Shown here: piece by piece, positions 1 through 64,000 of the stretch
Position numbering within the stretch: the stretch's first letter is position 1
Layout of the letters: each line of letters starts with the position of its first letter
From: a virus
Lineage: Duplodnaviria; Caudoviricetes
Reading direction: 5' to 3' (one strand)
Virus record (IMG/VR): IMGVR_UViG_3300006789_000019
Coordinates: 1,461-65,460 of that record
Length of the DNA: 64,000 bases
Made by a program: the position numbers and the translations under genes
Notes under the pieces: generated by a model
The model's database searches: none
Seen by the model: only the letters and a program-made list of their open reading frames with translations
What the model was told of the DNA's origin: nothing

Positions 1-179
1 CGGCCAGCATTATAAGGAGTGCCATCTTCTTTTCTCATTATGCCACGTTGAGGGGAATACGAATTTGTATTACAACATATTCTCAAATCACCATTATTTC
101 TAAGATTGATTGAGTTCCATGGCATTGGACAAATTGTATCTCCTTTTGATTTTGGTACGTTCTCAAAGTCTTTGCTCAT
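1..179 (-). CDS. twitch-domain radical SAM protein, N-terminal part (runs off window start)
   Basis: Manual translation MSKDFENVPKSKGDTICPMPWNSINLRNNGDLRICCNTNS... has the same C-x-x-P-W...G-x-x-R-x-C-C start as 973..2397. AAGGA RBS upstream. Not in the ORF track. Confidence 0.8.
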   Translation of the reverse strand, partial: MSKDFENVPKSKGDTICPMPWNSINLRNNGDLRICCNTNSYSPQRGIMRKEDGTPYNAG

Positions 180-190
180 AATATTATCCT

Positions 191-325
191 TTACTTAAAT
201 CCCCATTCCCTTTCTTTACACCACCAACATTCACCACAATGTCCCAAGTATGGATCACTTATTTCATCTCCCCACCTAGGGCAGGTATTTGCATAATCCA
301 CTAGTAGTATCTACTTTTTATTCAT
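191..325 (-). pseudogene. remnant of a QueC-like/PP-loop protein C-terminal Zn-binding tail (HCGECWWCKEREWGF)
   Basis: Reading frame MNKK*ILLVDYANTCPRWGDEISDPYLGHCGECWWCKEREWGFK* with an in-frame TAG at 311-313. The HCGxCxxCxER motif resembles the QueC-family C-terminus. Confidence 0.5.
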
Positions 326-341
326 ATTATATTCTCGGGCA

Positions 342-896
342 TTAATATTGTGCCTTAATATAGTCAACAAATGATTGGGCGCCGTCGGATTGATTTTCTT
401 TCCAATCATCAGCAGCGAGTTCGTCTGCTAAATCACTTGCATATTTTAATATCTGTATACCTTGTCCTTTAAGCATGGCAACTTTAACTATGGCATAACC
501 TTCCATATCTACCAGATCACTATCAAGTTCAGGGGTTGATGTAACAAAATTATCACCAGTACTTAGCACAATTTTACTATCGCTTACTTTGAGATCTCCG
601 TTAATTACATCCGGATCAAACGGCGTTATGCCCAAACCAGAAACTGGTCTGGCATCCATATCTCGTTGACGAACTAGTCCAACATTATGAAGTTGGCCTA
701 CTAATTCAGTACGTAATGTGCCAGCAGTACCAAAATTTATAATGCGTTCACAATCAGGCTGATTGGCAACAACACTAGCTGCAATAGTTGCATTAATCTT
801 TCCTACGCCACAGTATATTACCATAAAATTATCAGGAAGTTGATCGCAGTAGTCGCTAGATAATTCAGTTTCTAATGCTACTAAAATATAAATCAT
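342..896 (-). CDS. mtnN: 5'-methylthioadenosine/S-adenosylhomocysteine nucleosidase (PNP/MTAN family)
   Basis: Motifs GVGKINA, NFGTAG, STGDNF, VDMEGYA, KYASDLAD. Confidence 0.8.
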   Translation of the reverse strand: MIYILVALETELSSDYCDQLPDNFMVIYCGVGKINATIAASVVANQPDCERIINFGTAGTLRTELVGQLHNVGLVRQRDMDARPVSGLGITPFDPDVINGDLKVSDSKIVLSTGDNFVTSTPELDSDLVDMEGYAIVKVAMLKGQGIQILKYASDLADELAADDWKENQSDGAQSFVDYIKAQY

Positions 897-972
897 TTAA
901 ATATCCTCATTATTAATTATTGTAGTTTTTTTCTGGCTGTTTCCATCGCTGTATATATCATTAATATATTAT

Positions 973-2397
973 CTATTTTGGTTCGTCTAGTAAGTAAGAC
1001 ATTTCAGGAAATGTCTTACGGAAATCTGTTCCACGCTGTTCATCTAATTTTGTTAAGTATTCACGAAACTCCGGTAATCGACGACTCCAATCTTCACTGC
1101 GAGCAAAGTTAATCATGCCACGTAGTCGTTTAATACCATATGGCGCATCTAGCCATTGTTCTTTTGTTACGTTGCCTTTATGCCAACTAGGTACACCTAG
1201 TTCCCAATTTTCAGTCCACCATTCAATGAATTCTTCATACTTGGCTTCGCACTGATCAATAAATTCATCTGGCAATACTTTGACATTGAAATGTCCTGGC
1301 CAGTATACAAAGTGATAATTAATGCCACCTGCGCCAAATGGCCACATATTTGTTTTATGTAATCCACTTTCTTTGAGTTTCCATTTTAGAAAATCTGGAA
1401 TATAATAAATATTTAGTGCATTTACTGCACATGCAATTGTAATTTCAACGTTATTACTGGTTTGTGTATCTAAACGTTCAAACATTTTAAGAGTGTGATC
1501 CCATGTACTTGGATATCGAATGTAGTCGTTCATGTCTCCAATGCTATCTACTGAATAATGCATACGAACTTTCTTAAAATGTTTCCATTGCTCTAGCAAG
1601 CGGTCTGGCAGTTCTATGCAGTTGGAATTGTAACGTACTTCAATCTTGTCTGCATATCCCATTTCAATAACCTTGTCAAGGATTTCATAATGTTCTTCAA
1701 TAATAGTTGCTTCACCGCCAGCAAAGTATAATTGACGGATATTAGGTACTTGTTCATAAAGTTGTTTCCAGAACGTGGGATTATCCTTATGCCAATTATA
1801 AGTAGCGCCAAATGTTTTGCCGCGATCTTCCCATCCCATAGTTTCTTTAAGATTTTTGTTCTCAATTTTTGGATAAAGGTTATTCCAATCTTTAATCCAA
1901 CCACTTGAATCATGCGGGCTACACATAACACAGCCCAGTTGGCATTTGGTGCCCATACGTATATCAATATATGCCAAGTTAGCATTTGTTGAACCATCTT
2001 TATATGTTTCTTCCACTAACTGAAATGGATCAATGCCATCACGTATCCAATACTCTGTTTCCCATTGACGTTTTGAACGGTGGCCAGCAGCTTCTTCCTT
2101 GTAACACTTTAGACAACTCGCAGGTTTTTCACCAGCTATCATCATTTGCCTTACATTTCGCATATATGAGTTATTCCAGGCGCTATGCAAATCACTTGTA
2201 TTTAAGTTGGCTGGTTTACCATCGTCTGTCTTAACAATGCCCACTCGTCCGCCATGTACTTTATCATTAGTTGCGCCAACTGAACTTGCGTTAGCAGTAC
2301 AACATACTCGCATACTACCATCAGGCCGTGTACTTAAATGCATCCATGGCAATATGCAAAAAGTGTCTGACGGTAATTTTGAATCGTTACAGGTCAT
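973..2397 (-). CDS. radical SAM protein with N-terminal twitch/SPASM-like domain
   Basis: CILPW...RVCC...CLKC N-terminal cluster, CQLGCVMC (CxxxCxxC), AGGE, YNSN. Confidence 0.9.
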   Translation of the reverse strand: MTCNDSKLPSDTFCILPWMHLSTRPDGSMRVCCTANASSVGATNDKVHGGRVGIVKTDDGKPANLNTSDLHSAWNNSYMRNVRQMMIAGEKPASCLKCYKEEAAGHRSKRQWETEYWIRDGIDPFQLVEETYKDGSTNANLAYIDIRMGTKCQLGCVMCSPHDSSGWIKDWNNLYPKIENKNLKETMGWEDRGKTFGATYNWHKDNPTFWKQLYEQVPNIRQLYFAGGEATIIEEHYEILDKVIEMGYADKIEVRYNSNCIELPDRLLEQWKHFKKVRMHYSVDSIGDMNDYIRYPSTWDHTLKMFERLDTQTSNNVEITIACAVNALNIYYIPDFLKWKLKESGLHKTNMWPFGAGGINYHFVYWPGHFNVKVLPDEFIDQCEAKYEEFIEWWTENWELGVPSWHKGNVTKEQWLDAPYGIKRLRGMINFARSEDWSRRLPEFREYLTKLDEQRGTDFRKTFPEMSYLLDEPK

Positions 2398-2427
2398 TAT
2401 GACTCCTAACTTTATTTTTTGATACTC

Positions 2428-2520
2428 TTATGAATATTTAATTACAACAAGAACCATCAATGCGATATTAACTACTATCATTGAAATTGCAAAGATTTCA
2501 GTTTTTGTATAACTATCCAT
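2428..2520 (-). CDS. 30-aa single-pass membrane peptide (not in ORF track)
   Basis: MDSYTKTEIFAISMIVVNIALMVLVVIKYS*. AGGA upstream; fills the intergenic gap on the coding strand. Confidence 0.5.
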   Translation of the reverse strand: MDSYTKTEIFAISMIVVNIALMVLVVIKYS

Positions 2521-2557
2521 TAAATCTCATTCCTAATTGTTTTATAAAATTTTAACA

Positions 2558-2613
2558 GAAAGGACCCAGTAATGTTGAATATCTTTTTTAGTATCCTACA
2601 TAACCGGGTCCTT
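2558..2613 (-). other. long imperfect RNA hairpin (terminator, processing site or leader)
   Basis: Minus strand AAGGACCCGGUUAUGUAGGAUA...UAUUCAACAUUACUGGGUCCUU forms a ~22-bp stem; its G-U pairs favour the minus-strand RNA. Confidence 0.65.
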
Positions 2614-2624
2614 TTATTCTCGTA

Positions 2625-2927
2625 TCATTGATTGTCTGTATCGTCGTCGATGATGTCATCTTTAAAATATGAATCCAACATGCGTGTTATATCGCCAGTT
2701 ACATGCTTTTTAATAGCTTCGTAATCTAAGCTAATATTAACATCAGCGACTTCTTCCCTACTAATATTTTCAATTAATAACTGCGCTTCATCCAAATCAC
2801 CTACATCAATGGTTGAACCATCCATAAGAACAATTTGTACTGTCATAATGAAATTTGCAGGCACTTGATGAACTTCGACTTCGTCCAAAATGCGGTCAAA
2901 CGAACGATCCTTTCTTTCAATTGACAT
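2625..2927 (-). CDS. hypothetical protein (acidic)
   Basis: ORF with AAGGA RBS, co-oriented with neighbours. Confidence 0.75.
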   Translation of the reverse strand: MSIERKDRSFDRILDEVEVHQVPANFIMTVQIVLMDGSTIDVGDLDEAQLLIENISREEVADVNISLDYEAIKKHVTGDITRMLDSYFKDDIIDDDTDNQ

Positions 2928-2941
2928 AACAGTTTAATCCT

Positions 2942-3529
2942 TTATTTTACTGTTTCAGTTTTAATGCTTTTTGCTTTAGGTTTGCGGCCACGTTTTGGCT
3001 TTAGTTCTGGTGCCAAATCAAACGCTTCGGTTCGCAAACGCTTTGCTTCTGCTTCAAATCCAGATGCTTGCTTTAACATATTTTGCGCCAACGCAACATT
3101 ATCCAATGCCACATCATCATCTGATGATGATTCTACTTCTGCTGATGGCTCAACTGCTGGCTTTCCGCCATTTTGCTGACTAATCAAATCATTCAAATCG
3201 GCTAAATTAATAGCAGTTTCACGATTTGGTGTCATTGAAATATTGCTAACCGGTTGGCGTTGCAGTAACCCTTTTGAATGCATGTTATTTAACATCTGCG
3301 TTCCATCTGAGAATAAAGTTCGTGCGGCATATTCGTAGAATTCATTTGATTCTTGACCAGCTGGTGATTCAACTGCATGCATAATATCATCATGCATCCA
3401 ATCTGGAAGTGCATCTGTATCTACTATTAAGCAATAAGTGGGCTCATCTGGAATTTCACGAAAAACTACAACACATCTACGTTGGGTATTAATAATAGAC
3501 CCAATGTGTTTTAAGTTATTTGTTGGCAT
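2942..3529 (-). CDS. hypothetical phage protein with basic C-terminal tail (KPKRGRKPK)
   Basis: Intact 195-aa ORF, GGAG RBS, operon context. Confidence 0.8.
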   Translation of the reverse strand: MPTNNLKHIGSIINTQRRCVVVFREIPDEPTYCLIVDTDALPDWMHDDIMHAVESPAGQESNEFYEYAARTLFSDGTQMLNNMHSKGLLQRQPVSNISMTPNRETAINLADLNDLISQQNGGKPAVEPSAEVESSSDDDVALDNVALAQNMLKQASGFEAEAKRLRTEAFDLAPELKPKRGRKPKAKSIKTETVK

Positions 3530-3534
3530 AATAC

Positions 3535-3774
3535 TTACTCTCCTTCAGAGGCAGGGGCTTCTTCTTTAACAGACTCGTCATCACGAGTTTCAACTTCAGG
3601 TGCTAGTTGACGAATAATTGCAACTAGGCGATTGAATTGGATACCTACAGTTTCTGCTTCAGCGCCTTTAAATGCGCCACGCTGGACTGCTAAATCAATG
3701 ATATTACAAGTTGTTGTAAGATCATCTAATGTTAGTGACGCTGAGCGTCCTTGATTTTCGGTTTGTTCAGTCAT
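3535..3774 (-). CDS. hypothetical phage protein
   Basis: AGGAG RBS; late-type motif upstream; IIDLAVQRGAFK segment. Confidence 0.8.
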   Translation of the reverse strand: MTEQTENQGRSASLTLDDLTTTCNIIDLAVQRGAFKGAEAETVGIQFNRLVAIIRQLAPEVETRDDESVKEEAPASEGE

Positions 3775-3811
3775 TTGGTTCTCCTTTTGAATTTTAATTA
3801 ACTGCTATGTT

Positions 3812-3819
3812 TATTTATC
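3812..3819 (-). promoter_or_regulatory. T4-like late promoter motif GATAAATA
   Basis: Intergenic; the same (T/G/C)ATAAATA motif recurs before several genes. Confidence 0.55.
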
Positions 3820-4113
3820 CTATGCATGAGCATTATTGCCTACAATAGCAATAAATAAGTTCTTTTTAAACTTATCTATATCAGTCGGGCTTTCAAACCA
3901 AACCTGATATAAACTTCTTTGATTAATACTTCTGATATGATACAATCCAGTGACCCCAGCCGTCAATGCAACCCAATCCATTTCTTGGTTTGGTACTGAC
4001 ATAACTAGAATTCGATTTCGCATCATTGTCTGAATAAGTTCAGTTCCTGCTAGCAGGCCCATATCATTTTCGCTTAATGAGCCTGCGTTATCTAATATTT
4101 TTGGTTTATTCAT
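3820..4113 (-). CDS. hypothetical protein (start revised to MNKPK)
   Basis: The ATG at 4113 overlaps the end of the upstream VWA gene; the longer track start would overlap it by more than 100 nt. Confidence 0.7.
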   Translation of the reverse strand: MNKPKILDNAGSLSENDMGLLAGTELIQTMMRNRILVMSVPNQEMDWVALTAGVTGLYHIRSINQRSLYQVWFESPTDIDKFKKNLFIAIVGNNAHA

Positions 4114-5290
4114 AATGCACTGTAACTCCAAATGGTGCTTGTATTCTTTGTGCGGTATCTCCGTGAATAACAAATAATGTATCACAGTAATCTTCGTTAC
4201 CCCATGAACCCCATGGATAACCATCAGTAAACATTACTAACTGATGAGGACTAATATCATTTTCAGCTAAGAAATTAAATACTGCATCAAAATCAGTACC
4301 ACCACCACCTTTAAGTTCATAGTCGTTAATACTGCGGCCATCTTCGCTGCTGAATATTTCATAGTTATATACACGGGTGTCAAAACAACAAACGTGAATT
4401 TCATAATCAGCATACTGGTCCATAATACCTTGCACTTCACTAAGCATTTCTTTTGCCAAATCATGGCCAATACTTCCGCTAAGATCTAATGCAATAAATG
4501 CCCTTAAAAGTTCATCTTTATTCATGCCCGGGAAAATAACTTCTCCTGAACGCTTGCTTGGGCGCATAAAGGTAAAATCATGCTGAAGTGAACTTTCTAA
4601 CTGGGTACATAAAATATCCTTCCAGTCCATCTTTGGTGCTACTAACTCTTGAATCATTCGTTTAATTGATTCTGGAACATCACCACCAGCACCTTGTGCT
4701 GCCTGGATAACAGCCTGCTTGATTTCATCTTGCAATGCCTTGCGTTCTTCTTCTGTCATTTGTCCAATTGAACCAGCATCACCTTCGCCATCACCGTCGC
4801 CAGGTGAACCATTTGGGTCTAAATGAACATCCATGCTACAGCCTGTGTCATCATTCTCTTCAACAAGAATGTCATAAATCTCATATGAGTTCATGCCTTT
4901 GTATTTCCAATCTAAGCATGGCTTACCGCCGCTTAGATATTCTTCAGTAATCACGGTGCCAATATTTTCATCAACCAATGTCATATTTATATTAAAATCT
5001 GCCGCTTGATTATACTTATTGGGGTCACGGTCACCACGTGCGCCCATATGATCAAACACCATATGTAACACTTCATGGCCAACCAAATAATCAATCATTC
5101 CATCTGGCAACTGGTTGATAAACTCGCGATTAAAATAAAAGTTACGTCCATCTGTTGCCGCTGTAGAAATATCATTCATTTCTATTAATTTAAACCGGGT
5201 AGCAAGCTGACCAAAAAATGGTTTACCTAATAGGAGACGAACACGTGATTTTGTTATACGTTCTTCGGCAAGTTGTACCATATCATTCAT
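4106..5290 (-). CDS. DUF2201-type metallopeptidase (HExxH) + VWA domain protein
   Basis: TAATDG, HEVLH, DLSGS MIDAS motif, GGGGTDF, FTDG. Confidence 0.9.
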   Translation of the reverse strand: MNDMVQLAEERITKSRVRLLLGKPFFGQLATRFKLIEMNDISTAATDGRNFYFNREFINQLPDGMIDYLVGHEVLHMVFDHMGARGDRDPNKYNQAADFNINMTLVDENIGTVITEEYLSGGKPCLDWKYKGMNSYEIYDILVEENDDTGCSMDVHLDPNGSPGDGDGEGDAGSIGQMTEEERKALQDEIKQAVIQAAQGAGGDVPESIKRMIQELVAPKMDWKDILCTQLESSLQHDFTFMRPSKRSGEVIFPGMNKDELLRAFIALDLSGSIGHDLAKEMLSEVQGIMDQYADYEIHVCCFDTRVYNYEIFSSEDGRSINDYELKGGGGTDFDAVFNFLAENDISPHQLVMFTDGYPWGSWGNEDYCDTLFVIHGDTAQRIQAPFGVTVHYE

Positions 5291-5314
5291 CCTAATCTGT
5301 TGTACTATATTATT

Positions 5315-5343
5315 ATAATACTATAATTCATTACTAATGTCAA
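5315..5343 (-). promoter_or_regulatory. sigma70-type promoter TTGACA-N17-TATTAT
   Basis: Read directly upstream of 5290. Confidence 0.7.
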
Positions 5344-5348
5344 GTAAA

Positions 5349-5699
5349 TCATAAACTTAATTTGAAAATCATAGCGTCATCTGGATTTTTAAAGTAAATT
5401 GCATGCGAATCATCTGGAAAGGCATACTTAGTTACTACAAAATCTTGATGAAATAAGTTAAAGCGGCACCATGCAGTAGCTTCAATTAATTGACCTGGTC
5501 TAACCTTAACACTTACGGCATTTGCTTTCCACTTGCGTTTATATTCATGCAACATTATCGGTGTCCAATCTTTGCATGCAAGTCCATATAGTCTGATATT
5601 AGTTCTTTCACGAGGTGAAAAGTTAGCTAAATCTACCTTTTTTTCATGCTCTAACAATTTTGGCGTCAAATATGTAGCTTTCATACTATGTCGATCCAC
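5349..5699 (-). CDS. hypothetical protein (C-terminal FKNPDDAMIFKL motif)
   Basis: Co-oriented ORF; shares its C-terminal motif with other small ORFs here. Confidence 0.7.
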   Translation of the reverse strand: MDRHSMKATYLTPKLLEHEKKVDLANFSPRERTNIRLYGLACKDWTPIMLHEYKRKWKANAVSVKVRPGQLIEATAWCRFNLFHQDFVVTKYAFPDDSHAIYFKNPDDAMIFKLSL

Positions 5700-5705
5700 T
5701 TAACT

Positions 5706-5736
5706 AAAAAAGATATAGGAGCCATTAGCTCCTATA
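5706..5736 (-). terminator. intrinsic terminator after the AAA+ ATPase
   Basis: TATAGGAGC-N5-GCTCCTATA stem with a U-tract on the minus strand. Confidence 0.75.
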
Positions 5737-5755
5737 GTTTTATAATGCATAATGT

Positions 5756-6874
5756 CTATGCATCTAATACCAAACGACCATAGCGTTCGAAGAACTCCTG
5801 GAAGCGGGCAATCTTATCTTGCTTTGGTGTTAACTTATAATTTTGCATCGCAACACGTGATGCCATAATCACCATTTCTGTTTCGAAGTTATCCATCATG
5901 AAGCTAATAAAGTTACTAAAGCTCTTGTGGAATTTATCCAACGAACCAGCCTTTTCTCCATTCTGGTGACGCTCACGTAACTCGTAACATAGGCTCGTTG
6001 CCAATGCATATTTCGCGCTCATCTCATCACTCTTCATTTCAGTTATCTTGCCGTCCAATACAGCAGTTGGATCTGGACAATCAGCAGCAACTTTGCGGTG
6101 AGCCATAAACTTAATAGCAATGCCTTCACCAACACAGCCTGCAACCATATCAGTGGTAAGTCCTTCACCAAGATCATCATCATCTTCTAGTAATTCACTA
6201 GTAAATGTCCATGCGCGTGGTGTAGCAAAACCACGTGAACTAGACTTGGGGTCAAAGTTATAAAGGTCATTTTTAGCAAAGCTCAAATAACCAACAATAT
6301 CAGCATTGATGTTTTTATCAACAGCCCAGTTCAACCAATCTTCAAAATCAACACGTAGTTCAAAGTGAACAAAACGATTCTCAAGTGGCTTAGGCATACG
6401 GTAAGTAACACCTTTGTCAGTCTCACGGTTACCTGCGGCAATCATTACCACATTTTCAGGCAACTTATACTGACCAATTCGACGGTTTAGGATAAGTTGA
6501 TAACCAGCGGCCTGTACACTTGGTGCTGCTGAGTTCATCTCATCTAGGAACACAATAACTGTATCGTATTGTGCAGCTAGTTCTTCACTGGGAAGATCTG
6601 CAGGTGGTAGCCATTGCATAACACCTGTTTCTAGATTTGGAACTGGGTAACCACGCAAATCAGTTGGCTCAAACAATGCCAGGCGCATATCAATTACAAG
6701 AGTATTACCCAATACACCTGAATCACCAATGCCCTGTACAAGTTCTGATTTACCAATTCCTGGAGGTCCCCACAAAAACACAGGACGCTTCTTATTGAAC
6801 GCACGAACGATAAGGCGGTTGGCCTCTGAAATCCGTACAGTACGATCATTTGTTAATGTAGCAGTAGTTGACAT
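5756..6874 (-). CDS. MoxR-like AAA+ ATPase
   Basis: Walker A GPPGIGKS, Walker B VFLDE, AAGN sensor, NRF; paired with the VWA protein. Confidence 0.92.
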   Translation of the reverse strand: MSTTATLTNDRTVRISEANRLIVRAFNKKRPVFLWGPPGIGKSELVQGIGDSGVLGNTLVIDMRLALFEPTDLRGYPVPNLETGVMQWLPPADLPSEELAAQYDTVIVFLDEMNSAAPSVQAAGYQLILNRRIGQYKLPENVVMIAAGNRETDKGVTYRMPKPLENRFVHFELRVDFEDWLNWAVDKNINADIVGYLSFAKNDLYNFDPKSSSRGFATPRAWTFTSELLEDDDDLGEGLTTDMVAGCVGEGIAIKFMAHRKVAADCPDPTAVLDGKITEMKSDEMSAKYALATSLCYELRERHQNGEKAGSLDKFHKSFSNFISFMMDNFETEMVIMASRVAMQNYKLTPKQDKIARFQEFFERYGRLVLDA

Positions 6875-6923
6875 ATCGTGTCTCCGTTATATCCATTATC
6901 GGGTTTAATTAAGTTATGTATAG

Positions 6924-6952
6924 ATTATACATTATCTAGGTAGGTGTGTCAA
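6924..6952 (-). promoter_or_regulatory. consensus sigma70 promoter TTGACA-N17-TATAAT
   Basis: Perfect consensus upstream of the ATPase. Confidence 0.85.
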
Positions 6953-6955
6953 TAC

Positions 6956-7219
6956 TTAAATTTGATAAACACCAAGCATTCCAGGATTAACCCACTCACA
7001 AAACAATTTGTTCTTGCGAAGCAAATCACATACTTCTTGTTTTACTCCAAACTCACCATATGCGAACTGGTAATAATCAGCCCAAAGATCAGTTGAGTTA
7101 TCTTCGGCGCTAATAATGAATGCACCATAGTCGCAACCTTCAGGGGCGAAAACTGGGCAGCCCATTTTCTTTAATGCGTTAAAAGCTGTTCGTTCGTTGC
7201 GTTTCATAATCTTTCTCAC
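6956..7219 (-). CDS. hypothetical (probably early) phage protein
   Basis: ORF directly behind its own sigma70 promoter. Confidence 0.75.
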   Translation of the reverse strand: MRKIMKRNERTAFNALKKMGCPVFAPEGCDYGAFIISAEDNSTDLWADYYQFAYGEFGVKQEVCDLLRKNKLFCEWVNPGMLGVYQI

Positions 7220-7241
7220 TCTTTGATTAACTTATACTTAT

Positions 7242-7270
7242 ATGATACAGTAAGACGTATTGGTTGTCAA
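7242..7270 (-). promoter_or_regulatory. sigma70 promoter TTGACA-N17-TATCAT with a 14-bp operator-like box in the spacer
   Basis: The spacer holds AGTAAGACGTATTG (plus strand 7249-7262); an inverted copy lies at 17048-17061. Confidence 0.75.
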
Positions 7271-7288
7271 TACTTTTTTGCTTTTTAT

Positions 7289-7639
7289 TTAATCTTTTTG
7301 GCTTTCAATCCATGTTTCGAAGCCGCCAAGCTTATACATAAATGCATCAGTTTCACTGAAAAGTACAATATAGCTTGGTCCCATATAATATGGATGTTTG
7401 ATTTTTTTGAGCATCTGAATTAAATGCTTACTCTTAACTTGTTTTGAGTTTTTGAAGGTATAGCTGTCGTATAGTTTCAACATAAGGTTTTTGCCTTTTG
7501 TACGAAGCCGCAAGGTGTTCATATTCAAAAAAATGTCATAGCAATTAATTTTGCTATGACCATTTATTTCTTTAATTTTATTTAAAATAAATTTTTGCAT
7601 TTGTAGCACATATTCATGATGTGACTGACTATTAATCAT
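7289..7639 (-). CDS. hypothetical protein
   Basis: ATG at 7639 overlaps the upstream stop; C-terminal FSETDAFMYKL motif. Confidence 0.7.
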   Translation of the reverse strand: MINSQSHHEYVLQMQKFILNKIKEINGHSKINCYDIFLNMNTLRLRTKGKNLMLKLYDSYTFKNSKQVKSKHLIQMLKKIKHPYYMGPSYIVLFSETDAFMYKLGGFETWIESQKD

Positions 7640-7922
7640 CTTTATTAATGAGTTCGCCACAATCTAGCTTATAAACTGCAAAATCAGTAGTACTGAATTT
7701 TTTATTAAGTCGGGTTGCCAATCCAAAGGCGTGGCCACTATTACTGAAACTTACTTTTTTGTATTTAGGTCCTGGGTAATTAACTAAAGTATTGAGTGAT
7801 CGCAAATTAATTGGGTTACCTTGGTAGAAAACCGCGTAAATTGCAGTTGCTTCAAGTACTTGTTCACTATTATAATTTCGATCAGCATGTTCAATTATTA
7901 TTGTTGGTTTAGGTCTTGCCAT
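7632..7922 (-). CDS. hypothetical phage protein
   Basis: AGGAG RBS, late motif upstream, PGPKYKKVSFSN segment. Confidence 0.8.
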   Translation of the reverse strand: MARPKPTIIIEHADRNYNSEQVLEATAIYAVFYQGNPINLRSLNTLVNYPGPKYKKVSFSNSGHAFGLATRLNKKFSTTDFAVYKLDCGELINKDD

Positions 7923-7946
7923 GGATATATTATCTCCTAGTCAAAG

Positions 7947-7954
7947 TATTTATC
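7947..7954 (-). promoter_or_regulatory. late promoter motif GATAAATA
   Basis: Intergenic, about 25 nt upstream of ATG 7922. Confidence 0.55.
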
Positions 7955-7975
7955 TAAATCAGTAGTTTTATAGAA

Positions 7976-8428
7976 TTATCTGCGGTGTTTCTTTAATTCT
8001 AAATTAACTTCCCACTCAGTTAAATAGGGTCCTTTGCTAGGATACTTTTCCAATGTTGAAATCTTTGGATTGAACGCCCATTGCCAACTCGTGCCTTTAA
8101 ACTCAATAATATAATACCCAGCACCATATAATGTATTGGCAGTTTCTGTTTTAGTGTAAGCTGGGTAATGTTTGTATTCTTTTGGATATACTTTTGTGAT
8201 ACCAGTGCTAAATCCGTTCACTGCATGATCAGGCAAAACTTTACTTGAACCATATTCTTTATCTATTACTGTAAACAAATCATCGATAGTATCAAGAACC
8301 TGTGTAGATTTATCTCGTTGATCAAAAAATTCAAATCCAGACTCGCATGATCGCAATGTGCCAACTTTGCTGTGATCATTTTTAACAATCCAAAATCTAT
8401 TCTTAATAACTTCTTGTGCTGTATACAC
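7976..8428 (-). CDS. hypothetical phage protein
   Basis: Co-oriented ORF abutting the upstream gene. Confidence 0.75.
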   Translation of the reverse strand: MYTAQEVIKNRFWIVKNDHSKVGTLRSCESGFEFFDQRDKSTQVLDTIDDLFTVIDKEYGSSKVLPDHAVNGFSTGITKVYPKEYKHYPAYTKTETANTLYGAGYYIIEFKGTSWQWAFNPKISTLEKYPSKGPYLTEWEVNLELKKHRR

Positions 8429-8431
8429 TGT

Positions 8432-9157
8432 TTAATCCCATAAATTTTCATAATACTTACCGAATAAGCTAAAACCATTAGTTATCCTGGCTTGAAATGC
8501 CTTGCGACCTTCCCAATCAATTTCATTCGTATGCTCGGGTCCATGCACCATTTCAGACATGCCATCTTCAAGTGTTTTCCATTGTATATCCATATTGCCT
8601 GTCTGAAACTGATCTTCCCATTCTGTAAGATCACCTACCTTTGTCTCAAATGCAAAAATCATTTCATCTAATACATAATCCCAACGTTCAAACCAGCTAG
8701 CATCTGTTTCGCCTTTTTGTATATCGAGTAATTCTTTCTTAGAAGGCCGGAGGTTAGCAGGTACATCTTCAGGATATACATACGGAGCGCCCTGCTTGGT
8801 TTCTTTTAGTTGTTTTAGCATAGGTAGAATAATATTAGCAAGTGTATGATCCATGCTCCAAGTATCCCAATGATCAATATGGATATATTCCTTTCGTTTT
8901 CGATTACGTTGAATCCATAGCAAGAACTTATATAGCAGTGTTGTCTTTCGCTCTTCGTCGAACAATGAAGTAATATCGCCTACTTCGGGTTCTGGTTTAA
9001 TGCTACCGTGTGCTAACAACTCACCAAATTTATGAACCCAGTCAGGCTTTCTTGAGAAGCCATGTTCATCCGGAACGTCCTTAACCCAAAAGCACAACTT
9101 TTCAGCTACTTGATAAGGACCTATCCAATCTGTGTATTTTCCAATTTTAACTTTCAT
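8432..9157 (-). CDS. hypothetical protein of a type common in T4-like phages
   Basis: DTWSMDHTLANIILPMLKQLKE...LFGKYYENLWD. Confidence 0.8.
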   Translation of the reverse strand: MKVKIGKYTDWIGPYQVAEKLCFWVKDVPDEHGFSRKPDWVHKFGELLAHGSIKPEPEVGDITSLFDEERKTTLLYKFLLWIQRNRKRKEYIHIDHWDTWSMDHTLANIILPMLKQLKETKQGAPYVYPEDVPANLRPSKKELLDIQKGETDASWFERWDYVLDEMIFAFETKVGDLTEWEDQFQTGNMDIQWKTLEDGMSEMVHGPEHTNEIDWEGRKAFQARITNGFSLFGKYYENLWD

Positions 9158-9455
9158 TGGCAGGCCCAGTAAGCCATTTAATATATTTTATCTTTTGTTC
9201 GGGTGTCCAGCTAGATAGATAATCATTTTCTTTGTCAAAGAGTTCTAAAACCTCATTTTCTGTTAGAACCTGATTGCCTATAATTTGCTCACCTATATAG
9301 ATTTGAGAAAATTCGTCAATGTCATTACACGTGACCGCATCATCTAACCAATGGGTCTCGTAAGGCATAGTTGGGTTCATTTTCTGTAGGTCTTCTTCAG
9401 AAACAACATACCTATGCTTAAAAGTTTGAATTGTTTCAATTGAAAAATACTTCAT
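9147..9455 (-). CDS. hypothetical phage protein
   Basis: GGAGG RBS. Confidence 0.8.
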   Translation of the reverse strand: MKYFSIETIQTFKHRYVVSEEDLQKMNPTMPYETHWLDDAVTCNDIDEFSQIYIGEQIIGNQVLTENEVLELFDKENDYLSSWTPEQKIKYIKWLTGPANES

Positions 9456-9464
9456 ATTTACCTC

Positions 9465-10457
9465 CTAATCAGTATAACTATTATTCAAATATTGGGCGTG
9501 GTCGTTTGCACGATCTGCTACCCGCTGTAAATCATGGATGCCACAGAATCGCATAAAATGGACGCCGACTTGATTTTTCTTATCCTTTTGTACTTGTTCA
9601 ACAATAACTGTATCTAGCTTTTGTTTAATATGGTCAGGCTGTAAAGTAAGATCAATTAGCAGTTGATTCCGTTTATAGTCATCAAGCACTCGGTGCTCAA
9701 CATCTTCGTGATCTACCCACCGTTGTAACATAAAGTTATTCCAGTTATAACCTTGAGCATCCTTGTCTGCAAATGCTTCTAACATGCCTACTTTATTTTT
9801 AGTGCCTTTCTTACGACATCCTGGATATGCACTAAAGATATTATCAGATGAATCGCCACGAATACACTTTTCAAACAATAACCATTCTGGATTACCAATC
9901 ATTTTGGGCTCTTTAGTCTTTTTATCTTTGACGTGGTTGCCGCGATCATCAAATATGCCATCATGTGTGATGAGCTGGCCTGTTATACCATTATACTGAC
10001 TAACATTGCCATTAATAAGCTGATAAAAGTCACTATCACTGCTTACGATACAATGATTATCATCTGGATGATTTTGTATCCAACGTGCAATAAAATCATC
10101 TGCTTCGCATTCTTGATGTTGTAATATAGTTGTATTTGTCTTATTGGTCATGTAATATCTAAAATTATCAAATGCATCCCAGAATTTTTGATCTTCTTCT
10201 TGCTCTTGTACTGTTTTAGCAGCTATAATTTCTTTACGATTTCGTTTATACGGTTCATATGCATCTTTACGCCAACTACGGCCTTCAAAACACATCACAA
10301 CATGTGATCCATTTTGCTCGCGCCATACCTTTGCAATACTATTAAACATAATATGATATGACATGCCAATTTTGGTTTCAATATCACTACCGCGGACAAC
10401 ATGTCGTGCTCGCATAAACATATTGGCTGAGTCAACTAATATATACGTCTTTTTCAT
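9465..10457 (-). CDS. rnh: T4-type RNase H / 5'-3' (flap) exonuclease
   Basis: LVDSAN, SWRK..Y..YK.NR, EADD, SSDSDFYQL, GDSSDNI. Confidence 0.9.
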   Translation of the reverse strand: MKKTYILVDSANMFMRARHVVRGSDIETKIGMSYHIMFNSIAKVWREQNGSHVVMCFEGRSWRKDAYEPYKRNRKEIIAAKTVQEQEEDQKFWDAFDNFRYYMTNKTNTTILQHQECEADDFIARWIQNHPDDNHCIVSSDSDFYQLINGNVSQYNGITGQLITHDGIFDDRGNHVKDKKTKEPKMIGNPEWLLFEKCIRGDSSDNIFSAYPGCRKKGTKNKVGMLEAFADKDAQGYNWNNFMLQRWVDHEDVEHRVLDDYKRNQLLIDLTLQPDHIKQKLDTVIVEQVQKDKKNQVGVHFMRFCGIHDLQRVADRANDHAQYLNNSYTD

Positions 10458-10487
10458 TACTAACCCTTTAAAATTTATATTGTTGAT

Positions 10488-10516
10488 ATATTAACATAAC
10501 CATTAAGGTATGTCAA
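10488..10516 (-). promoter_or_regulatory. sigma70 promoter TTGACA-N17-TAATAT (extended -10 TG)
   Basis: Upstream of RNase H. Confidence 0.65.
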
Positions 10517-10789
10517 TCAAGATTCTTGATCACCAATGTTACGGCAAAGCTGTGTAAACCATGCATCAATTATTTCTTCTTCTGAAGAACCAGTATATCC
10601 GGCATCCATCAACTTTTTAATGAAATGTTGATTCCAATCCAGTTCAAAATAACCATCACTTGGCTTATTTTTATCAAAGCTAACATTAATAACTTTAACA
10701 TACGGCTCGCCACGAGCAGAAGCACCATCTTTCTCTGCAACTTGATTTTTATCTGATTTTTTAAATAAATTTCTTAATTTCTTAAACAT
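10517..10789 (-). CDS. hypothetical phage protein (start revised to MFKKL)
   Basis: GGAAGG RBS; GYFELDWN...GY.G..EEEIID.WF. Confidence 0.75.
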   Translation of the reverse strand: MFKKLRNLFKKSDKNQVAEKDGASARGEPYVKVINVSFDKNKPSDGYFELDWNQHFIKKLMDAGYTGSSEEEIIDAWFTQLCRNIGDQES

Positions 10790-10793
10790 TAGT

Positions 10794-11894
10794 TTACCAC
10801 CTTCCTGTTTGTTCCCACGGCACATCTTTGTTACCAAAATGACCATATCTGCAATTCTCACTATACTTATAAAACTTAAATAAATCAAACCTATCGATAA
10901 TACCTTTTGGTGTTAAATCAATATTGTTTTCAATAAATTTTTGAATACTGCGATTGTGTCCGTTACTGTCTACATATATACTTGTTGGTTGTTTAACACC
11001 AATAGCATATGATAACTGAATTTGACACCAATCAGCCATGTCATCTGATACGACATTTTTTGCTAGCCAACGTGCCATATAAGCTGCACTTCTATCTACT
11101 TTGGTAGGGTCTTTACCACTAAAAGCGCCGCCGCCATGAGGAGCAAAACCGCCGTAGGTATCCACAATAATTTTTCGGCCAGTAAGGCCTGTATCACCGT
11201 CCGGACCACCAATAACAAAGTTACCAGTAGGATTAAGATGCCAAATAGTATTCTCATCTACATAATCACCTAAAATTGTTTCTGCAGAATGTCGCGCTAA
11301 TTCTTTTGCTAAGATGCCGCAACCATCTGTGTGTTGAGTACTTACGACCACTTGATCAATACGTTTAATTAAACCATCACGCCTGTCACCGTAATATTCT
11401 ACACTAACTTGCGATTTAGCATCAGGGCCTAAAATATCTGTAATCTTACGTTCTTCATTTAAGTCTTTTAAAATTTCATGTGCAAAATGAATCGGTGCTG
11501 GCATCATGCTATCTGTGTGATTACACGCATACCCGAACATAATGCCTTGGTCACCAGCACCAAAACTATCTGTTCCTAATGCGATATCACCTGATTGTTT
11601 ATGAATTTCGTTATAAACATTTAGTCGGTTCCAATGAAACCCGTCTTGTTCGTAACCAATTTCCCGTACTTTATCGCGTACAATTTGTTCTACTTGGTCT
11701 TTACTTAGATTAAAGTTTTTTACTTCGCCCGCCAACGTAACTAAGTTGGTAGTTACAAGTGTTTCAATAGCAACACGAGTTGTTTCATCACCCGCTTTTA
11801 ACCCAGCATCAACAAGTGCATCACTAATCTGATCTGCTATTTTGTCTGGGTGGCCATTACTAACACTTTCGCTTGTAAAAATTTGATTTGTCAT
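10794..11894 (-). CDS. metK: S-adenosylmethionine synthetase
   Basis: FTSESVSNGHPDKIADQISD, GAGDQG, DAKSQV, GLTGRKIIVDTYGG, GGGAFSGKDPTKVDRS. Confidence 0.97.
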   Translation of the reverse strand: MTNQIFTSESVSNGHPDKIADQISDALVDAGLKAGDETTRVAIETLVTTNLVTLAGEVKNFNLSKDQVEQIVRDKVREIGYEQDGFHWNRLNVYNEIHKQSGDIALGTDSFGAGDQGIMFGYACNHTDSMMPAPIHFAHEILKDLNEERKITDILGPDAKSQVSVEYYGDRRDGLIKRIDQVVVSTQHTDGCGILAKELARHSAETILGDYVDENTIWHLNPTGNFVIGGPDGDTGLTGRKIIVDTYGGFAPHGGGAFSGKDPTKVDRSAAYMARWLAKNVVSDDMADWCQIQLSYAIGVKQPTSIYVDSNGHNRSIQKFIENNIDLTPKGIIDRFDLFKFYKYSENCRYGHFGNKDVPWEQTGRW

Positions 11895-11972
11895 ATATTT
11901 TTTTATCCTCTATTTTAAAATCCTGCTTTTCTAATATCTTCAATATTACTTTGATTTTCCTTATTATGTACA

Positions 11973-12938
11973 TTAAGTTCCCCAGGCATTTCCGAATAAT
12001 GTGATGTGGAGTCTTGGAGTGAATCGCCATCCTCTTTCCATACAGGCTTCGGCGACTTCTTGAATATTGAGATTATATTCTTCTGAACGTCCGCCAAGCG
12101 GCATAAGATATACTGGACATTCAAGCCCTGCTTTGCGATACTCCTGCACTGCTCTAGTAACTTCATCAAAATCATCGCTATTAGCGACAACAAACTTAAG
12201 ATAAATATCACTGCCATCCAAGGCGGAATAATTAACAGCAATATCAGGCTTAATAGCATTATCCCAACTTTCCCCTGAAACTGAGAGTTTTGGTGAACAG
12301 CTAAATGTGACTGTAAGTCGGTCATTATCGTTGAGATAATTGAAGAAGTCGACATGTAAATGTTGTGTAGTATTTGTTTCAAATGTGACATTTTTTAAAT
12401 CCTGCATGCGTGGATGCTCAAATAGCTCTACATAAAGTCGTTGCCACGCCAACAACGGCTCGCCACCTGTCATGACCAAATGTATGTCTTGGCCGTTGTC
12501 CATTGTCCACTTGCCTTCTGGTGTAAGTGATAAAAGATGTTCAACTACATCGTCAATAGTTGCTTGTTTATTAAAGTCTTTAAATTCTGGATATATACTT
12601 GCATATGTATCACAACCAGTATGAACAATTGGTAGCTCTTCAAAGGTGGCAGTTTCTTTGTGTACATTATTATTTATTAGTTCAAGAACTTCAGGATTAT
12701 ACCGTCCATTCTCAGAGCCAGCAGGTCTGCCAAAATTTTTGCAACGAAAATTACAGCCAAATGTTCGTAAAAAAACGCTTGGTACCCCTACAAATTTACC
12801 TTCGCCTTGTATACTATAAAATGCTTCACTATATCTAAGTTTCTTTTGTTTGACTGGCTTGACCAAAGAACTAGTAACGTCCGTTGGCGTGCTCAATCTG
12901 TCATCATTATATACATCTAATATATCGGTATTATTCAT
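11973..12938 (-). CDS. queE: 7-carboxy-7-deazaguanine synthase QueE (radical SAM)
   Basis: EAFYSIQGEG, SVFLRTFGCNFRC...GCDT, TGGEPL, ETN, SPKL, RLH; long insertion inside the cluster motif. Confidence 0.9.
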   Translation of the reverse strand: MNNTDILDVYNDDRLSTPTDVTSSLVKPVKQKKLRYSEAFYSIQGEGKFVGVPSVFLRTFGCNFRCKNFGRPAGSENGRYNPEVLELINNNVHKETATFEELPIVHTGCDTYASIYPEFKDFNKQATIDDVVEHLLSLTPEGKWTMDNGQDIHLVMTGGEPLLAWQRLYVELFEHPRMQDLKNVTFETNTTQHLHVDFFNYLNDNDRLTVTFSCSPKLSVSGESWDNAIKPDIAVNYSALDGSDIYLKFVVANSDDFDEVTRAVQEYRKAGLECPVYLMPLGGRSEEYNLNIQEVAEACMERGWRFTPRLHITLFGNAWGT

Positions 12939-13167
12939 CGTTGTTCCTGTCTCTATTGTCTTTTTTCTTAGTCATTTCAATCGAGCCATTATCACGTACA
13001 ATCCATGTTATGGTATCGTCAACATCCAAATCAAGTGCTTTCAATACTTTATCTGGTAACGTAATAGCTACTTCATCATTTCCAACATCAAATGGGGTTA
13101 CTATCCATGAATTTTCGCCAACTTGCCAAATGTATTTAGATGCATCAATTTCTGGGTCATTTGTCAT
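12931..13167 (-). CDS. AbrB/MazE/SpoVT-like DNA-binding protein
   Basis: VAITLPDKVLKALDL..DDTI.W. Confidence 0.7.
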   Translation of the reverse strand: MTNDPEIDASKYIWQVGENSWIVTPFDVGNDEVAITLPDKVLKALDLDVDDTITWIVRDNGSIEMTKKKDNRDRNNDE

Positions 13168-13438
13168 ATAAATTACTCCATATTGTTAATTTATTTTTCT
13201 TAACTTGTATTCTAGCATTAAGTTCTTCTTCTGTCAAGATTCCTTTTTCAATCATAATATCAATCATTGCCATAACATCGCCGGCTTCTGTTACTAATCG
13301 TTGCCTATTGGTGATTTCTCCATTCCCATCATCAATCCCCCAACGATAAATCTTACTGCATGCTTGTGTTAATTCACCACATTCTTCCATAGTGATAACC
13401 ATCAATTCATCTAGATTATTTTTTTCTTTATTTTGCAT
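13157..13438 (-). CDS. MazG-like NTP pyrophosphohydrolase
   Basis: EECGEL...EAGDV (ExxE...ExxD). Confidence 0.8.
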   Translation of the reverse strand: MQNKEKNNLDELMVITMEECGELTQACSKIYRWGIDDGNGEITNRQRLVTEAGDVMAMIDIMIEKGILTEEELNARIQVKKNKLTIWSNLYDK

Positions 13439-13453
13439 ATCAGAATAATTCCT

Positions 13454-13918
13454 TCACTTGTACGCTTTACCAAAGCCTTCAATATATAGCTGCTCGTATT
13501 TCTCGAAACGATATATATGAAAATCATGAAACATTCCATACATTTTTGCACCTTTGCTTACTACGTCAAATTTCTTTAACAATTTTTGAAACATTTCACT
13601 GCGCTTATCATTAGTAAATGGTGCTGGATATAATTTACCCATAACACTATATCTAGGATTATTCATGCGTGATGTATGGCCTTCACTATGTGCAAAATAC
13701 AAACATACACGTTTAGAATGAGTTCTAATATGCCTAGTATGTTCACTTAGATCACTCATTAATAAATATATTTCACCATCGTCGACTACTGGCATTACTT
13801 TTGAAATTAATGGAAATCGTTCATCCATTGTAGCTAGTGCCGCGTGTTCATAATTTTCTATTAATCCATCAATACGTTCTTGAACTTCAGGCGTAATCTC
13901 ATGATACATATCATCCAT
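13454..13918 (-). CDS. pyridoxamine 5'-phosphate oxidase/HugZ-like split-barrel protein
   Basis: AALAT..P..S, SDLSEHT, R.S..G, DF......GFGKAY. Confidence 0.75.
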   Translation of the reverse strand: MDDMYHEITPEVQERIDGLIENYEHAALATMDERFPLISKVMPVVDDGEIYLLMSDLSEHTRHIRTHSKRVCLYFAHSEGHTSRMNNPRYSVMGKLYPAPFTNDKRSEMFQKLLKKFDVVSKGAKMYGMFHDFHIYRFEKYEQLYIEGFGKAYK

Positions 13919-13923
13919 AATAC

Positions 13924-14232
13924 TTACCCTCCGCCGGATAATTTGTTTAGGAATATCTTTTGGTCGATTCTCTTTTCAATATCTATTTCAACATCAAAGT
14001 TTTTAGTTAATACCATTTCTTTAATAATATCTGTTAATACTTCAATTTCATATGTTTGTCGTCGCAGTGTTTCTCCTACTTTTATATCGCCTTGGTTATC
14101 GTGATTAATCACTATATCTCTATCGGGATCAAGTGTTGTATTACCTAACGTCAGGGTGCCAGAATACGCCGGTGGCGCACTAGGCGGTGGGCCATTGGCA
14201 GTCGATACAAGGACTGGGGTTTTGGGTGCCAT
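13924..14232 (-). CDS. hypothetical protein
   Basis: AGGAG RBS; Pro-rich N-terminus. Confidence 0.75.
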   Translation of the reverse strand: MAPKTPVLVSTANGPPPSAPPAYSGTLTLGNTTLDPDRDIVINHDNQGDIKVGETLRRQTYEIEVLTDIIKEMVLTKNFDVEIDIEKRIDQKIFLNKLSGGG

Positions 14233-14254
14233 TATTTTCTCCTTTGTTTACGTT

Positions 14255-17005
14255 TTAAAAGCGGCCTATTAGTTTAATGCCAAACTCTGATTTAGTGGCG
14301 CCGCTTTCACCTGCATAGTTGTTGCGTAACTCTGCAAACAAGCTCAAGTTAGTTACTGGAGTAAGCTCTGCATCATAAAACATGCCTACACTATACTCAC
14401 GTGCATTGTTAGCAAGCGAACTTGTCATTGTACTGTGATGGATATCGCCACTTAAACTCACGCTGGTGGGCATTTCAAAAGTTACATCTGCATCTGTAAT
14501 AGCAACTGGAAGTGCTGCTACTAGTCCGAATGTAGAACGATTGTCTACTACAAATCTAGTACCTACCCTTGCACTATTAGACAATACAGTAGACGCTGAT
14601 TTCATCATAGCATCGCTATTTACATTTAACTCAGTAACACCAAATGATGCTGCGCCAAATACATTAATACCACGAGCAATTGTTTGTTCAGCTTCATATC
14701 CAAGATATAATGTAGTACCACCATTAATATCCATAATAGCATTGTCTGCATAGTTACCAAGGAATGTATCATCTTCATGTAATACACCTAGTGCTAGATT
14801 GCTATTTACTTGATACGATATCCCAAAGCCATTGCCGCCACCTACATTTATTATAGTATTTAGGCTGGTGTCAACTGGAATAGTTATACCTCTTGCATAA
14901 CCTGCATATTCATCAATTTGCGTGTTATTTTGAACTGCTTTAGTAATTTGCACTGTGCGAGTATCAATGCCGGAAATTAATTCGTTACCGTTGATATAAA
15001 AGTCTCGATCATAATCATCAATAACCATCATTTCATCTAATGCTGAAACTGATGCACCTGCAATATTAAGTGATTGGCTAGCATCTACTTCTACTGTTTC
15101 ACCATTAACACGCCCTGTAGTTGGGATACCTATTACGCCTTGTGGACTTGTTGCTTCATCCAAATCCATCATACCTTGACCATGAATATGTTCGTCATAA
15201 TGTGCAAAGGCTTTATCGCCAGTGGATAGCAATAACTTAACTAAGTTTTCGCCCGTCATATGTGGCCACTGTTGGTGTAGCAAAGCAATGCCGCCTGTAA
15301 TATGCGGTGCTGCCATTGACGTACCAGACATTGTCTCGTATTCACCGTCATTATTAGTAGACATTACGTAGGAACCAGGCGCCAGTAAGTAATAATCACT
15401 AATACGATATTGGTTATTACATGTGTTTTGTTCTTCATTATAATCAAAACATACGGTACCAGCTTTATTGCTATTAAAGTTTAAACCATTAGTCGCTTTC
15501 GCATCATAATTACCAGCAACAATGACACGGCCGCCCAATGCTAATTCACCATTTTCATCTTCCAATACTGCCAGATGCGCTGGGAAAGTTGTAATATCTG
15601 ATCGATCATTACCTGCTGAAGCTACTAGTACCATTTCATTACCGCTCATTGCTGCAATAGTGCTATCAACAAATGCATTATCCAGTATATGAAAATAGCC
15701 ATTGTCAGCAAATGTAGTTCCATCTGCTTTCCAAGATCGACTGTCTGTAGATCGGTATAATCCATCTTCAATCTTGACAAGACTGTTTTTATAGGTAGTA
15801 TCTATTCTGGTATTAGCACTAACGTTTGCTACAACTGCATTATTATTAGCAGCCCAGGCAAGTGCTTTTGCCATATCTGTCATATTAACCATACCATATG
15901 CACCTGTAGTAATTTTACCAATTAACAAATTGGCATCTGGTGCTACGCCCGTCATGCCTTCACCATCTAATGCTGCTGCGGCGATACCAGCAACATGTGT
16001 ACCGTGACCAGATATATCATCAACAGCCTCACCTTTATAATCACAGCCATATGAGAAACATTCTAAATTAAGAATACGATTAACAAATTCTGGATGATCT
16101 GTATCAATACCAGAATCTAGAATAGCAATGGTTGAACCTAATCCAGTCCATCCACGTGCCCATGCTGCTGGTGCATTAATTTGTTCTAGGTTACGACCGT
16201 ATTCTGCCCAACCTAAATCGATAGTAGACTTCTTAAATCCAGACCATTGATTTTGTGCGGCTTTTAAGTATGCATCAGTACCAGTAACAATTACATCTGG
16301 TCGTGCCAGATATTCTTCTTCAGTTAATATATTGACTGTTTTGGTACTAGATTGATCATTACCAACATCTTCTTCGACCACAAGAGCATATTGGCGCAAC
16401 AGATTTGTTTCTGTATCTGTGCGCATATCTTGTGTGATCTCAGTATTTTTTAATTCACCACTAGTAGTTGTAAACTTAGTACCATCGCTATAATGCTTAG
16501 TAGTATACGTGAATACAAATGATCTAGTGGTTACATCAGTAGCATATTGTCTAACAAATTCCTCAAAAACAGACACTATATTATCTTCTGTTTCTTCGTA
16601 AGTTCGCTCAACAGTACTATATAGATATTCTTCGCCACGCTTTACTTGGACATAATCCTTGGTAGTAATTACAGTTTCAATTACTGCTGGCGCTGCGGAA
16701 TTTAGCGTTGCTTGTAGGTCTTTCCAACGAGTAAGCTGTTCTGTATATGTTGCTAATCTGTCAACATAAATTTTTGCCCAAGAATAATGGCCATATTTGG
16801 CTACAATATTCTCGTATACAGCATTTCGTCGCTCCAGCGATTTTGTAATAACATCTACAAAATTACGCTGTGAAGCTGCATTTTTAATATTAGTGGCATA
16901 ATTATAATAAAAGTCGCTGAATGCGTAGGCTTGTTGTGGTACTGCCGTCAACGACATAGCGAATGCTGCAGCCGCAATAGCTTTACTTAACTTATTTAAA
17001 AGCAT
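14255..17005 (-). CDS. secreted subtilisin-like S8 serine protease with a probable C-terminal beta-barrel (autotransporter-like); start revised
   Basis: GAGG RBS before ATG 17005; signal peptide ending AYA; ILDSG, GHGTHVAG, AGN, SGTSMAAP; amphipathic beta C-terminus ending in F. Confidence 0.88.
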   Translation of the reverse strand: MLLNKLSKAIAAAAFAMSLTAVPQQAYAFSDFYYNYATNIKNAASQRNFVDVITKSLERRNAVYENIVAKYGHYSWAKIYVDRLATYTEQLTRWKDLQATLNSAAPAVIETVITTKDYVQVKRGEEYLYSTVERTYEETEDNIVSVFEEFVRQYATDVTTRSFVFTYTTKHYSDGTKFTTTSGELKNTEITQDMRTDTETNLLRQYALVVEEDVGNDQSSTKTVNILTEEEYLARPDVIVTGTDAYLKAAQNQWSGFKKSTIDLGWAEYGRNLEQINAPAAWARGWTGLGSTIAILDSGIDTDHPEFVNRILNLECFSYGCDYKGEAVDDISGHGTHVAGIAAAALDGEGMTGVAPDANLLIGKITTGAYGMVNMTDMAKALAWAANNNAVVANVSANTRIDTTYKNSLVKIEDGLYRSTDSRSWKADGTTFADNGYFHILDNAFVDSTIAAMSGNEMVLVASAGNDRSDITTFPAHLAVLEDENGELALGGRVIVAGNYDAKATNGLNFNSNKAGTVCFDYNEEQNTCNNQYRISDYYLLAPGSYVMSTNNDGEYETMSGTSMAAPHITGGIALLHQQWPHMTGENLVKLLLSTGDKAFAHYDEHIHGQGMMDLDEATSPQGVIGIPTTGRVNGETVEVDASQSLNIAGASVSALDEMMVIDDYDRDFYINGNELISGIDTRTVQITKAVQNNTQIDEYAGYARGITIPVDTSLNTIINVGGGNGFGISYQVNSNLALGVLHEDDTFLGNYADNAIMDINGGTTLYLGYEAEQTIARGINVFGAASFGVTELNVNSDAMMKSASTVLSNSARVGTRFVVDNRSTFGLVAALPVAITDADVTFEMPTSVSLSGDIHHSTMTSSLANNAREYSVGMFYDAELTPVTNLSLFAELRNNYAGESGATKSEFGIKLIGRF

Positions 17006-17038
17006 TAGAGTTTCCTCATAATTGTTAACTAAGTATAG

Positions 17039-17067
17039 AGTATACAGCAATACGTCTTACTTGTCAA
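17039..17067 (-). promoter_or_regulatory. sigma70 promoter TTGACA-N17-TATACT with a 14-bp operator-like box
   Basis: The spacer holds CAATACGTCTTACT (17048-17061), the reverse complement of 7249-7262. Confidence 0.75.
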
Positions 17068-17077
17068 GCATTATGAG

Positions 17078-17650
17078 TTATTTTTTTGATGTTATGGGCG
17101 ATTCCCAGTGTGCGTGGCATCGTGGTTCATATGATTCAGCACCGCCTATATTTACTCTGCCACCAGATTGTACAATGCGTTGTGTTTTACTTGCGGTTGC
17201 ACCGCATACATTACAGTAACTTGATATTTTTACTACTTGGTCAGCTAATGCCAATAGCCTAGCTGTGGTGTCAAACGGTATTCCACGACTATCTTGATCT
17301 AAGCCAGCACATACGAAATTTACTCCGTCACGCAAGCCTTCTTCAATAAACCATAATGATTCTTTTGGATCAAAGAACTGTACTTCATCAATAAAAACTG
17401 TATGGAAATTATATGGCTTAATATTATAATTATCTTTTACTAATTCTAAATCAATAACAGAAAGAGCAGAATGGCTTAAATGATTATGTGTTACGATTTT
17501 ATCTGGATCAAAACGATCATCTATTACTGGTTTTAACACTAACACCTTTTCACCACTGTGTTCCAAAAAAAGCAGCCGTTTTAATAATTCACTACTTTTC
17601 CCAGCAAACATTGGTCCACTAATAACCTCTAGCTTACCGCGTTTATACAT
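17078..17650 (-). CDS. tdk: thymidine kinase
   Basis: GPMFAGKS, FIDEVQF, AGLD.D, C..C Zn site, IGG.ESYEPRC..H. Confidence 0.95.
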   Translation of the reverse strand: MYKRGKLEVISGPMFAGKSSELLKRLLFLEHSGEKVLVLKPVIDDRFDPDKIVTHNHLSHSALSVIDLELVKDNYNIKPYNFHTVFIDEVQFFDPKESLWFIEEGLRDGVNFVCAGLDQDSRGIPFDTTARLLALADQVVKISSYCNVCGATASKTQRIVQSGGRVNIGGAESYEPRCHAHWESPITSKK

Positions 17651-17789
17651 CTTCTTGCTTCCTTGCCATTACGACTTTATACCAACGCATTAACCAAATT
17701 AATTTTTGTGGGTAATGCGTTGGATTAGGTATATTTTCTTCTCCAAAGTATTCAATGAATCCTTTAATGTCATCATCACTTATATTCAT
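17643..17789 (-). CDS. 48-aa hypothetical protein (not in ORF track)
   Basis: MNISDDDIKGFIEYFGEENIPNPTHYPQKLIWLMRWYKVVMARKQEDV*. It abuts the PRTase stop and overlaps the tdk start. Confidence 0.65.
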   Translation of the reverse strand: MNISDDDIKGFIEYFGEENIPNPTHYPQKLIWLMRWYKVVMARKQEDV

Positions 17790-18338
17790 TTATGCTTTGC
17801 CATAATTGCGTTCACCTTCCCAAGGGAAAACAATCCAAGTTGGATCTTCTGCCTTGTTAATTTCCTGTGCGGTATAATCAACCTCATTAAATGAACTAGC
17901 ATCATTATCAATTAACGTTGCGAAGCGAACATTTTGGCCCCAAACTTCATCCCATCGCGAGCTAGACGGCTGGCACATGGTTCGCCAATCTTTTTTAATC
18001 CACTCTAACGTTTTGCCTGAATCGTTAATATCATCTACAATAAGTATATTTTTCTGTGTATTGTCATGATTATAACCAAACGCATCGTTAGCCATCCAAC
18101 TATTACTTTCTGGTTCTAGCAAGCCAGTTTCATTATCACGAAAACGAACATCCAACGTATACATTGGAATATTAGTCATATTACTTAATATTGTAGATAC
18201 TGGCAAACCGCCTCGCGTAATTCCAACAATATAATCTGGACGCCAATTATCGGCATACATTAGATTATTGATAACCATAATCATGTGTTCAACATCTTTC
18301 CACGTATAATATACTTTATTACTTTTTGTTCCCATCAT
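17790..18338 (-). CDS. purine (xanthine/guanine-type) phosphoribosyltransferase
   Basis: PDYIVGITRGGL, ILIVDDINDSGKT (PRPP-binding loop), WIVFPWE. Confidence 0.88.
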   Translation of the reverse strand: MMGTKSNKVYYTWKDVEHMIMVINNLMYADNWRPDYIVGITRGGLPVSTILSNMTNIPMYTLDVRFRDNETGLLEPESNSWMANDAFGYNHDNTQKNILIVDDINDSGKTLEWIKKDWRTMCQPSSSRWDEVWGQNVRFATLIDNDASSFNEVDYTAQEINKAEDPTWIVFPWEGERNYGKA

Positions 18339-18388
18339 TGATCTCCTTCACAATTGTTATTTTTTAATTCTACATATTTCAAGATAAT

Positions 18389-19090
18389 TTATCGCGGCGC
18401 AAACTCTTGCTGTAACTTGATATTATCAAAGAACTCTTTCTTAGTACCTGGGTCAGTGTGGAAACTCCCTTTTAGTACTGATGTCTGTGTCAACGAACTA
18501 TGCGCCATAATACCACGATTCTCACAACAACCATGGATTGCTTGAATGTAAACGCCAACGTCGTCACTGCCTGTTGCAGTACGTATTTCACGATTAATAT
18601 CCATGGCCAATTCCTCCTGCAAAGTGCCGCGTCTAGCACACCACTGAGCAATCCGTGTATACTTACTGAGGCCAATCAGTGTATCAGCAGCAATAATACC
18701 AATATATGCAATACCAGTAACTGGTTGGTGATGGTGACTGCACATGCTTTTAAGTTCACTACGTACAACTAACATACCGTCATATTTTTCATTTGTGACA
18801 TGATTTGGTTCATTTGGAAATGCAGTTGCGCTGGGCGCTGGATCATACCGCCCTGCCATAATCTCGTTAATATACATCTTAGCCAAACGGCGGCCAGTAT
18901 CCATGCTATTTGGATCATTAAATCGATCGATAACCAAACTGTCTAGAACTTGTTCAAATTGCTCTGTTAATTCAGAGATCAATTCTTCTTTTTCACCGTC
19001 TTTAATAAATTCACTAATGTTGTCAGCGGCAAAGTGTCGCTTGTCTGCTTTTTCTAGCCGAGTTTTAATTACTTTTGATATTTTATCCAT
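18389..19090 (-). CDS. folE: GTP cyclohydrolase I
   Basis: SMCSHH, IGLSK..R, R..LQE, HGC...RG. Confidence 0.95.
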   Translation of the reverse strand: MDKISKVIKTRLEKADKRHFAADNISEFIKDGEKEELISELTEQFEQVLDSLVIDRFNDPNSMDTGRRLAKMYINEIMAGRYDPAPSATAFPNEPNHVTNEKYDGMLVVRSELKSMCSHHHQPVTGIAYIGIIAADTLIGLSKYTRIAQWCARRGTLQEELAMDINREIRTATGSDDVGVYIQAIHGCCENRGIMAHSSLTQTSVLKGSFHTDPGTKKEFFDNIKLQQEFAPR

Positions 19091-19141
19091 AATGCTTAGG
19101 TTCTCCTCTATAAAGTTAAAATATTCTATTTTTCAGTATAT

Positions 19142-19170
19142 ATTATATAATCAATAATATATTATGTCAA
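19142..19170 (-). promoter_or_regulatory. consensus sigma70 promoter TTGACA-N17-TATAAT
   Basis: Perfect consensus upstream of folE. Confidence 0.85.
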
Positions 19171-19174
19171 CAAC

Positions 19175-20251
19175 TTATTGATTACATTCGCTTTTTTCTA
19201 ATAAGCAGTCAATCATAATATCGCAATTCAAATAATCACTAACCAAACGTTCTTGTTGTTGTTTAATCAATTCCTTATATTGGTCATAATTATCTAATTT
19301 GTCTTGTATAAATTCTTTAAGATCAGTAGCATGTATCTTATACTGCTCTACTGACTCAGTCCATTCACTTGGATACTTAAATTCTGGCAAATACATTTCA
19401 CTGTAGCTACAACGATCTGGCAATACAGGAATTGCACCAGTTAGTACCGCTTCCATAACACTAATGCCTAAGTTTTCATGTAATGCACAACTAAAAATAA
19501 CCTTGCACGTTGACATAGTATCATAATATGCTTCTTTCTCTAACGACATTTTTTGTGTAATAATCATGTCAAAATCTTCAGCAAGTAGCTCTGCAATTTC
19601 TGGTTGTTTGTCATCATTATATCGATGCGGCCACAATACTGTGTCGGTCTTTTTATTTGTCTGACGCTTGCATAAATTGTCAACAATAAGCTCATGCGGT
19701 TGGCCACTACGTACTGCACGATTGCGATAATCAGCTGGGATATCTAAGTTTGTAAGAAACATGTTTTTATGACTTTCTGTAGCATAGTAATTATAATCAC
19801 TACACATAAACCAGCTCTGTTCTTGAAGCCATGGCCATGGCTTGCTCATTTTATACCCTAAAATATCACTTGGATCATAAGCACCAGCATGCCAAATACT
19901 GTGGATTTCAACAGGAATATCTAACAAATCACTCATGTATTTGATTGGTGTAATAATAAAATTCCAAGCGTCCGTAATTAAAAACTTGTCACCTGGCTTG
20001 ATTAAGCCATCGCTAAATGCCTGACTTACTGCCATTGCTTGGCTTGATTTATATACGTTGGTTGCACCAAAATCCAAAAATGCGCCTGGAGTAGTATTTT
20101 CAGCAATTGCCTGACCTTCAATAGTAACTACGTTATAATCAAGTTCACGTTCTGCAATACGTGTTTTCAGTATGGCTGGAATGTTATCATACCATTGCTT
20201 TGTGTAACGCTGGTCAATTGGTTCTAAGCATACAATCCAAATTGTATTCAT
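19175..20251 (-). CDS. GT-B fold glycosyltransferase (candidate DNA-base glycosyltransferase); start revised to MNTIW
   Basis: GGAG RBS before ATG 20251; HR..DKQP and ENLGISVMEA (Ex7E) GT-B motifs; WHAGAYDP. Confidence 0.8.
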   Translation of the reverse strand: MNTIWIVCLEPIDQRYTKQWYDNIPAILKTRIAERELDYNVVTIEGQAIAENTTPGAFLDFGATNVYKSSQAMAVSQAFSDGLIKPGDKFLITDAWNFIITPIKYMSDLLDIPVEIHSIWHAGAYDPSDILGYKMSKPWPWLQEQSWFMCSDYNYYATESHKNMFLTNLDIPADYRNRAVRSGQPHELIVDNLCKRQTNKKTDTVLWPHRYNDDKQPEIAELLAEDFDMIITQKMSLEKEAYYDTMSTCKVIFSCALHENLGISVMEAVLTGAIPVLPDRCSYSEMYLPEFKYPSEWTESVEQYKIHATDLKEFIQDKLDNYDQYKELIKQQQERLVSDYLNCDIMIDCLLEKSECNQ

Positions 20252-20255
20252 TAAA

Positions 20256-20531
20256 TTATTCTCCTGATAGTTTGTTGAGCATTGCATATTTTTCATATTC
20301 TCTATGTTGCTCATGATCAAAATGCCCAAATACTATAAAATTATGTGTTAGTTTAAGTGGATTATAATCAACTCCCATTGAGATTGCTGCACCAAGCCCC
20401 AATACAAACTTTCCTATATCAGTAAATGAAAATTCACTTACAATTGTAGACTGCCTAAAGTCATTAATATCAGCAATTATAAACTCTACTTCTGTCACAG
20501 ATTTAAACCAAATCGCTTCCTTGATAATCAA
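20256..20531 (-). CDS. hypothetical protein
   Basis: Fills the gap between coupled genes. Confidence 0.6.
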   Translation of the reverse strand: MIIKEAIWFKSVTEVEFIIADINDFRQSTIVSEFSFTDIGKFVLGLGAAISMGVDYNPLKLTHNFIVFGHFDHEQHREYEKYAMLNKLSGE

Positions 20532-20533
20532 TG

Positions 20534-21307
20534 CTAGTCTCTCCGTTCAATGTCATTTTCAGTAAGGCTGGTTCCCATCCAAACTTCAATAACTTTTGCC
20601 GTACACTCTCCTACATTGTATGCTTTATGCCATGTTAAAACAGGAATATCAATGCTATCACCTGGACTATATGTTTTGCTTTCACGATCTCCGTTAGCAA
20701 ACTCTAAGTCCATGCGAATTTTACCTTCAATAACATGCCAATGCTCACTGCGATTAAAATGACGTTGATCGCTTAATGGCTGATGTGCTCCAAACGCAAG
20801 TTCTTTAACTTGCCAACCAGAGCCTTTATGCAATACAGTATAACTACCCCAAGCCCGTGTTGTAGTAGGTTGGCTCCATTCTTTAAGAATCCAACTACTA
20901 CTATTTTTCTTATCGTCGCCGCCAACAGCAAACTCAAATGACAATCGAGGATCTGAAATTTTCATTTCTGGAATGTTGTCAGCTTCTCTGTCACCACCAT
21001 TAGCAAATACAAGGCTATCACTCGCTGGCAGTGTATCCAATACTTGTTTAATAGCATCAATAGCACTGCCGTCATCATCACAAAAACTTATAACTTCATC
21101 TACACAACCAAGGGCGTTTGCAATAGCTGACCGTTCAGACCAAGGCATAAATCCTTGTCCTTTTTTGCGGCAAAGCCAAGCATCGCTGTTAACTCCAACA
21201 ACTAGTCTTGCACCAGGAATTAGTTGCTTTGCTGCCTCTAAATATGCAATATGACCACTATGAATTGGATCAAATCCGCCTGTAACTAATACAGTTGTGT
21301 TTGACAT
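20534..21307 (-). CDS. cytidylyl/adenylyltransferase (RfaE/TagD-like) fused to a mannose-6-phosphate-isomerase-type cupin
   Basis: TGGFDPIHSGH (HxGH), GVNSD, ANGGDR, NSSS; R.WG.Y, S.QRH..RSEHW. Confidence 0.88.
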   Translation of the reverse strand: MSNTTVLVTGGFDPIHSGHIAYLEAAKQLIPGARLVVGVNSDAWLCRKKGQGFMPWSERSAIANALGCVDEVISFCDDDGSAIDAIKQVLDTLPASDSLVFANGGDREADNIPEMKISDPRLSFEFAVGGDDKKNSSSWILKEWSQPTTTRAWGSYTVLHKGSGWQVKELAFGAHQPLSDQRHFNRSEHWHVIEGKIRMDLEFANGDRESKTYSPGDSIDIPVLTWHKAYNVGECTAKVIEVWMGTSLTENDIERRD

Positions 21308-21308
21308 A

Positions 21309-22817
21309 TTATACCTCTAATGTTTCTAGAAATTCTTCAGCAGCTTCTTCTGCTTCTGCTGACATTTCTTCTTCATCAAGCAAATTATCGTCAACATCAA
21401 ATAAGCTATTAAAGCTATTTGTTGTATTTGTCAATGTCTTTTGTCCGTTAAAGTTTGCTAACATTGGTGCTGCTTCATCAAGCATTTGCATAGGTGTTTC
21501 ACTGCGAAATAATTCTTCAATGAAGTTAACCATATAAACAATGTTACGAGGGACATACGGATCAAATTGTTGTTGCTTTTGTTGTTTTGGTGTTAGTTTC
21601 TGCCAAGTCTTATGACTAGTATCAAACTGTGCTGCTACAATATCAGTTAATGCATTGGCACGTTGAACACTTTCAATATGCTGGAATACATTATGTGACA
21701 TTAACAACATGTAGCTAAAGCTATCCCATGATGTTTTACCTTCTTTACCAATTTTGTTTAGCATACCTGGACCATAATGGCAAACATCACCTAACGTCAT
21801 ACGCTCACCAATTGGACTGCCCCAAGGAAACGGTTTATCACTTCCGCTAAAGATCTTGTTATCCATAGCTTTTTCCATTACATACATAAAGCGATCATTC
21901 TTATGAATGTGTTGTGTATATAATGTACCGTTCGCCGTTGCTAAGAACGGACTAGCACAATCAAACATAACTTCAATATCTGAATTCACTGTTTCACGCA
22001 AAGCGCGTTTAATTGCAGTATAAGCCATTGCCCACTCAAGACGGCTAATACCTAGATAGTGAAGAACATCACGTTTTCCTTTTTCTAGTTGGCCATCATC
22101 ACGCATCTTAATTAATGTGCGAAGTACAATATTAATGTCATTTTTAGCACTGCCACCAAAGGCAAATCCTTCAAGATCATGATGCTTCATAGTATCATAC
22201 CAATGTTCAGCCTCGGCCCAGTTGCGGCCTTGCATTACATTAAGATACTTAGTTTGATACTTGCGATTGCGTTTAAACCATTCTACGTTGTGATTAGTAA
22301 ACTCTAGACATTGGTTAAAACTAGTAATACCTGTGCGTTCTGTAAATGTTGGATCAGCAGCAAGAGTTGGTATGTCCAATATCATACTGTAGTCACCAGT
22401 ATGTTCTAACCAATTTAAAATTTTATGGCGTAAGCTATCATCTGTTTTGAAGTTTTTCCAATCACATTTGATAACGCCTTTGATAATTTGAAATCCGCCA
22501 CTATCACAGAGCATAAATGTATTGTCTCTGTCGCGTTGTTGGACCATGGCATCATCTGTATCTGCTTTATCTAGATTTAATTGTGCATGGCCAGCAGAAT
22601 ACAATCCCCACTTATATGGAAAGTGTGCTTGATCACGATTAAGGAAGTTCATGCCTTCCATGCCATTTTCAAATCCATCTGGCATTCGGTCATTACTGAT
22701 AAAATCAGGATTAGATCGTTGCTTCGCAATGTAATTATTATAAAATGTACTGATGCTGGGTAAAAAGATAGCATAATCTTTATTGCGAGCAGTTAGATCG
22801 ACGGTTGTTCCTGTCAT
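21309..22817 (-). CDS. dpdA: TGT-fold guanine transglycosylase, DpdA-like (DNA 7-deazaguanine insertion)
   Basis: CDSGGFQ TGT signature, MILD.P, NVMQG, GFAFGG, HYLG, FDCASP; no TGT Zn-binding C-terminus seen; que genes nearby. Confidence 0.75.
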   Translation of the reverse strand: MTGTTVDLTARNKDYAIFLPSISTFYNNYIAKQRSNPDFISNDRMPDGFENGMEGMNFLNRDQAHFPYKWGLYSAGHAQLNLDKADTDDAMVQQRDRDNTFMLCDSGGFQIIKGVIKCDWKNFKTDDSLRHKILNWLEHTGDYSMILDIPTLAADPTFTERTGITSFNQCLEFTNHNVEWFKRNRKYQTKYLNVMQGRNWAEAEHWYDTMKHHDLEGFAFGGSAKNDINIVLRTLIKMRDDGQLEKGKRDVLHYLGISRLEWAMAYTAIKRALRETVNSDIEVMFDCASPFLATANGTLYTQHIHKNDRFMYVMEKAMDNKIFSGSDKPFPWGSPIGERMTLGDVCHYGPGMLNKIGKEGKTSWDSFSYMLLMSHNVFQHIESVQRANALTDIVAAQFDTSHKTWQKLTPKQQKQQQFDPYVPRNIVYMVNFIEELFRSETPMQMLDEAAPMLANFNGQKTLTNTTNSFNSLFDVDDNLLDEEEMSAEAEEAAEEFLETLEV

Positions 22818-22840
22818 ATATTATTCCTCAGGTTTAGTAT

Positions 22841-22869
22841 ATTATACCATAAAACAAAGCAAAAGTCAA
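22841..22869 (-). promoter_or_regulatory. sigma70 promoter TTGACT-N17-TATAAT (extended -10)
   Basis: Directly upstream of the DpdA-like gene. Confidence 0.8.
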
Positions 22870-22879
22870 GACTTGCATG

Positions 22880-22908
22880 AAAACTTCCATGGTTACCATG
22901 GAAGTTTT
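22880..22908. terminator. perfect inverted repeat / intrinsic terminator
   Basis: AAAACTTCCATGG-TTA-CCATGGAAGTTTT. Confidence 0.75.
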
Positions 22909-22922
22909 TCAATTACATAAAT

Positions 22923-23249
22923 TTATTTCTTTACTTTTGTTAATGGATATTGGAGCGTACCAACATGAATTTTTAGCTTCTTGGTTGCTCGATCTCGATA
23001 TATTTTAATACCAACATCAAAAGTTATGGCGTTATCCTTGACTGTATAATAAATATTATACTCTTTGATTTTACCAGTAAACTTTAGATCGCCAAGATAG
23101 GAATTAAACAAGCTACGAACTTGCTCAGTATCTTTTCGATTAAACATATAACCATCATACGGGGCTATGATTTTCAACAAATCATATTTAATATCAGAAA
23201 TTGTATAAGACCCTGAAATGGTCAATCTTGGTTGGGCTTTGGTTGTCAT
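22923..23249 (-). CDS. hypothetical protein (weak resemblance to a tail-sheath C-terminal domain)
   Basis: AAGGA RBS; pattern YL.DLK..G.I.EY.I. Confidence 0.65.
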   Translation of the reverse strand: MTTKAQPRLTISGSYTISDIKYDLLKIIAPYDGYMFNRKDTEQVRSLFNSYLGDLKFTGKIKEYNIYYTVKDNAITFDVGIKIYRDRATKKLKIHVGTLQYPLTKVKK

Positions 23250-23264
23250 TATTATAGTCCTTGA

Positions 23265-23660
23265 TTAAGGGTTGACTTTGAAAGTTAGAGTTGCACCGTT
23301 TTCGTTATCTTCGCTAACGGTAACTTTAAAATTGCGGCCTGGATAGCGTTTGGTAATTTCTTGTGCTAAATCCTCAGCCATCATTTCACAACTCTTGTAG
23401 TCTAATTCCAGGGTTCCCTGAGAATATAGACGATCAATCCAGCGTTTAAGCTGAATAAATTCAATGTCACGATCGTTATGTTCTACTTCGATCGAAACAT
23501 TAAAATGGAATATATGACGATGAGGCACTCCTAAGAATGATACATCGTCCCATTCACCAGTCGCAAGTTTTGGATCAGTGTCAGCACCTGGATAGAAATG
23601 AATTCCTTCCTTTGACCAATTAACCCAAACTTCACGCTTTGCAACTACTAGTTGACTCAT
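23265..23660 (-). CDS. dpdL: QueD/6-pyruvoyl-tetrahydropterin synthase paralogue (T-fold), DpdL-like
   Basis: H...FLGVPHRHIFH (LxxxHRHxF rather than the QueD CxxxHGH), SCEMMA, VSEDNENGA. Confidence 0.65.
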   Translation of the reverse strand: MSQLVVAKREVWVNWSKEGIHFYPGADTDPKLATGEWDDVSFLGVPHRHIFHFNVSIEVEHNDRDIEFIQLKRWIDRLYSQGTLELDYKSCEMMAEDLAQEITKRYPGRNFKVTVSEDNENGATLTFKVNP

Positions 23661-23682
23661 GTCTTACTCCTGGTTTAAATTA

Positions 23683-23844
23683 TTACTCGTCTTCTTCTTT
23701 ACTTTCACGAACAAGCTTTAATATTTCCCAAAGTTTCCAGTCAATTGCTTCTGCAAACTTCATTAATTGCTTAATATCAGCAGCAGTAAACGCTGATCCA
23801 GTTGTTTCGGTTTCATCGTCGATTAAACGAATTTTCTTTGCCAT
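23683..23844 (-). CDS. small hypothetical protein (start revised to MAKK)
   Basis: AGGAG RBS before ATG 23844. Confidence 0.7.
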   Translation of the reverse strand: MAKKIRLIDDETETTGSAFTAADIKQLMKFAEAIDWKLWEILKLVRESKEEDE

Positions 23845-23883
23845 TGTAATTCTCCTATAGTGTTTTAACAATGTGTTTTATTT

Positions 23884-23912
23884 AATATACTTGATATTAT
23901 CAAATATGTCAA
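23884..23912 (-). promoter_or_regulatory. sigma70 promoter TTGACA-N17-TATATT, palindromic spacer TTGATA-A-TATCAA
   Basis: Upstream of the operon containing the QueD paralogue. Confidence 0.65.
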
Positions 23913-24118
23913 GCATTTTGTTTACGCAAAACATCACAAATTTGCTTGTCTATAGATACTATTTCTTCACGCATTTGTAGTTTTCGCTTTTTCATTTCAC
24001 CTAATTCAAGATCGTCATAATGACCAGATTGAAATTGATTTTTAATTTCAATATCTAGTCGACGATGTTTGCGTACTAGACGCTCCATTTGATTATTAAG
24101 TTTTTGAATTGTTGCCAT
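23909..24118 (-). CDS. YdcH/DUF465-like coiled-coil protein
   Basis: L..KH..LD.EI...MKK.KL.M.EEI. Confidence 0.75.
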   Translation of the reverse strand: MATIQKLNNQMERLVRKHRRLDIEIKNQFQSGHYDDLELGEMKKRKLQMREEIVSIDKQICDVLRKQNA

Positions 24119-24134
24119 GTATTTATTCTCCTCG

Positions 24135-24884
24135 TTATACCGTCATAGCTGGAAGAATATAATCATATTTACCAATGCCACTATCGACACTGATTTGTAA
24201 CGCGCCACGTTGGCTAAACTGCATTACGCATGATCCGCTCATGCCTAATTTTAGAATAGCTAACACTTGTGCAAGTGGCCAACTATATCCTTCTTTCATA
24301 TCACCATTTACATTATTGGCAAAAGTTCGTTTACCTGTAAATGATCCATCACTAGCACCAACTGTAAGAACCAGATTACCATTTTCAGTCTTAACTGTAA
24401 AGTTTGGTTCAATGCCGCCGTAAATATTGGCAACTTGTTGAAGCTCGCTAACTTTCTGTTTTGTGGGCTCAATGGTAACATCCCACTCAGTACCTTTGAA
24501 CTTAACTGTTTGCAGTGTTTGTTCAATGATTTCTTTACTCATAAATCGATATTGGTCAGTGTTGCCATCAGCATCTTTAAATAGCAAATGATCTGGAACA
24601 CTAATTCCATTACGATCTCGATTAACAACATCAACTGTTGCATCTTCTGCTTGATAATTTGGCAACGAGGTAACCCCAGCTAAAAAGCCTAGATTGCCTA
24701 ATCCAAATTCTCCAGCTAATTCTGGAACATTGTTATGCAAGACTGCTCGCATAATTACGGTGCGATCAGTATCCATTGCATCAAGTACTGTCTCAGACTC
24801 ATTGCCGGTTACTTTCACTGCTTGGATAAATCCCAAGCCAGCCGTATGTTTTACGACATCTTGAACTACGTCACGTGTGGTCAT
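24135..24884 (-). CDS. probable DNA polymerase sliding clamp (gp45/PCNA-like)
   Basis: Size, two-domain beta/alpha pattern and C-terminal YDYILPA; phage replication context. Confidence 0.6.
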   Translation of the reverse strand: MTTRDVVQDVVKHTAGLGFIQAVKVTGNESETVLDAMDTDRTVIMRAVLHNNVPELAGEFGLGNLGFLAGVTSLPNYQAEDATVDVVNRDRNGISVPDHLLFKDADGNTDQYRFMSKEIIEQTLQTVKFKGTEWDVTIEPTKQKVSELQQVANIYGGIEPNFTVKTENGNLVLTVGASDGSFTGKRTFANNVNGDMKEGYSWPLAQVLAILKLGMSGSCVMQFSQRGALQISVDSGIGKYDYILPAMTV

Positions 24885-24913
24885 TTACTTCTCCTTTGTT
24901 TATATTAACAATC

Positions 24914-24942
24914 AGTATACAATAGAATTACTAGTTAGTCAA
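24914..24942 (-). promoter_or_regulatory. sigma70 promoter TTGACT-N17-TATACT
   Basis: Upstream of the clamp-like gene. Confidence 0.7.
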
Positions 24943-24961
24943 TAGTTTTATGTAACTATTT

Positions 24962-25912
24962 TCATTTATACTGTTTTAAGTTGTGATTTACATCAATTAT
25001 TTTTTTTAATATATCACTACCTGTAAAATTATGAAATGCTTCAACATCTTTAGGGAAACAATGTCCACTAAAGCCTAGGCTGCCTTCATCATTTGGTGCT
25101 TGCATATGACTTGGTCCAATATTTTCAAATGTAGATAGAATCCTAATCATATCATGATGATCATAATAGTCACCCATTAAGCTATACACTTCATGAAAAT
25201 ATGCAACTTTCATTGCAAGCCAAGTATTATGCATATATTTTACCATACTTGCTGTAGTACGATCAGTCTTTAAGAATTCAACATCCATATAACTAAACAC
25301 CATATGCCAATATCTGCGATCTAGTCCACCAAGTATAAAAGTCTTTTGGTTTTTGAAATCTTCTTTGGCGGTTTTGGCGCGTAAAAATTCTGGATTATAA
25401 GTTACATTTTCTGGATAATGCTGCAACTGATCTGGTGGTACAGTACTTTTTAACAGTATTTTAATTTTTGGATTGGTAGCAATTAGCTCTGCAATAACTG
25501 ATTGTATAATACTATCATCACATACATTATCAACCGTAGGTGTTGGTACGCATACAATTGCTGCGTTCGCGTCTGGATGGTCTTGTATAGTTTCACTACT
25601 ATGTGCTGGATCGATAATTATATGTTCTTTTATGTGCGGTTTAATATGTTCGCCAATTGCACTACCTACAAAACCCCAGCCGACACTTAATAATTTTAAC
25701 TCTGTTCTAATATTGGCGCCCAATTCTTGTTGTTCATGGTTCCATACTTCATCACGTAAACTTTTTAATTCATTACTATAATGATCAATCTGGAATTGGT
25801 AACTTGGCTCGTTAGTTTTGTAAAATAGCTCTATTGCAATATCCAAGTTATTTTCTACATTTTTTATAATACCGTTCATTTGTTGTCGTTTTTTACTTAT
25901 TTCTGTACCCAA
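24962..25912 (-). CDS. short-form UDP-glucose/GDP-mannose dehydrogenase with an N-terminal extension
   Basis: GWGFVG, CVPTP, KSTVPP, NPEFL, KY..N, GFSGHCFPKD; C-terminal UDP-binding domain absent. Confidence 0.85.
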   Translation of the reverse strand: MGTEISKKRQQMNGIIKNVENNLDIAIELFYKTNEPSYQFQIDHYSNELKSLRDEVWNHEQQELGANIRTELKLLSVGWGFVGSAIGEHIKPHIKEHIIIDPAHSSETIQDHPDANAAIVCVPTPTVDNVCDDSIIQSVIAELIATNPKIKILLKSTVPPDQLQHYPENVTYNPEFLRAKTAKEDFKNQKTFILGGLDRRYWHMVFSYMDVEFLKTDRTTASMVKYMHNTWLAMKVAYFHEVYSLMGDYYDHHDMIRILSTFENIGPSHMQAPNDEGSLGFSGHCFPKDVEAFHNFTGSDILKKIIDVNHNLKQYK

Positions 25913-25924
25913 ACTATATACTCC

Positions 25925-27013
25925 CTATTTAAATTGTGCGCCAAATGGGTCAAATTCATCACCACATTTCATAGCACAAACACCTAGCTTTCCGTCTGCT
26001 ATAGATTTTTTATTCCAACTATCCTGTATATTATGCATAATACCAGTTTCAAATACACCCCTAATTCCAAATAATTTAGCATTTAGCATTTCTTTGCCGC
26101 CTACTTCATCAATGAAATCCCATATTTGTTCTACTTTAGGATCTTTATGCCACCACTTGTACATTCTGCCGGCTGTCCAACAGCATGGAAGAACAATACC
26201 TTCAGCAGTTACAAATATATTTTTTTCCTTTGCTACTTTGCATTTAATCCCACATTTATTGTAGTATTCCATCATACTACCGTAGGTGTTTTCGATCTCT
26301 TTTAACTTTAATAATTCTAAATTTTGATGTTCTTTGGCTTTGGGCTTGGCAAGTGTTTGCATGGCAATGCCTTTGCGATTCTTTGCTTGATGTATTTCTT
26401 TCGACTCGCTATTAGCAGTAATGAAACGACCTGTTTTCTTTTTCATAAAACGTTCAACGCCCCACTCTTTGGCTAACTGTTCTGCACGTTCTACATCACA
26501 CTCTGAATGCTCAAATATTAAATAGTCCCAACGAGCACGGCCGCCTGCAGCTATGAATGCCTTCATATTGCGTTCAACATTTTCCCATTGTACACCTTGT
26601 CTGTATAAGTGATTTGTTTCTTCTAATCCATCCACACTGAAAATAACTGCACCATTTCTACCAATGGTACGTGCTAACTCAGCCCACCAGTCTGGCGTTT
26701 TTGCACCAGCCATAGTATTCATGCTTAACCACATTTTTGTATTAATACTGCGCAAATATTTAAACACATCTAATGTATCTTTGGCTACGATTGGATCGCC
26801 TAAATTACCACACATGTATAATGTTTTTAATTGCCTGACAAATTCTGGCAAGAATATATCCTTGCAGTCTTCTAAACTTAGCTCTTGAATACAGTTACGA
26901 ATATGTTGATTTACTGGGCCACCATTTTCATTACGATCACACATAGGACAACTGGCACTACAATTTTGTGTGATTTCTAAATGTACTGTTTCTATATCTT
27001 CGTATATATACAT
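25925..27013 (-). CDS. radical SAM protein with C-terminal SPASM/twitch domain
   Basis: CSASCPMC, CGNLGDP, FSVDG, C...G.VLPCC...C...C. Confidence 0.9.
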   Translation of the reverse strand: MYIYEDIETVHLEITQNCSASCPMCDRNENGGPVNQHIRNCIQELSLEDCKDIFLPEFVRQLKTLYMCGNLGDPIVAKDTLDVFKYLRSINTKMWLSMNTMAGAKTPDWWAELARTIGRNGAVIFSVDGLEETNHLYRQGVQWENVERNMKAFIAAGGRARWDYLIFEHSECDVERAEQLAKEWGVERFMKKKTGRFITANSESKEIHQAKNRKGIAMQTLAKPKAKEHQNLELLKLKEIENTYGSMMEYYNKCGIKCKVAKEKNIFVTAEGIVLPCCWTAGRMYKWWHKDPKVEQIWDFIDEVGGKEMLNAKLFGIRGVFETGIMHNIQDSWNKKSIADGKLGVCAMKCGDEFDPFGAQFK

Positions 27014-27282
27014 CAGTCATCCATTACTAATTTAATTTCTTGGCCAGGGCCTACTTCGCTTGGAAATCCGCCCCATTCGCTAATATAATGCACAATAACT
27101 GCTTTGTACCACAACAAGCTATTATGCTGTGCTACTTTATTAAATTTATAGATACTATTATTATCTGCTGACATGGTGCTTATAGCTCGTGCTGCTTCAC
27201 GTTGTAATTCACGGGTATTCATTCCATCAAGCAATTTTTCTAAATCAGCATATGTCAGTTCAACATAATCATCATCACTCAT
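27013..27282 (-). CDS. hypothetical protein
   Basis: Coupled ORF. Confidence 0.7.
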   Translation of the reverse strand: MSDDDYVELTYADLEKLLDGMNTRELQREAARAISTMSADNNSIYKFNKVAQHNSLLWYKAVIVHYISEWGGFPSEVGPGQEIKLVMDD

Positions 27283-27583
27283 AGAAAATTCCCCGTAACT
27301 TTATCATTAATGCAGCTTCTGGATCATTGAACCTGAAAAACAACCACCGCTTACCGTGTTCATCTAGACTAGCACTTTCAAACCAATAATCCTTAGTATG
27401 ATAGCAATCATATTCCATAAAAATTTCAGCCAAGTATATTGAACACGTTGCCGTATAAAATCCAAGAGAATGTTCAGATGCCATTACCGCCTTACTTTTT
27501 AGATGACTAGTCCATAACTCTGGCATACTGCGTTCTATATTCTCTATAATAAGATCCATCCTAAAACCGATAAGTTGACTCAT
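27275..27583 (-). CDS. hypothetical protein (C-terminal FNDPEAALMIKL motif)
   Basis: Coupled ORF (ATGA overlap). Confidence 0.7.
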   Translation of the reverse strand: MSQLIGFRMDLIIENIERSMPELWTSHLKSKAVMASEHSLGFYTATCSIYLAEIFMEYDCYHTKDYWFESASLDEHGKRWLFFRFNDPEAALMIKLRGIFYE

Positions 27584-28290
27584 TCTAAGAATGCCGTGTC
27601 AAATGTTTTCTTGAGCCATTGCCAATCATTGATTTTGCGCAACGAATCTGTGTCGTTTTTATAGTACGTTCCAAATTCTTTACCTTGTTGAGCTCCTAGT
27701 ACTGCATATTCACCATAGCGTCTGTTTTCTCCACGTGTACACCATACTTCCAATCTGTATATATCGTCGATCTGAATGTTGTTATCAATGATATTACTTG
27801 ATAATTTAGTACATTCACGAAATGCACTTCGCCATGCATTAAATGGGTCTGTGTTAAATGCAGTAGTGTTTGCAATCTCAAATTTAGACACAAATGGTGC
27901 GCCTATGCTTGTGGTCATATCTACTTTAAATTCTTTAGTTGCAAGCAAGTTCCTTTTAGGAAATAGTTTAAGTCCACCATACCCATATATAAGATCGTTA
28001 ACAGGGTTATAACTACGGTAAGTAAATACACATTCTGTTTCAGAAACACCAGGGTATGCTTCTCGCCTGGCGGTTGGTTCAAATTTAAATTGAAAGTTTT
28101 CTTGTATGATTGCATCAGCATCACAGACATAAAAGTAATCTGTAGTTGATTCTTCTGCCGCGGCTTGATGAGCTTCCAATAGACCAGCTACATTATCAAT
28201 ACGTTTAGCATTTGGGGCGGCTTGCTGAAGTAATCTAAAATTTACATCAGCGTCGGGCTCACCATATGTAAGCATAAAGACGTCTAACAT
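27580..28290 (-). CDS. GT-A fold (GT2-like) glycosyltransferase; paralogue of 53475..54455
   Basis: DADA (DxD), YGYGGLKLFP, AWRSAFRE. Confidence 0.75.
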   Translation of the reverse strand: MLDVFMLTYGEPDADVNFRLLQQAAPNAKRIDNVAGLLEAHQAAAEESTTDYFYVCDADAIIQENFQFKFEPTARREAYPGVSETECVFTYRSYNPVNDLIYGYGGLKLFPKRNLLATKEFKVDMTTSIGAPFVSKFEIANTTAFNTDPFNAWRSAFRECTKLSSNIIDNNIQIDDIYRLEVWCTRGENRRYGEYAVLGAQQGKEFGTYYKNDTDSLRKINDWQWLKKTFDTAFLE

Positions 28291-28325
28291 TGTTATTTTT
28301 TCTCCGGATAATTGATTACATAATA

Positions 28326-28366
28326 TATTTATATTATATTATAACTTATTATATATTCAAAGTCAA
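28326..28366 (-). promoter_or_regulatory. tandem sigma70 promoter (TTGACT-N17-TATAAT, 28338-28366) and late motif TATAAATA (28326-28333)
   Basis: Both read upstream of 28290. Confidence 0.7.
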
Positions 28367-28394
28367 CAATAAATCTCCAACCATTTACTATTAG

Positions 28395-29075
28395 TTATTT
28401 ATTACTTACTGAGTTTGCTTTTATGATACCAACCACTTCATCGCTAGCTAATATTTCATAATGGTTTGCGTTGACTTCAACGTCGTTGACGCCAGCTCTG
28501 TGTTGTTGCGATCTAACTGTGACTATACCATCATTTGGTTTAGGCATCCATGGTGAATTCCCACTGACTGAAACTATCTGTGTCCATGGTATATTAACTT
28601 CAACTTTTTGTGCATCAATGATGGGCTTGCTGCGGCGCCCTACTTCACGAAATAGCAATGTATGTGGTGACAAATATTTTAAATAATCAGCGGTGCCGCT
28701 GCCATTAAATGGGGTTGATATCGTAATGCTAGAGCTAAATTTTTGTGGATAGCGATTGTATAAATGTAATGCATAAATCCCGCCTAGACTATGACTTACA
28801 AATGCTGATTTGTCAGGTATAGTCCACATTACATCAGCCATGCCATCTAAATTTTCGTAAAAAGTCGAATTTGAATCATATTCAATACATATAAATTGAT
28901 CTTGACTAAGTTGCAGCTTGGTTATTATATAATTCCAAGACCTGTGCGTTTGATTTGCTCCATGCAAAAAAACATAAAATGGACTATTTTTATCTTCTTT
29001 ATTTGTATCTACTAATTTTCGTGGTGTTAATAAATTTTTTAAAGTTTTTATATTATTAATCATACCATCAAACAT
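28395..29075 (-). CDS. alpha/beta hydrolase (lipase/esterase-like)
   Basis: FLHG, SHSLGG nucleophile elbow, TPF.G, NDGIV, NH. Confidence 0.85.
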   Translation of the reverse strand: MFDGMINNIKTLKNLLTPRKLVDTNKEDKNSPFYVFLHGANQTHRSWNYIITKLQLSQDQFICIEYDSNSTFYENLDGMADVMWTIPDKSAFVSHSLGGIYALHLYNRYPQKFSSSITISTPFNGSGTADYLKYLSPHTLLFREVGRRSKPIIDAQKVEVNIPWTQIVSVSGNSPWMPKPNDGIVTVRSQQHRAGVNDVEVNANHYEILASDEVVGIIKANSVSNK

Positions 29076-29105
29076 AATAATTATTACTCTCCCATGTAAT
29101 AGTAT

Positions 29106-29741
29106 TTATGATTTACTACTGGCTTTGATGATGTCAGAATCTAACCAGTTTTCAGAGATTGATGAGATATATTTTTCATTTGCATCCTTGGCTAATATTT
29201 GTTGCAGCATGCAATCATCTTGCGTACATTGATAATTGTATATACCTAATTGTGCTTCAATATAATTTAAATATGTTAGTCCATATAAGTATAACATTTC
29301 TTGACTCGCAAATGTAATTTTATATAGCTCTATCAATGATGGCAAACTTTCAAGGAAAGTAGAGATAGTTGACTTACTACGCACTCGCTCTTGTTGGTGC
29401 TTTAATATAGTTTGATCTCTCCCAAGTATTAATAATTGTACATCAGCATATCTGCTGGCTTCTTTTATAAATCCATGATATTTTGGAATGCTTTCAATAC
29501 CGTCATCAAAATACGGACAACTAATACTTGTTACAAAATGGTCGCTTTGGGTCCAATCAAATTCACCAAGGGATTTCGTGTCTTTCCAATATTTTGCAAA
29601 CGGTTCTTTATCATGACCGATCCAATATTCATTTTGCAATGCAGGCCAGCAATATATATTAGGATTTTGACCCAATGCTTTACTAAACAAATGGTTGCCT
29701 GCGCCTTGGGGGCCTGTCATTATTGTCAATAACGGCTTCAA
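29106..29741 (-). CDS. P-loop (sulfotransferase/kinase-like) protein
   Basis: TGPQGAGNH near the N-terminus. Confidence 0.6.
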   Translation of the reverse strand: MKPLLTIMTGPQGAGNHLFSKALGQNPNIYCWPALQNEYWIGHDKEPFAKYWKDTKSLGEFDWTQSDHFVTSISCPYFDDGIESIPKYHGFIKEASRYADVQLLILGRDQTILKHQQERVRSKSTISTFLESLPSLIELYKITFASQEMLYLYGLTYLNYIEAQLGIYNYQCTQDDCMLQQILAKDANEKYISSISENWLDSDIIKASSKS

Positions 29742-29770
29742 TAGTTACTCCATGTATTTTCGAATTTAGA

Positions 29771-30499
29771 TTATACTTTAAATACGTTATGTTTTCCAGG
29801 ATTTGCTAATAATTCACGAGTCTTATCTGACTTTAGTCCAGTTATAACTAATGCTGGTCGGGGATGATTACTTGCATTTGCTGTTGCATGTGGCACATTA
29901 GGCCAATCAAAAGTTACAACTTCGCCTGCAGACCATTCATGAAATAAGTTTCCATACATAAGAAATTGGCCTGGATGCCAATCATCAAGAAATATAATAA
30001 ACCGAGCGACTCGTTCAGGATCTTCAGGGCATTGATCCCACAACTTATCAATATGCATGTTAAACATTTGACCTGTATATTGCATATGGCCACGTGCTTT
30101 AAATTCATCATCACCACCTTCTAATCCAAGGAAGTCAATCATTTTGGTTAGTTGTGGATAATCACTAAAGTCTGTAACTTTGTTGCATAGTTGTAATTTT
30201 TTAGGATCGCCACCACCTTTAATGATATCATATTCTTCCTGTTCTAGCATTGGCGAAATATCGTCGCTTCCTGCATAAAACTGTCGTGTTTCCCAGTTTA
30301 TAGGAGTACTTTCTTTTTTAAATTTTTCTAAGTCATCATGCCAGTCACCATCAAACGTACCAATGATGTCAAACCAATCGCCGACTTCGTCCTTCTTATC
30401 TGTGAAATGGTATTCACTATGATCTACACACCAATCCCAGTTGCTTTTATAATCTTCAGCTGGTAAATGCGGTTTTTTCCAATTAGTGTTGTTTTTCAT
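29771..30499 (-). CDS. Fe(II)/2-oxoglutarate oxygenase-like cupin
   Basis: HID...H facial triad (MHIDK; PHATAN...R). Confidence 0.75.
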   Translation of the reverse strand: MKNNTNWKKPHLPAEDYKSNWDWCVDHSEYHFTDKKDEVGDWFDIIGTFDGDWHDDLEKFKKESTPINWETRQFYAGSDDISPMLEQEEYDIIKGGGDPKKLQLCNKVTDFSDYPQLTKMIDFLGLEGGDDEFKARGHMQYTGQMFNMHIDKLWDQCPEDPERVARFIIFLDDWHPGQFLMYGNLFHEWSAGEVVTFDWPNVPHATANASNHPRPALVITGLKSDKTRELLANPGKHNVFKV

Positions 30500-30812
30500 C
30501 TTTTATTATTTTCTCCAATTTTAGGTATTCTACACGTGTATTTGATATATATCGCCACAATGTCAATTGGTCTCGTTTAATTTCAAATATTGTTTCTCTG
30601 ATACCTATACTAATAATCGTAGCTTCTTCACCATCTAGGTATACTACGTCGCCTGGATTAAATCCTGGCTTAAGCCAAAAGGAAATTCCTTTTGATATGT
30701 TAGATGCATAGTCTTTGAAAATCATGACGCCTACTGCACTGCATAATATAACTGCCCACGGCGTCAACCAATTGGTTGCTGATTCTACATTTGAAATTAC
30801 AAGTTCTTCCAT
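30483..30812 (-). CDS. short MscS-like membrane protein
   Basis: One TM helix then F.PGD.V.L.G....I..IG.RET. Confidence 0.65.
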   Translation of the reverse strand: MEELVISNVESATNWLTPWAVILCSAVGVMIFKDYASNISKGISFWLKPGFNPGDVVYLDGEEATIISIGIRETIFEIKRDQLTLWRYISNTRVEYLKLEKIIKDEKQH

Positions 30813-30859
30813 AATAATACTCCTACTTATAGTACTATTTATTAGAAAATCATGTTTTC

Positions 30860-32368
30860 TTATGTATAATCAATTCCCCTGTCTTTTCTTACTAAGCTAT
30901 TAACAAATATAGCAATACTGACAATAATTGCCAATATAAACAATGGATGATTGGTAATACTAAACAAATCAAACCATCTAAAATCTGACATTGATGATAA
31001 TCCTGGTTTCCATTGTTTGTATCCGTACAATTGTAATGTACCCCAAAAGTATTCATCTATTTTAAATGCCACTACATATGCAACAAGAATTGCTGGGCGG
31101 CTGACATTATAATGTTTTAATATAACACCGATTGCACTAAGAATCCCTAGCAATGCTAAATCTTCCCATCCGCCAGTATATTGCATATTGGCATATATAA
31201 TAACTGCGATAATGAATGTTGCATATATCCAATATGGTACTTCAAGTATCTTGATAATCCATTTGTATAAGAAAATACTAAGCATTGCAACACCAATGGT
31301 ACCAAAAATATAACCAAATGCTAAACTATTAACAAAATCGCTATCTTGCAATAAGCTAGGCTGTCCAATTTCCATACCAAAATACATACAAATAGCCATT
31401 ACCATTGCTGCGAACGGTGCTGCTGGAATACCAAACAAACATGCTGGAATCATACTTGAAACTTTTTGTGCATTATTTGCACCTTCGCAACCAAGTAGTC
31501 CAACTGGATTACCTTCACCAAATGGCACTTCTTGATCTTTTCCTTTATGCGCTGCTTTTGTTGCACCATAGGCAAGGAAGTCTCCAACTGCTCCGCCTAC
31601 ACCTGGTAATAGTCCAGTAACAAAGCCAATGAATCCGCCTCTAACCATGTCAAACCAATTAAGCCTGACATCATTAAAACCTTGAAATAATTGACTCCAA
31701 TAATGTTCTGATGTTGGTGGTGCTGCTGATTTTGCGCCGCGGCGGAAGCCTGCAACCAATTCTGGAATACCAAACAATCCAGACAGTAATACAACCATGC
31801 CTACACCATTTTCTAAATATTCCCAACCGAATGCAAAACGTGGGTTACCCACAACATCTTGACCAATTAGTCCAATAAATAATCCAAATATAATTGCACA
31901 AATGCTCAAGAATACATTTTTACTTGCGACAAAGCCTACACAGGCCAATGCCATCATCATAAATCCTAAAAATTCTGGTCTACCAAACAACACGATTATT
32001 TTTCCATAAAATGGCAATAATGCAAATGCAACTACTGCATATAATACACCATTAAATGTTGAATCTGCAATAGCAATGCCCATTGCGCGAGCTGCTTGTC
32101 CTTTTTGTGCCATAGGATAACCGTCAATAACACATGCTGCTGTGGTACTTGCTCCCGGTATACCAGTTAAGATACTAGTATAACTATCTGCGCTGGCACA
32201 ACTTGCTACAATTGCAGTCAGAAAGACCAACCCCAAATAGGGGTCGGCCATAAAGTAAGTGCCCATGCTAAAGACAGTTATCAGGGCGGTAGTCACACCA
32301 GCAATTGGTATAATGCCTACCAACATACCGTATGCGGTACCTATTAATGCCCAGATAACATATTCCAT
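30860..32368 (-). CDS. tctA: tripartite tricarboxylate transporter permease TctA
   Basis: G.IP..G, SIL.GIPG.......DGYPMAQKG.A..A, GLLPGVG, EGANNA, FGIP; many TM helices. Confidence 0.92.
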   Translation of the reverse strand: MEYVIWALIGTAYGMLVGIIPIAGVTTALITVFSMGTYFMADPYLGLVFLTAIVASCASADSYTSILTGIPGASTTAACVIDGYPMAQKGQAARAMGIAIADSTFNGVLYAVVAFALLPFYGKIIVLFGRPEFLGFMMMALACVGFVASKNVFLSICAIIFGLFIGLIGQDVVGNPRFAFGWEYLENGVGMVVLLSGLFGIPELVAGFRRGAKSAAPPTSEHYWSQLFQGFNDVRLNWFDMVRGGFIGFVTGLLPGVGGAVGDFLAYGATKAAHKGKDQEVPFGEGNPVGLLGCEGANNAQKVSSMIPACLFGIPAAPFAAMVMAICMYFGMEIGQPSLLQDSDFVNSLAFGYIFGTIGVAMLSIFLYKWIIKILEVPYWIYATFIIAVIIYANMQYTGGWEDLALLGILSAIGVILKHYNVSRPAILVAYVVAFKIDEYFWGTLQLYGYKQWKPGLSSMSDFRWFDLFSITNHPLFILAIIVSIAIFVNSLVRKDRGIDYT

Positions 32369-32378
32369 AATCTATGCC

Positions 32379-33434
32379 TTAATCTAGAAGTTCTGGTTTA
32401 TACACGGACGGGAAACCATATGCTTCTTGGTTCCAACGTACTGCATCCCTTAGGGCTTTCTCTGTAATCAATGATTTTAGGATGGCCAATAGTGCTGGGC
32501 CATCTTGAATCCAAGGATACTCGCCAGTTTTTGCATAAATTTCTGCAGATGCAACTGGATCGTTAATCATTGCAGTAAGTGCTGCACGAACTTTTTCTAC
32601 ATTTGGATTACCTTTGTTCATCCAAAGTGATTTTTGGATTGCATCACGCCAGTTACGAGTCAACATATATGCATTATATAGGTCACCATGTGGACGTTCA
32701 CCCCATAGTTCCTCGTACAAATCTTCGAACTGGGTGCCTGGGAAGTTTGGATCTGCCATTTGTTTTTTGTTTACCAAATCCAAGATACCGTGTGTGAACC
32801 ATAGTTCATTGCCTTTGATACTTGAATAGAAGCGTTTCCACGCCGCTGGTGATTCACGTGCTACATCGAATTCACCATTTTGGAACCCTAGACGCTTTTC
32901 ACCGCCTGATACACCGTTGACCCAAGTTACACGCTCGCGCCAACATGCTAGGTATTCATCAATAGTGTTGTTGCCTTGTGGGCCACATAGCAACATTGCA
33001 ACTGCTGCTGCATCTGGTTCAAAACCTGATCCGCCTGCAATAGTCCAGTTACCTGATTTCTCATCAGCACCAGCATGTTTGCCAAGAACGATGTCGTTGT
33101 TCATTGAACCAATTAGTTCATAATCAAAGTAGTCGTAATCTACATCGTCTAGTAGGTATGATACACCGTTACCACCGTGTGCTACCATGATTGTCTTATC
33201 ATCAAAGCGTAGTGAGTTGTGGAACTTGTTAAAGCCTGGAATATCACGTGCGCCTGGAATGTGACGAACAACTACTGGTTCACCTAAGAACTTTTCTAAG
33301 TTTTTAGCAATAATTTCACTCCAAACCGAAGTGCCTTTGCCTGGTGCCTGTGGCACAATAAGTGTATAATCAGCCATTGCCGATGAAGCAATAACCATAG
33401 ATGCGACTGCACCTAAAATAAAACGTTTAATCAT
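32379..33434 (-). CDS. tctC: TctC/Bug-family periplasmic substrate-binding protein
   Basis: Signal peptide; LIVPQAPGKGT, LGEPVVV..IPGA; adjacent to tctA. Confidence 0.85.
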   Translation of the reverse strand: MIKRFILGAVASMVIASSAMADYTLIVPQAPGKGTSVWSEIIAKNLEKFLGEPVVVRHIPGARDIPGFNKFHNSLRFDDKTIMVAHGGNGVSYLLDDVDYDYFDYELIGSMNNDIVLGKHAGADEKSGNWTIAGGSGFEPDAAAVAMLLCGPQGNNTIDEYLACWRERVTWVNGVSGGEKRLGFQNGEFDVARESPAAWKRFYSSIKGNELWFTHGILDLVNKKQMADPNFPGTQFEDLYEELWGERPHGDLYNAYMLTRNWRDAIQKSLWMNKGNPNVEKVRAALTAMINDPVASAEIYAKTGEYPWIQDGPALLAILKSLITEKALRDAVRWNQEAYGFPSVYKPELLD

Positions 33435-33513
33435 CTTAAATTTCTCCTATGTTTGTTAAGATTTTTTAATCAGTGAAAAACTTTTAATGTAATTTTTTGT
33501 TTTTTGATTAGTT

Positions 33514-33576
33514 TAAGGGATAAAGCGACTCCGCGTAGGGTGTCACCTGTCAGGTGGGACACAACTCTGTGTCTAT
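33514..33576 (-). ncRNA. candidate structured cis-regulatory leader upstream of tctC
   Basis: GC-rich island with hairpins GACACA-GAGU-UGUGUC, CACCU-GAC-AGGUG and GCG-GAGU-CGC, plus an alternative GUGUC/GACAC pairing. Confidence 0.45.
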
Positions 33577-33585
33577 GTATTACTT

Positions 33586-34266
33586 CTATTTATGCTTTTT
33601 AAGAACAAAGTAATATCGATCTCCGACATCTTGCCGTAGCATAACTAATTCACAACCCAAGATAATAGCAACATTACTAATGAACACTGGGTCCCAATCA
33701 TAAAATTTGATCCATCGTGCTGCTGGTTTATCATGTTGTACACCAGGGTTGACACGGAAATATAAAACGCCGCCTGGCTTGATCATATTTACCGCTTTTA
33801 ACAATTCAGCAATAATTTTGTCACTACTGCCGAAATTAATACTGCCCAAACAAATCGCAACATCAAATTGATGTTCAGCATTATATGTCAAAACACTTGC
33901 TTTAACATCTGCTCTATCATTATATGGGTCGATACCTATCAAATTCTGTATTTTGCCTTTGAACTCATTATATCCACAACCGATATCAATAACGGCTGCC
34001 GGGTTCATACTATTGACTTCATCAATAATAGCAAGACCACTATACTTGTACTTCTTTGTCTCTGGTTGCCAAACTTTACTAAAATAATTAGCAAGTGTTA
34101 AATTATCAATTATATCACACAATTTATAAATATCAGTTGACTCAACTGATGGCAATATTACGCCAAACACTCCATTAATTACTTGGCATAGCGCATTTTT
34201 ATTTTTTAATAGTCCTGGATTGTGTTTAAACAATCGGTCTAATTCATTTAAAATTTTTAAATTCAT
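33586..34266 (-). CDS. class I SAM-dependent methyltransferase
   Basis: VIDIGCG, GIDP, FDVAICLGSINF, KPGG. Confidence 0.85.
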   Translation of the reverse strand: MNLKILNELDRLFKHNPGLLKNKNALCQVINGVFGVILPSVESTDIYKLCDIIDNLTLANYFSKVWQPETKKYKYSGLAIIDEVNSMNPAAVIDIGCGYNEFKGKIQNLIGIDPYNDRADVKASVLTYNAEHQFDVAICLGSINFGSSDKIIAELLKAVNMIKPGGVLYFRVNPGVQHDKPAARWIKFYDWDPVFISNVAIILGCELVMLRQDVGDRYYFVLKKHK

Positions 34267-34267
34267 T

Positions 34268-34495
34268 TTATTGCCAACTCAATGCAAAGAGAAACGCTTC
34301 CTCTTCATTTAATTTTTCAATGACCGTACCATTACGCTGCGTAATGTTATTATTAATACAATACTTATCCAATTTGTCTAGATTATTTCCTGTTGTCCAG
34401 TAACTATAGTCAGTAAGTATAACACAAAAATAAGGTTTGCGCAAGGTTTTATTTACTACTTGTTCAATAATAAATCGTTCTGACATGTTATTCAT
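34268..34495 (-). CDS. hypothetical protein
   Basis: Coupled ORF; C-terminal EEEAFLFALSW. Confidence 0.65.
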   Translation of the reverse strand: MNNMSERFIIEQVVNKTLRKPYFCVILTDYSYWTTGNNLDKLDKYCINNNITQRNGTVIEKLNEEEAFLFALSWQ

Positions 34496-34601
34496 ATATA
34501 AATGGGTCTTGGTCTTTTAGTTTTTTTAATTTTTCAGCTATCTTTTTTTTACGTTCTTTATTTTCTTTCCACTTTTTATACCATTTGAAAGGGTTAAACA
34601 T
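34488..34601 (-). CDS. small basic hypothetical protein (start revised to MFNPF)
   Basis: Lys-rich, ends KDQDPFIYE; overlaps the upstream stop. Confidence 0.6.
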   Translation of the reverse strand: MFNPFKWYKKWKENKERKKKIAEKLKKLKDQDPFIYE

Positions 34602-34827
34602 TATTTGGGTACTCCTCTGCATAATGCAATTTTTCTTCATTGATATATCCCAATACATAATCATGCATTGTTGCGATATATCTGCCTTCTCTCCATACTT
34701 CTTCTGCCTTGCCTGCCTTCCGAGCATCTTTTATATGATCGAACACACCAAGTACATAGCGGTGTGGTTCATGATTGGGTATTAGTTGAGTAGATTGTTC
34801 TTCCATTTGAACTATATATACTATCAT
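34594..34827 (-). CDS. hypothetical protein
   Basis: ATGA overlap with the carbamoyltransferase stop. Confidence 0.7.
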   Translation of the reverse strand: MIVYIVQMEEQSTQLIPNHEPHRYVLGVFDHIKDARKAGKAEEVWREGRYIATMHDYVLGYINEEKLHYAEEYPNNV

Positions 34828-36335
34828 TTTAGGTCCCTTGTGACTACTTTAACTTTATATTTTGTCGTCCATCTTTCTGCATCTGCTTCAGTGTCCACCA
34901 TTGGTTCACCTTTAATGTTTAAGGATGTATTTAATAGCATTGGGCACCCGGTTTTATTTTTCCATTTCTGCAATAGATTATACAATCCAGGATGCTCTTG
35001 TTGCGTTACAGTCTGTATGCGACTAGTCCCATCTAAGTGGGTTATTGCTGGATATAAATCTGGCCGTTTTGTTCGACCCACGAACTGCATGTATGGGCTA
35101 TGGCTACATCGTTCATGTGGCATATCGAAATATTCATGCACATGCTCTGCCATTATTACTGGAGCGAAGGGTCTGAACTCCTGTCTACGCTTCACAGTGT
35201 TAACAAGGTCCTTCATTTCCTGTCCTCTTGGGTCCGCTAGTAAACTCCTATTACCCAGTGCTCGTGGTCCAAATTCTGCTCGACCATTTGCTATACCTAC
35301 CATACCAACTGTTGATATCTCGTCCAATGCTGCTTGAACTGGATAATCTCCCGTAATATTATATCCTAAGTAAGGTGTAGCGTATTCAATAAATTCTTTT
35401 GTTTCATCCAATACACAACCAACACTACTTCCAGCATCGCCTGGATTAGGCATAATCCAAACATTCTCAAAATATTTATATGCGATGCTATTAGCTACAC
35501 AATTCAATGCGCAGCCGCCCATCAATACAATGTTTTTACTTGGTACCAATTTGGCAGTTTGTTTTACTAGATGCTCAAATACATATTCATATACTGCTTG
35601 TACGCTTGCCGCAATATCAGCATAGTCCTGTACTGTGTTAAGTTCTGGAGCCCACCACTGACATCCGCGATGCAAGTTATGCTTAAACTGAATGCGTGGG
35701 CTATCTGGTTCCATTGGATAAAAGAATTCATTAAAAATTCGTTTCTTGTATTTATCCGGATCGCCAATGGCGGCCCAGCCCATTAAAATATATTCATCTT
35801 CATTTGGCTTTAGTCCAATTCGCTGTGTCATTGCACTATACCATAATCCAACACTGTTAGGATAGTTTTGTGAAAATGTTTTCTTTAATTTTTTATCTTT
35901 GCCATTCCATATAGTTAGTGTTTCAAATTCACCAATGCTATCAACCACTAATACGGCTGCATCACGGAATGGACTTGTATAATAACCGGCTGCTGCATGA
36001 CTTGCATGATGCCGATGATTAATATATTTAATTGGTTCTAGCGTTCCTGTTAAGAAAATCTCACCTAATGCAGATTGCATTGATGGTTTTGTAAATGCTG
36101 TTTTATATTGGCCACTGTAAAGCATACGCAACCGTTTTAACCACAGTGTTTCATACCAGTGTACTTGTGATGGTTGTCCGTATTCAAGTGCCTGGCTTAT
36201 TAATGTGCTATTCAACTGCTTGTCATTTTTAATACCACTACTACGCTCAGCGTGAGCAGCAAATTTTAGATCATTATTATCAAAAACAGCTATGGCAGCG
36301 TCATGAGCGTTTGCTGTTATTCCCCATTGTATCAT
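34824..36335 (-). CDS. O-carbamoyltransferase (NodU/CmcH/TobZ family)
   Basis: HDAA, ER, HH.SHAA, VDSIGE, EFGPRALGNRS, FRPFAP, DGTSRIQTV, LLNTSLN..GEP. Confidence 0.95.
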   Translation of the reverse strand: MIQWGITANAHDAAIAVFDNNDLKFAAHAERSSGIKNDKQLNSTLISQALEYGQPSQVHWYETLWLKRLRMLYSGQYKTAFTKPSMQSALGEIFLTGTLEPIKYINHRHHASHAAAGYYTSPFRDAAVLVVDSIGEFETLTIWNGKDKKLKKTFSQNYPNSVGLWYSAMTQRIGLKPNEDEYILMGWAAIGDPDKYKKRIFNEFFYPMEPDSPRIQFKHNLHRGCQWWAPELNTVQDYADIAASVQAVYEYVFEHLVKQTAKLVPSKNIVLMGGCALNCVANSIAYKYFENVWIMPNPGDAGSSVGCVLDETKEFIEYATPYLGYNITGDYPVQAALDEISTVGMVGIANGRAEFGPRALGNRSLLADPRGQEMKDLVNTVKRRQEFRPFAPVIMAEHVHEYFDMPHERCSHSPYMQFVGRTKRPDLYPAITHLDGTSRIQTVTQQEHPGLYNLLQKWKNKTGCPMLLNTSLNIKGEPMVDTEADAERWTTKYKVKVVTRDLK

Positions 36336-36353
36336 ATATTATCCTATCCTATC

Positions 36354-36815
36354 CTATTCAGTGTTTAATATACTATTCCATTGAACTGATTTATAATCAT
36401 CACCACAGACTCCAAAAATATTTTCACTAAGAGCGGGCATTTCATATCCCATTAGATCAAGCCATATAGCTTTTTTATGATCTGGATATATTCCAGGATG
36501 GCACCACATAAATCCACGGCTAGTTAATGTTAACTGGTCTGACTCATGCCAAAAACAATGAAATCCACTTGTAACTAATAATTGCATAGTTTCTATAGTC
36601 TTAGCATGACAAAACACATATGGTTTAGTCAAAAATTCGTAGTCTACAGTCTCTTGTGGTTCATCATGACCATAGTATAACACATCATTATAAATTTGTA
36701 AATCACATTCTACACCAAAGCCGCGACTATATGCATCTCTGAGATAATCAGATGTATTTTCATAATCTGGTTCTGGTCCATGCATATTACCTCTATGTGC
36801 TATAAAAACTGGCAT
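36354..36815 (-). CDS. glycerophosphodiester phosphodiesterase-like protein
   Basis: IAHRGN, ENT, VECD, GHD. Confidence 0.8.
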   Translation of the reverse strand: MPVFIAHRGNMHGPEPDYENTSDYLRDAYSRGFGVECDLQIYNDVLYYGHDEPQETVDYEFLTKPYVFCHAKTIETMQLLVTSGFHCFWHESDQLTLTSRGFMWCHPGIYPDHKKAIWLDLMGYEMPALSENIFGVCGDDYKSVQWNSILNTE

Positions 36816-36839
36816 TAATTGATTGTCTCCATTATGTTA

Positions 36840-37577
36840 TTATTTAGCGAGATTTGAATAGTCCATTCCAACCAGGTACCCATCTTCTACTAAAAAATAG
36901 TCATTGGAAATATATTTAAAATAATTAGTAATGTAAGTATAAACTTCATCGTAATTAACGATGACGTCGGATTTGCTGGGTGTCTTCTTGATTGTTATTT
37001 TATCTGCTGTGTCGACGATATCAATATCTAATTGAAGTTTATCTAAGTCTGTGATTTCGTTGAATGTTAAATCTTCAAAAAATACTATTTCGTTAACAGA
37101 GACATGGTGTATATTATTAATAAATTCATATAAATGGTAATACAAGATGTTATCACATACTTCTCTCATTACTATATCAGTTATAGTGACTTGTTCATAT
37201 GTATATGGATAATTCCATACTTTAGTAGTTCTACCTATCATTTGACTTAACGCGGATTGAATTAAGTTTCGTCGAGTTAATGCTATGACATAATCAGGTA
37301 TATTGATCATGTCATGGATTTCCTTTTGATAGTTACACAGCATTCTCTTTTCGCTAATATCTGTTGGATGGATTTTCCATATAATATTATTTAATTGTTC
37401 AGTTTGTATGTTGCTTTCTTGTTGTATAACTTTATATTCCGCTAATGTATTATCTGTATATTGCCTGAAATCAAATGGTACATTATGCCATGTATACTTA
37501 GTATAGTTATTAAAGCAACTATGGAGGTAATTACTACCACTTCTTGTAGTTGCATATAGCATTATCTTATTAATCAT
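36840..37577 (-). CDS. Stf0-like sulfotransferase (tandem copy 4)
   Basis: RSGSNYL, WKIHP, TRRNL..S..S, FEDL. Confidence 0.7.
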   Translation of the reverse strand: MINKIMLYATTRSGSNYLHSCFNNYTKYTWHNVPFDFRQYTDNTLAEYKVIQQESNIQTEQLNNIIWKIHPTDISEKRMLCNYQKEIHDMINIPDYVIALTRRNLIQSALSQMIGRTTKVWNYPYTYEQVTITDIVMREVCDNILYYHLYEFINNIHHVSVNEIVFFEDLTFNEITDLDKLQLDIDIVDTADKITIKKTPSKSDVIVNYDEVYTYITNYFKYISNDYFLVEDGYLVGMDYSNLAK

Positions 37578-38349
37578 TGAACAGATTCCTATCGTTATAT
37601 GTTTCGATATTGTATCCGTTTAACGTAATAAAGCAATTGGGCGGAATTTGATTAAAGACGCCGACGGCTATATTTTCTAACTCTGCGTAATTTTTAATAA
37701 TATTTTGTTTTGATGGTGCTTTCGTCATACGATTAATCATCATGTCATGTCGCGGCTCGAAGTTGACTAACTCTATATCGAAGTCTTTACACAATGATAG
37801 GCTTGCGAATCTATCTTCATCTGTGTCTAATGAGAATAAGTCTTCGTATACGACTAGTTCATTGAATGGAATGTAATAGTTATTTTGCAGTGTTAAGTAT
37901 TGTGATATGTATGCTACATGGCATTGTTGTTTGAATGCGACAGGGTCAACTGTGATGGTATCAGTTGGGTAAGGATGTATCCATGCTTTAGTATGTATGC
38001 TATAGGCTAGGCTTATAGCGACATCGAATAGGTTTCGTCTGATAACTGCGATGGCATAATCAGGTATAGTAATAAATTGTTGGAAGAAGGTGGTTTCTCT
38101 ATCATGTGAGATATAGTAATCTTCAAGATCATCCATTGGCTTGGCATGCATTTTTAATACATAGTTCTCATTGGAATTTAATTCAGATATAAGATCGTCT
38201 AGGTACGTATCTCTACTATCTATATCACAAGGCAGGTTGCGTTCATTAATAGGTTCAGCGTATGTTCTATTACCATTTGTGTATACCACTAACAGATTAG
38301 TAAGATAAGTCGTGCCTGATCGGGGGCTGCCATATACAAGGACTTTCAT
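37570..38349 (-). CDS. Stf0-like sulfotransferase (tandem copy 3)
   Basis: PRSGTTYL, EP, LKMH, RRNL....S, YEDL. Confidence 0.75.
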   Translation of the reverse strand: MKVLVYGSPRSGTTYLTNLLVVYTNGNRTYAEPINERNLPCDIDSRDTYLDDLISELNSNENYVLKMHAKPMDDLEDYYISHDRETTFFQQFITIPDYAIAVIRRNLFDVAISLAYSIHTKAWIHPYPTDTITVDPVAFKQQCHVAYISQYLTLQNNYYIPFNELVVYEDLFSLDTDEDRFASLSLCKDFDIELVNFEPRHDMMINRMTKAPSKQNIIKNYAELENIAVGVFNQIPPNCFITLNGYNIETYNDRNLFND

Positions 38350-39089
38350 TAGAATTTTAACTCAATATCCGTAATCTTACCGTCTGATATATTAATCCAA
38401 TCAAGAGATACATCACGATAATACTCTGATACCATATCTTCCACTTGGTTATAATTATCCACTATAGCTTTTTTGTCTGGCGTTTTTTCATGGATTATTT
38501 TAACCGTATCTTGATTCGTCGGTGCTATATGGTCTAATCCCAGTAGTGTTATGTCGGTATCATTGAACTGCAAGTCTTCATAATATATCATAGTGTTGAC
38601 CTTTAGGTTATGTCTATTTCTGGCAAATTCATAAAGGCTACGATGCAATGTAAACTGACAGAAATGTTCCACTTTAAGTGGTAACACACTTATTTTATTA
38701 GTATTATACGGCGGTGTCCATGTATCTGTGGTTCGTGCTATTATTCTACTCATGGTACTTTGTATTAAATCTTTTCTGGTTAATCCTATGACATATGTTG
38801 GAATCTGACAGAATCGTTCTATATACGGATAATAATCACTTAATAGCTTATGATTGGCTAGTTGATTAGGATGTGTTTTCCATACAATATGTCGTGACTG
38901 TGATTCGATTGCTGCTATATGAGATTCTAGACGTGATTCAATATCAACTCCAGATTTAAATAATTGCTTCGTACGATCATTGTTGATAGGGCAGGTAAAG
39001 TAATCAACGTCCATGTTGTTATATATAGTATTATGTAAATAATTGCTACCAGTTCTACCAGTAGCATATATCATTATTTTTTCATTCAT
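38349..39089 (-). CDS. Stf0-like sulfotransferase (tandem copy 2)
   Basis: RTGSNYL, WKTHP, TRKDL..S..S, YEDL. Confidence 0.7.
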   Translation of the reverse strand: MNEKIMIYATGRTGSNYLHNTIYNNMDVDYFTCPINNDRTKQLFKSGVDIESRLESHIAAIESQSRHIVWKTHPNQLANHKLLSDYYPYIERFCQIPTYVIGLTRKDLIQSTMSRIIARTTDTWTPPYNTNKISVLPLKVEHFCQFTLHRSLYEFARNRHNLKVNTMIYYEDLQFNDTDITLLGLDHIAPTNQDTVKIIHEKTPDKKAIVDNYNQVEDMVSEYYRDVSLDWINISDGKITDIELKF

Positions 39090-39094
39090 TATAT

Positions 39095-39814
39095 TTAATC
39101 CATTGCAATAGCAGTTAGTATGCCATTCTTAATTATTAACCTATCGTTGGATATATTATCAAAGTATTCGGATGCAATATCGTATAAGTGCTCATAATTA
39201 CTTACTAATTCATGTTTTGCAGGTGCTGGTGACATATTCTTTTTTATCTTATTATAGATAGGTTCTTCGGTACTTAAATTCAGATATTTTAAATCATACC
39301 TAGGTATCTTAACTAAATCTTCAAAGAATATCAAGCGATCAATCTTAACATTATATACATTATCTATAAATGTATAGTAGTTCCCTAACACATGCTGACA
39401 CATATATTCAAAAAACTCTGTTCTAATACTGAATCTATCATAGTTCCACGGTGGTATCCAACAGTTATTAACTGCACTAATAGAATGACTGATCGTTACT
39501 TCTACTAAGTTTCGCCTAGTGATAGCCAATACGTAATCAGGTATAGTAATCATTTCGTGTATTTCAGATTGAAATGGCTTTAATCTATCAACTAACAATT
39601 CATTTGGATGCATTTTCCAAACAAGATTTGTAGAATTCCGTGCATATTGATTTGCCGCGGCTAGATATTTTCCATATATCTCATCACTTACATTATTATA
39701 CAATTCAGACCGATACGGATATTCCCACCATGTTAGATCAGTGTAATCATTTAATATACCATTGACATAGTTGCTACCACTGCGAGGTGTGGAATAAATC
39801 ATAATACGGGCCAT
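39095..39814 (-). CDS. Stf0-like sulfotransferase (tandem copy 1)
   Basis: PRSGSNYV, WKMHP, TRRNL....S, FEDL. Confidence 0.7.
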   Translation of the reverse strand: MARIMIYSTPRSGSNYVNGILNDYTDLTWWEYPYRSELYNNVSDEIYGKYLAAANQYARNSTNLVWKMHPNELLVDRLKPFQSEIHEMITIPDYVLAITRRNLVEVTISHSISAVNNCWIPPWNYDRFSIRTEFFEYMCQHVLGNYYTFIDNVYNVKIDRLIFFEDLVKIPRYDLKYLNLSTEEPIYNKIKKNMSPAPAKHELVSNYEHLYDIASEYFDNISNDRLIIKNGILTAIAMD

Positions 39815-39819
39815 GTATG

Positions 39820-39840
39820 TATTTATACTAAGGATAAATA
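39820..39840. promoter_or_regulatory. back-to-back late-type promoters (TATAAATA minus 39820-39827; GATAAATA plus 39833-39840)
   Basis: Sits at the divergence point between 39814(-) and 39872(+). Confidence 0.7.
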
Positions 39841-39871
39841 CCTTATATTAAACAATTTAGGAGAATTAAAA

Positions 39872-41110
39872 TTGAATAACATAGGCTTTATAGGCATTGG
39901 TAAATTAGGCATGCCATGTGCTGAGGGCATTGCAAAAAAAGGACACATAGTCAAAGGATATGATGTAGCTAATGTGTCAAGTGAGTTGGTTAACGTAGTT
40001 GATACTATCAAAGAAGTAACTTACGATAGTGATATTGTATTCATTGCTGTTCCAACTCCACATGATCCAGATTATGATGGGAGTGGACCCACTGCACATT
40101 TAAATCCAAAAGACTTTGATTATAGCATTGTTAAAGAATGTATAATGGAAGCTGACAAACATATGAATAAAAACCAATTATTAGTTTTAATTTCTACAGT
40201 GTTACCTGGCACTACTCGCAGTCAATTTGTCGATTTAATTCACAATGCACGATTTGTTTACAATCCATATCTTATTGCTATGGGTTCTGTGGCATGGGAT
40301 ATGATTAATCCAGAAATGGTTATGGTTGGCACTGAAGATGGTTCAGAAACAGGTGCTGCTAAACAGCTAACTGACTTCTATAAAACTATTATGGAAAATG
40401 AACCTCGTTACATTGTCGGCACATGGGATGAGTGTGAATGTATTAAAGTATTTTATAATACATTTATTAGTGCTAAAGTAGGCCTTGTGAACATGATACA
40501 AGACGTTGCTGAAAAACAAGGCAATATCAATGTAGATATAGTAACTGAAGCATTAGCCAAATCTACAATGCGTATCATGGGACCACAATACATGACTGCT
40601 GGAATGGGAGACGGTGGTGCTTGTCACCCACGTGATAACATTGCACTACGTTATATGGCAAATCAATTAGACTTAGGATATGATTTATTTGATTCTATTA
40701 TGAATGCACGAGAAATTCAAGCAGAAAATATAGCACTTCGTTTAATTCATCTGGCCACAGAACACAAACTTCCTATTTACATCCACGGCAAAGCATACAA
40801 GCCAGGTGTTCCATACATAAATGGAAGTTATAGTATGTTAATTGCGCACTACATTGAGGCTAGTGGATTTAATGTTGAGTATATAGATCCATTAACAGAA
40901 TCTACTACACCAGATTCAATAAAGGGCGTGGTGTTATTAGCGCATAGTGCAAGTACAACATACAAGTACATGCAACAAGGCGGTGCCAGCACAGATATAA
41001 CTTATTGCACATTTGAGGATGGCAGTATAATAGTTGATCCATGGCGCAAATTTGAAAAGGCTGGTTGTACAGTTATTCACTACGGCAACACCCGAGGCAA
41101 AAAATGCTAA
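39872..41110 (+). CDS. ugd: UDP-glucose/GDP-mannose 6-dehydrogenase (full length)
   Basis: GIGKLG, AVPTP, ISTVLPG, YNP, KVFYN, GGACHPRD, G.AYKP. Confidence 0.9.
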   Translation: MNNIGFIGIGKLGMPCAEGIAKKGHIVKGYDVANVSSELVNVVDTIKEVTYDSDIVFIAVPTPHDPDYDGSGPTAHLNPKDFDYSIVKECIMEADKHMNKNQLLVLISTVLPGTTRSQFVDLIHNARFVYNPYLIAMGSVAWDMINPEMVMVGTEDGSETGAAKQLTDFYKTIMENEPRYIVGTWDECECIKVFYNTFISAKVGLVNMIQDVAEKQGNINVDIVTEALAKSTMRIMGPQYMTAGMGDGGACHPRDNIALRYMANQLDLGYDLFDSIMNAREIQAENIALRLIHLATEHKLPIYIHGKAYKPGVPYINGSYSMLIAHYIEASGFNVEYIDPLTESTTPDSIKGVVLLAHSASTTYKYMQQGGASTDITYCTFEDGSIIVDPWRKFEKAGCTVIHYGNTRGKKC

Positions 41111-41139
41111 CCATTGCTCGCTCGTGCTAGTAGATTTCT

Positions 41140-42504
41140 TTAATGATGGCTAGCAAACTTTAGCTTTGAACCTTTGTACACCGGCTCGTGTAGTGTATTA
41201 TATTTAAACGATGCGTTTTGTAATTTGGCTAAGTTTTGCTGATTACGTGGCAACATTTCAAAACGCCAGTTTTGCCAAGTTTTATGTGGTATTGCGCTTA
41301 GTCGTTCAACTTCATTAAACAATGCAATCATACGTTCCATATGATCTTTTATCTCATCATAGCTGTGGTTTAAGTAATCATCAAACACATCATAACCTAA
41401 GTCGCGCATAGCTTGAATTGCTCCTGGCTCTGCTGCTACTACAAATGGCTGTAACATCATTATAGGTTTAAATATTTTTTCACTTTGAAATATAGTTTTT
41501 TGATAATAGTTTGTTTCTGCTACTAAACTAAAATAACTTTCGTCGTATGCTTGTAGAATAGCGTTCTCATAGTTAGTAGCTTGGTTAATGTGTAGATTCA
41601 AACCCTCCTCTTGTATGATATTCTTTTCGCCATGCTCGTGTACAAAGTTTTCCAAGAGTTCATATGGCACGCCAAAGATTTGACTTGTGCCGGCTACTAT
41701 GTTTTCCACTTGTTCTGGTATGCGGTTTACTACGTCTGGCGCATTGTCGCCGTGATGTGTCACAATACCAAAGCTGTAGTTAATAGCAGATTGTAGCTTT
41801 CTATCATTGATTAGTTTTGCAATCATAATACGATGTGGACGCATAAGTCTGTTTAGTGCTATCCCTTTAAACGGACGCTGCAAACGATTTGCGCAATGCT
41901 CATACATGCGTTTTTGCCAAAGATCGCGTATGTTAGTATATCGCATCATACTGCGTTCCCAACTGTTGCGATATACTGTTGGAATACGATCATTTAGTGA
42001 TAGGCTGAAATCACCTGTTACAAAAATAAAGTTTTCAGGCTTTAGCTTTGTACGTTCGTAAAATACGTCCCAGTCAAAATTTTTGACTGGGAAACCTTCC
42101 AAGCTGTTGTCTAAGACAATTTTACAACGTCCATTATCTACGTCTTCTGCTACATCATCTGGAAGTTGCCAAGTCATATAACCACTGTCACGTCTAAACG
42201 CACTACAGAAGAAATCTAATTGTCCCAAACGGTTAGTATCTAAGTTTACATAATAAAAGTATGCACCTGTTGGACGTTCATTGGTAATATAATAATTAAG
42301 CTGTTTTGCATTATCTTCAATGTAGCCAGTGTCTGTACTAGTAAACTGGTGTGTTTGAAAGAAACCACACCAGTTACTATCTTGGTATTGAAGTTCTTTG
42401 TTAAATGGCCAGTTATCAACACCAATGCCATATCCATGCACAGCTGGGCGTTTATAGTCTGGAAAATAAAATTTGTAGCTATAATCAAACATTGTTTTCT
42501 CCAT
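41140..42504 (-). CDS. putative glycosyltransferase-like protein; paralogue of 49178..50569
   Basis: LNR..R.HR, FSLVAET, SEKIFKPI, PF, G..F...SYD.I.D..ER. Likely start MFDY at 42492. Confidence 0.6.
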   Translation of the reverse strand: MEKTMFDYSYKFYFPDYKRPAVHGYGIGVDNWPFNKELQYQDSNWCGFFQTHQFTSTDTGYIEDNAKQLNYYITNERPTGAYFYYVNLDTNRLGQLDFFCSAFRRDSGYMTWQLPDDVAEDVDNGRCKIVLDNSLEGFPVKNFDWDVFYERTKLKPENFIFVTGDFSLSLNDRIPTVYRNSWERSMMRYTNIRDLWQKRMYEHCANRLQRPFKGIALNRLMRPHRIMIAKLINDRKLQSAINYSFGIVTHHGDNAPDVVNRIPEQVENIVAGTSQIFGVPYELLENFVHEHGEKNIIQEEGLNLHINQATNYENAILQAYDESYFSLVAETNYYQKTIFQSEKIFKPIMMLQPFVVAAEPGAIQAMRDLGYDVFDDYLNHSYDEIKDHMERMIALFNEVERLSAIPHKTWQNWRFEMLPRNQQNLAKLQNASFKYNTLHEPVYKGSKLKFASHH

Positions 42505-42505
42505 A

Positions 42506-42531
42506 GATAAATACTATTATAATTATTTATC
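42506..42531. promoter_or_regulatory. face-to-face late-type promoters GATAAATA-N10-TATTTATC
   Basis: Divergence point between 42504(-) and 42547(+). Confidence 0.7.
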
Positions 42532-42546
42532 CAAGAGGTTCACTTA

Positions 42547-43401
42547 ATGATTTTACTAACTGGCGCTGACGGCTTTATAGGTCGTAGTTTAACACGTAGC
42601 TTGGGAAACGTTATTACAGTAGATAGAGCAGGATGTGATTACAATGGTGACTTAGCTGACACAGAGTTTGTAAACAGTTTACCTGATGATGTTACTGTAG
42701 TAATACACCTAGCTGCTTTTAATAGTACTCAAAACTTTTATAGCACACCTTTCACAGTGTTGTCAAGTATTGTTACACCAACAATGAACTTGTTAAATCG
42801 TTATCCCAACGCACACTGGGTGTATGCTGGCACTAGCGAAGAATATGCTAGTACTGTTAATCAAGGATGGGCACCAGTGCCTACTCCAGAAAACGTTGTA
42901 CTAAGCATTGAAGATATTACCAACCCACGTTGGTGTTATGCTGCTGGTAAGATAGCTATGGAAAGTGCTGTAATAAGTCACAGCGTAGAGCATGGCAACA
43001 CTTATACTATTGTACGTTACCACAATGTGTTTGGCGCGGATCAAGTGCTACACTTTATTCCAGAGTTTGCTGAACGTGTTGTTAAAGGTGATGGCCGTGT
43101 ATGGGGTGCTAGTGAAACACGTAGCTTCTGTTATATTGATGACGCTGTTAACTTAACCAAAGCTGCTATGTACGAAAAGAATCAAATTATTAATATTGGT
43201 TCACCATTTGAATTAACCATTATGGACATGGCTGAGCGTATTGTAAACATCATTGGATGTAACACAGAACTAACCGAAGAACAGTCAAAGCCAGGTAGTA
43301 CCGCACGCCGTGCTCCAGACTTATCTAAGATTAAGAGTATTGTAGGAGACTACACTTGGACAGACGTAGACACAGGTTTACGCAAGACATTAGGAAAATA
43401 A
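42547..43401 (+). CDS. NAD-dependent nucleotide-sugar epimerase/dehydratase
   Basis: TGADGFIG, HLAA, TSE.Y, YAAGK, R.HNVFG, TRSFCYIDD. Confidence 0.92.
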   Translation: MILLTGADGFIGRSLTRSLGNVITVDRAGCDYNGDLADTEFVNSLPDDVTVVIHLAAFNSTQNFYSTPFTVLSSIVTPTMNLLNRYPNAHWVYAGTSEEYASTVNQGWAPVPTPENVVLSIEDITNPRWCYAAGKIAMESAVISHSVEHGNTYTIVRYHNVFGADQVLHFIPEFAERVVKGDGRVWGASETRSFCYIDDAVNLTKAAMYEKNQIINIGSPFELTIMDMAERIVNIIGCNTELTEEQSKPGSTARRAPDLSKIKSIVGDYTWTDVDTGLRKTLGK

Positions 43402-43402
43402 T

Positions 43403-43930
43403 ATGCTACTAACAAGTGAAAACATGATTGGCAAAAAACCACCTTTCTTCCATTCAATGGAACCAGGCAAGATAAATATTGTTATGATTATCTGTAACCA
43501 TTGTCCTTATGTGCTGTTTCGCATGCCAGCTATTAGCCAGTTTGTACGCGACTACAAAGACATAGTAAAAATTACTGCTGTTAACAGTAACGATCATACA
43601 CCGGATACCGCAGACAGTAAACTAGAAGACGCTCCAGAGTATATGCCACAGTTTCAAAATAAATTCGATTTACAATGTGACTATTATTACGATGCTGACC
43701 AAACAGTGGCACGTGATTGGGGTGCTGTATGTACTCCAGAGTTTTACATCACAAACAAAGAGGGCGCAGTAGTATATCACGGTGAGTTTGACCCATCGCA
43801 TACAAGCAATGATTTGATGCCAACTGGTAGCAGTCTACGTCATGCATTAGATTTAACATTAGCAGGCAAGTCAATTGATTGGGAACCAAACCCATCATTT
43901 GGTTGCAGTGTAAAGTGGAAGCAAGGATGA
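43403..43930 (+). CDS. thioredoxin-fold (AhpC/redoxin-like) protein
   Basis: ICNHCPYV, NSND, GA.CTPEF, Y.G..D, GCS.KWK. Confidence 0.85.
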   Translation: MLLTSENMIGKKPPFFHSMEPGKINIVMIICNHCPYVLFRMPAISQFVRDYKDIVKITAVNSNDHTPDTADSKLEDAPEYMPQFQNKFDLQCDYYYDADQTVARDWGAVCTPEFYITNKEGAVVYHGEFDPSHTSNDLMPTGSSLRHALDLTLAGKSIDWEPNPSFGCSVKWKQG

Positions 43931-44718
43931 AAATAGGAATAGTAGGATTAGGAGTAGTAGGCAAAGCATGTAAGACAGGCTTTGAACATTGTGGGTACAC
44001 AGTTATACCACATGACATTACACTTGACACAAAGATAGAAGATTTGTTAGAAGCAGAGATTGTGTATCTATGTGTTCCTACACCAACAAACGACAACGGT
44101 GAATGCGACACAAGTATTGTAGAAAGTGTTGTTGCTGAATTACGTCACGCAAACTATGAAGGCGTAATAGGTATTAAGTCAACAGTAGAACCTGGCACAA
44201 CTGAAAGATTAGTAGAACAGTACGATGATAGAATTGTATTTGTTCCAGAATTCTTAAAAGAACGAAGTGCAGAGTATGACTTTATATTTAACCACAAGTT
44301 GTTGTTAGTTGGAACAGATAACGTAAACTATTACTATCTAGTACAACGTTCACATGGTAAACTACCAGAAGACATTATGAGAGTTTCACCAACAGAAGCA
44401 GAACTTATGAAGTATTATCACAATACATTCAATGCGTTACGTGTAGTATTCTCTAATGTAATGTTTGAGATAAGTGATAAAATGGGTGCTGACTATGATA
44501 CAATTAAAGAAGCATTCTTACGTAACAGTGATTTACCAGATGAATACTTGGATGTCAAACCTGAATTAAGAGGATATGGTGGTGCTTGTTTGCCCAAGGA
44601 TGTACTAGCGATGAACAATGCATGTAATAAACTAGGAATACCAAATAAACTATTTGAGTATATTGATAAAGAAAATAAACTGTTTAAGAAAACAGTATTC
44701 AAGGGTATGCGGTTATGA
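43927..44718 (+). CDS. short-form UDP-glucose/GDP-mannose dehydrogenase (start revised to MKIGIVG)
   Basis: GLGVVG, CVPTP, KSTVEPG, PEFLKE, KY..N, GYGGACLPKD. Confidence 0.88.
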   Translation: MKIGIVGLGVVGKACKTGFEHCGYTVIPHDITLDTKIEDLLEAEIVYLCVPTPTNDNGECDTSIVESVVAELRHANYEGVIGIKSTVEPGTTERLVEQYDDRIVFVPEFLKERSAEYDFIFNHKLLLVGTDNVNYYYLVQRSHGKLPEDIMRVSPTEAELMKYYHNTFNALRVVFSNVMFEISDKMGADYDTIKEAFLRNSDLPDEYLDVKPELRGYGGACLPKDVLAMNNACNKLGIPNKLFEYIDKENKLFKKTVFKGMRL

Positions 44719-45284
44719 CACAAACTCATCTTGTTAGTGGACACTTTACAGACAGGCGATTAGAGTACTGTATCGATCCAGGGCGCAGTATTATTGTAGG
44801 CAGTGACATTTGTGCTCCGGGGTATTGGGACAATCCAGAATACAACAACCACATCAGTTACTGTGTTAAACAGTTCTTAGAATTTTGGTGGAGTCAACCT
44901 GTGTTTCGCAAAATTGCAGATTCAAACCCAATCTTGATGTACAAGCTCGGAAAGAAAGCAAAACCGCATCCTGCTATAGAAGATTTAAGAAAAAATCACG
45001 GCGTGCCTGTAGAATGGACATCTATTGCCGAAACTCCGACGTACAATCATCACGGTTATAATGCGTATCGTCATGCGTTTGTTTGGGGAATACACAGTGA
45101 AATATGTGTTGCCAATCACGTAAATGCTTTGGCTAGCCTGGATGCTCGTACCAAAGCTGTATATATGGATCGTGCTATAGTACCACTAAACACTGTTACA
45201 GGAGCTTCAAATGTATATGGACACGCTAGACATCACCCGCAAGTGGACGTATTAAATATTAGAAACTGTGAGATAGTCACGTGA
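44715..45284 (+). CDS. hypothetical protein, possibly isochorismatase/cysteine-hydrolase-like
   Basis: ATGA coupling; GIHSEICV resembles G..T..CV. Confidence 0.55.
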   Translation: MTQTHLVSGHFTDRRLEYCIDPGRSIIVGSDICAPGYWDNPEYNNHISYCVKQFLEFWWSQPVFRKIADSNPILMYKLGKKAKPHPAIEDLRKNHGVPVEWTSIAETPTYNHHGYNAYRHAFVWGIHSEICVANHVNALASLDARTKAVYMDRAIVPLNTVTGASNVYGHARHHPQVDVLNIRNCEIVT

Positions 45285-46120
45285 AACAGAATGTAATGGT
45301 ATTTTCACAAACACGCAGCGGAAGTACTGCTCTTGTCAGTATGCTCATTGATTATAAGAGAGTTTATCATCCTTATATAAACGAATGTAAAAAAGAATAT
45401 TTGGATGTCGTGGATAGATTTTATCCCCGTGTCGCCGACGGCGGCACTATGTGGACAGAAACAGTAGACCGTCATTATGAGTCAGGCAATTGGGAGTGGC
45501 TAAACAGTTACTATCAAAGTGTGGACCACAGTGATTGTCATTTTCAATATCCTGTGCTAAAAGCAGACACAATTGAAGCACTTACAGTGCCTTGGCATCA
45601 ACGAGAACTGTTGCACAATCACAGTACAGTCAATGAACAACAACGTCGAATCAAATTACTGCAACAATGTAAGCCCTGGGTGATAAAGATACTAGATTAT
45701 CAAATACAAGATTTAAGCTGGATTGACCGAACAAACACTACTGTAATTGTGTTAGTAAGAAACAACATCCTAGACCGAGCTGCAAGTTTAAAACGCAATC
45801 AAATCACTGGTGTGTGTCACGGCACAGATACCAGCAGTGTTGTAGTTGATGATCTTGTGTCGTTGGCAGATGTACAAAAATATATTGAGTTGGCTGAAGT
45901 TTTCAAACAACGTGCAATTGCACTGCAACCAGATGCTGTTGTTAGCTACGAATGGTGCGAAAAGTTTTTGTTTAGTCATAGCAAAATGACAAAGCTAAAT
46001 CTACAGCCTGTTGAGGACTTCATAGCTGACTACGATCAAGCAGTTGAACTAGTGAAGAACAGCAGCAATCACCAATTGGAACTGTTTAATGAAAAACTTG
46101 TATTGGATATTATAAAATGA
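45281..46120 (+). CDS. Stf0-like sulfotransferase
   Basis: TRSGST, VIKIL, LVRNN......S, YE. Confidence 0.7.
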   Translation: MKQNVMVFSQTRSGSTALVSMLIDYKRVYHPYINECKKEYLDVVDRFYPRVADGGTMWTETVDRHYESGNWEWLNSYYQSVDHSDCHFQYPVLKADTIEALTVPWHQRELLHNHSTVNEQQRRIKLLQQCKPWVIKILDYQIQDLSWIDRTNTTVIVLVRNNILDRAASLKRNQITGVCHGTDTSSVVVDDLVSLADVQKYIELAEVFKQRAIALQPDAVVSYEWCEKFLFSHSKMTKLNLQPVEDFIADYDQAVELVKNSSNHQLELFNEKLVLDIIK

Positions 46121-46908
46121 TTCACATTCCAATGGATACCAATGAGTTTTGGCCTGCTTTAAGACCAACTGAGTTAGCGGATGTTGAATACTTAGTAAGC
46201 AAAAATCATAGAAACGAATCTATGGACTTTTCTCACCAACGTGATATCGGATTTGGAGTTTTTTGTAAAAATAACAGATGGGGATTCAGGGACGATAACC
46301 TTAGACTGCATAGACACAAAGAGTTTGACAAATGCTATAAAGTAGCAATCTACGGATGTAGCTTTGCGTTTGGAGCAAACATACCCGACACAGAAACTTT
46401 AGCCGGTCACCTTGAAAAACAAATAGATGACTGTGTGGTTTACAATTTTGCTGAGCCTGGTGCATCCAACGATGAAATTGTAAATAGACTATACTGTTAC
46501 AATGAAATAGTAAAGCCTGATCTTACTGTTATACTTTGGACACAACCCAGTAGAATATTGCAGTCTACAGTACTAGGCGGCAAACGTGGTTTTATCACAA
46601 GAGACACAGCAGCACTAACTACAATGGAGGCTTTGGAAATATGCGACGATGAAGAACTGCATAAATATAACTATCAAAAGAATCTTTTGATGGCAAGGTT
46701 GCTAACAAATGATAGAACTGTGGTTTGTTCATCTTGGACACAATTCATCGAAGATTTGAAATCACAAGACTTGTATCATTTTGAATATCCAATATCATTA
46801 TTACACAAACGAATAGACAACAGAACAATACAAAGCTCAGATAAAGCACACCCTGATGGTGTTGTTAATGCCGAAGTTGTTCGACGAGTATTAAAATGCA
46901 TAAAGTAA
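46117..46908 (+). CDS. SGNH/GDSL hydrolase-like protein
   Basis: N..GFRD, GCSF.FG, N.A.PG.SND, D..HP. Confidence 0.7.
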   Translation: MIHIPMDTNEFWPALRPTELADVEYLVSKNHRNESMDFSHQRDIGFGVFCKNNRWGFRDDNLRLHRHKEFDKCYKVAIYGCSFAFGANIPDTETLAGHLEKQIDDCVVYNFAEPGASNDEIVNRLYCYNEIVKPDLTVILWTQPSRILQSTVLGGKRGFITRDTAALTTMEALEICDDEELHKYNYQKNLLMARLLTNDRTVVCSSWTQFIEDLKSQDLYHFEYPISLLHKRIDNRTIQSSDKAHPDGVVNAEVVRRVLKCIK

Positions 46909-47270
46909 AATTTTTAGAAGCTGACTTGTTTGAAGATCACAGAGGAACTATTCGTAGTTTTTATCCTGATGAAAATATTGTAGAATACAATCTTATGATC
47001 ACAAAACAAGGAGACGCCAGAGGATATCATTACCATCCGCACTTTGTAGAGTATATGCTCATTGTTGACGGAGAGTGCTTGTTCAAAGAGTACGGCGATA
47101 CAGTGTATGAAAAAACACTCACAGTGGGTGATAGTATACGAATACCAATTGGCGTAGCACATACATTTATTGCACTAACAGATTTTAAGTTTGTTAGTAT
47201 GTTAACACAACGTTGGAACGATAGCAATCCTCCTATTGTTAAAATAGACGAAAACAGTAACCCATTATGA
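46896..47270 (+). CDS. cupin, sugar 3,4-ketoisomerase/3,5-epimerase-like
   Basis: D.RG.I, RGYHYH, IP.GVAH.F. Confidence 0.75.
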   Translation: MHKVKFLEADLFEDHRGTIRSFYPDENIVEYNLMITKQGDARGYHYHPHFVEYMLIVDGECLFKEYGDTVYEKTLTVGDSIRIPIGVAHTFIALTDFKFVSMLTQRWNDSNPPIVKIDENSNPL

Positions 47271-47322
47271 AAAAGAATATCTTCTTGCAAGCCGAACTAT
47301 ATCTAAAGGAGCTAGGACTATT

Positions 47323-47934
47323 GTGAGTATGAATCCATTTCACTTAGTAAGTGAATTTGAAAAACAAATGGCAGAGTATTGCGGAAGCAAGTATGCTATT
47401 GCCACCGACTGTTGTACACACGCACTGTTCTTGAGTTTGTATTACGACAAACAACAAAAAGGTTTCACCAGTGTTAGTATGCCCAAGAACACATATGTTA
47501 GTGCGCCTATGCAATGCATACACTTAGGACTTGATGTTAATTTTGTTGACAAAGAGTGGACTGGATGTTATACTATAGGTAACACCAATGTTGTAGATTG
47601 TGCTCCGCGATTGCGTCGAGGAATGTACGAAAGTGGCACTAGTACTTGTATTAGTTTTCAGTTTAAGAAAATTCTCAGCACTGTTAAAGGCGGAATGATT
47701 CTCTCAGACGATCGAGAATTTTACAATTGGGCGCAACGTGCAGTACACGATGGCAGAGATATGAGCGTACCATACGAAGAAGATACTATTACATTCTTGG
47801 GTTGGCACTACTTTATGACACCAGAGATTGCACAAATTGGTTTGAGTAAATTACAAATACTGCCAGACTACAACGAAGATAAAGCTGGATCACATACATA
47901 TCCAGATGTAAGTTACATAAAGGATTTTAAATGA
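47323..47934 (+). CDS. DegT/DnrJ/EryC1/StrS sugar aminotransferase (short form)
   Basis: FEK..AEY.G..YA.A...CT.AL, DCA, SFQFKK, GGMI. Confidence 0.85.
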   Translation: MSMNPFHLVSEFEKQMAEYCGSKYAIATDCCTHALFLSLYYDKQQKGFTSVSMPKNTYVSAPMQCIHLGLDVNFVDKEWTGCYTIGNTNVVDCAPRLRRGMYESGTSTCISFQFKKILSTVKGGMILSDDREFYNWAQRAVHDGRDMSVPYEEDTITFLGWHYFMTPEIAQIGLSKLQILPDYNEDKAGSHTYPDVSYIKDFK

Positions 47935-49127
47935 GACAAGTAACAAAAGTACAATCGTGTCGTGCTTGCGGCAACACAGACCTAAAAACTGTGTTCGATA
48001 TGGGCGAGCTGAAAATTAACGCATTTATGGACAAGCCCAACACAGACGTAGGTAGTGCTCCACTAACACTGGTACACTGCAACGAGTGTGATTTAATTCA
48101 ACTAGACCACAGTGTAAGAGAAGAAGACTTATACAAAAACTATTGGTACTTGTCAGGATTGAATAAAAAAATTGTTGACAATCTTCAAAGTATTACACAA
48201 GCACTAATGGACATTGTTCCAATGTCTGAAGGTGATATTGCAGTTGACATTGGCGCAAACGATGGCACATTGCTCAGCTTCTATCCAGACAGCGTGTATA
48301 CTGTAGGTGTTGATCCTGCACAAAACATTCACAGCGAACTAGAAAAGAACTGCAACAAAATGATTGGTGACTTTTTTACCAAAGACAACTTTGATGCTGC
48401 TATGGGCAAAGGTACACTAGCAAAGATTATTACCACTGTTGCTATGTTCTACGACTTAGATGATCCAAATAGTTTTGTCAGAGGTATCAAGGATACACTA
48501 CACCCAGAAGGTGTTTGGTTATGTCAACTTATGACTGCTCGTCCAATGCTAGACACCAATGACATTGGCAATGTTATCCACGAACACATTGAATACTACA
48601 CTTATAAGAGTTTGGTTTACCTAATGGAAAAGCACGACTTGGAAATATTCGAAGTACGTGAAAACGACATCAATGGTGGTAGCTATCAGTTGTTTATTCG
48701 TCACCGAATCAGTGACAGTGTTGAATACCCTGAAAGCATTGACGCAACAACTATTGCACAATGGCAAACTGATATGGAAAAGAATCGCACTGAAACTGTA
48801 GACTTTCTAAAACAAGAAGTAGCCAATGGCAAGACAGTGTACATTATGGGTGCTAGCACAAAGGGCAATACTATTATGCAATACTATGGACTAGACAGTG
48901 ATCTTATCAGTGGTGCGGCAGAAATACACCCAGACAAAATTGGCAAGTACCTAGTAGGAAGTAGTATTCCTATTGTACACGAAGATGAAGCCAAGAGCAA
49001 AGCAGATTACTTTTTAGTGTTACCGTTTCACTTTCGTGAACTGTTTGTTAATAAAATCTTAAAGGATTGGATTGACGAAGGCGGTAAGCTAATTTTCTGT
49101 ACACCAAAGTTTGAAGTAGTTGGTTAG
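47931..49127 (+). CDS. NDP-sugar C-methyltransferase (NovU/EryBIII/TylC3-like)
   Basis: CRACG and C..C.LIQL Zn site, Y.Y.S, DIGANDGTLL, HEH..YY, GAS.KGNT. Confidence 0.9.
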   Translation: MRQVTKVQSCRACGNTDLKTVFDMGELKINAFMDKPNTDVGSAPLTLVHCNECDLIQLDHSVREEDLYKNYWYLSGLNKKIVDNLQSITQALMDIVPMSEGDIAVDIGANDGTLLSFYPDSVYTVGVDPAQNIHSELEKNCNKMIGDFFTKDNFDAAMGKGTLAKIITTVAMFYDLDDPNSFVRGIKDTLHPEGVWLCQLMTARPMLDTNDIGNVIHEHIEYYTYKSLVYLMEKHDLEIFEVRENDINGGSYQLFIRHRISDSVEYPESIDATTIAQWQTDMEKNRTETVDFLKQEVANGKTVYIMGASTKGNTIMQYYGLDSDLISGAAEIHPDKIGKYLVGSSIPIVHEDEAKSKADYFLVLPFHFRELFVNKILKDWIDEGGKLIFCTPKFEVVG

Positions 49128-49152
49128 CAGTTAACCTACACCTTACAAAAAC

Positions 49153-49177
49153 AAAAAGCACCTTAACGGTGCTTTTT
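49153..49177. terminator. bidirectional intrinsic terminator between convergent genes
   Basis: AAAAAGCACC-TTAAC-GGTGCTTTTT. Confidence 0.85.
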
Positions 49178-50569
49178 TTATATGCTGTGCAAGTATTCGT
49201 ATAATGCTTGTTCTTCTTTTTCTGCTACTTCAAACAGTGTTTGGAAATTGTGTCTAACAATATCCTGTTGATTCATTCGCTGTTCCTTCCATTGTTGAGT
49301 TGTAAGTTTGCCTATGTTATATACACATTGTATAACTGCTTCCCAACGTTCTACATCATCTTCGATGTCGTCGTAGCTTTCGTCCCAGAAGTCTCCAAAT
49401 GTACGAAACCCTTTTGATTTTAAGAACTCAAGTGTGCCGCTATTGCCTAAAACAATAAATGGTGTGCAAGTTATGATGGCCATAATTAATGCATCACTGA
49501 TAAACATTTTACTGCCTTCGGCCCACGTTTCTGTTGTAATACTAAACGCACTAGCATTGTATTCATTTTTAATACCAGTCATAGCATCAATTTCAGCACA
49601 GTTGTTTGTGCTAAAGTCTACTGGATCAATTGAAAATGGAAGATAGTAATATAGATGAAGTGTCCAATTACGATAGGCTTCCCAGTTGATTAAATCCTTT
49701 GTGTTGAAATACTCTGTGCTGCCTTTAAGGTGTAAATCACAATAGGAAGTAGTAACATTTTGTCCAAACAAGTCTTTTGGAAAACTCCAGTTAATGCCAC
49801 TTATGTGACGACCGAGAACTTCGTTGTGATAACCATTAATAGCATTATAGTTGCTGTAAGAAATAACTTCATGTTTTAGTTGCCAAAGGCGAGTCAAAAT
49901 ATAAGCCCTGTGTACTTTAGGGAAACGATTAGGACTAATAGCAAAATGAACAATGTCATCGGGGTGACAGGGTTCGTAATAAAAGTCATCTGGTGTTAGA
50001 TTGTTCGAATGCAGGATGTTTACAATACTGTAAAGAAATTGACAGATACTTTTAACATTTACACGGCTTTTGCCTTTGCAGTATTCTTCAGCGTTCATAT
50101 CGCCTGTTATCCAAGTAACTGATTCTGGGCGTAATCCCAAGTGCTCACATCTGGCTTCCAAGTGTAAGTGTACGTTATCACTTTCGCTGTCGTTGTGCTT
50201 GTTTTCGTAGATTGGTCCCCAACTTTCTTGTGCAGTGTGTACAATAATATGTATGCGTCCGGCATTAACTTCTTTGTACCATTCCTGTGGAATCAAGTCT
50301 AATACTGTGCCATTGTATAAAAAGCTGTTTGGTTCTTCTTGATAATTGCCGTTGTGATAGAACCAAACAATCTGTGTTTTGCCGTTTAGTTCATCAATTG
50401 GCAATGGCTTTTCAATTTCTATACCCGGTACTGACGTGGTGTCCATTACCATTGGCCAAAGAGGGTTTGGCCAATTATAATCGCCGGGGGTTTTCAGAAA
50501 CAATATTGGATTGTTTTCATTGCTCCTAAACCCTGTTTCAATAGTATAGTTAGGTGGTTGTGTTGTCAT
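49178..50569 (-). CDS. putative glycosyltransferase-like protein; paralogue of 41140..42504
   Basis: PNR.PK.HR, FSITTET, PFIVLG, GFRTF..FWDESYDDIEDD.ER. Confidence 0.6.
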   Translation of the reverse strand: MTTQPPNYTIETGFRSNENNPILFLKTPGDYNWPNPLWPMVMDTTSVPGIEIEKPLPIDELNGKTQIVWFYHNGNYQEEPNSFLYNGTVLDLIPQEWYKEVNAGRIHIIVHTAQESWGPIYENKHNDSESDNVHLHLEARCEHLGLRPESVTWITGDMNAEEYCKGKSRVNVKSICQFLYSIVNILHSNNLTPDDFYYEPCHPDDIVHFAISPNRFPKVHRAYILTRLWQLKHEVISYSNYNAINGYHNEVLGRHISGINWSFPKDLFGQNVTTSYCDLHLKGSTEYFNTKDLINWEAYRNWTLHLYYYLPFSIDPVDFSTNNCAEIDAMTGIKNEYNASAFSITTETWAEGSKMFISDALIMAIITCTPFIVLGNSGTLEFLKSKGFRTFGDFWDESYDDIEDDVERWEAVIQCVYNIGKLTTQQWKEQRMNQQDIVRHNFQTLFEVAEKEEQALYEYLHSI

Positions 50570-52169
50570 CTTTTTTTATTTCTGTGCGTAGCTTTTGGTA
50601 TTCTAACTTACAAACATTGTAGAAGCTTGTCATCTCAGGTAAGCTCTTTGTAAAGTCTGTGCCTCGACGTTTGTCGTATTCTATTATAAATTCATAGAAC
50701 CTAGCTCGTTGTTTGGCAATGTCTTGACGTGTTGTTGTTTCGTCGTGGTTACGAGCATCTTTAACCGCAATTAGTGCGTCAACAAAAATACGCTTTAGCT
50801 TTAGAGCTTCCAAGCTTTCAAATCCCAGCAGTCCGTGCCATTCATTGTTTGCTAAGTTTTTGTACATAAAATCAACTGCTGGCAGTAGATATTCTTGTAG
50901 CATTTCCATAGATGCAATATTAGCATCTAAAAACTCTGGCGCCCTCACATATGGAATATCAACTCCTACGCGATTTCCAATTTCACTTTTGCTATCACGG
51001 TCTATTAAGTTAGGCATATACGGTATTCTATATGTGCTTAGTCCATATTGCAAGCTGGTGTTTGTATCCATACCGCTTTCGTTGAGCCATTTGTACATGC
51101 CGTTCTTATTGTAACGGCGCTTGAGAAACAATACATATTCTAAGAAGTCTTTGAATGTCGTAATACTCAAAATGTTAAATGCTGCCATAAATGTAAGCCG
51201 TGTATTATATGTATTTTCCATAAAGTAGTCAATGTTACTTTTAAACAATTCCCAGTCCATGCCAGTACGTGTATATTCAGCAGCTATATTTGAATTTTCA
51301 GCACTTGTAAATAGTGTAAATTTTTTAATGCTTTTGCTACTAATTAGTTGGTTAACTAAGTCTGTAAACTTCAACCATAGCTTTGCAGGAGGACAACCAT
51401 TTGAGTTAATAGCTAGTTCCAGTTCTGGCTCTGGGTGTTCTAGCAAGTGTTCCATAACTTTAAATGTGTGCTTGCTCATAAGTGGCTCACCACCTGTGAT
51501 ACGCAATGTATGCATATGCTTTTTAGCTTCTGGAAACCATTTCCAAAATGCTTCTGTGTATGGATTTTCATCACTGGCTTTTAAAGGAACGTCTGTCACA
51601 TGGTTAAAATCGGTGCCGTGACTTAATTTGTATGGACCTTGTTGTTTAATTTCTTCAGCCCATTTACTACTAAATGCAGGGCCACAATACGCACATTTAA
51701 AGTTACAGGCATGTGAAAAACTTACCTCTACGTAACGTGGGAAAATATTTTCATCGCCATTTAACTGTATTATGTCGTCGTGGTCGTGAATACTATATTG
51801 ATCTAAGCTTTTCAATGCACGGTCACTTATTTCTCCAGTATTGTCTTCTATTCTCCAACAAAAGTCACACTCACTAGGGCGCTCGCCATTAAGCATTTGC
51901 TTACGGGCTTTTTTCTTTACTTCGGTGTTATGCAATGCACCTGGGTTATCTTTTAGTTCTTCTAAATCAATTTTGTGTGCAACAGGGTGGTGACAACTGT
52001 GTGTTAGTCCTACTCCCAAATGCATAGTAACTTGTGTCCACTTTGCCAAGCACATGCCGGGACCAGTTTCATTAAGTAAATCACGCATAACAATACGGTT
52101 ATGTTCATTGCCTGGAATAAATCCATTTTTATTCTTTTCCCAAGGCATATCGTTAATTTGTTTTTTCAT
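50550..52169 (-). CDS. radical SAM protein with N-terminal twitch domain
   Basis: CLAKW...SCHH...CDFCW, CNFKCAYC, TGGEPL, NSN. Confidence 0.9.
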   Translation of the reverse strand: MKKQINDMPWEKNKNGFIPGNEHNRIVMRDLLNETGPGMCLAKWTQVTMHLGVGLTHSCHHPVAHKIDLEELKDNPGALHNTEVKKKARKQMLNGERPSECDFCWRIEDNTGEISDRALKSLDQYSIHDHDDIIQLNGDENIFPRYVEVSFSHACNFKCAYCGPAFSSKWAEEIKQQGPYKLSHGTDFNHVTDVPLKASDENPYTEAFWKWFPEAKKHMHTLRITGGEPLMSKHTFKVMEHLLEHPEPELELAINSNGCPPAKLWLKFTDLVNQLISSKSIKKFTLFTSAENSNIAAEYTRTGMDWELFKSNIDYFMENTYNTRLTFMAAFNILSITTFKDFLEYVLFLKRRYNKNGMYKWLNESGMDTNTSLQYGLSTYRIPYMPNLIDRDSKSEIGNRVGVDIPYVRAPEFLDANIASMEMLQEYLLPAVDFMYKNLANNEWHGLLGFESLEALKLKRIFVDALIAVKDARNHDETTTRQDIAKQRARFYEFIIEYDKRRGTDFTKSLPEMTSFYNVCKLEYQKLRTEIKKDDNTTT

Positions 52170-52993
52170 ATCGCCATTCTCATTGGTATTGTTGGATGAT
52201 GTACATAATCATCTAATATATATTCATCTACTGATGACATTAATACTGCATCAATTGATGCAAACTTAGGCATTTGTAATTTAGGTAATGCCATTGGGTT
52301 TCGTTGTATTTGTTCTTTAAGTGCTGGAACATGGTCAATATAGATATGCATATCACCTACACTGTGGACAAAATCGCCTACCTCTAAATCACAGATTGAT
52401 GCAATCACGTGTGTTAACAAAGCATATGATGCAATATTAAATGGTGCGCCCAATCCTACGTCCATTGATCTTTGATATAGCTGACAACTTAATTTGCCGT
52501 TACTAACATAGAACTGAAACATAGTGTGACACGGTGGAAGAGCCATATCAGGAAGCTCTGATGGATTCCATGCTGACACAATAATGCGTCTACTATCTGG
52601 ATTTGTTTTAATTTCGTTAATAGCCCAATTGATTTGGTCTACACCACCAAAATTGCGCCATTGCTTGCCATATACTGGGCCTAACTCACCTGGATTATAC
52701 CCTAATGCTTTACCTTGGCTGTCTGCATTATCTGTCCAAATTGTACGCTTGGTCTTATCACCATGTGTTATCTCAGCCAAACGGTAGTTGTCTGTGCTGC
52801 CTTCTAAGAACCATAATAGTTCTCCTACACATGCCTTCCATGCTAACTTTTTTGTTGTTACTGCTGGAAATCCTTCTTTAAGATCAAAACGCATCTGATA
52901 ACCAAAAACACCAATGGTGCCGACTCCAGTTCTGTCAGTTCGTTCTTCACCATTGTCTAGCACATGTTGTAGTGCTTCTACATATTGTTTCAT
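52166..52993 (-). CDS. thyA: thymidylate synthase (start revised to MKQY)
   Basis: DRTGVGT, ELLWFL, GPVYGKQWR, SRR, ALPPCH, YQRSMD..LG.PFNIASY. Confidence 0.97.
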   Translation of the reverse strand: MKQYVEALQHVLDNGEERTDRTGVGTIGVFGYQMRFDLKEGFPAVTTKKLAWKACVGELLWFLEGSTDNYRLAEITHGDKTKRTIWTDNADSQGKALGYNPGELGPVYGKQWRNFGGVDQINWAINEIKTNPDSRRIIVSAWNPSELPDMALPPCHTMFQFYVSNGKLSCQLYQRSMDVGLGAPFNIASYALLTHVIASICDLEVGDFVHSVGDMHIYIDHVPALKEQIQRNPMALPKLQMPKFASIDAVLMSSVDEYILDDYVHHPTIPMRMAI

Positions 52994-53478
52994 TTTCTTT
53001 TCCAACTTTCTATTTCAATATGCTTGTGTTCAACTTTTGTTTTTTTAAAATTCTTTTTTATGTATTCGTAAGGCAAAATAGTATCACATTCCCAGTCGCC
53101 TGAGATTTTTGTTATTAAAATATGGTCAACATTATCGCGAACCAAATTAAATAGTTGGGCGCCGCCAATAATTATTGCTGTTTCTTTAAAATCTTTATTA
53201 CTTAATTCATGCAATAACTTACTAGTAGACCAATATTCGTCTGCGCCAGCTGCTGGTCTTCTTGTGACTACTATGTTTTTACGATTAGACAATGGCTTTT
53301 TTGGTAAACTATCCCATGTTATGCGGCCCATTACAATTGTAGATTCTTCTGTGACAGATTGGAACCATTTCATATCATGCTTTTGTGTAGGCCATGGCAT
53401 ATCACCATCTTTGCCAATGCCCCATTTTTCATCACATGCAAAAATTGCTGTTAATCCAGTTTGTTTTATTTTTTTCAT
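52990..53478 (-). CDS. folA: dihydrofolate reductase
   Basis: GIG..G.MPW....D..WF, VMGR.TW.SLP..PL..R.NIV, IIGG, CDT. Confidence 0.95.
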   Translation of the reverse strand: MKKIKQTGLTAIFACDEKWGIGKDGDMPWPTQKHDMKWFQSVTEESTIVMGRITWDSLPKKPLSNRKNIVVTRRPAAGADEYWSTSKLLHELSNKDFKETAIIIGGAQLFNLVRDNVDHILITKISGDWECDTILPYEYIKKNFKKTKVEHKHIEIESWKRK

Positions 53479-54455
53479 TCTATACTGTCAACTACCTGAT
53501 CTTCTCTTATCTGCGGTGCCATTCTGCTTGGATTAATATATACACTCTTAAAAAACTTACTTCCTTGTGGACCTAAGTCTGCAAGATCTAACTGCAAATC
53601 TGTCATTAAATTATGACCAAGCTCAAGTGTTTTTTCTTTTAATACTTCTTTATTCCAGCGTAGGCCAGTTCGAATATCAATTTCATTACCGCCTTCAAAC
53701 TGCGGAACAATCGCTGATTCAAAAAAGGTTGTAAGCCATTTAAAGTCACGAACATTTTTCCAATCCCATTTGTCTCGTTCAACGTTTGTCATATAACAAC
53801 CAAGCCTAGCGCCATATATGGCCCAAAGTCCGTTATCAACATCTTCACCTACTGACATCCAAGTAAGTAAACGCTGGAAATTCTTTTTATGTACTAATTT
53901 TCGTAGATTTTGCGGATTAACTACATCACCATCAACTAATCCCATCTTGACCCCTTCACGGAATCCTGCTCGCCAAGCTTGTAATGCGCTACCATTGTTC
54001 ATTACATCACAATAAATATTATTCATTTGCACATAATTAATGTTCCAACAAAAATCTACTTGGGCTCGCTTATCTGCTGCTGGTGCATTTTCATGAGTTT
54101 GCATGTTCATTACAACATCTTTTGGCCAACATTTGATGCCGCCGTTGCCGTACACAAGGCCGTTAATTTCATTTTTACCAGCCCAGCTAATAACGTCGTT
54201 TGGTTTAATACGTTCCATGTCTACCTCGATATTAAAAAATGCCGGGTCAACAATATTGTCTGCATCAATAGTAATAAAACGGTCTGTTTCACTAAGTGCG
54301 GCTGCTGCTTTATGTGCGGCATCACTACCATATACACCATGGCTACGTTGTGCCCACGGGCATTTAGAAGACAAATCTGCAAAATTCTCGTCAGCATTTG
54401 GTTCATCATAGCTTATAAAAATAATATCAAATTCGTTGATACTTGTTAATGACAT
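53475..54455 (-). CDS. GT-A fold (GT2-like) glycosyltransferase; paralogue of 27580..28290
   Basis: SYDEPNAD, IDADN (DxD), YGNGGIK.WP, AWRAGFREG. Confidence 0.75.
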   Translation of the reverse strand: MSLTSINEFDIIFISYDEPNADENFADLSSKCPWAQRSHGVYGSDAAHKAAAALSETDRFITIDADNIVDPAFFNIEVDMERIKPNDVISWAGKNEINGLVYGNGGIKCWPKDVVMNMQTHENAPAADKRAQVDFCWNINYVQMNNIYCDVMNNGSALQAWRAGFREGVKMGLVDGDVVNPQNLRKLVHKKNFQRLLTWMSVGEDVDNGLWAIYGARLGCYMTNVERDKWDWKNVRDFKWLTTFFESAIVPQFEGGNEIDIRTGLRWNKEVLKEKTLELGHNLMTDLQLDLADLGPQGSKFFKSVYINPSRMAPQIREDQVVDSIE

Positions 54456-54456
54456 A

Positions 54457-55455
54457 TTACTCTCCTATATAATTAATTTGTAATTCTTTGCATTGATACA
54501 AAAATATGGGTTTTCTAGGCAATTTAAATCCTGTACTAATTGTTTGTTTATTTTGTTGTATTAGATCTTGACATTTTAATGATATCCCGCCCACCAAATT
54601 ATCTGGAGTAGTATCACAAACTATAATATCTAATTCTTTTTGACTTTGTAATATATATTTATTATCTGTAGACAGTAGGCCGCTATTAACATAGAACTCT
54701 TTATCATTTAATATATTGCGCTGAAATGTTAAATGTTTTTGTTCGTTACTGGTAATTGATTGTTGTATGGATTGGTTGGTTTGGTTAAATGTATTGTTTG
54801 CATTAACATCTGTTTGACTAATAATGAAACTATATGATTTAAATATAGGATTTGTAAATATACTTATATTTTCCAGGCTGGCTATTGATTCCAGTTTTAC
54901 CTGTACCTTTTTCTGTTTAAATAATAGCAATGGATCAATTTCTATTTCCTGTAGTAAATAATCTGGTTGGTTTTTTTCTGTAATATATAAATTAAATTGT
55001 GTACCTTCAGCCAATTGCACTTCGTGTATTTCGTTTATTTTCATATGCTGCTTGATATTTGATACATTTAATGTCATTTCAATAATGCTAGTATCTTTAA
55101 ATAATTCAAGGCACACATCAGCTGATTGCGGATTTTTTCCTTTAATTTGTTTAAATTTGACTACATCACTGCTTTGCAGTACTAGACTGTTTGATTTTGT
55201 AACAATGTCCGGTTGACCAGTAGTAAAATCTTCAACTATTTTGCATTTCTTTAATGATATTTTGCCAGCTAAAATATCAGCAATGATAGTCAGGTGACCA
55301 AATTGATGCACGGTACTAATATTATCGTCATTTTTCTCGATAAATTTAGGACTTAGCCGATAAATTTTCCCAGTTATATTATCAAACTTAATCCACCACT
55401 GTCGGTGCGGTGTTTCTGTTTTAGATTTCTTTGTTGTATGTTGCATATATCTCAT
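54457..55455 (-). CDS. hypothetical phage protein
   Basis: Long intact ORF within the GT operon. Confidence 0.7.
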   Translation of the reverse strand: MRYMQHTTKKSKTETPHRQWWIKFDNITGKIYRLSPKFIEKNDDNISTVHQFGHLTIIADILAGKISLKKCKIVEDFTTGQPDIVTKSNSLVLQSSDVVKFKQIKGKNPQSADVCLELFKDTSIIEMTLNVSNIKQHMKINEIHEVQLAEGTQFNLYITEKNQPDYLLQEIEIDPLLLFKQKKVQVKLESIASLENISIFTNPIFKSYSFIISQTDVNANNTFNQTNQSIQQSITSNEQKHLTFQRNILNDKEFYVNSGLLSTDNKYILQSQKELDIIVCDTTPDNLVGGISLKCQDLIQQNKQTISTGFKLPRKPIFLYQCKELQINYIGE

Positions 55456-56254
55456 CTGTTAAAAAATTAATATTATCATAATAAAATATTGAATTAATAT
55501 TAAAATTTTGTATTTTTACTTTATAATTTGGGTAAATCCAACAATTTAGATAATTTACCCAATCATTACTGCCTGAGTTAGCAATAGATCGTTGGCTATA
55601 CGTTTCATATGTCATGTCAATGACTGTAACTGGCTGATGATTTGTTATCAAATAATCATCTGGTTGTTGAAAACAATTAATTACAATACTATGCATCTGA
55701 CTTGGATCATAATACTTTTTTATATGCTTTTTATTAGTTAAAATTTCTGTCTGTGCTTGTTGCCAGTTCTGCATTATTGGTTCAGCTAGTTTAAAATATT
55801 CTAAACTAGCGTCAGATTTATTAAAATAAAACATAATAGTAGACGGTTTAAGTAAATTATTATCTTCATAATAACCATCTAACTTAGTTATTGTATCATA
55901 ATTAAATCTAGATTCACTAGTTAAAAAGCATACATTATAACTATGTTCAAAAAAATCAAAAGCTGAGTCTAAATTTTGGCATACAATTGTACTATGATGA
56001 ATAAATATTGAGTTATCATAAGGCGATGTATAATACAATTGCCAATCATTTGCACGTAATTCTTTTGCACTTTTGTTTGGTAACTCGATAATATAATCAA
56101 ATGCCGCTTCAAATTTGGAGTTTATATTTACTAATTTGTCAATTACCAATGTTACACTTGCATTTGGATTATGAATCTTAATACTATTTGCCAGTGTAGC
56201 GGCTGACTTTTGTTCAGTTTTTGTGTTTGCTGATGTTATAAACCCTCTATTCAT
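55421..56254 (-). CDS. GT8-like protein, DxD apparently degenerate
   Basis: A..LANSIK..N, NDWQLY..SPYD.SIF followed by IHHS where DxD is expected; YFNKS. Confidence 0.55.
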   Translation of the reverse strand: MNRGFITSANTKTEQKSAATLANSIKIHNPNASVTLVIDKLVNINSKFEAAFDYIIELPNKSAKELRANDWQLYYTSPYDNSIFIHHSTIVCQNLDSAFDFFEHSYNVCFLTSESRFNYDTITKLDGYYEDNNLLKPSTIMFYFNKSDASLEYFKLAEPIMQNWQQAQTEILTNKKHIKKYYDPSQMHSIVINCFQQPDDYLITNHQPVTVIDMTYETYSQRSIANSGSNDWVNYLNCWIYPNYKVKIQNFNINSIFYYDNINFLTDEIYATYNKEI

Positions 56255-57119
56255 TATGATCCTCTATTAGTCGACCCAATGCACGTTTGTTCATACAATG
56301 TATGTCATATTTTTCATGTCTAACTAACAAATTTTTCCAATTTTCAACTGGATCATGAGCTAAACATATCCATGTTTCGTCATCTACACTTTTGATTATG
56401 TCGTCTTTCTGACTTAAATTTTGCATGGTGCTATTAAAGTTATTGATGGTGTCACCAGGCAGCATGCCATCTAAAATATGTGCTGCAATACTAACACAAT
56501 AGTCAGTACGATACATATGCCCTGGAAAGTTATATAATAGTTTATAGAACTGATAATTATCTTTAACATGTGCCCACATATCAAAAAATAATTTACTTGT
56601 CTCTGATCGATCAAAATAAACTACTGTACTCCACCACATTTTAATACCATTATAGCTTAACCGTTTTTCATTTGGATGTACTGATGCATTCCTTAAAGTA
56701 GTTGCTTTATCAAACATTGCAACTCCAGTATAAGAATCAAATACATGTTCTAAATAATCAGTCTTTAGAATATAATCAATATCTAACAATAATGTCTGAT
56801 CAAACGGGCTATATTCCCATATCTTATGCTTATTACTGTTAGAAAATTGTGCTTTAAATTCAGTCCATGGACTGTCATGATGAACACGTATATTTTTTTC
56901 CAGACTATCATCAGTCATTACAATATGATCAAATGACTGCATTATAACTTCTTGAGTAAATGATTCTTGAAGCCAAGAGTATGATCCACTATTAGTAATT
57001 AAACAAGTTGGTCTATCTAAATATTTTTTAGCTTTCTTAGCTGCAAACATACTAAGTCTGACATAGTCTATATGTTCGTTATTATACGCATAAAAACAAA
57101 TGCCTTGTGTTGGTTCCAT
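56247..57119 (-). CDS. GT8-like glycosyltransferase
   Basis: SPFDQTLLLDIDY (DxD), W.TVVYF, R.DY..SIA.H, H.MNK. Confidence 0.65.
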   Translation of the reverse strand: MEPTQGICFYAYNNEHIDYVRLSMFAAKKAKKYLDRPTCLITNSGSYSWLQESFTQEVIMQSFDHIVMTDDSLEKNIRVHHDSPWTEFKAQFSNSNKHKIWEYSPFDQTLLLDIDYILKTDYLEHVFDSYTGVAMFDKATTLRNASVHPNEKRLSYNGIKMWWSTVVYFDRSETSKLFFDMWAHVKDNYQFYKLLYNFPGHMYRTDYCVSIAAHILDGMLPGDTINNFNSTMQNLSQKDDIIKSVDDETWICLAHDPVENWKNLLVRHEKYDIHCMNKRALGRLIEDHNE

Positions 57120-57122
57120 TTA

Positions 57123-57467
57123 CTATTCCATTAATTTTTCAAGTTTGCGAATTTTTTTAAGTTTGCTATATTCTGTATTGTACTCTGTCATTGCAGCACT
57201 ATACGCACTAACAAGTGCATCTAAAAATTCACAAGTGTTTTTAATTTCAATCGGGTTTTGTTTTGAATCTTCTATAATAGAAGTATTTAGTTTCAAATCA
57301 ACCAGGGCTTTTACAAATGCAATAGTTTGTTGATTAGCTATAAACATGCCATTATTACAATGTACTGTACACAGTTGTTGTACTCTATTTTTAATATTTT
57401 GTTTTTGATTTGCTATTGTTTGGCTATAATTTCCAAATTCCAGAGCTTTTTGCAATCGTTCATCCAT
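57123..57467 (-). CDS. hypothetical phage protein
   Basis: AGGAG RBS; first gene after the sigma70 promoter. Confidence 0.75.
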   Translation of the reverse strand: MDERLQKALEFGNYSQTIANQKQNIKNRVQQLCTVHCNNGMFIANQQTIAFVKALVDLKLNTSIIEDSKQNPIEIKNTCEFLDALVSAYSAAMTEYNTEYSKLKKIRKLEKLME

Positions 57468-57496
57468 TCAGATAAATCTCCTATAAGTTAATTAGT

Positions 57497-57525
57497 ATTA
57501 TATAATAATTCGGCTTTTTAGTCAA
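57497..57525 (-). promoter_or_regulatory. sigma70 promoter TTGACT-N17-TATAAT
   Basis: Upstream of the GT-folA-thyA operon. Confidence 0.75.
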
Positions 57526-57531
57526 TGATTA

Positions 57532-58641
57532 TTAATGATTGACTAAGGTCCAAACTGTGTTTATACCCAGGACAGGAGCTACCCTGTCTTGAAATTGATA
57601 TGTTGTAGTATCCGCCGAAAATTTTGATTCAAACGTCGGGCTTGCTGCTAAATCGATATCTGTTGGTGTTTCCATTGGTAGGCGATAGCCAGTAACTAAA
57701 TCCAATGCAATATCAACTGTATTAGTACCTATATCTTCCTCGTCTAATATAACGGTAAATAACATTTCAAAAACACCACCTGGGGCTATTTCAGAACTTA
57801 GTAAATTAATTTTAAGTGTACATGCATCATATTCACCGCCACTATAGTCAGGCTGGCCGTATTCGCTGTAACCATACTCACCACCATACTCACCACCGCC
57901 ACCGGTATAATTTGTTTGTGATATTTTTACACTATATAATTCTGTATCAACTCCTGAAAATGCATCAAAGATTCCTTTATTAACTGACGGGATTGATTCT
58001 CCTGTATTAGTTGTGCTTATTGCGCCAACCCAAACCTCACCAATATAATTTAATGATTGGCTCCAGCCTCCGCCACGTGGGTTACCGCCAATGCCAGATA
58101 TATCAAAAATTATCGAGCCGCCACTATTAAAAAAGTATCTTGCTTCTGCATAATTAGTAAATGTCGCTTTAACTTTTGCATATGCATAATCGTCCCAATT
58201 TTCCAATGGATTATCATGTTCCACTTGCACTGCACCATCTAAGATATCAACAACAATGTCAGCAGTTGTAGTATTGAATCGTGTATTTTCAATACTACTA
58301 ATAAAAGAGTCAACAGTGACATAAGCGGCTGCTGGTATTTTATTACCAGCAAGTTTAAATGAACTACATAATGTATTAGATTCATCTATATGGTAAAGCC
58401 CAGCGTTTAACTGTGCTATAAGTTTATTAAGATGCAATGCTTCAATAGTTGTTGTTGGCGTAACAGGGACTTCAACTGATGCTTGACCCCATCCCTTGCT
58501 ATGACTATTTTTAGTGAGTACAGCTAAATCATTGAATGCATAACTTGTATCATCAGCCCAATAGGTATGGTACTCAGCAATTAATTCATTAAATTGCTCA
58601 GCTGTTATTAACTGCTTTTGTCCTATTGGTGGGTTAGCCAT
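57532..58641 (-). CDS. virion structural protein (tail/baseplate-associated)
   Basis: GWGQ, ARYFFNSGG; GGEY repeats; follows the tail genes. Confidence 0.65.
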   Translation of the reverse strand: MANPPIGQKQLITAEQFNELIAEYHTYWADDTSYAFNDLAVLTKNSHSKGWGQASVEVPVTPTTTIEALHLNKLIAQLNAGLYHIDESNTLCSSFKLAGNKIPAAAYVTVDSFISSIENTRFNTTTADIVVDILDGAVQVEHDNPLENWDDYAYAKVKATFTNYAEARYFFNSGGSIIFDISGIGGNPRGGGWSQSLNYIGEVWVGAISTTNTGESIPSVNKGIFDAFSGVDTELYSVKISQTNYTGGGGEYGGEYGYSEYGQPDYSGGEYDACTLKINLLSSEIAPGGVFEMLFTVILDEEDIGTNTVDIALDLVTGYRLPMETPTDIDLAASPTFESKFSADTTTYQFQDRVAPVLGINTVWTLVNH

Positions 58642-58644
58642 ACT

Positions 58645-59574
58645 TTATTTGGTCCCAACTACTACTTCTACTAGTCCAATACCTTCTGATGTTTTGTCCT
58701 CAAGAGCACGACCAACTATTCGATACCAGTCCATATATTCTTGCATTTCATAATCTGTAGGTGCTCTTGCAACACCAGGCTCTTCGCTTGACAACAATCG
58801 TTGACCTTTTTTAACTTGTCCAATAACTTTTACTGGTACTCGGCCTTCTAATGCTACTGCCACAGAAGTACCAGTAGCTTCACTGTTCATTAAATAAGCA
58901 GGATCTGTTGACACAATACCAAATACTTCAGGATCAAATGCTGATGTTGTTTGTGTTACTTCTGCCTCGCCACCAATCTTAACTACTGTGCCTGGTGCAT
59001 ATGCTGCATCACTTGCGTACATTTCTGCAAGGTCAGCATATTCAGCTGTTGTTGCTGTACCGTGAAATTTAAAACCAGTTGCAGTAGTCATTGTAATTCC
59101 AGACTTGATTGATGCAAAATTTGTAACTATTTCAGCAGGATTAATACCAGCAGTGGTATTAACTGTAAAATCAGCATCTGTCGAAATAATAAACGCAATT
59201 TCAGTTAAATCAGTGCCCGACTTGTATGCCACTGTTACTACGTGTTCAACACTTACATCGTCAACTATAGTCATAGTATCAAGAGCTGAACCAGGTACTC
59301 GTTGCCATTCTTTTGTTGAACCATTTATAACACAAGAGAAATATGATTTTTCACCCTTGTTATAATAAAGTTGGCCTTCGACAGCTTTGGCAATATCTGG
59401 TACTGTATTACTTGCACAATTTTCTAACAATTTTAGTTGGTTTTCCGCAATTGATTCTCCATAGCCAAACCAATTTTTACCTACAAATGTAAGATGTGTA
59501 TCAGTATTCAAAGTTCTATCTTGAACATCAATTGGTGTTGTAGTTTGATCAAAAAAGTTTATTTTATATGCCAT
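58645..59574 (-). CDS. tail fibre/baseplate protein with C-terminal peptidase-G2/IMC-like domain
   Basis: GKN..GYGE..AEN..KLLEN, GQLYY; YADLAE...PGTVV..GG...GIVST.PAYLMN...VAL.GRVPVKV.G. Confidence 0.75.
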   Translation of the reverse strand: MAYKINFFDQTTTPIDVQDRTLNTDTHLTFVGKNWFGYGESIAENQLKLLENCASNTVPDIAKAVEGQLYYNKGEKSYFSCVINGSTKEWQRVPGSALDTMTIVDDVSVEHVVTVAYKSGTDLTEIAFIISTDADFTVNTTAGINPAEIVTNFASIKSGITMTTATGFKFHGTATTAEYADLAEMYASDAAYAPGTVVKIGGEAEVTQTTSAFDPEVFGIVSTDPAYLMNSEATGTSVAVALEGRVPVKVIGQVKKGQRLLSSEEPGVARAPTDYEMQEYMDWYRIVGRALEDKTSEGIGLVEVVVGTK

Positions 59575-59577
59575 AAT

Positions 59578-60171
59578 TTAATTTCCCGCCCTAATACGTA
59601 ATGTGTAAATCACTTGAATTTTTCTATTTGCTGCTTTTTCAATTGGATGGAAAATTAAATGAGTAATGAATTTACCTGTTTTTAGTTTCAGTCCTATTTC
59701 ATCAAATACATAATCATCTTCCATATCAGTACCAGTATCATCGCTATTTTGGCCGCTTGGTTCAGTATAATCAAGCGTACTTGTGATTTTTATATCAGTA
59801 TAATGTTGGCCGTTTTCATGCTCAACTGAAATATTATTTTCATTATCAAATGGCGAAACATTGACAGCTTTTATATATGTTTCATTGTATAATTCACCAT
59901 CTGCACTAGTTGTATTTGGTGTATTATAAGTAATTGCACCCGTTCCAGACACCGCAGTGCCACCGTTACCATATGCCAATTTTTCAATATGGAATGGTTC
60001 GCCAGATGCTGTATCAACTGCATTAACTAAGCCGCCTGCCATAGCTTCACTCATATTTTCAAAGTTGATATGATTGTGTTTATCTAATAAAACTTCACCA
60101 CTATCAGCATCTTTAATTAATACATGACCGTCCATTTCTACTGTGGATTTGTCATTGAATGTGTTGTTCAT
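59578..60171 (-). CDS. baseplate/tail structural protein
   Basis: GHVLIKD..SGEVL.DK.N, FDEIGL, TH.IFHPIEK..NR.IQ..YTLRI. Confidence 0.7.
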   Translation of the reverse strand: MNNTFNDKSTVEMDGHVLIKDADSGEVLLDKHNHINFENMSEAMAGGLVNAVDTASGEPFHIEKLAYGNGGTAVSGTGAITYNTPNTTSADGELYNETYIKAVNVSPFDNENNISVEHENGQHYTDIKITSTLDYTEPSGQNSDDTGTDMEDDYVFDEIGLKLKTGKFITHLIFHPIEKAANRKIQVIYTLRIRAGN

Positions 60172-60193
60172 TTTTCATGTTCTCCGTTATATA

Positions 60194-60201
60194 TATTTAT
60201 G
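60194..60201 (-). promoter_or_regulatory. late promoter motif CATAAATA
   Basis: Intergenic, before the structural genes. Confidence 0.55.
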
Positions 60202-60202
60202 C

Positions 60203-63200
60203 TTAAATAGCAATGCCTTTTCCTTGATTTTTCATTACTAATGCTTCGTTACTAGTTGCCGACGGATCAACTAAACTATCGCCTGTGCCAACATCAAACA
60301 TACGTGATGTTGCCATAGTTACATAGTCATTAAAATCTAACCACGGTAATTCGTTATGCATTGCAAATTCGCTTGAGCTATCAAATGGTTGTAGCACAGA
60401 AGTATCTGAAATATCTATAATTTGTGTTCCGCTAGCATGGCTACCATTAATAGTTTCTCCATTGCTATGCATAACACCTTCAATTTGGTTTCCAGTTACA
60501 CCAAGATATGATATAACCTCACCGTTAATAAATGCCATACCGCCATGTGCTCTAAACACACTTGGGTCAGTAACTTCAATAGTAGTAGCAGTTCTTAAAG
60601 TATCTGCTGAAACTGTTGTGGCTTTTGCATCTTCTAATCCAAATGCTGCTAGTCTATGATCCTGTCCTATTACATATACATATGTACGTGAATCATTATC
60701 TACTGTAGCACCTGAACTATTTGTTATTACTTTAAAACTTGCTGATTCATCAATGATACCATTGTATGTAGATCGTCTCGCTACACCACTAGTGATATTA
60801 TAATTAGCTGGGATATCAAATCCGCCGCCGTTGATGCTATCAACTGGAGTTGACGTAAAGTCACCACCGTCTAAAACTGGTATAGCATATGCCGCGAAGG
60901 TTGTACTGTATGTTTCTACATCAGGACCAAATTCATCATTTATTTCATCTTCATACTTGATTTCTATAAATTTATTTACTGACTCTTCAGTAACATTTAT
61001 TTCTGCAATATCTAACACTCGATATTTGTCAAATACTGTTTTAATTTTTGTATGGAATGGCTTAACTTCGTTAATAAATCCTTCAAAAATATCTACATTA
61101 TTTTTATACAAGCGTTTTGGTAAACGATGTGATTGATTAGAAGTATTAATAGTAGTATCAATATTCAATTTAATAAATGTTGTTTTATAGAACCAATCAA
61201 CTTGTGTATGCAAGTTAGCAATATATCTAACTATACCAAAGAAGAAATTATTAAAGTTTTCTAAATAACTATCAATGAATAAATCATTTCTACATGCTTC
61301 TATAATATAATGTACATATCCACTTGGATCATGATCCCAAATACCATCCCAGCTTTGCATATCCCATGCAAATAAATTATTTCGATTCCATATTAAATCA
61401 TTGAATTGAATGGTTGCGTTTTTCTTTTTAACTAAATTCCAGCCAGTTCCTGACCATTGATACGTTGCTTCTTTTTGTAAGTTAGTACTAGTACAAACGG
61501 TTGATGGACCAACAATTACAACACTGTGCTTTGACGTATCAATATTAAGTAAATCATTATAAGTTGCTACACTGGCAGTGGCTGAAACTTCATTTGCCGC
61601 AAACGCTTGAGTAATATAATCAGCATAATGCCAAACTAAATTCATATCCCATCCAGAATCTTGAACCCATTCTGAACCAGTACATCTATATAATGTTTCA
61701 GTTTCAGTATTATAAAAACTCTCGCCTTGAAGATTATTATTAATTGGGTCCCAGTTAGTTGTCTTATAAAGTTCGAACTCTGCAGATGTTCCTGTTTCAG
61801 CATCTGCTGGAATGTCATAATAAATTTTTGTTAATGTTCGATCCCATTTACCATCAAGGTTGTCTACTATATTTTGATGAATCAATAATCTATTAATAAT
61901 ATCAACCGCTTCTCGTCTAGCATCTAAAGTATCTTTAAACCATGCTTGACTGTGTTTAACACCTGGATATTTATATTGTATACTGCGGTTATCACCATAT
62001 CGGTTAAACTCATGCAATGTTTTATCTGGTAATGGATTATTAGTAATTCGCTGTGTACCAACTAGATTATCCTGTAAACCTATATAGTAATAATCTGGAA
62101 TTAAATCACTAACTTCACTAATAGCAGTCCAACTACTATGTGATGCTAAATCTGGCTTGACGTTAACTTGTATAACACTGTTTACATCATTTACATAATA
62201 TGCTATATTATTCATTATAAATTTATATTGCGATATTGCTGCTGCCCATGGAATACCACTTGATGTTGGATCATTGATAATAGCAGCTATATTAATAGTT
62301 GCTAATGTTTTGTCAGTACTTGTAATTGTGTTTTTATTTGCTACCCAGAAATAATATACTGTGTCGTAACGACTAAAGTGATCGTTCCATACTGTATCTT
62401 CGGTATAATAATCTATGTATTCACTTGTAGCTTCATCATAAATTCTATATGCTTCACCAGATGCAATTGTACCATAATGATCGTTGCCTGCGGCTACTTC
62501 ATTTTCCCACTTGTCTGGTGTTACTGTTGATTTTGTCCATTCATATATATCAACGCTACTTGTATCTGCTTGCTTGCCCCAATTGTTTGCTGCATAATTC
62601 GCATCACCCTGTTTGTAATCAATATAAAATACTGTGCTTGTATCCCACCAAATTTTACCAACTTGATCATTGGTCCATGCATTGCGTTGATTAGTATTAT
62701 AATTAGTGTCATTAGACATATTGTAAACTGCTATATCCACTGGATATTTAAAGTCAATTTCACGATCAGCTACACCAGGAATAATTCCTTGTAGTGGATC
62801 AAATAATTCTAATTCAATAACTGTTTTCTGTTTGGCTGCATCATATAATCTAATATTTTCCAATACACTATTATCAACATATGTAGTGGTTGAACGATTT
62901 AATGTCACAGTGCCGTCACCATTGTACAGGTAACTGTATGTGCCAGGTGTTGGTGTTGGATCTGCACTTTCTGTTACCCATATTCTATCACCAGTAGCAA
63001 AGTTATAATCACTATTAGCAATAGCCATTGCTGAAATCATATCAGCATATGTGTTAAATCTTGCATTTCTGAATACAAATACTGCTTCAGCTCGCCCGTC
63101 TGTTTCAATAAATCTGTCAATGTAAAAACTATTAATATCTGTGGGTTCTAATGCAGTAACTTTATGTATACCAGATATTGTTGGCGTCGAAGTAGTATTT

Positions 63201-64000
63201 AATAACATCACATAATCGCCAACATTAACTGCTGATCTTGAATATGCATCATTACTACTATTAAATAATGATATCTTAGCATCATTACCATCAGAACTTA
63301 TATCGCCAGCGTCAATAGCTGCCCAGGCTGGAATACGTTGTGATTGTAATACATTCCAACTACTAAAGCTTGCTGTTATATTATTAATTGCTTTTCTTTC
63401 CATTTTGCTATCGTTTAAAATCCATGCATTAAACAATGCAGTATCTTCTGAAGATATATTAGTCCATTTCATTGGATCAAAACTATTACTAGTATTATCC
63501 GAGACACCCAGTATTCCAATTGGCAAGCCAGCTAATGAATTAAAGGATGTATCGCCTATATCCATTTGAACATCGACACCACTGTCTTTTTGTATTACAA
63601 TACGATTAGTTACTACTTGGGCTGTTACACCAGGAATCATAGCTAAATTAATGTCTGCTACTACTTCAGCAGCCGTCGAGTCAGTTGGTTGTTCCCAACT
63701 TGATCCAATTGCGTATGCGCTTAGTAAACCAAGTAATACCTGTGCTGTGCCACCAAAAGTTAGTTCACTACTTGCACCAAGTCCACTTGATGCTAATTTT
63801 GTAATTTGTATACTGTTGGCACTAGTGCCAACACTGTATGTGGCAGATGGTAGGGCAGCAGCAATTTGACCTTCAATATATGGCAGGTCTTGTAATGCAT
63901 CTTGTACTACCCAATGGGTAGTTACATTATATGTACCAGCTACTAATGCCATAGCACTGTTACCAGATGCTGTATCAATAGTCAATGGATCATATGACCC
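60203..64000 (-). CDS. large baseplate wedge-like structural protein, C-terminal part (start lies outside the window)
   Basis: Frame open to base 64000; DPLQG.IPG.AD.EI, W....VG..WWD, YEW..S...P, YYFWV.NK, INEVKPFHTKI. Confidence 0.75.
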   Translation of the reverse strand, partial: GSYDPLTIDTASGNSAMALVAGTYNVTTHWVVQDALQDLPYIEGQIAAALPSATYSVGTSANSIQITKLASSGLGASSELTFGGTAQVLLGLLSAYAIGSSWEQPTDSTAAEVVADINLAMIPGVTAQVVTNRIVIQKDSGVDVQMDIGDTSFNSLAGLPIGILGVSDNTSNSFDPMKWTNISSEDTALFNAWILNDSKMERKAINNITASFSSWNVLQSQRIPAWAAIDAGDISSDGNDAKISLFNSSNDAYSRSAVNVGDYVMLLNTTSTPTISGIHKVTALEPTDINSFYIDRFIETDGRAEAVFVFRNARFNTYADMISAMAIANSDYNFATGDRIWVTESADPTPTPGTYSYLYNGDGTVTLNRSTTTYVDNSVLENIRLYDAAKQKTVIELELFDPLQGIIPGVADREIDFKYPVDIAVYNMSNDTNYNTNQRNAWTNDQVGKIWWDTSTVFYIDYKQGDANYAANNWGKQADTSSVDIYEWTKSTVTPDKWENEVAAGNDHYGTIASGEAYRIYDEATSEYIDYYTEDTVWNDHFSRYDTVYYFWVANKNTITSTDKTLATINIAAIINDPTSSGIPWAAAISQYKFIMNNIAYYVNDVNSVIQVNVKPDLASHSSWTAISEVSDLIPDYYYIGLQDNLVGTQRITNNPLPDKTLHEFNRYGDNRSIQYKYPGVKHSQAWFKDTLDARREAVDIINRLLIHQNIVDNLDGKWDRTLTKIYYDIPADAETGTSAEFELYKTTNWDPINNNLQGESFYNTETETLYRCTGSEWVQDSGWDMNLVWHYADYITQAFAANEVSATASVATYNDLLNIDTSKHSVVIVGPSTVCTSTNLQKEATYQWSGTGWNLVKKKNATIQFNDLIWNRNNLFAWDMQSWDGIWDHDPSGYVHYIIEACRNDLFIDSYLENFNNFFFGIVRYIANLHTQVDWFYKTTFIKLNIDTTINTSNQSHRLPKRLYKNNVDIFEGFINEVKPFHTKIKTVFDKYRVLDIAEINVTEESVNKFIEIKYEDEINDEFGPDVETYSTTFAAYAIPVLDGGDFTSTPVDSINGGGFDIPANYNITSGVARRSTYNGIIDESASFKVITNSSGATVDNDSRTYVYVIGQDHRLAAFGLEDAKATTVSADTLRTATTIEVTDPSVFRAHGGMAFINGEVISYLGVTGNQIEGVMHSNGETINGSHASGTQIIDISDTSVLQPFDSSSEFAMHNELPWLDFNDYVTMATSRMFDVGTGDSLVDPSATSNEALVMKNQGKGIAI

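Follow-up and report, generated by a model that had tools for sequence, protein, structure and literature searches.

Genes for 7-deazaguanine synthesis that surround a glycosyltransferase (GT) gene raise the question of whether a phage can add a sugar to the modified base of its DNA. Such a locus is present in a 64,000-nucleotide stretch of viral DNA (hereafter, the window), part of a 65,460-base record that is a fragment of a giant (jumbo) marine phage and for which completeness is estimated at only about 18% of the genome. Judging by gene content and conservation, we put at roughly one half the probability that the region, taken as a whole, is a jumbo-phage DpdL-type 7-deazaguanine DNA-modification module, located within replication genes and including a conserved GT that would give rise to a sugar adduct.

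The first-pass annotation had named queE, folE, a TGT-fold gene with a DSGGFQ motif and a QueD paralogue with the motif LxxxHRHxF, and all four are encoded where it had placed them, on the minus strand, as are the other named genes of the cluster (Table 1). The QueE-like protein matches five NCBIfam QueE models, all below the threshold, as is its Radical_SAM match; the SAM synthetase encoded next to it likely supports the radical SAM steps. The LGVPHRHIF sequence of the QueD paralogue fits the LxxxHRHxF pattern, which the first-pass annotation gave as the DpdL signature and which is printed as such in Cui et al. 2023 (PMC10516641). The window protein is homologous to the products of the phiST DpdL locus (CGPG_00067; tblastn, 2e-10) and of ACP17 (1e-32), and the DpdL profile matches CGPG_00067 at 2.2e-27.

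Table 1. Features of the 7-deazaguanine cluster and its surroundings (window coordinates)
Feature	Coordinates	Strand	Evidence and remarks
SAM synthetase	10794..11894	-	three S-AdoMet_synt domains, 1.4e-57 to 9.4e-33
QueE-like radical SAM enzyme (CDG synthase), divergent	11973..12938	-	phrog_2076 2.2e-54; large insertion in cluster-binding motif
Xanthine/guanine-type phosphoribosyltransferase-like (PRTase)	17790..18338	-	PF00156 1.2e-13; best NCBIfam NF006613 (xanthine PRTase) 5e-9, sub-threshold
FolE, GTP cyclohydrolase I	18389..19090	-	PF01227 5.2e-36, 124.2 bits (cut-off 27); phrog_2197 3.4e-42
Perfect sigma-70-like match, TTGACA-17-TATAAT, 12/12	19142..19170	-	upstream of folE; consensus match only
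GT4-like (GT-B type) glycosyltransferase, 358 aa	19175..20251	-	WHAGAYDP, R210/K215, E259-x7-E267
91-aa ORF, TTG start, doubtful gene	20256..20531	-	homologue in 0/80 related loci
Cytidylyltransferase-like (RfaE domain II-like) + type II PMI-like cupin fusion (NTase-cupin)	20534..21307	-	PF01467 (CTP_transf_like) 9.1e-12, PF01050 (MannoseP_isomer) 3.3e-19
Divergent TGT/DpdA-like transglycosylase, 502 aa	21309..22817	-	DSGGFQ (D105), MFDC (D286), acidic C-terminal tail
Sigma-70-like match, TTGACT-17-(TG)TATAAT, 11/12	22841..22869	-	upstream of transglycosylase gene; consensus match only
108-aa ORF between dpdL and transglycosylase gene	22923..23249	-	homologue in 7/80 related loci
DpdL, QueD/T-fold paralogue, proposed CDG decarboxylase, 131 aa	23265..23660	-	motif LGVPHRHIF; phrog_17812 2.6e-31

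The putative transglycosylase contains the CDSGGFQ motif, and chained profile comparisons link it to E. coli Tgt, but the TGT models match it weakly (TIGR00449, 1.5e-4 and 20.8 bits against a cut-off of 47.6; PF01702, 0.046, with 11 of 40 family members matching at E<0.1). D105 and D286 do not vary among 40 relatives; at the aligned positions, ACP17-type DpdA and E. coli Tgt have DSGG(F/L)Q and (F/Y)D(C/S) motifs. In hhalign comparisons, the window type is linked to the DpdA of ACP17, BUDD and BCSR5 (89.6%, E 1.9e-6), which is linked in turn to E. coli Tgt (79%, 1.6e-5), whereas the direct comparison with Tgt reaches only 15.7%, and that with phiST DpdA3, 2%. The window protein is 35% identical to PA5oct EST35_0316. 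That the TGT/DpdA assignment combines several weak signals counts against our main reading.

The transglycosylase, NTase-cupin, 91-aa ORF and GT genes are packed with gaps of 1-4 nt. This tight run had been described as transcribed from its own sigma70 promoter; the packing holds and an 11/12 site lies upstream, but sigma-70-like sites are not enriched in comparison with shuffled sequences (40 vs 34.1 +/- 5.7). The layout also requires a correction, in that folE has a promoter-like site of its own. The GT start most likely is the ATG at 20251 rather than the TTG at 20329, which gives a 358-aa protein matching its homologues. Neither the 91-aa nor the 108-aa ORF has a family match in Pfam, PHROG or NCBIfam.

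The cluster had been characterized as QueC-less and devoid of canonical QueD. Searches for QueC, PTPS and QueF across the 65,460-base record gave no match, and with about 18% of the genome represented, genome-wide absence of QueC or QueD is not readable from the window. Among the complete relatives, QueD is encoded in 3 of 3, and no QueC scores above the cut-off, bar one borderline summed match; in five records of relatives, a canonical QueD is found elsewhere in four and QueF exceeds the cut-off in none. The relatives are thus in line with the first part of this characterization and at odds with the second.

For the GT itself, the match to PF00534 (Glycos_transf_1) is sub-threshold (0.006) and no relatives of its N-terminal half were detectable; the GT profile has four PDB matches at E<=10, and every one of them is a GT4-type enzyme (best, 0.0056). 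Orthologues are encoded by phages Phosso, PA5oct, ACP17, BUDD and BCSR5 (5e-120 to 2.5e-37), and the key residues are invariant across the six lineages. With a pI of 4.7-6.0 and a net charge of -6 to -22, the GT is strongly acidic, a poor fit to a DNA-binding enzyme. None of the three complete GT-bearing relatives encodes a thymidylate-synthase-family protein, so that the conserved role of the GT is not the glycosylation of hydroxymethyl pyrimidines.

Many further, unrelated sugar and radical-SAM genes are present in the window outside the cluster, so that a sugar gene nearby means little by itself. Co-occurrence of the GT with dpdA, dpdL and que genes, which the first-pass annotation proposed as a test, was strongly borne out both in cultured phages and in IMG/VR loci. 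The GT gene is linked to those for DpdL and/or the transglycosylase in PA5oct (TGT-GT-DpdL...PRTase-QueE), ACP17 (QueD-FolE-x-DpdA-GT-DpdL-QueE), Phosso (DpdL-GT-x-FolE...QueE), BUDD (FolE...GT-TGT-DpdL-QueE) and BCSR5 (DpdL...GT-DpdA...QueE...FolE). Across a collection of 50,697 phage records, a GT homologue was detected in 22 and DpdL in 28, with 17 encoding both; each of the remaining five GT records contains a weak TGT-like match. Two sets of IMG/VR loci were then compared: 80 GT loci, the best among at least 596, and 60 additional ones drawn from the more distant part of the GT family. The first set includes DpdL in 70 loci, the window-type transglycosylase in 65, the ACP17 type in 7, FolE in 62 and QueE in 47; 79 of the 80 contain at least one deazaguanine gene, and in 47 no more than 300 bp separate DpdL from the GT. 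In the second set, all 60 loci contain at least one such gene and 51 contain DpdL, which directly adjoins the GT in 29 of 59. Together, deazaguanine genes are found near the GT in 139 of 140 loci, counts that do not represent independent events because many of these loci share descent. Gene orders differ (seven in the first set, nine in the second), two transglycosylase subfamilies are involved, and in a 99%-complete relative the DpdA, DpdL, GT and QueD genes overlap, with shared stop and start codons. As judged from this linkage, the GT belongs to the conserved gene set of DpdL-type deazaguanine clusters, a new result of the present analysis. Given its presence among the deazaguanine genes of many unrelated phages, the modified base probably also bears a sugar, a reading that this context supports well, and the deazaguanine moiety is the most likely acceptor. 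We found no paper describing a sugar-bearing deazaguanine in DNA.

Different lineages have independently recruited different sugar enzymes next to the GT. In the window lineage, the candidate supplier of an activated sugar donor probably is the NTase-cupin fusion (TIGR02199, 1.1e-16; PDB cytidylyltransferases down to 8.5e-10), which the first-pass annotation took for a sugar-activating enzyme; it is lineage-specific, being present in 14 of the 80 first-set loci, where it almost always immediately precedes the GT gene. PA5oct encodes a short epimerase/dehydratase by the GT, BCSR5-type loci a PIG-L-like deacetylase (9 of 60 second-set loci), and PhiXhv-12 GlmS and a PIG-L deacetylase beside its GT homologue. 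The PIG-L-like proteins of the BCSR5-type and PhiXhv-type clusters carry the AH(x)DD...HxxH motif, and their pairing with the GT suggests transfer of GlcNAc followed by de-N-acetylation. PIG-L-like::DpdL fusion proteins are encoded at three loci and, together with the acidity of the GT, suggest that a small molecule is glycosylated first and inserted afterwards; we therefore consider a small-molecule intermediate, or the base in its free form, a likelier substrate of the GT than DNA.

From the gene identities, homologies and conserved linkage observed here, and from dDG in phiST (PMC10516641) and modified G in PA5oct (PMC12191111), as reported in the literature, we infer the following order of steps. 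FolE and QueE, with a QueD expected to be encoded elsewhere in the genome, would convert GTP to 7-carboxy-7-deazaguanine (CDG). DpdL would divert the pathway from preQ0, without QueC; decarboxylation to 7-deazaguanine is the published proposal, for which an attempt in E. coli failed (Cui et al., PMC10516641). The very divergent TGT/DpdA-like enzyme would replace guanine by the modified base in the phage DNA, and the GT4-like enzyme would glycosylate the deazaguanine moiety, preferably prior to insertion, with a donor probably derived from the adjacent NTase-cupin fusion. The PRTase, which recurs in 43 of the 80 first-set and 12 of the 60 second-set loci, probably recycles the displaced guanine. 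The lack of an obvious acceptor group at C7 of 7-deazaguanine counts against attachment of a sugar.

The proposal that the pathway stops at CDG or 7-deazaguanine, to which the GT then adds a sugar, draws on the linkage of the GT, but the DpdL of phiST works without one. The DNA might contain plain dDG or dCDG, with the GT travelling with the replication module and serving a phage or host protein, an envelope glycan or another metabolite. This we consider unlikely, although it has several points in its favour: phiST, which encodes DpdL and DpdA3, makes plain dDG in the absence of a GT, as do its DpdL-bearing relatives; seven DpdL-bearing lineages of the phage collection have no GT match, so that the core pathway can do without this enzyme; in PhiXhv-12, about 94 kb separate the distant GT homologue, which is part of the GlmS/deacetylase cluster, from a weak TGT-like match; and unrelated sugar genes are plentiful in the window. 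Against it stand the near-universal presence of deazaguanine genes at GT loci and the frequent adjacency of DpdL, linkage that survives gene-order shuffling and two transglycosylase subfamilies, the overlapping codons in the 99%-complete relative, and the PIG-L::DpdL fusions, which bind sugar chemistry to DpdL itself.

We give somewhat less credence to the scenario in which soluble intermediates are the only substrates of the GT and its lineage-specific partners. The sugar would then be a transient handle or protecting group that is later removed, or part of a huimycin-like soluble 7-deazapurine glycoside, and the DNA would contain sugar-free dDG or a sugar-free amide-type derivative. Small molecules are what T-fold enzymes and PIG-L deacetylases, fused at the three loci, work on, the acidity of the GT fits, one DpdL carries a fused Vut_1 (YhhQ-type precursor transporter) domain, bacteria are described as glycosylating free 7-deazapurine bases (HuiG, see below) and joining CDG to amines via QueC-like enzymes, and PAPS-reductase-like PP-loop proteins are encoded in BUDD- and BCSR5-type clusters. 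However, we identified no sugar-removing hydrolase, and the transglycosylase is rarely missing. Eukaryotic-type TGTs accept bulky 7-substituents, so that a base could feasibly be inserted with its sugar already attached. Moreover, nucleases described as sensing hypermodified DNA attack PA5oct (PMC12191111).

A pre-replicative route, in which the PRTase turns the deazaguanine base into a nucleotide for reduction, phosphorylation and polymerase incorporation, while the TGT-like protein modifies tRNA or proofreads residual G, would fit the recurrent PRTase (including that of PA5oct), the use of a PRTase on CDG described for tubercidin-type pathways and the nucleoside form of ADG in phage CP220-infected cells cited by Cui et al., but is improbable, as the same authors hold all known deazaguanine DNA modifications to be post-replicative because DpdA is always present (PMC10516641). 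Furthermore, the PRTase has no match in the ACP17 and BUDD loci, nor in many others, and recycling of guanine to GTP for FolE accounts for it equally well.

In T-even phages, 5-hydroxymethylcytosine is glucosylated by a phage GT-B-type enzyme, and the sugars vary by lineage. The likeness lies in a phage GT-B-type enzyme acting on a non-canonical DNA base. In T-even phages, however, a thymidylate-synthase homologue produces the acceptor, a hydroxymethyl pyrimidine, and such a gene is lacking in the three complete GT-bearing relatives. GT4 enzymes are paired with PIG-L/LmbE deacetylases in MshA/MshB, BshA/BshB and PIG-A/PIG-L, as the GT is with the PIG-L-like protein in BCSR5-type and PhiXhv-type clusters; the acceptors there are inositol phosphate, malate and phosphatidylinositol, as opposed to the putative deazaguanine derivative, and the window's own lineage is without a deacetylase. 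HuiG of the huimycin pathway uses UDP-GlcNAc to attach GlcNAc to a nitrogen on a free 7-deazapurine base derived from preQ0 (bioRxiv 2026.04.15.718813), a precedent for free-base glycosylation; it yields a soluble, antibiotic-like nucleoside rather than modified DNA, and QueC is kept in that pathway.

Cellulophaga phage phiST, as described by Cui et al. (2023 NAR, PMC10516641), shares FolE, QueE, a homologous LxxxHRHxF DpdL, a DNA transglycosylase candidate, the lack of QueC and the location beside replication genes. It differs in having no GT, PRTase or NTase-cupin, in its 259-aa DpdA3, which shows no detectable similarity to the 502-aa window protein, and in that its DNA chemistry is established as dDG. 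In Acidovorax phage ACP17, the gene for a GT orthologue with 31% identity is flanked by dpdA and dpdL, and the 424-aa DpdA is of the other subfamily; this phage was the source of the DpdL and DpdA that Cui et al. co-expressed without the GT, which gave no dDG (PMC10516641). In the Pseudomonas jumbo phage PA5oct (Wroclawvirus), EST35_0316-0322 combine the orthologous TGT-like protein, GT (37% identity), DpdL (59%), PRTase, located between dpdL and queE, and QueE in one block, with the short epimerase/dehydratase in place of the NTase-cupin fusion. PA5oct DNA withstands five G-containing restriction enzymes and is cut by modified-G-sensing nucleases; it is reported to carry a modified G, and the available text of the preprint neither gives the chemical nature of this base nor mentions the GT or DpdA (PMC12191111). 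With GT-bearing phages such as these in culture, the sugar reading is open to testing.

The glycosyltransferase (GT) encoded in the window belongs functionally, with a probability of about 0.8, to the deazaguanine genes around it, and this is our main result. In a phage collection of 50,697 records, GT homologues were detected in 22 and DpdL, a QueD paralogue, in 28, with both present in 17 (11 PA5oct-like phages, Phosso, two ACP17 records, BCSR5, BUDD and X1); the other five GT-bearing records form the PhiXhv/Ep group, in which the GT is about 24% identical and each genome shows a weak TGT-like match. The gene order differs among PA5oct (TGT-GT-DpdL-x-epimerase-PRTase-QueE), ACP17 (QueD-x-FolE-x-DpdA-GT-DpdL-QueE), Phosso (DpdL-GT-x-FolE...QueE), BUDD (FolE-PP-loop-x-x-GT-TGT-DpdL-QueE) and BCSR5 (DpdL-...-PIG-L-like-x-GT-DpdA-x-QueE...FolE); GT and DpdL are orthologous throughout, the GT being EST35_0317 in PA5oct and ASD50404 in ACP17, and the transglycosylase comes from two subfamilies.

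The GT family comprises more than 3,400 protein clusters and is represented in at least 596 IMG/VR loci, from which the best 80 were analyzed together with 60 further loci seeded from BUDD, BCSR5 and PhiXhv proteins. Among the best 80, all with the genes on the same strand, DpdL is encoded in 70, the window-type transglycosylase in 65, the ACP17 type in 7, FolE in 62 and QueE in 47, and the single locus lacking deazaguanine genes corresponds to a contig of 7,978 bases on which the GT lies close to the end. In the second sample, every locus (60/60) carries at least one deazaguanine gene, and 51 of the 60 carry DpdL. Thus, the association of the GT with dpdA, dpdL and que genes anticipated in the first-pass annotation holds for 79/80 and 60/60 loci, as well as for the 17 of 22 phage records that also have DpdL. 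GT and DpdL are separated by at most 300 bp in 47/80 and 29/59 loci, respectively, and in a relative of 178 kb, rated 99% complete, stop-start codon overlaps join the genes for DpdA, DpdL, GT and QueD. The GT loci share descent, so these counts do not represent independent events; however, the linkage survives rearrangement (seven gene orders in the first sample, nine in the second) and the switch between transglycosylase types, which argues for function. The alternative that the DNA contains plain 7-deazaguanine (dDG) and the GT plays an unrelated role is considered unlikely.

The region as a whole can be assigned with high confidence to DpdL-type 7-deazaguanine DNA-modification modules, and all genes named in the first-pass annotation are present in the window (see the table). 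The window covers 64,000 of the 65,460 bases of the record, and the 18% completeness estimated by CheckV implies that the record is a piece of a phage genome of roughly 350 kb. Every gene between 0.3 and 39 kb is on the minus strand, and the deazaguanine region lies within a replication and nucleotide-metabolism block that includes a sliding-clamp-like gene, a 5'-3' exonuclease/RNase H, thymidine kinase and SAM synthetase. The promoter proposed upstream of the TGT-like gene was borne out as a consensus match (11/12, with an extended -10), and folE has a separate, perfect promoter-like match; promoter-like sites overall are not enriched in the window. Because GT homologues begin at an internal ATG, the GT gene is taken to start there, clear of the doubtful 91-aa ORF. 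FolE is unambiguous (PF01227, 124.2 bits; cut-off, 27), with matches to the NCBIfam FolE models below their equivalog cut-offs. The QueE-like protein, a divergent member of the radical SAM enzymes, matches phrog_2076 (2.2e-54), contains the motifs CNFRC...C and GGEP, scores 7e-14 to 6e-8 against five NCBIfam QueE models, in each case far under the cut-off, and shares homology with the proteins annotated as QueE in BUDD (8e-47) and PA5oct (4e-29).

Location of the module and other features mentioned in the text (window positions unless another sequence is named)
Feature	Coordinates	Strand	Description
MTA/SAH-type nucleosidase	342-896	-	NF004168, 8.3e-30, sub-threshold
Radical SAM gene	973-2397	-	
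DUF2201 metallopeptidase/VWA-like protein	4106-5290	-	
AAA ATPase	5756-6874	-	
SAM synthetase	10794-11894	-	full
QueE-like protein	11973-12938	-	radical SAM gene
HugZ/HutZ-like protein	13454-13918	-	4.3e-13, sub-threshold
Subtilase	14255-17050	-	931 aa
PRTase	17790-18338	-	
FolE	18389-19090	-	
GT	19175-20251	-	
Doubtful ORF	20256-20531	-	91 aa
NTase-cupin	20534-21307	-	257 aa
TGT-like protein	21309-22817	-	502 aa
Acidic tail of TGT-like protein	21309-21434	-	42 residues, net charge about -15
DpdL	23265-23660	-	131 aa
UDP-glucose/GDP-mannose dehydrogenase-like gene	24962-25912	-	316 aa, truncated, without C-terminal domain
Radical SAM gene	25925-27013	-	
TctA tricarboxylate transporter subunit	30860-32368	-	2.5e-86, full-length
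Carbamoyltransferase	34824-36335	-	1.8e-53
UDP-glucose/GDP-mannose dehydrogenase-like gene	39872-41110		
Thymidylate synthase	52166-53005		full-length; PF00303, 8.5e-104, 341 bits
PIG-L-like::DpdL proteins	L096:4415-5161; L097:7544-8287; L099:2606-3382		247-258 aa; IMG/VR loci
GlmS - PIG-L deacetylase - GT run	120910-124144 of the PhiXhv-12 record (L088)		distant GT homologue

Several neighboring genes deserve mention in their own right. The SAM synthetase and the nucleosidase, encoded near several radical SAM genes, look like a phage kit that would support heavy use of radical SAM chemistry. A HugZ/HutZ-like protein of the heme-oxygenase family and a subtilase are encoded between queE and the PRTase gene; the DUF2201 protein and the adjoining AAA ATPase form a MoxR/VWA-like pair; and TctA and the carbamoyltransferase are unusual auxiliary metabolic genes for a phage. 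Two UDP-glucose/GDP-mannose dehydrogenase-like genes are present, and in related loci such genes seldom accompany the GT (8/80). The truncated one was accordingly rejected as a part of the cluster, as was the radical SAM gene next to it (2/80 loci).

The name DpdL and its motif LxxxHRHxF, as opposed to CxxxHGH of QueD, come from Cui et al. 2023, where the phiST DpdL (CGPG_00067) is described as a QueD paralogue for which decarboxylation of 7-carboxy-7-deazaguanine (CDG) is proposed, not demonstrated (PMC10516641). The signature given in the first-pass annotation is therefore a published one, and it takes the form LGVPHRHIF at residues 43-51 of the window protein; among 34 sequences, conservation reaches 90% or more at L43, H47 and R48 and is complete at H49 and F51. 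The suggested placement with DpdL is also confirmed: in tblastn, the protein is homologous to the DpdL of phiST (2e-10, 34.6% identity over 95% of the query, coinciding with CGPG_00067) and ACP17 (1e-32), and a profile built with 34 relatives (A3) matches these two at 2.2e-27 and 2e-52. The family includes 2,118 representatives at E<=0.001. Its relationship to PTPS, that is, to the T-fold, is only weakly visible at the sequence level: the Pfam scan yielded no PTPS match for the window protein, the best PDB match of A3 is weak (2dj6, presumably a PTPS homologue, E 0.068), hhalign of A3 against the ACP17 QueD gave 8%, and a fused DpdL homologue reaches PF01242 at 1.4e-4 and 22.3 bits, just under the cut-off of 22.4. 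A sub-threshold FAD_binding_7 match (2.3e-4) was set aside as chance. Other DpdL homologues are fused to Vut_1, a YhhQ-type queuosine-precursor transporter (P0355), or to a PAPS-reductase-like PP-loop domain (P0382); Pfam scans of the remaining fusion partners mostly returned nothing informative. Stand-alone PP-loop proteins are encoded in BUDD/BCSR5-type clusters.

The TGT-like protein is a probable member of the TGT superfamily, an assignment accepted on the basis of its motifs, of matches to PF01702 and of a chain of hhalign comparisons via the ACP17 type. The protein itself shows nothing in Pfam at 0.01 (PF01702 at 0.046) and matches the superfamily model TIGR00449 over residues 101-303 at 1.5e-4 (20.8 bits; cut-off, 47.6); PF01702 is touched by 11 of 40 family members at E<0.1 (best 0.0036), and the Atlas search leads to a cluster with this domain in 17% of the members. 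D105 (DSGGFQ) and D286 (MFDC), which we take to be the two catalytic aspartates from the roles known for Tgt, are invariant across the 40 members. MFDC is in register with MFDC of E. coli Tgt, and DSGGFQ aligns with DSGGLQ of the ACP17-type DpdA, itself aligned with TDSGGFQ of E. coli Tgt. The family profile (A1) matches the GT-adjoining proteins of ACP17, BUDD and BCSR5 (424-446 aa; that of BUDD is annotated as queuine tRNA-ribosyltransferase) in hhalign at 89.6% (E 1.9e-6), and this type in turn matches E. coli Tgt at 79% (1.6e-5) with both motifs in register; compared directly, A1 and E. coli Tgt give a weak 15.7%. HMMER found no match between the window type and the ACP17 type, hhalign against the phiST DpdA3 gave 2%, and the PDB sequence search with A1 produced only chance kinase matches (E about 1). 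Thus, of the placement proposed in the first-pass annotation, the superfamily stands as probable, but the comparisons, made with the phiST DpdA3 and the ACP17 type, put the protein in no named DpdA subfamily. The family is large, with more than 7,000 clusters at 90% identity, nearly all without a name, and outside the PA5oct-like phages and Phosso, HMMER detected no orthologues of the window type. The protein ends in an acidic tail, reminiscent of replisome-docking tails, that could recruit it to replicating DNA.

The GT resembles GT-B enzymes of the GT4 family. Its PF00534 score (16.6 bits), like those of the ACP17 (21.1), PA5oct (19.0) and Phosso (12.8) homologues, is below the cut-off of 26.4, and PF00534 is found in 29% of the members of its Atlas clusters. 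R210, K215, E259, G262 and E267 do not vary among ten sequences drawn from six lineages, and the E-x7-E spacing with an R/K pair is the GT4 donor-site motif. A profile of these sequences (A5) had four PDB matches at E<=10, all glycosyltransferases of the GT4 type (8xsg, 0.0056; WlaC, 0.028; WbaZ-1, 0.11; GlgM, 0.95) and all confined to the C-terminal half; sequence searches detected no relatives of the N-terminal, acceptor half. The PDB match of A2 to a designed Kelch-like protein is a spurious repeat match. No fused form of the GT turned up among proteins of 628-2000 aa, which is weak evidence.

Genes for sugar metabolism adjoin the GT in a lineage-specific manner. The NTase-cupin of the window, a single protein combining a cytidylyltransferase-like domain with a PMI-type cupin, is found in 14/80 loci, nearly always directly upstream of the GT; PA5oct encodes a short NAD-epimerase/dehydratase beside the GT; and 9/60 loci, of the BCSR5 type, encode a PIG-L/LmbE-like deacetylase with AH(x)DD...HxxH, presumably the signature of these deacetylases. 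In Xanthomonas phage PhiXhv-12, GlmS and a PIG-L deacetylase (over the Pfam threshold) are encoded beside a distant GT homologue; there, the GT is far from the weak TGT-like match of the phage and no DpdL was detected. This run may represent a fringe of the family or point to another acceptor. In three IMG/VR loci, a PIG-L/LmbE-like deacetylase domain (APHLDDE...HxxH) at the N-terminus and a DpdL domain (HRHxF) at the C-terminus form one protein, an architecture shared by the DpdL family representative P0260. Such fusions connect DpdL with amino-sugar chemistry in the manner of a Rosetta stone. A GT4 enzyme with a PIG-L protein is the classical pair for GlcNAc transfer followed by deacetylation (MshA/MshB, BshA/BshB, PIG-A/PIG-L). 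That PIG-L is joined to a T-fold enzyme suggests a small molecule, processed by DpdL, as the carrier of the sugar, and the acidic pI of the GT (4.7-6.0 across all lineages) weakly favors the small-molecule stage as well. A glycoside that is merely transient or soluble appears still less likely than an unrelated role of the GT.

Searches of the entire 65,460-base record found no match to QueC, PTPS or QueF, but in a fragment of 18% completeness this says little about the genome, so that the absence of QueC claimed in the first-pass annotation cannot be read from the record. The window contains FolE, QueE and the DpdA-like gene; five larger relatives (99%, 44%, 100%, 100% and 71% complete) encode canonical PTPS/QueD in four cases, including all three complete ones, no QueF over the cut-off, and QueC only as sub-threshold partial matches, with one exception that passes by summing fragments. 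The clade is therefore probably QueC-less, as originally read; the reported lack of a canonical QueD holds for the record only, and the remainder of the genome is expected to encode one. A xanthine/guanine-type PRTase adjoins folE in the window, lies between dpdL and queE in PA5oct and is present in 43/80 and 12/60 of the IMG/VR GT loci. It probably recycles guanine displaced from DNA to the GTP pool that feeds FolE. A nucleotide-level route, in which the PRTase makes a 7-deazaguanine nucleotide, has a parallel in tubercidin-type pathways, where PRTases act in this manner, and seems the least probable of the three alternatives. Glycosylation of hydroxymethyl-pyrimidines as the conserved role of the GT is unlikely because PF00303 was found in none (0/3) of the complete GT-bearing relatives and the thymidylate synthase of the window looks like ordinary ThyA.

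Deazaguanine DNA modifications are a main shield of phages against restriction and CRISPR; to our knowledge, eight such derivatives are known, none with a sugar. The literature covered, mostly outside subscription journals, yielded no description of DNA with a glycosylated deazaguanine. According to the available text of a 2025 preprint, PA5oct, which carries an ortholog of the TGT-like protein, has restriction-resistant G sites and is restricted by nucleases sensing modified G; the authors deduce that G is modified and point out QueE and a PTPS, and that text contains no mass-spectrometric identity of the modification and no mention of the GT (PMC12191111). For the TGT-like protein, the resistant G sites are indirect evidence of base exchange on DNA. 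Expression of the ACP17 DpdL and DpdA in E. coli yielded no dDG, as reported by Cui et al. 2023, the main text of which does not contain 'glycosyl' (PMC10516641). In ACP17, the GT gene sits between dpdA and dpdL.

Of the first-pass interpretation, then, the deazaguanine module and the functional membership of the GT stand, and a sugar on the final DNA base is plausible, at somewhat under even odds. Somewhat more tentatively, we propose that large phages of a widespread clade carry a glycosylated 7-deazaguanine in place of G in their DNA. A dedicated GT4-like enzyme would attach the sugar to the deazapurine at the small-molecule stage, at the electron-rich C7 or at a ring or exocyclic nitrogen, and a new, large DpdA subfamily would insert the bulky base. 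The sugar would vary by lineage, with the donor supplied by the NTase-cupin in this phage and with deacetylation turning GlcNAc into GlcN in phages of the BCSR5 type.

The system, a new form of a known kind, is widespread; the presence of a conserved GT in clusters of the DpdL type suggests another family of G modifications that is probably bulkier. If the proposal is correct, glycosylated 7-deazaguanine would be a class of DNA bases not yet described, omission of the GT would account for the ACP17 result in E. coli, and the modification of G in PA5oct may have the same explanation. The GT-bearing cultured phages include, besides ACP17 and BUDD, PA5oct, a therapy candidate, and the system would yield enzymes for modified DNA, namely, a base or DNA glycosyltransferase and the large DpdA subfamily. 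Glycosylated queuosines occur in tRNA. The nearest precedent for a sugar on a deazapurine is HuiG of the huimycin pathway, which transfers GlcNAc onto a 7-deazapurine in the form of the free base (bioRxiv 2026.04.15.718813). Lineage-specific sugars on deazaguanine would parallel the diversification of sugars on hmC in T-even phages.
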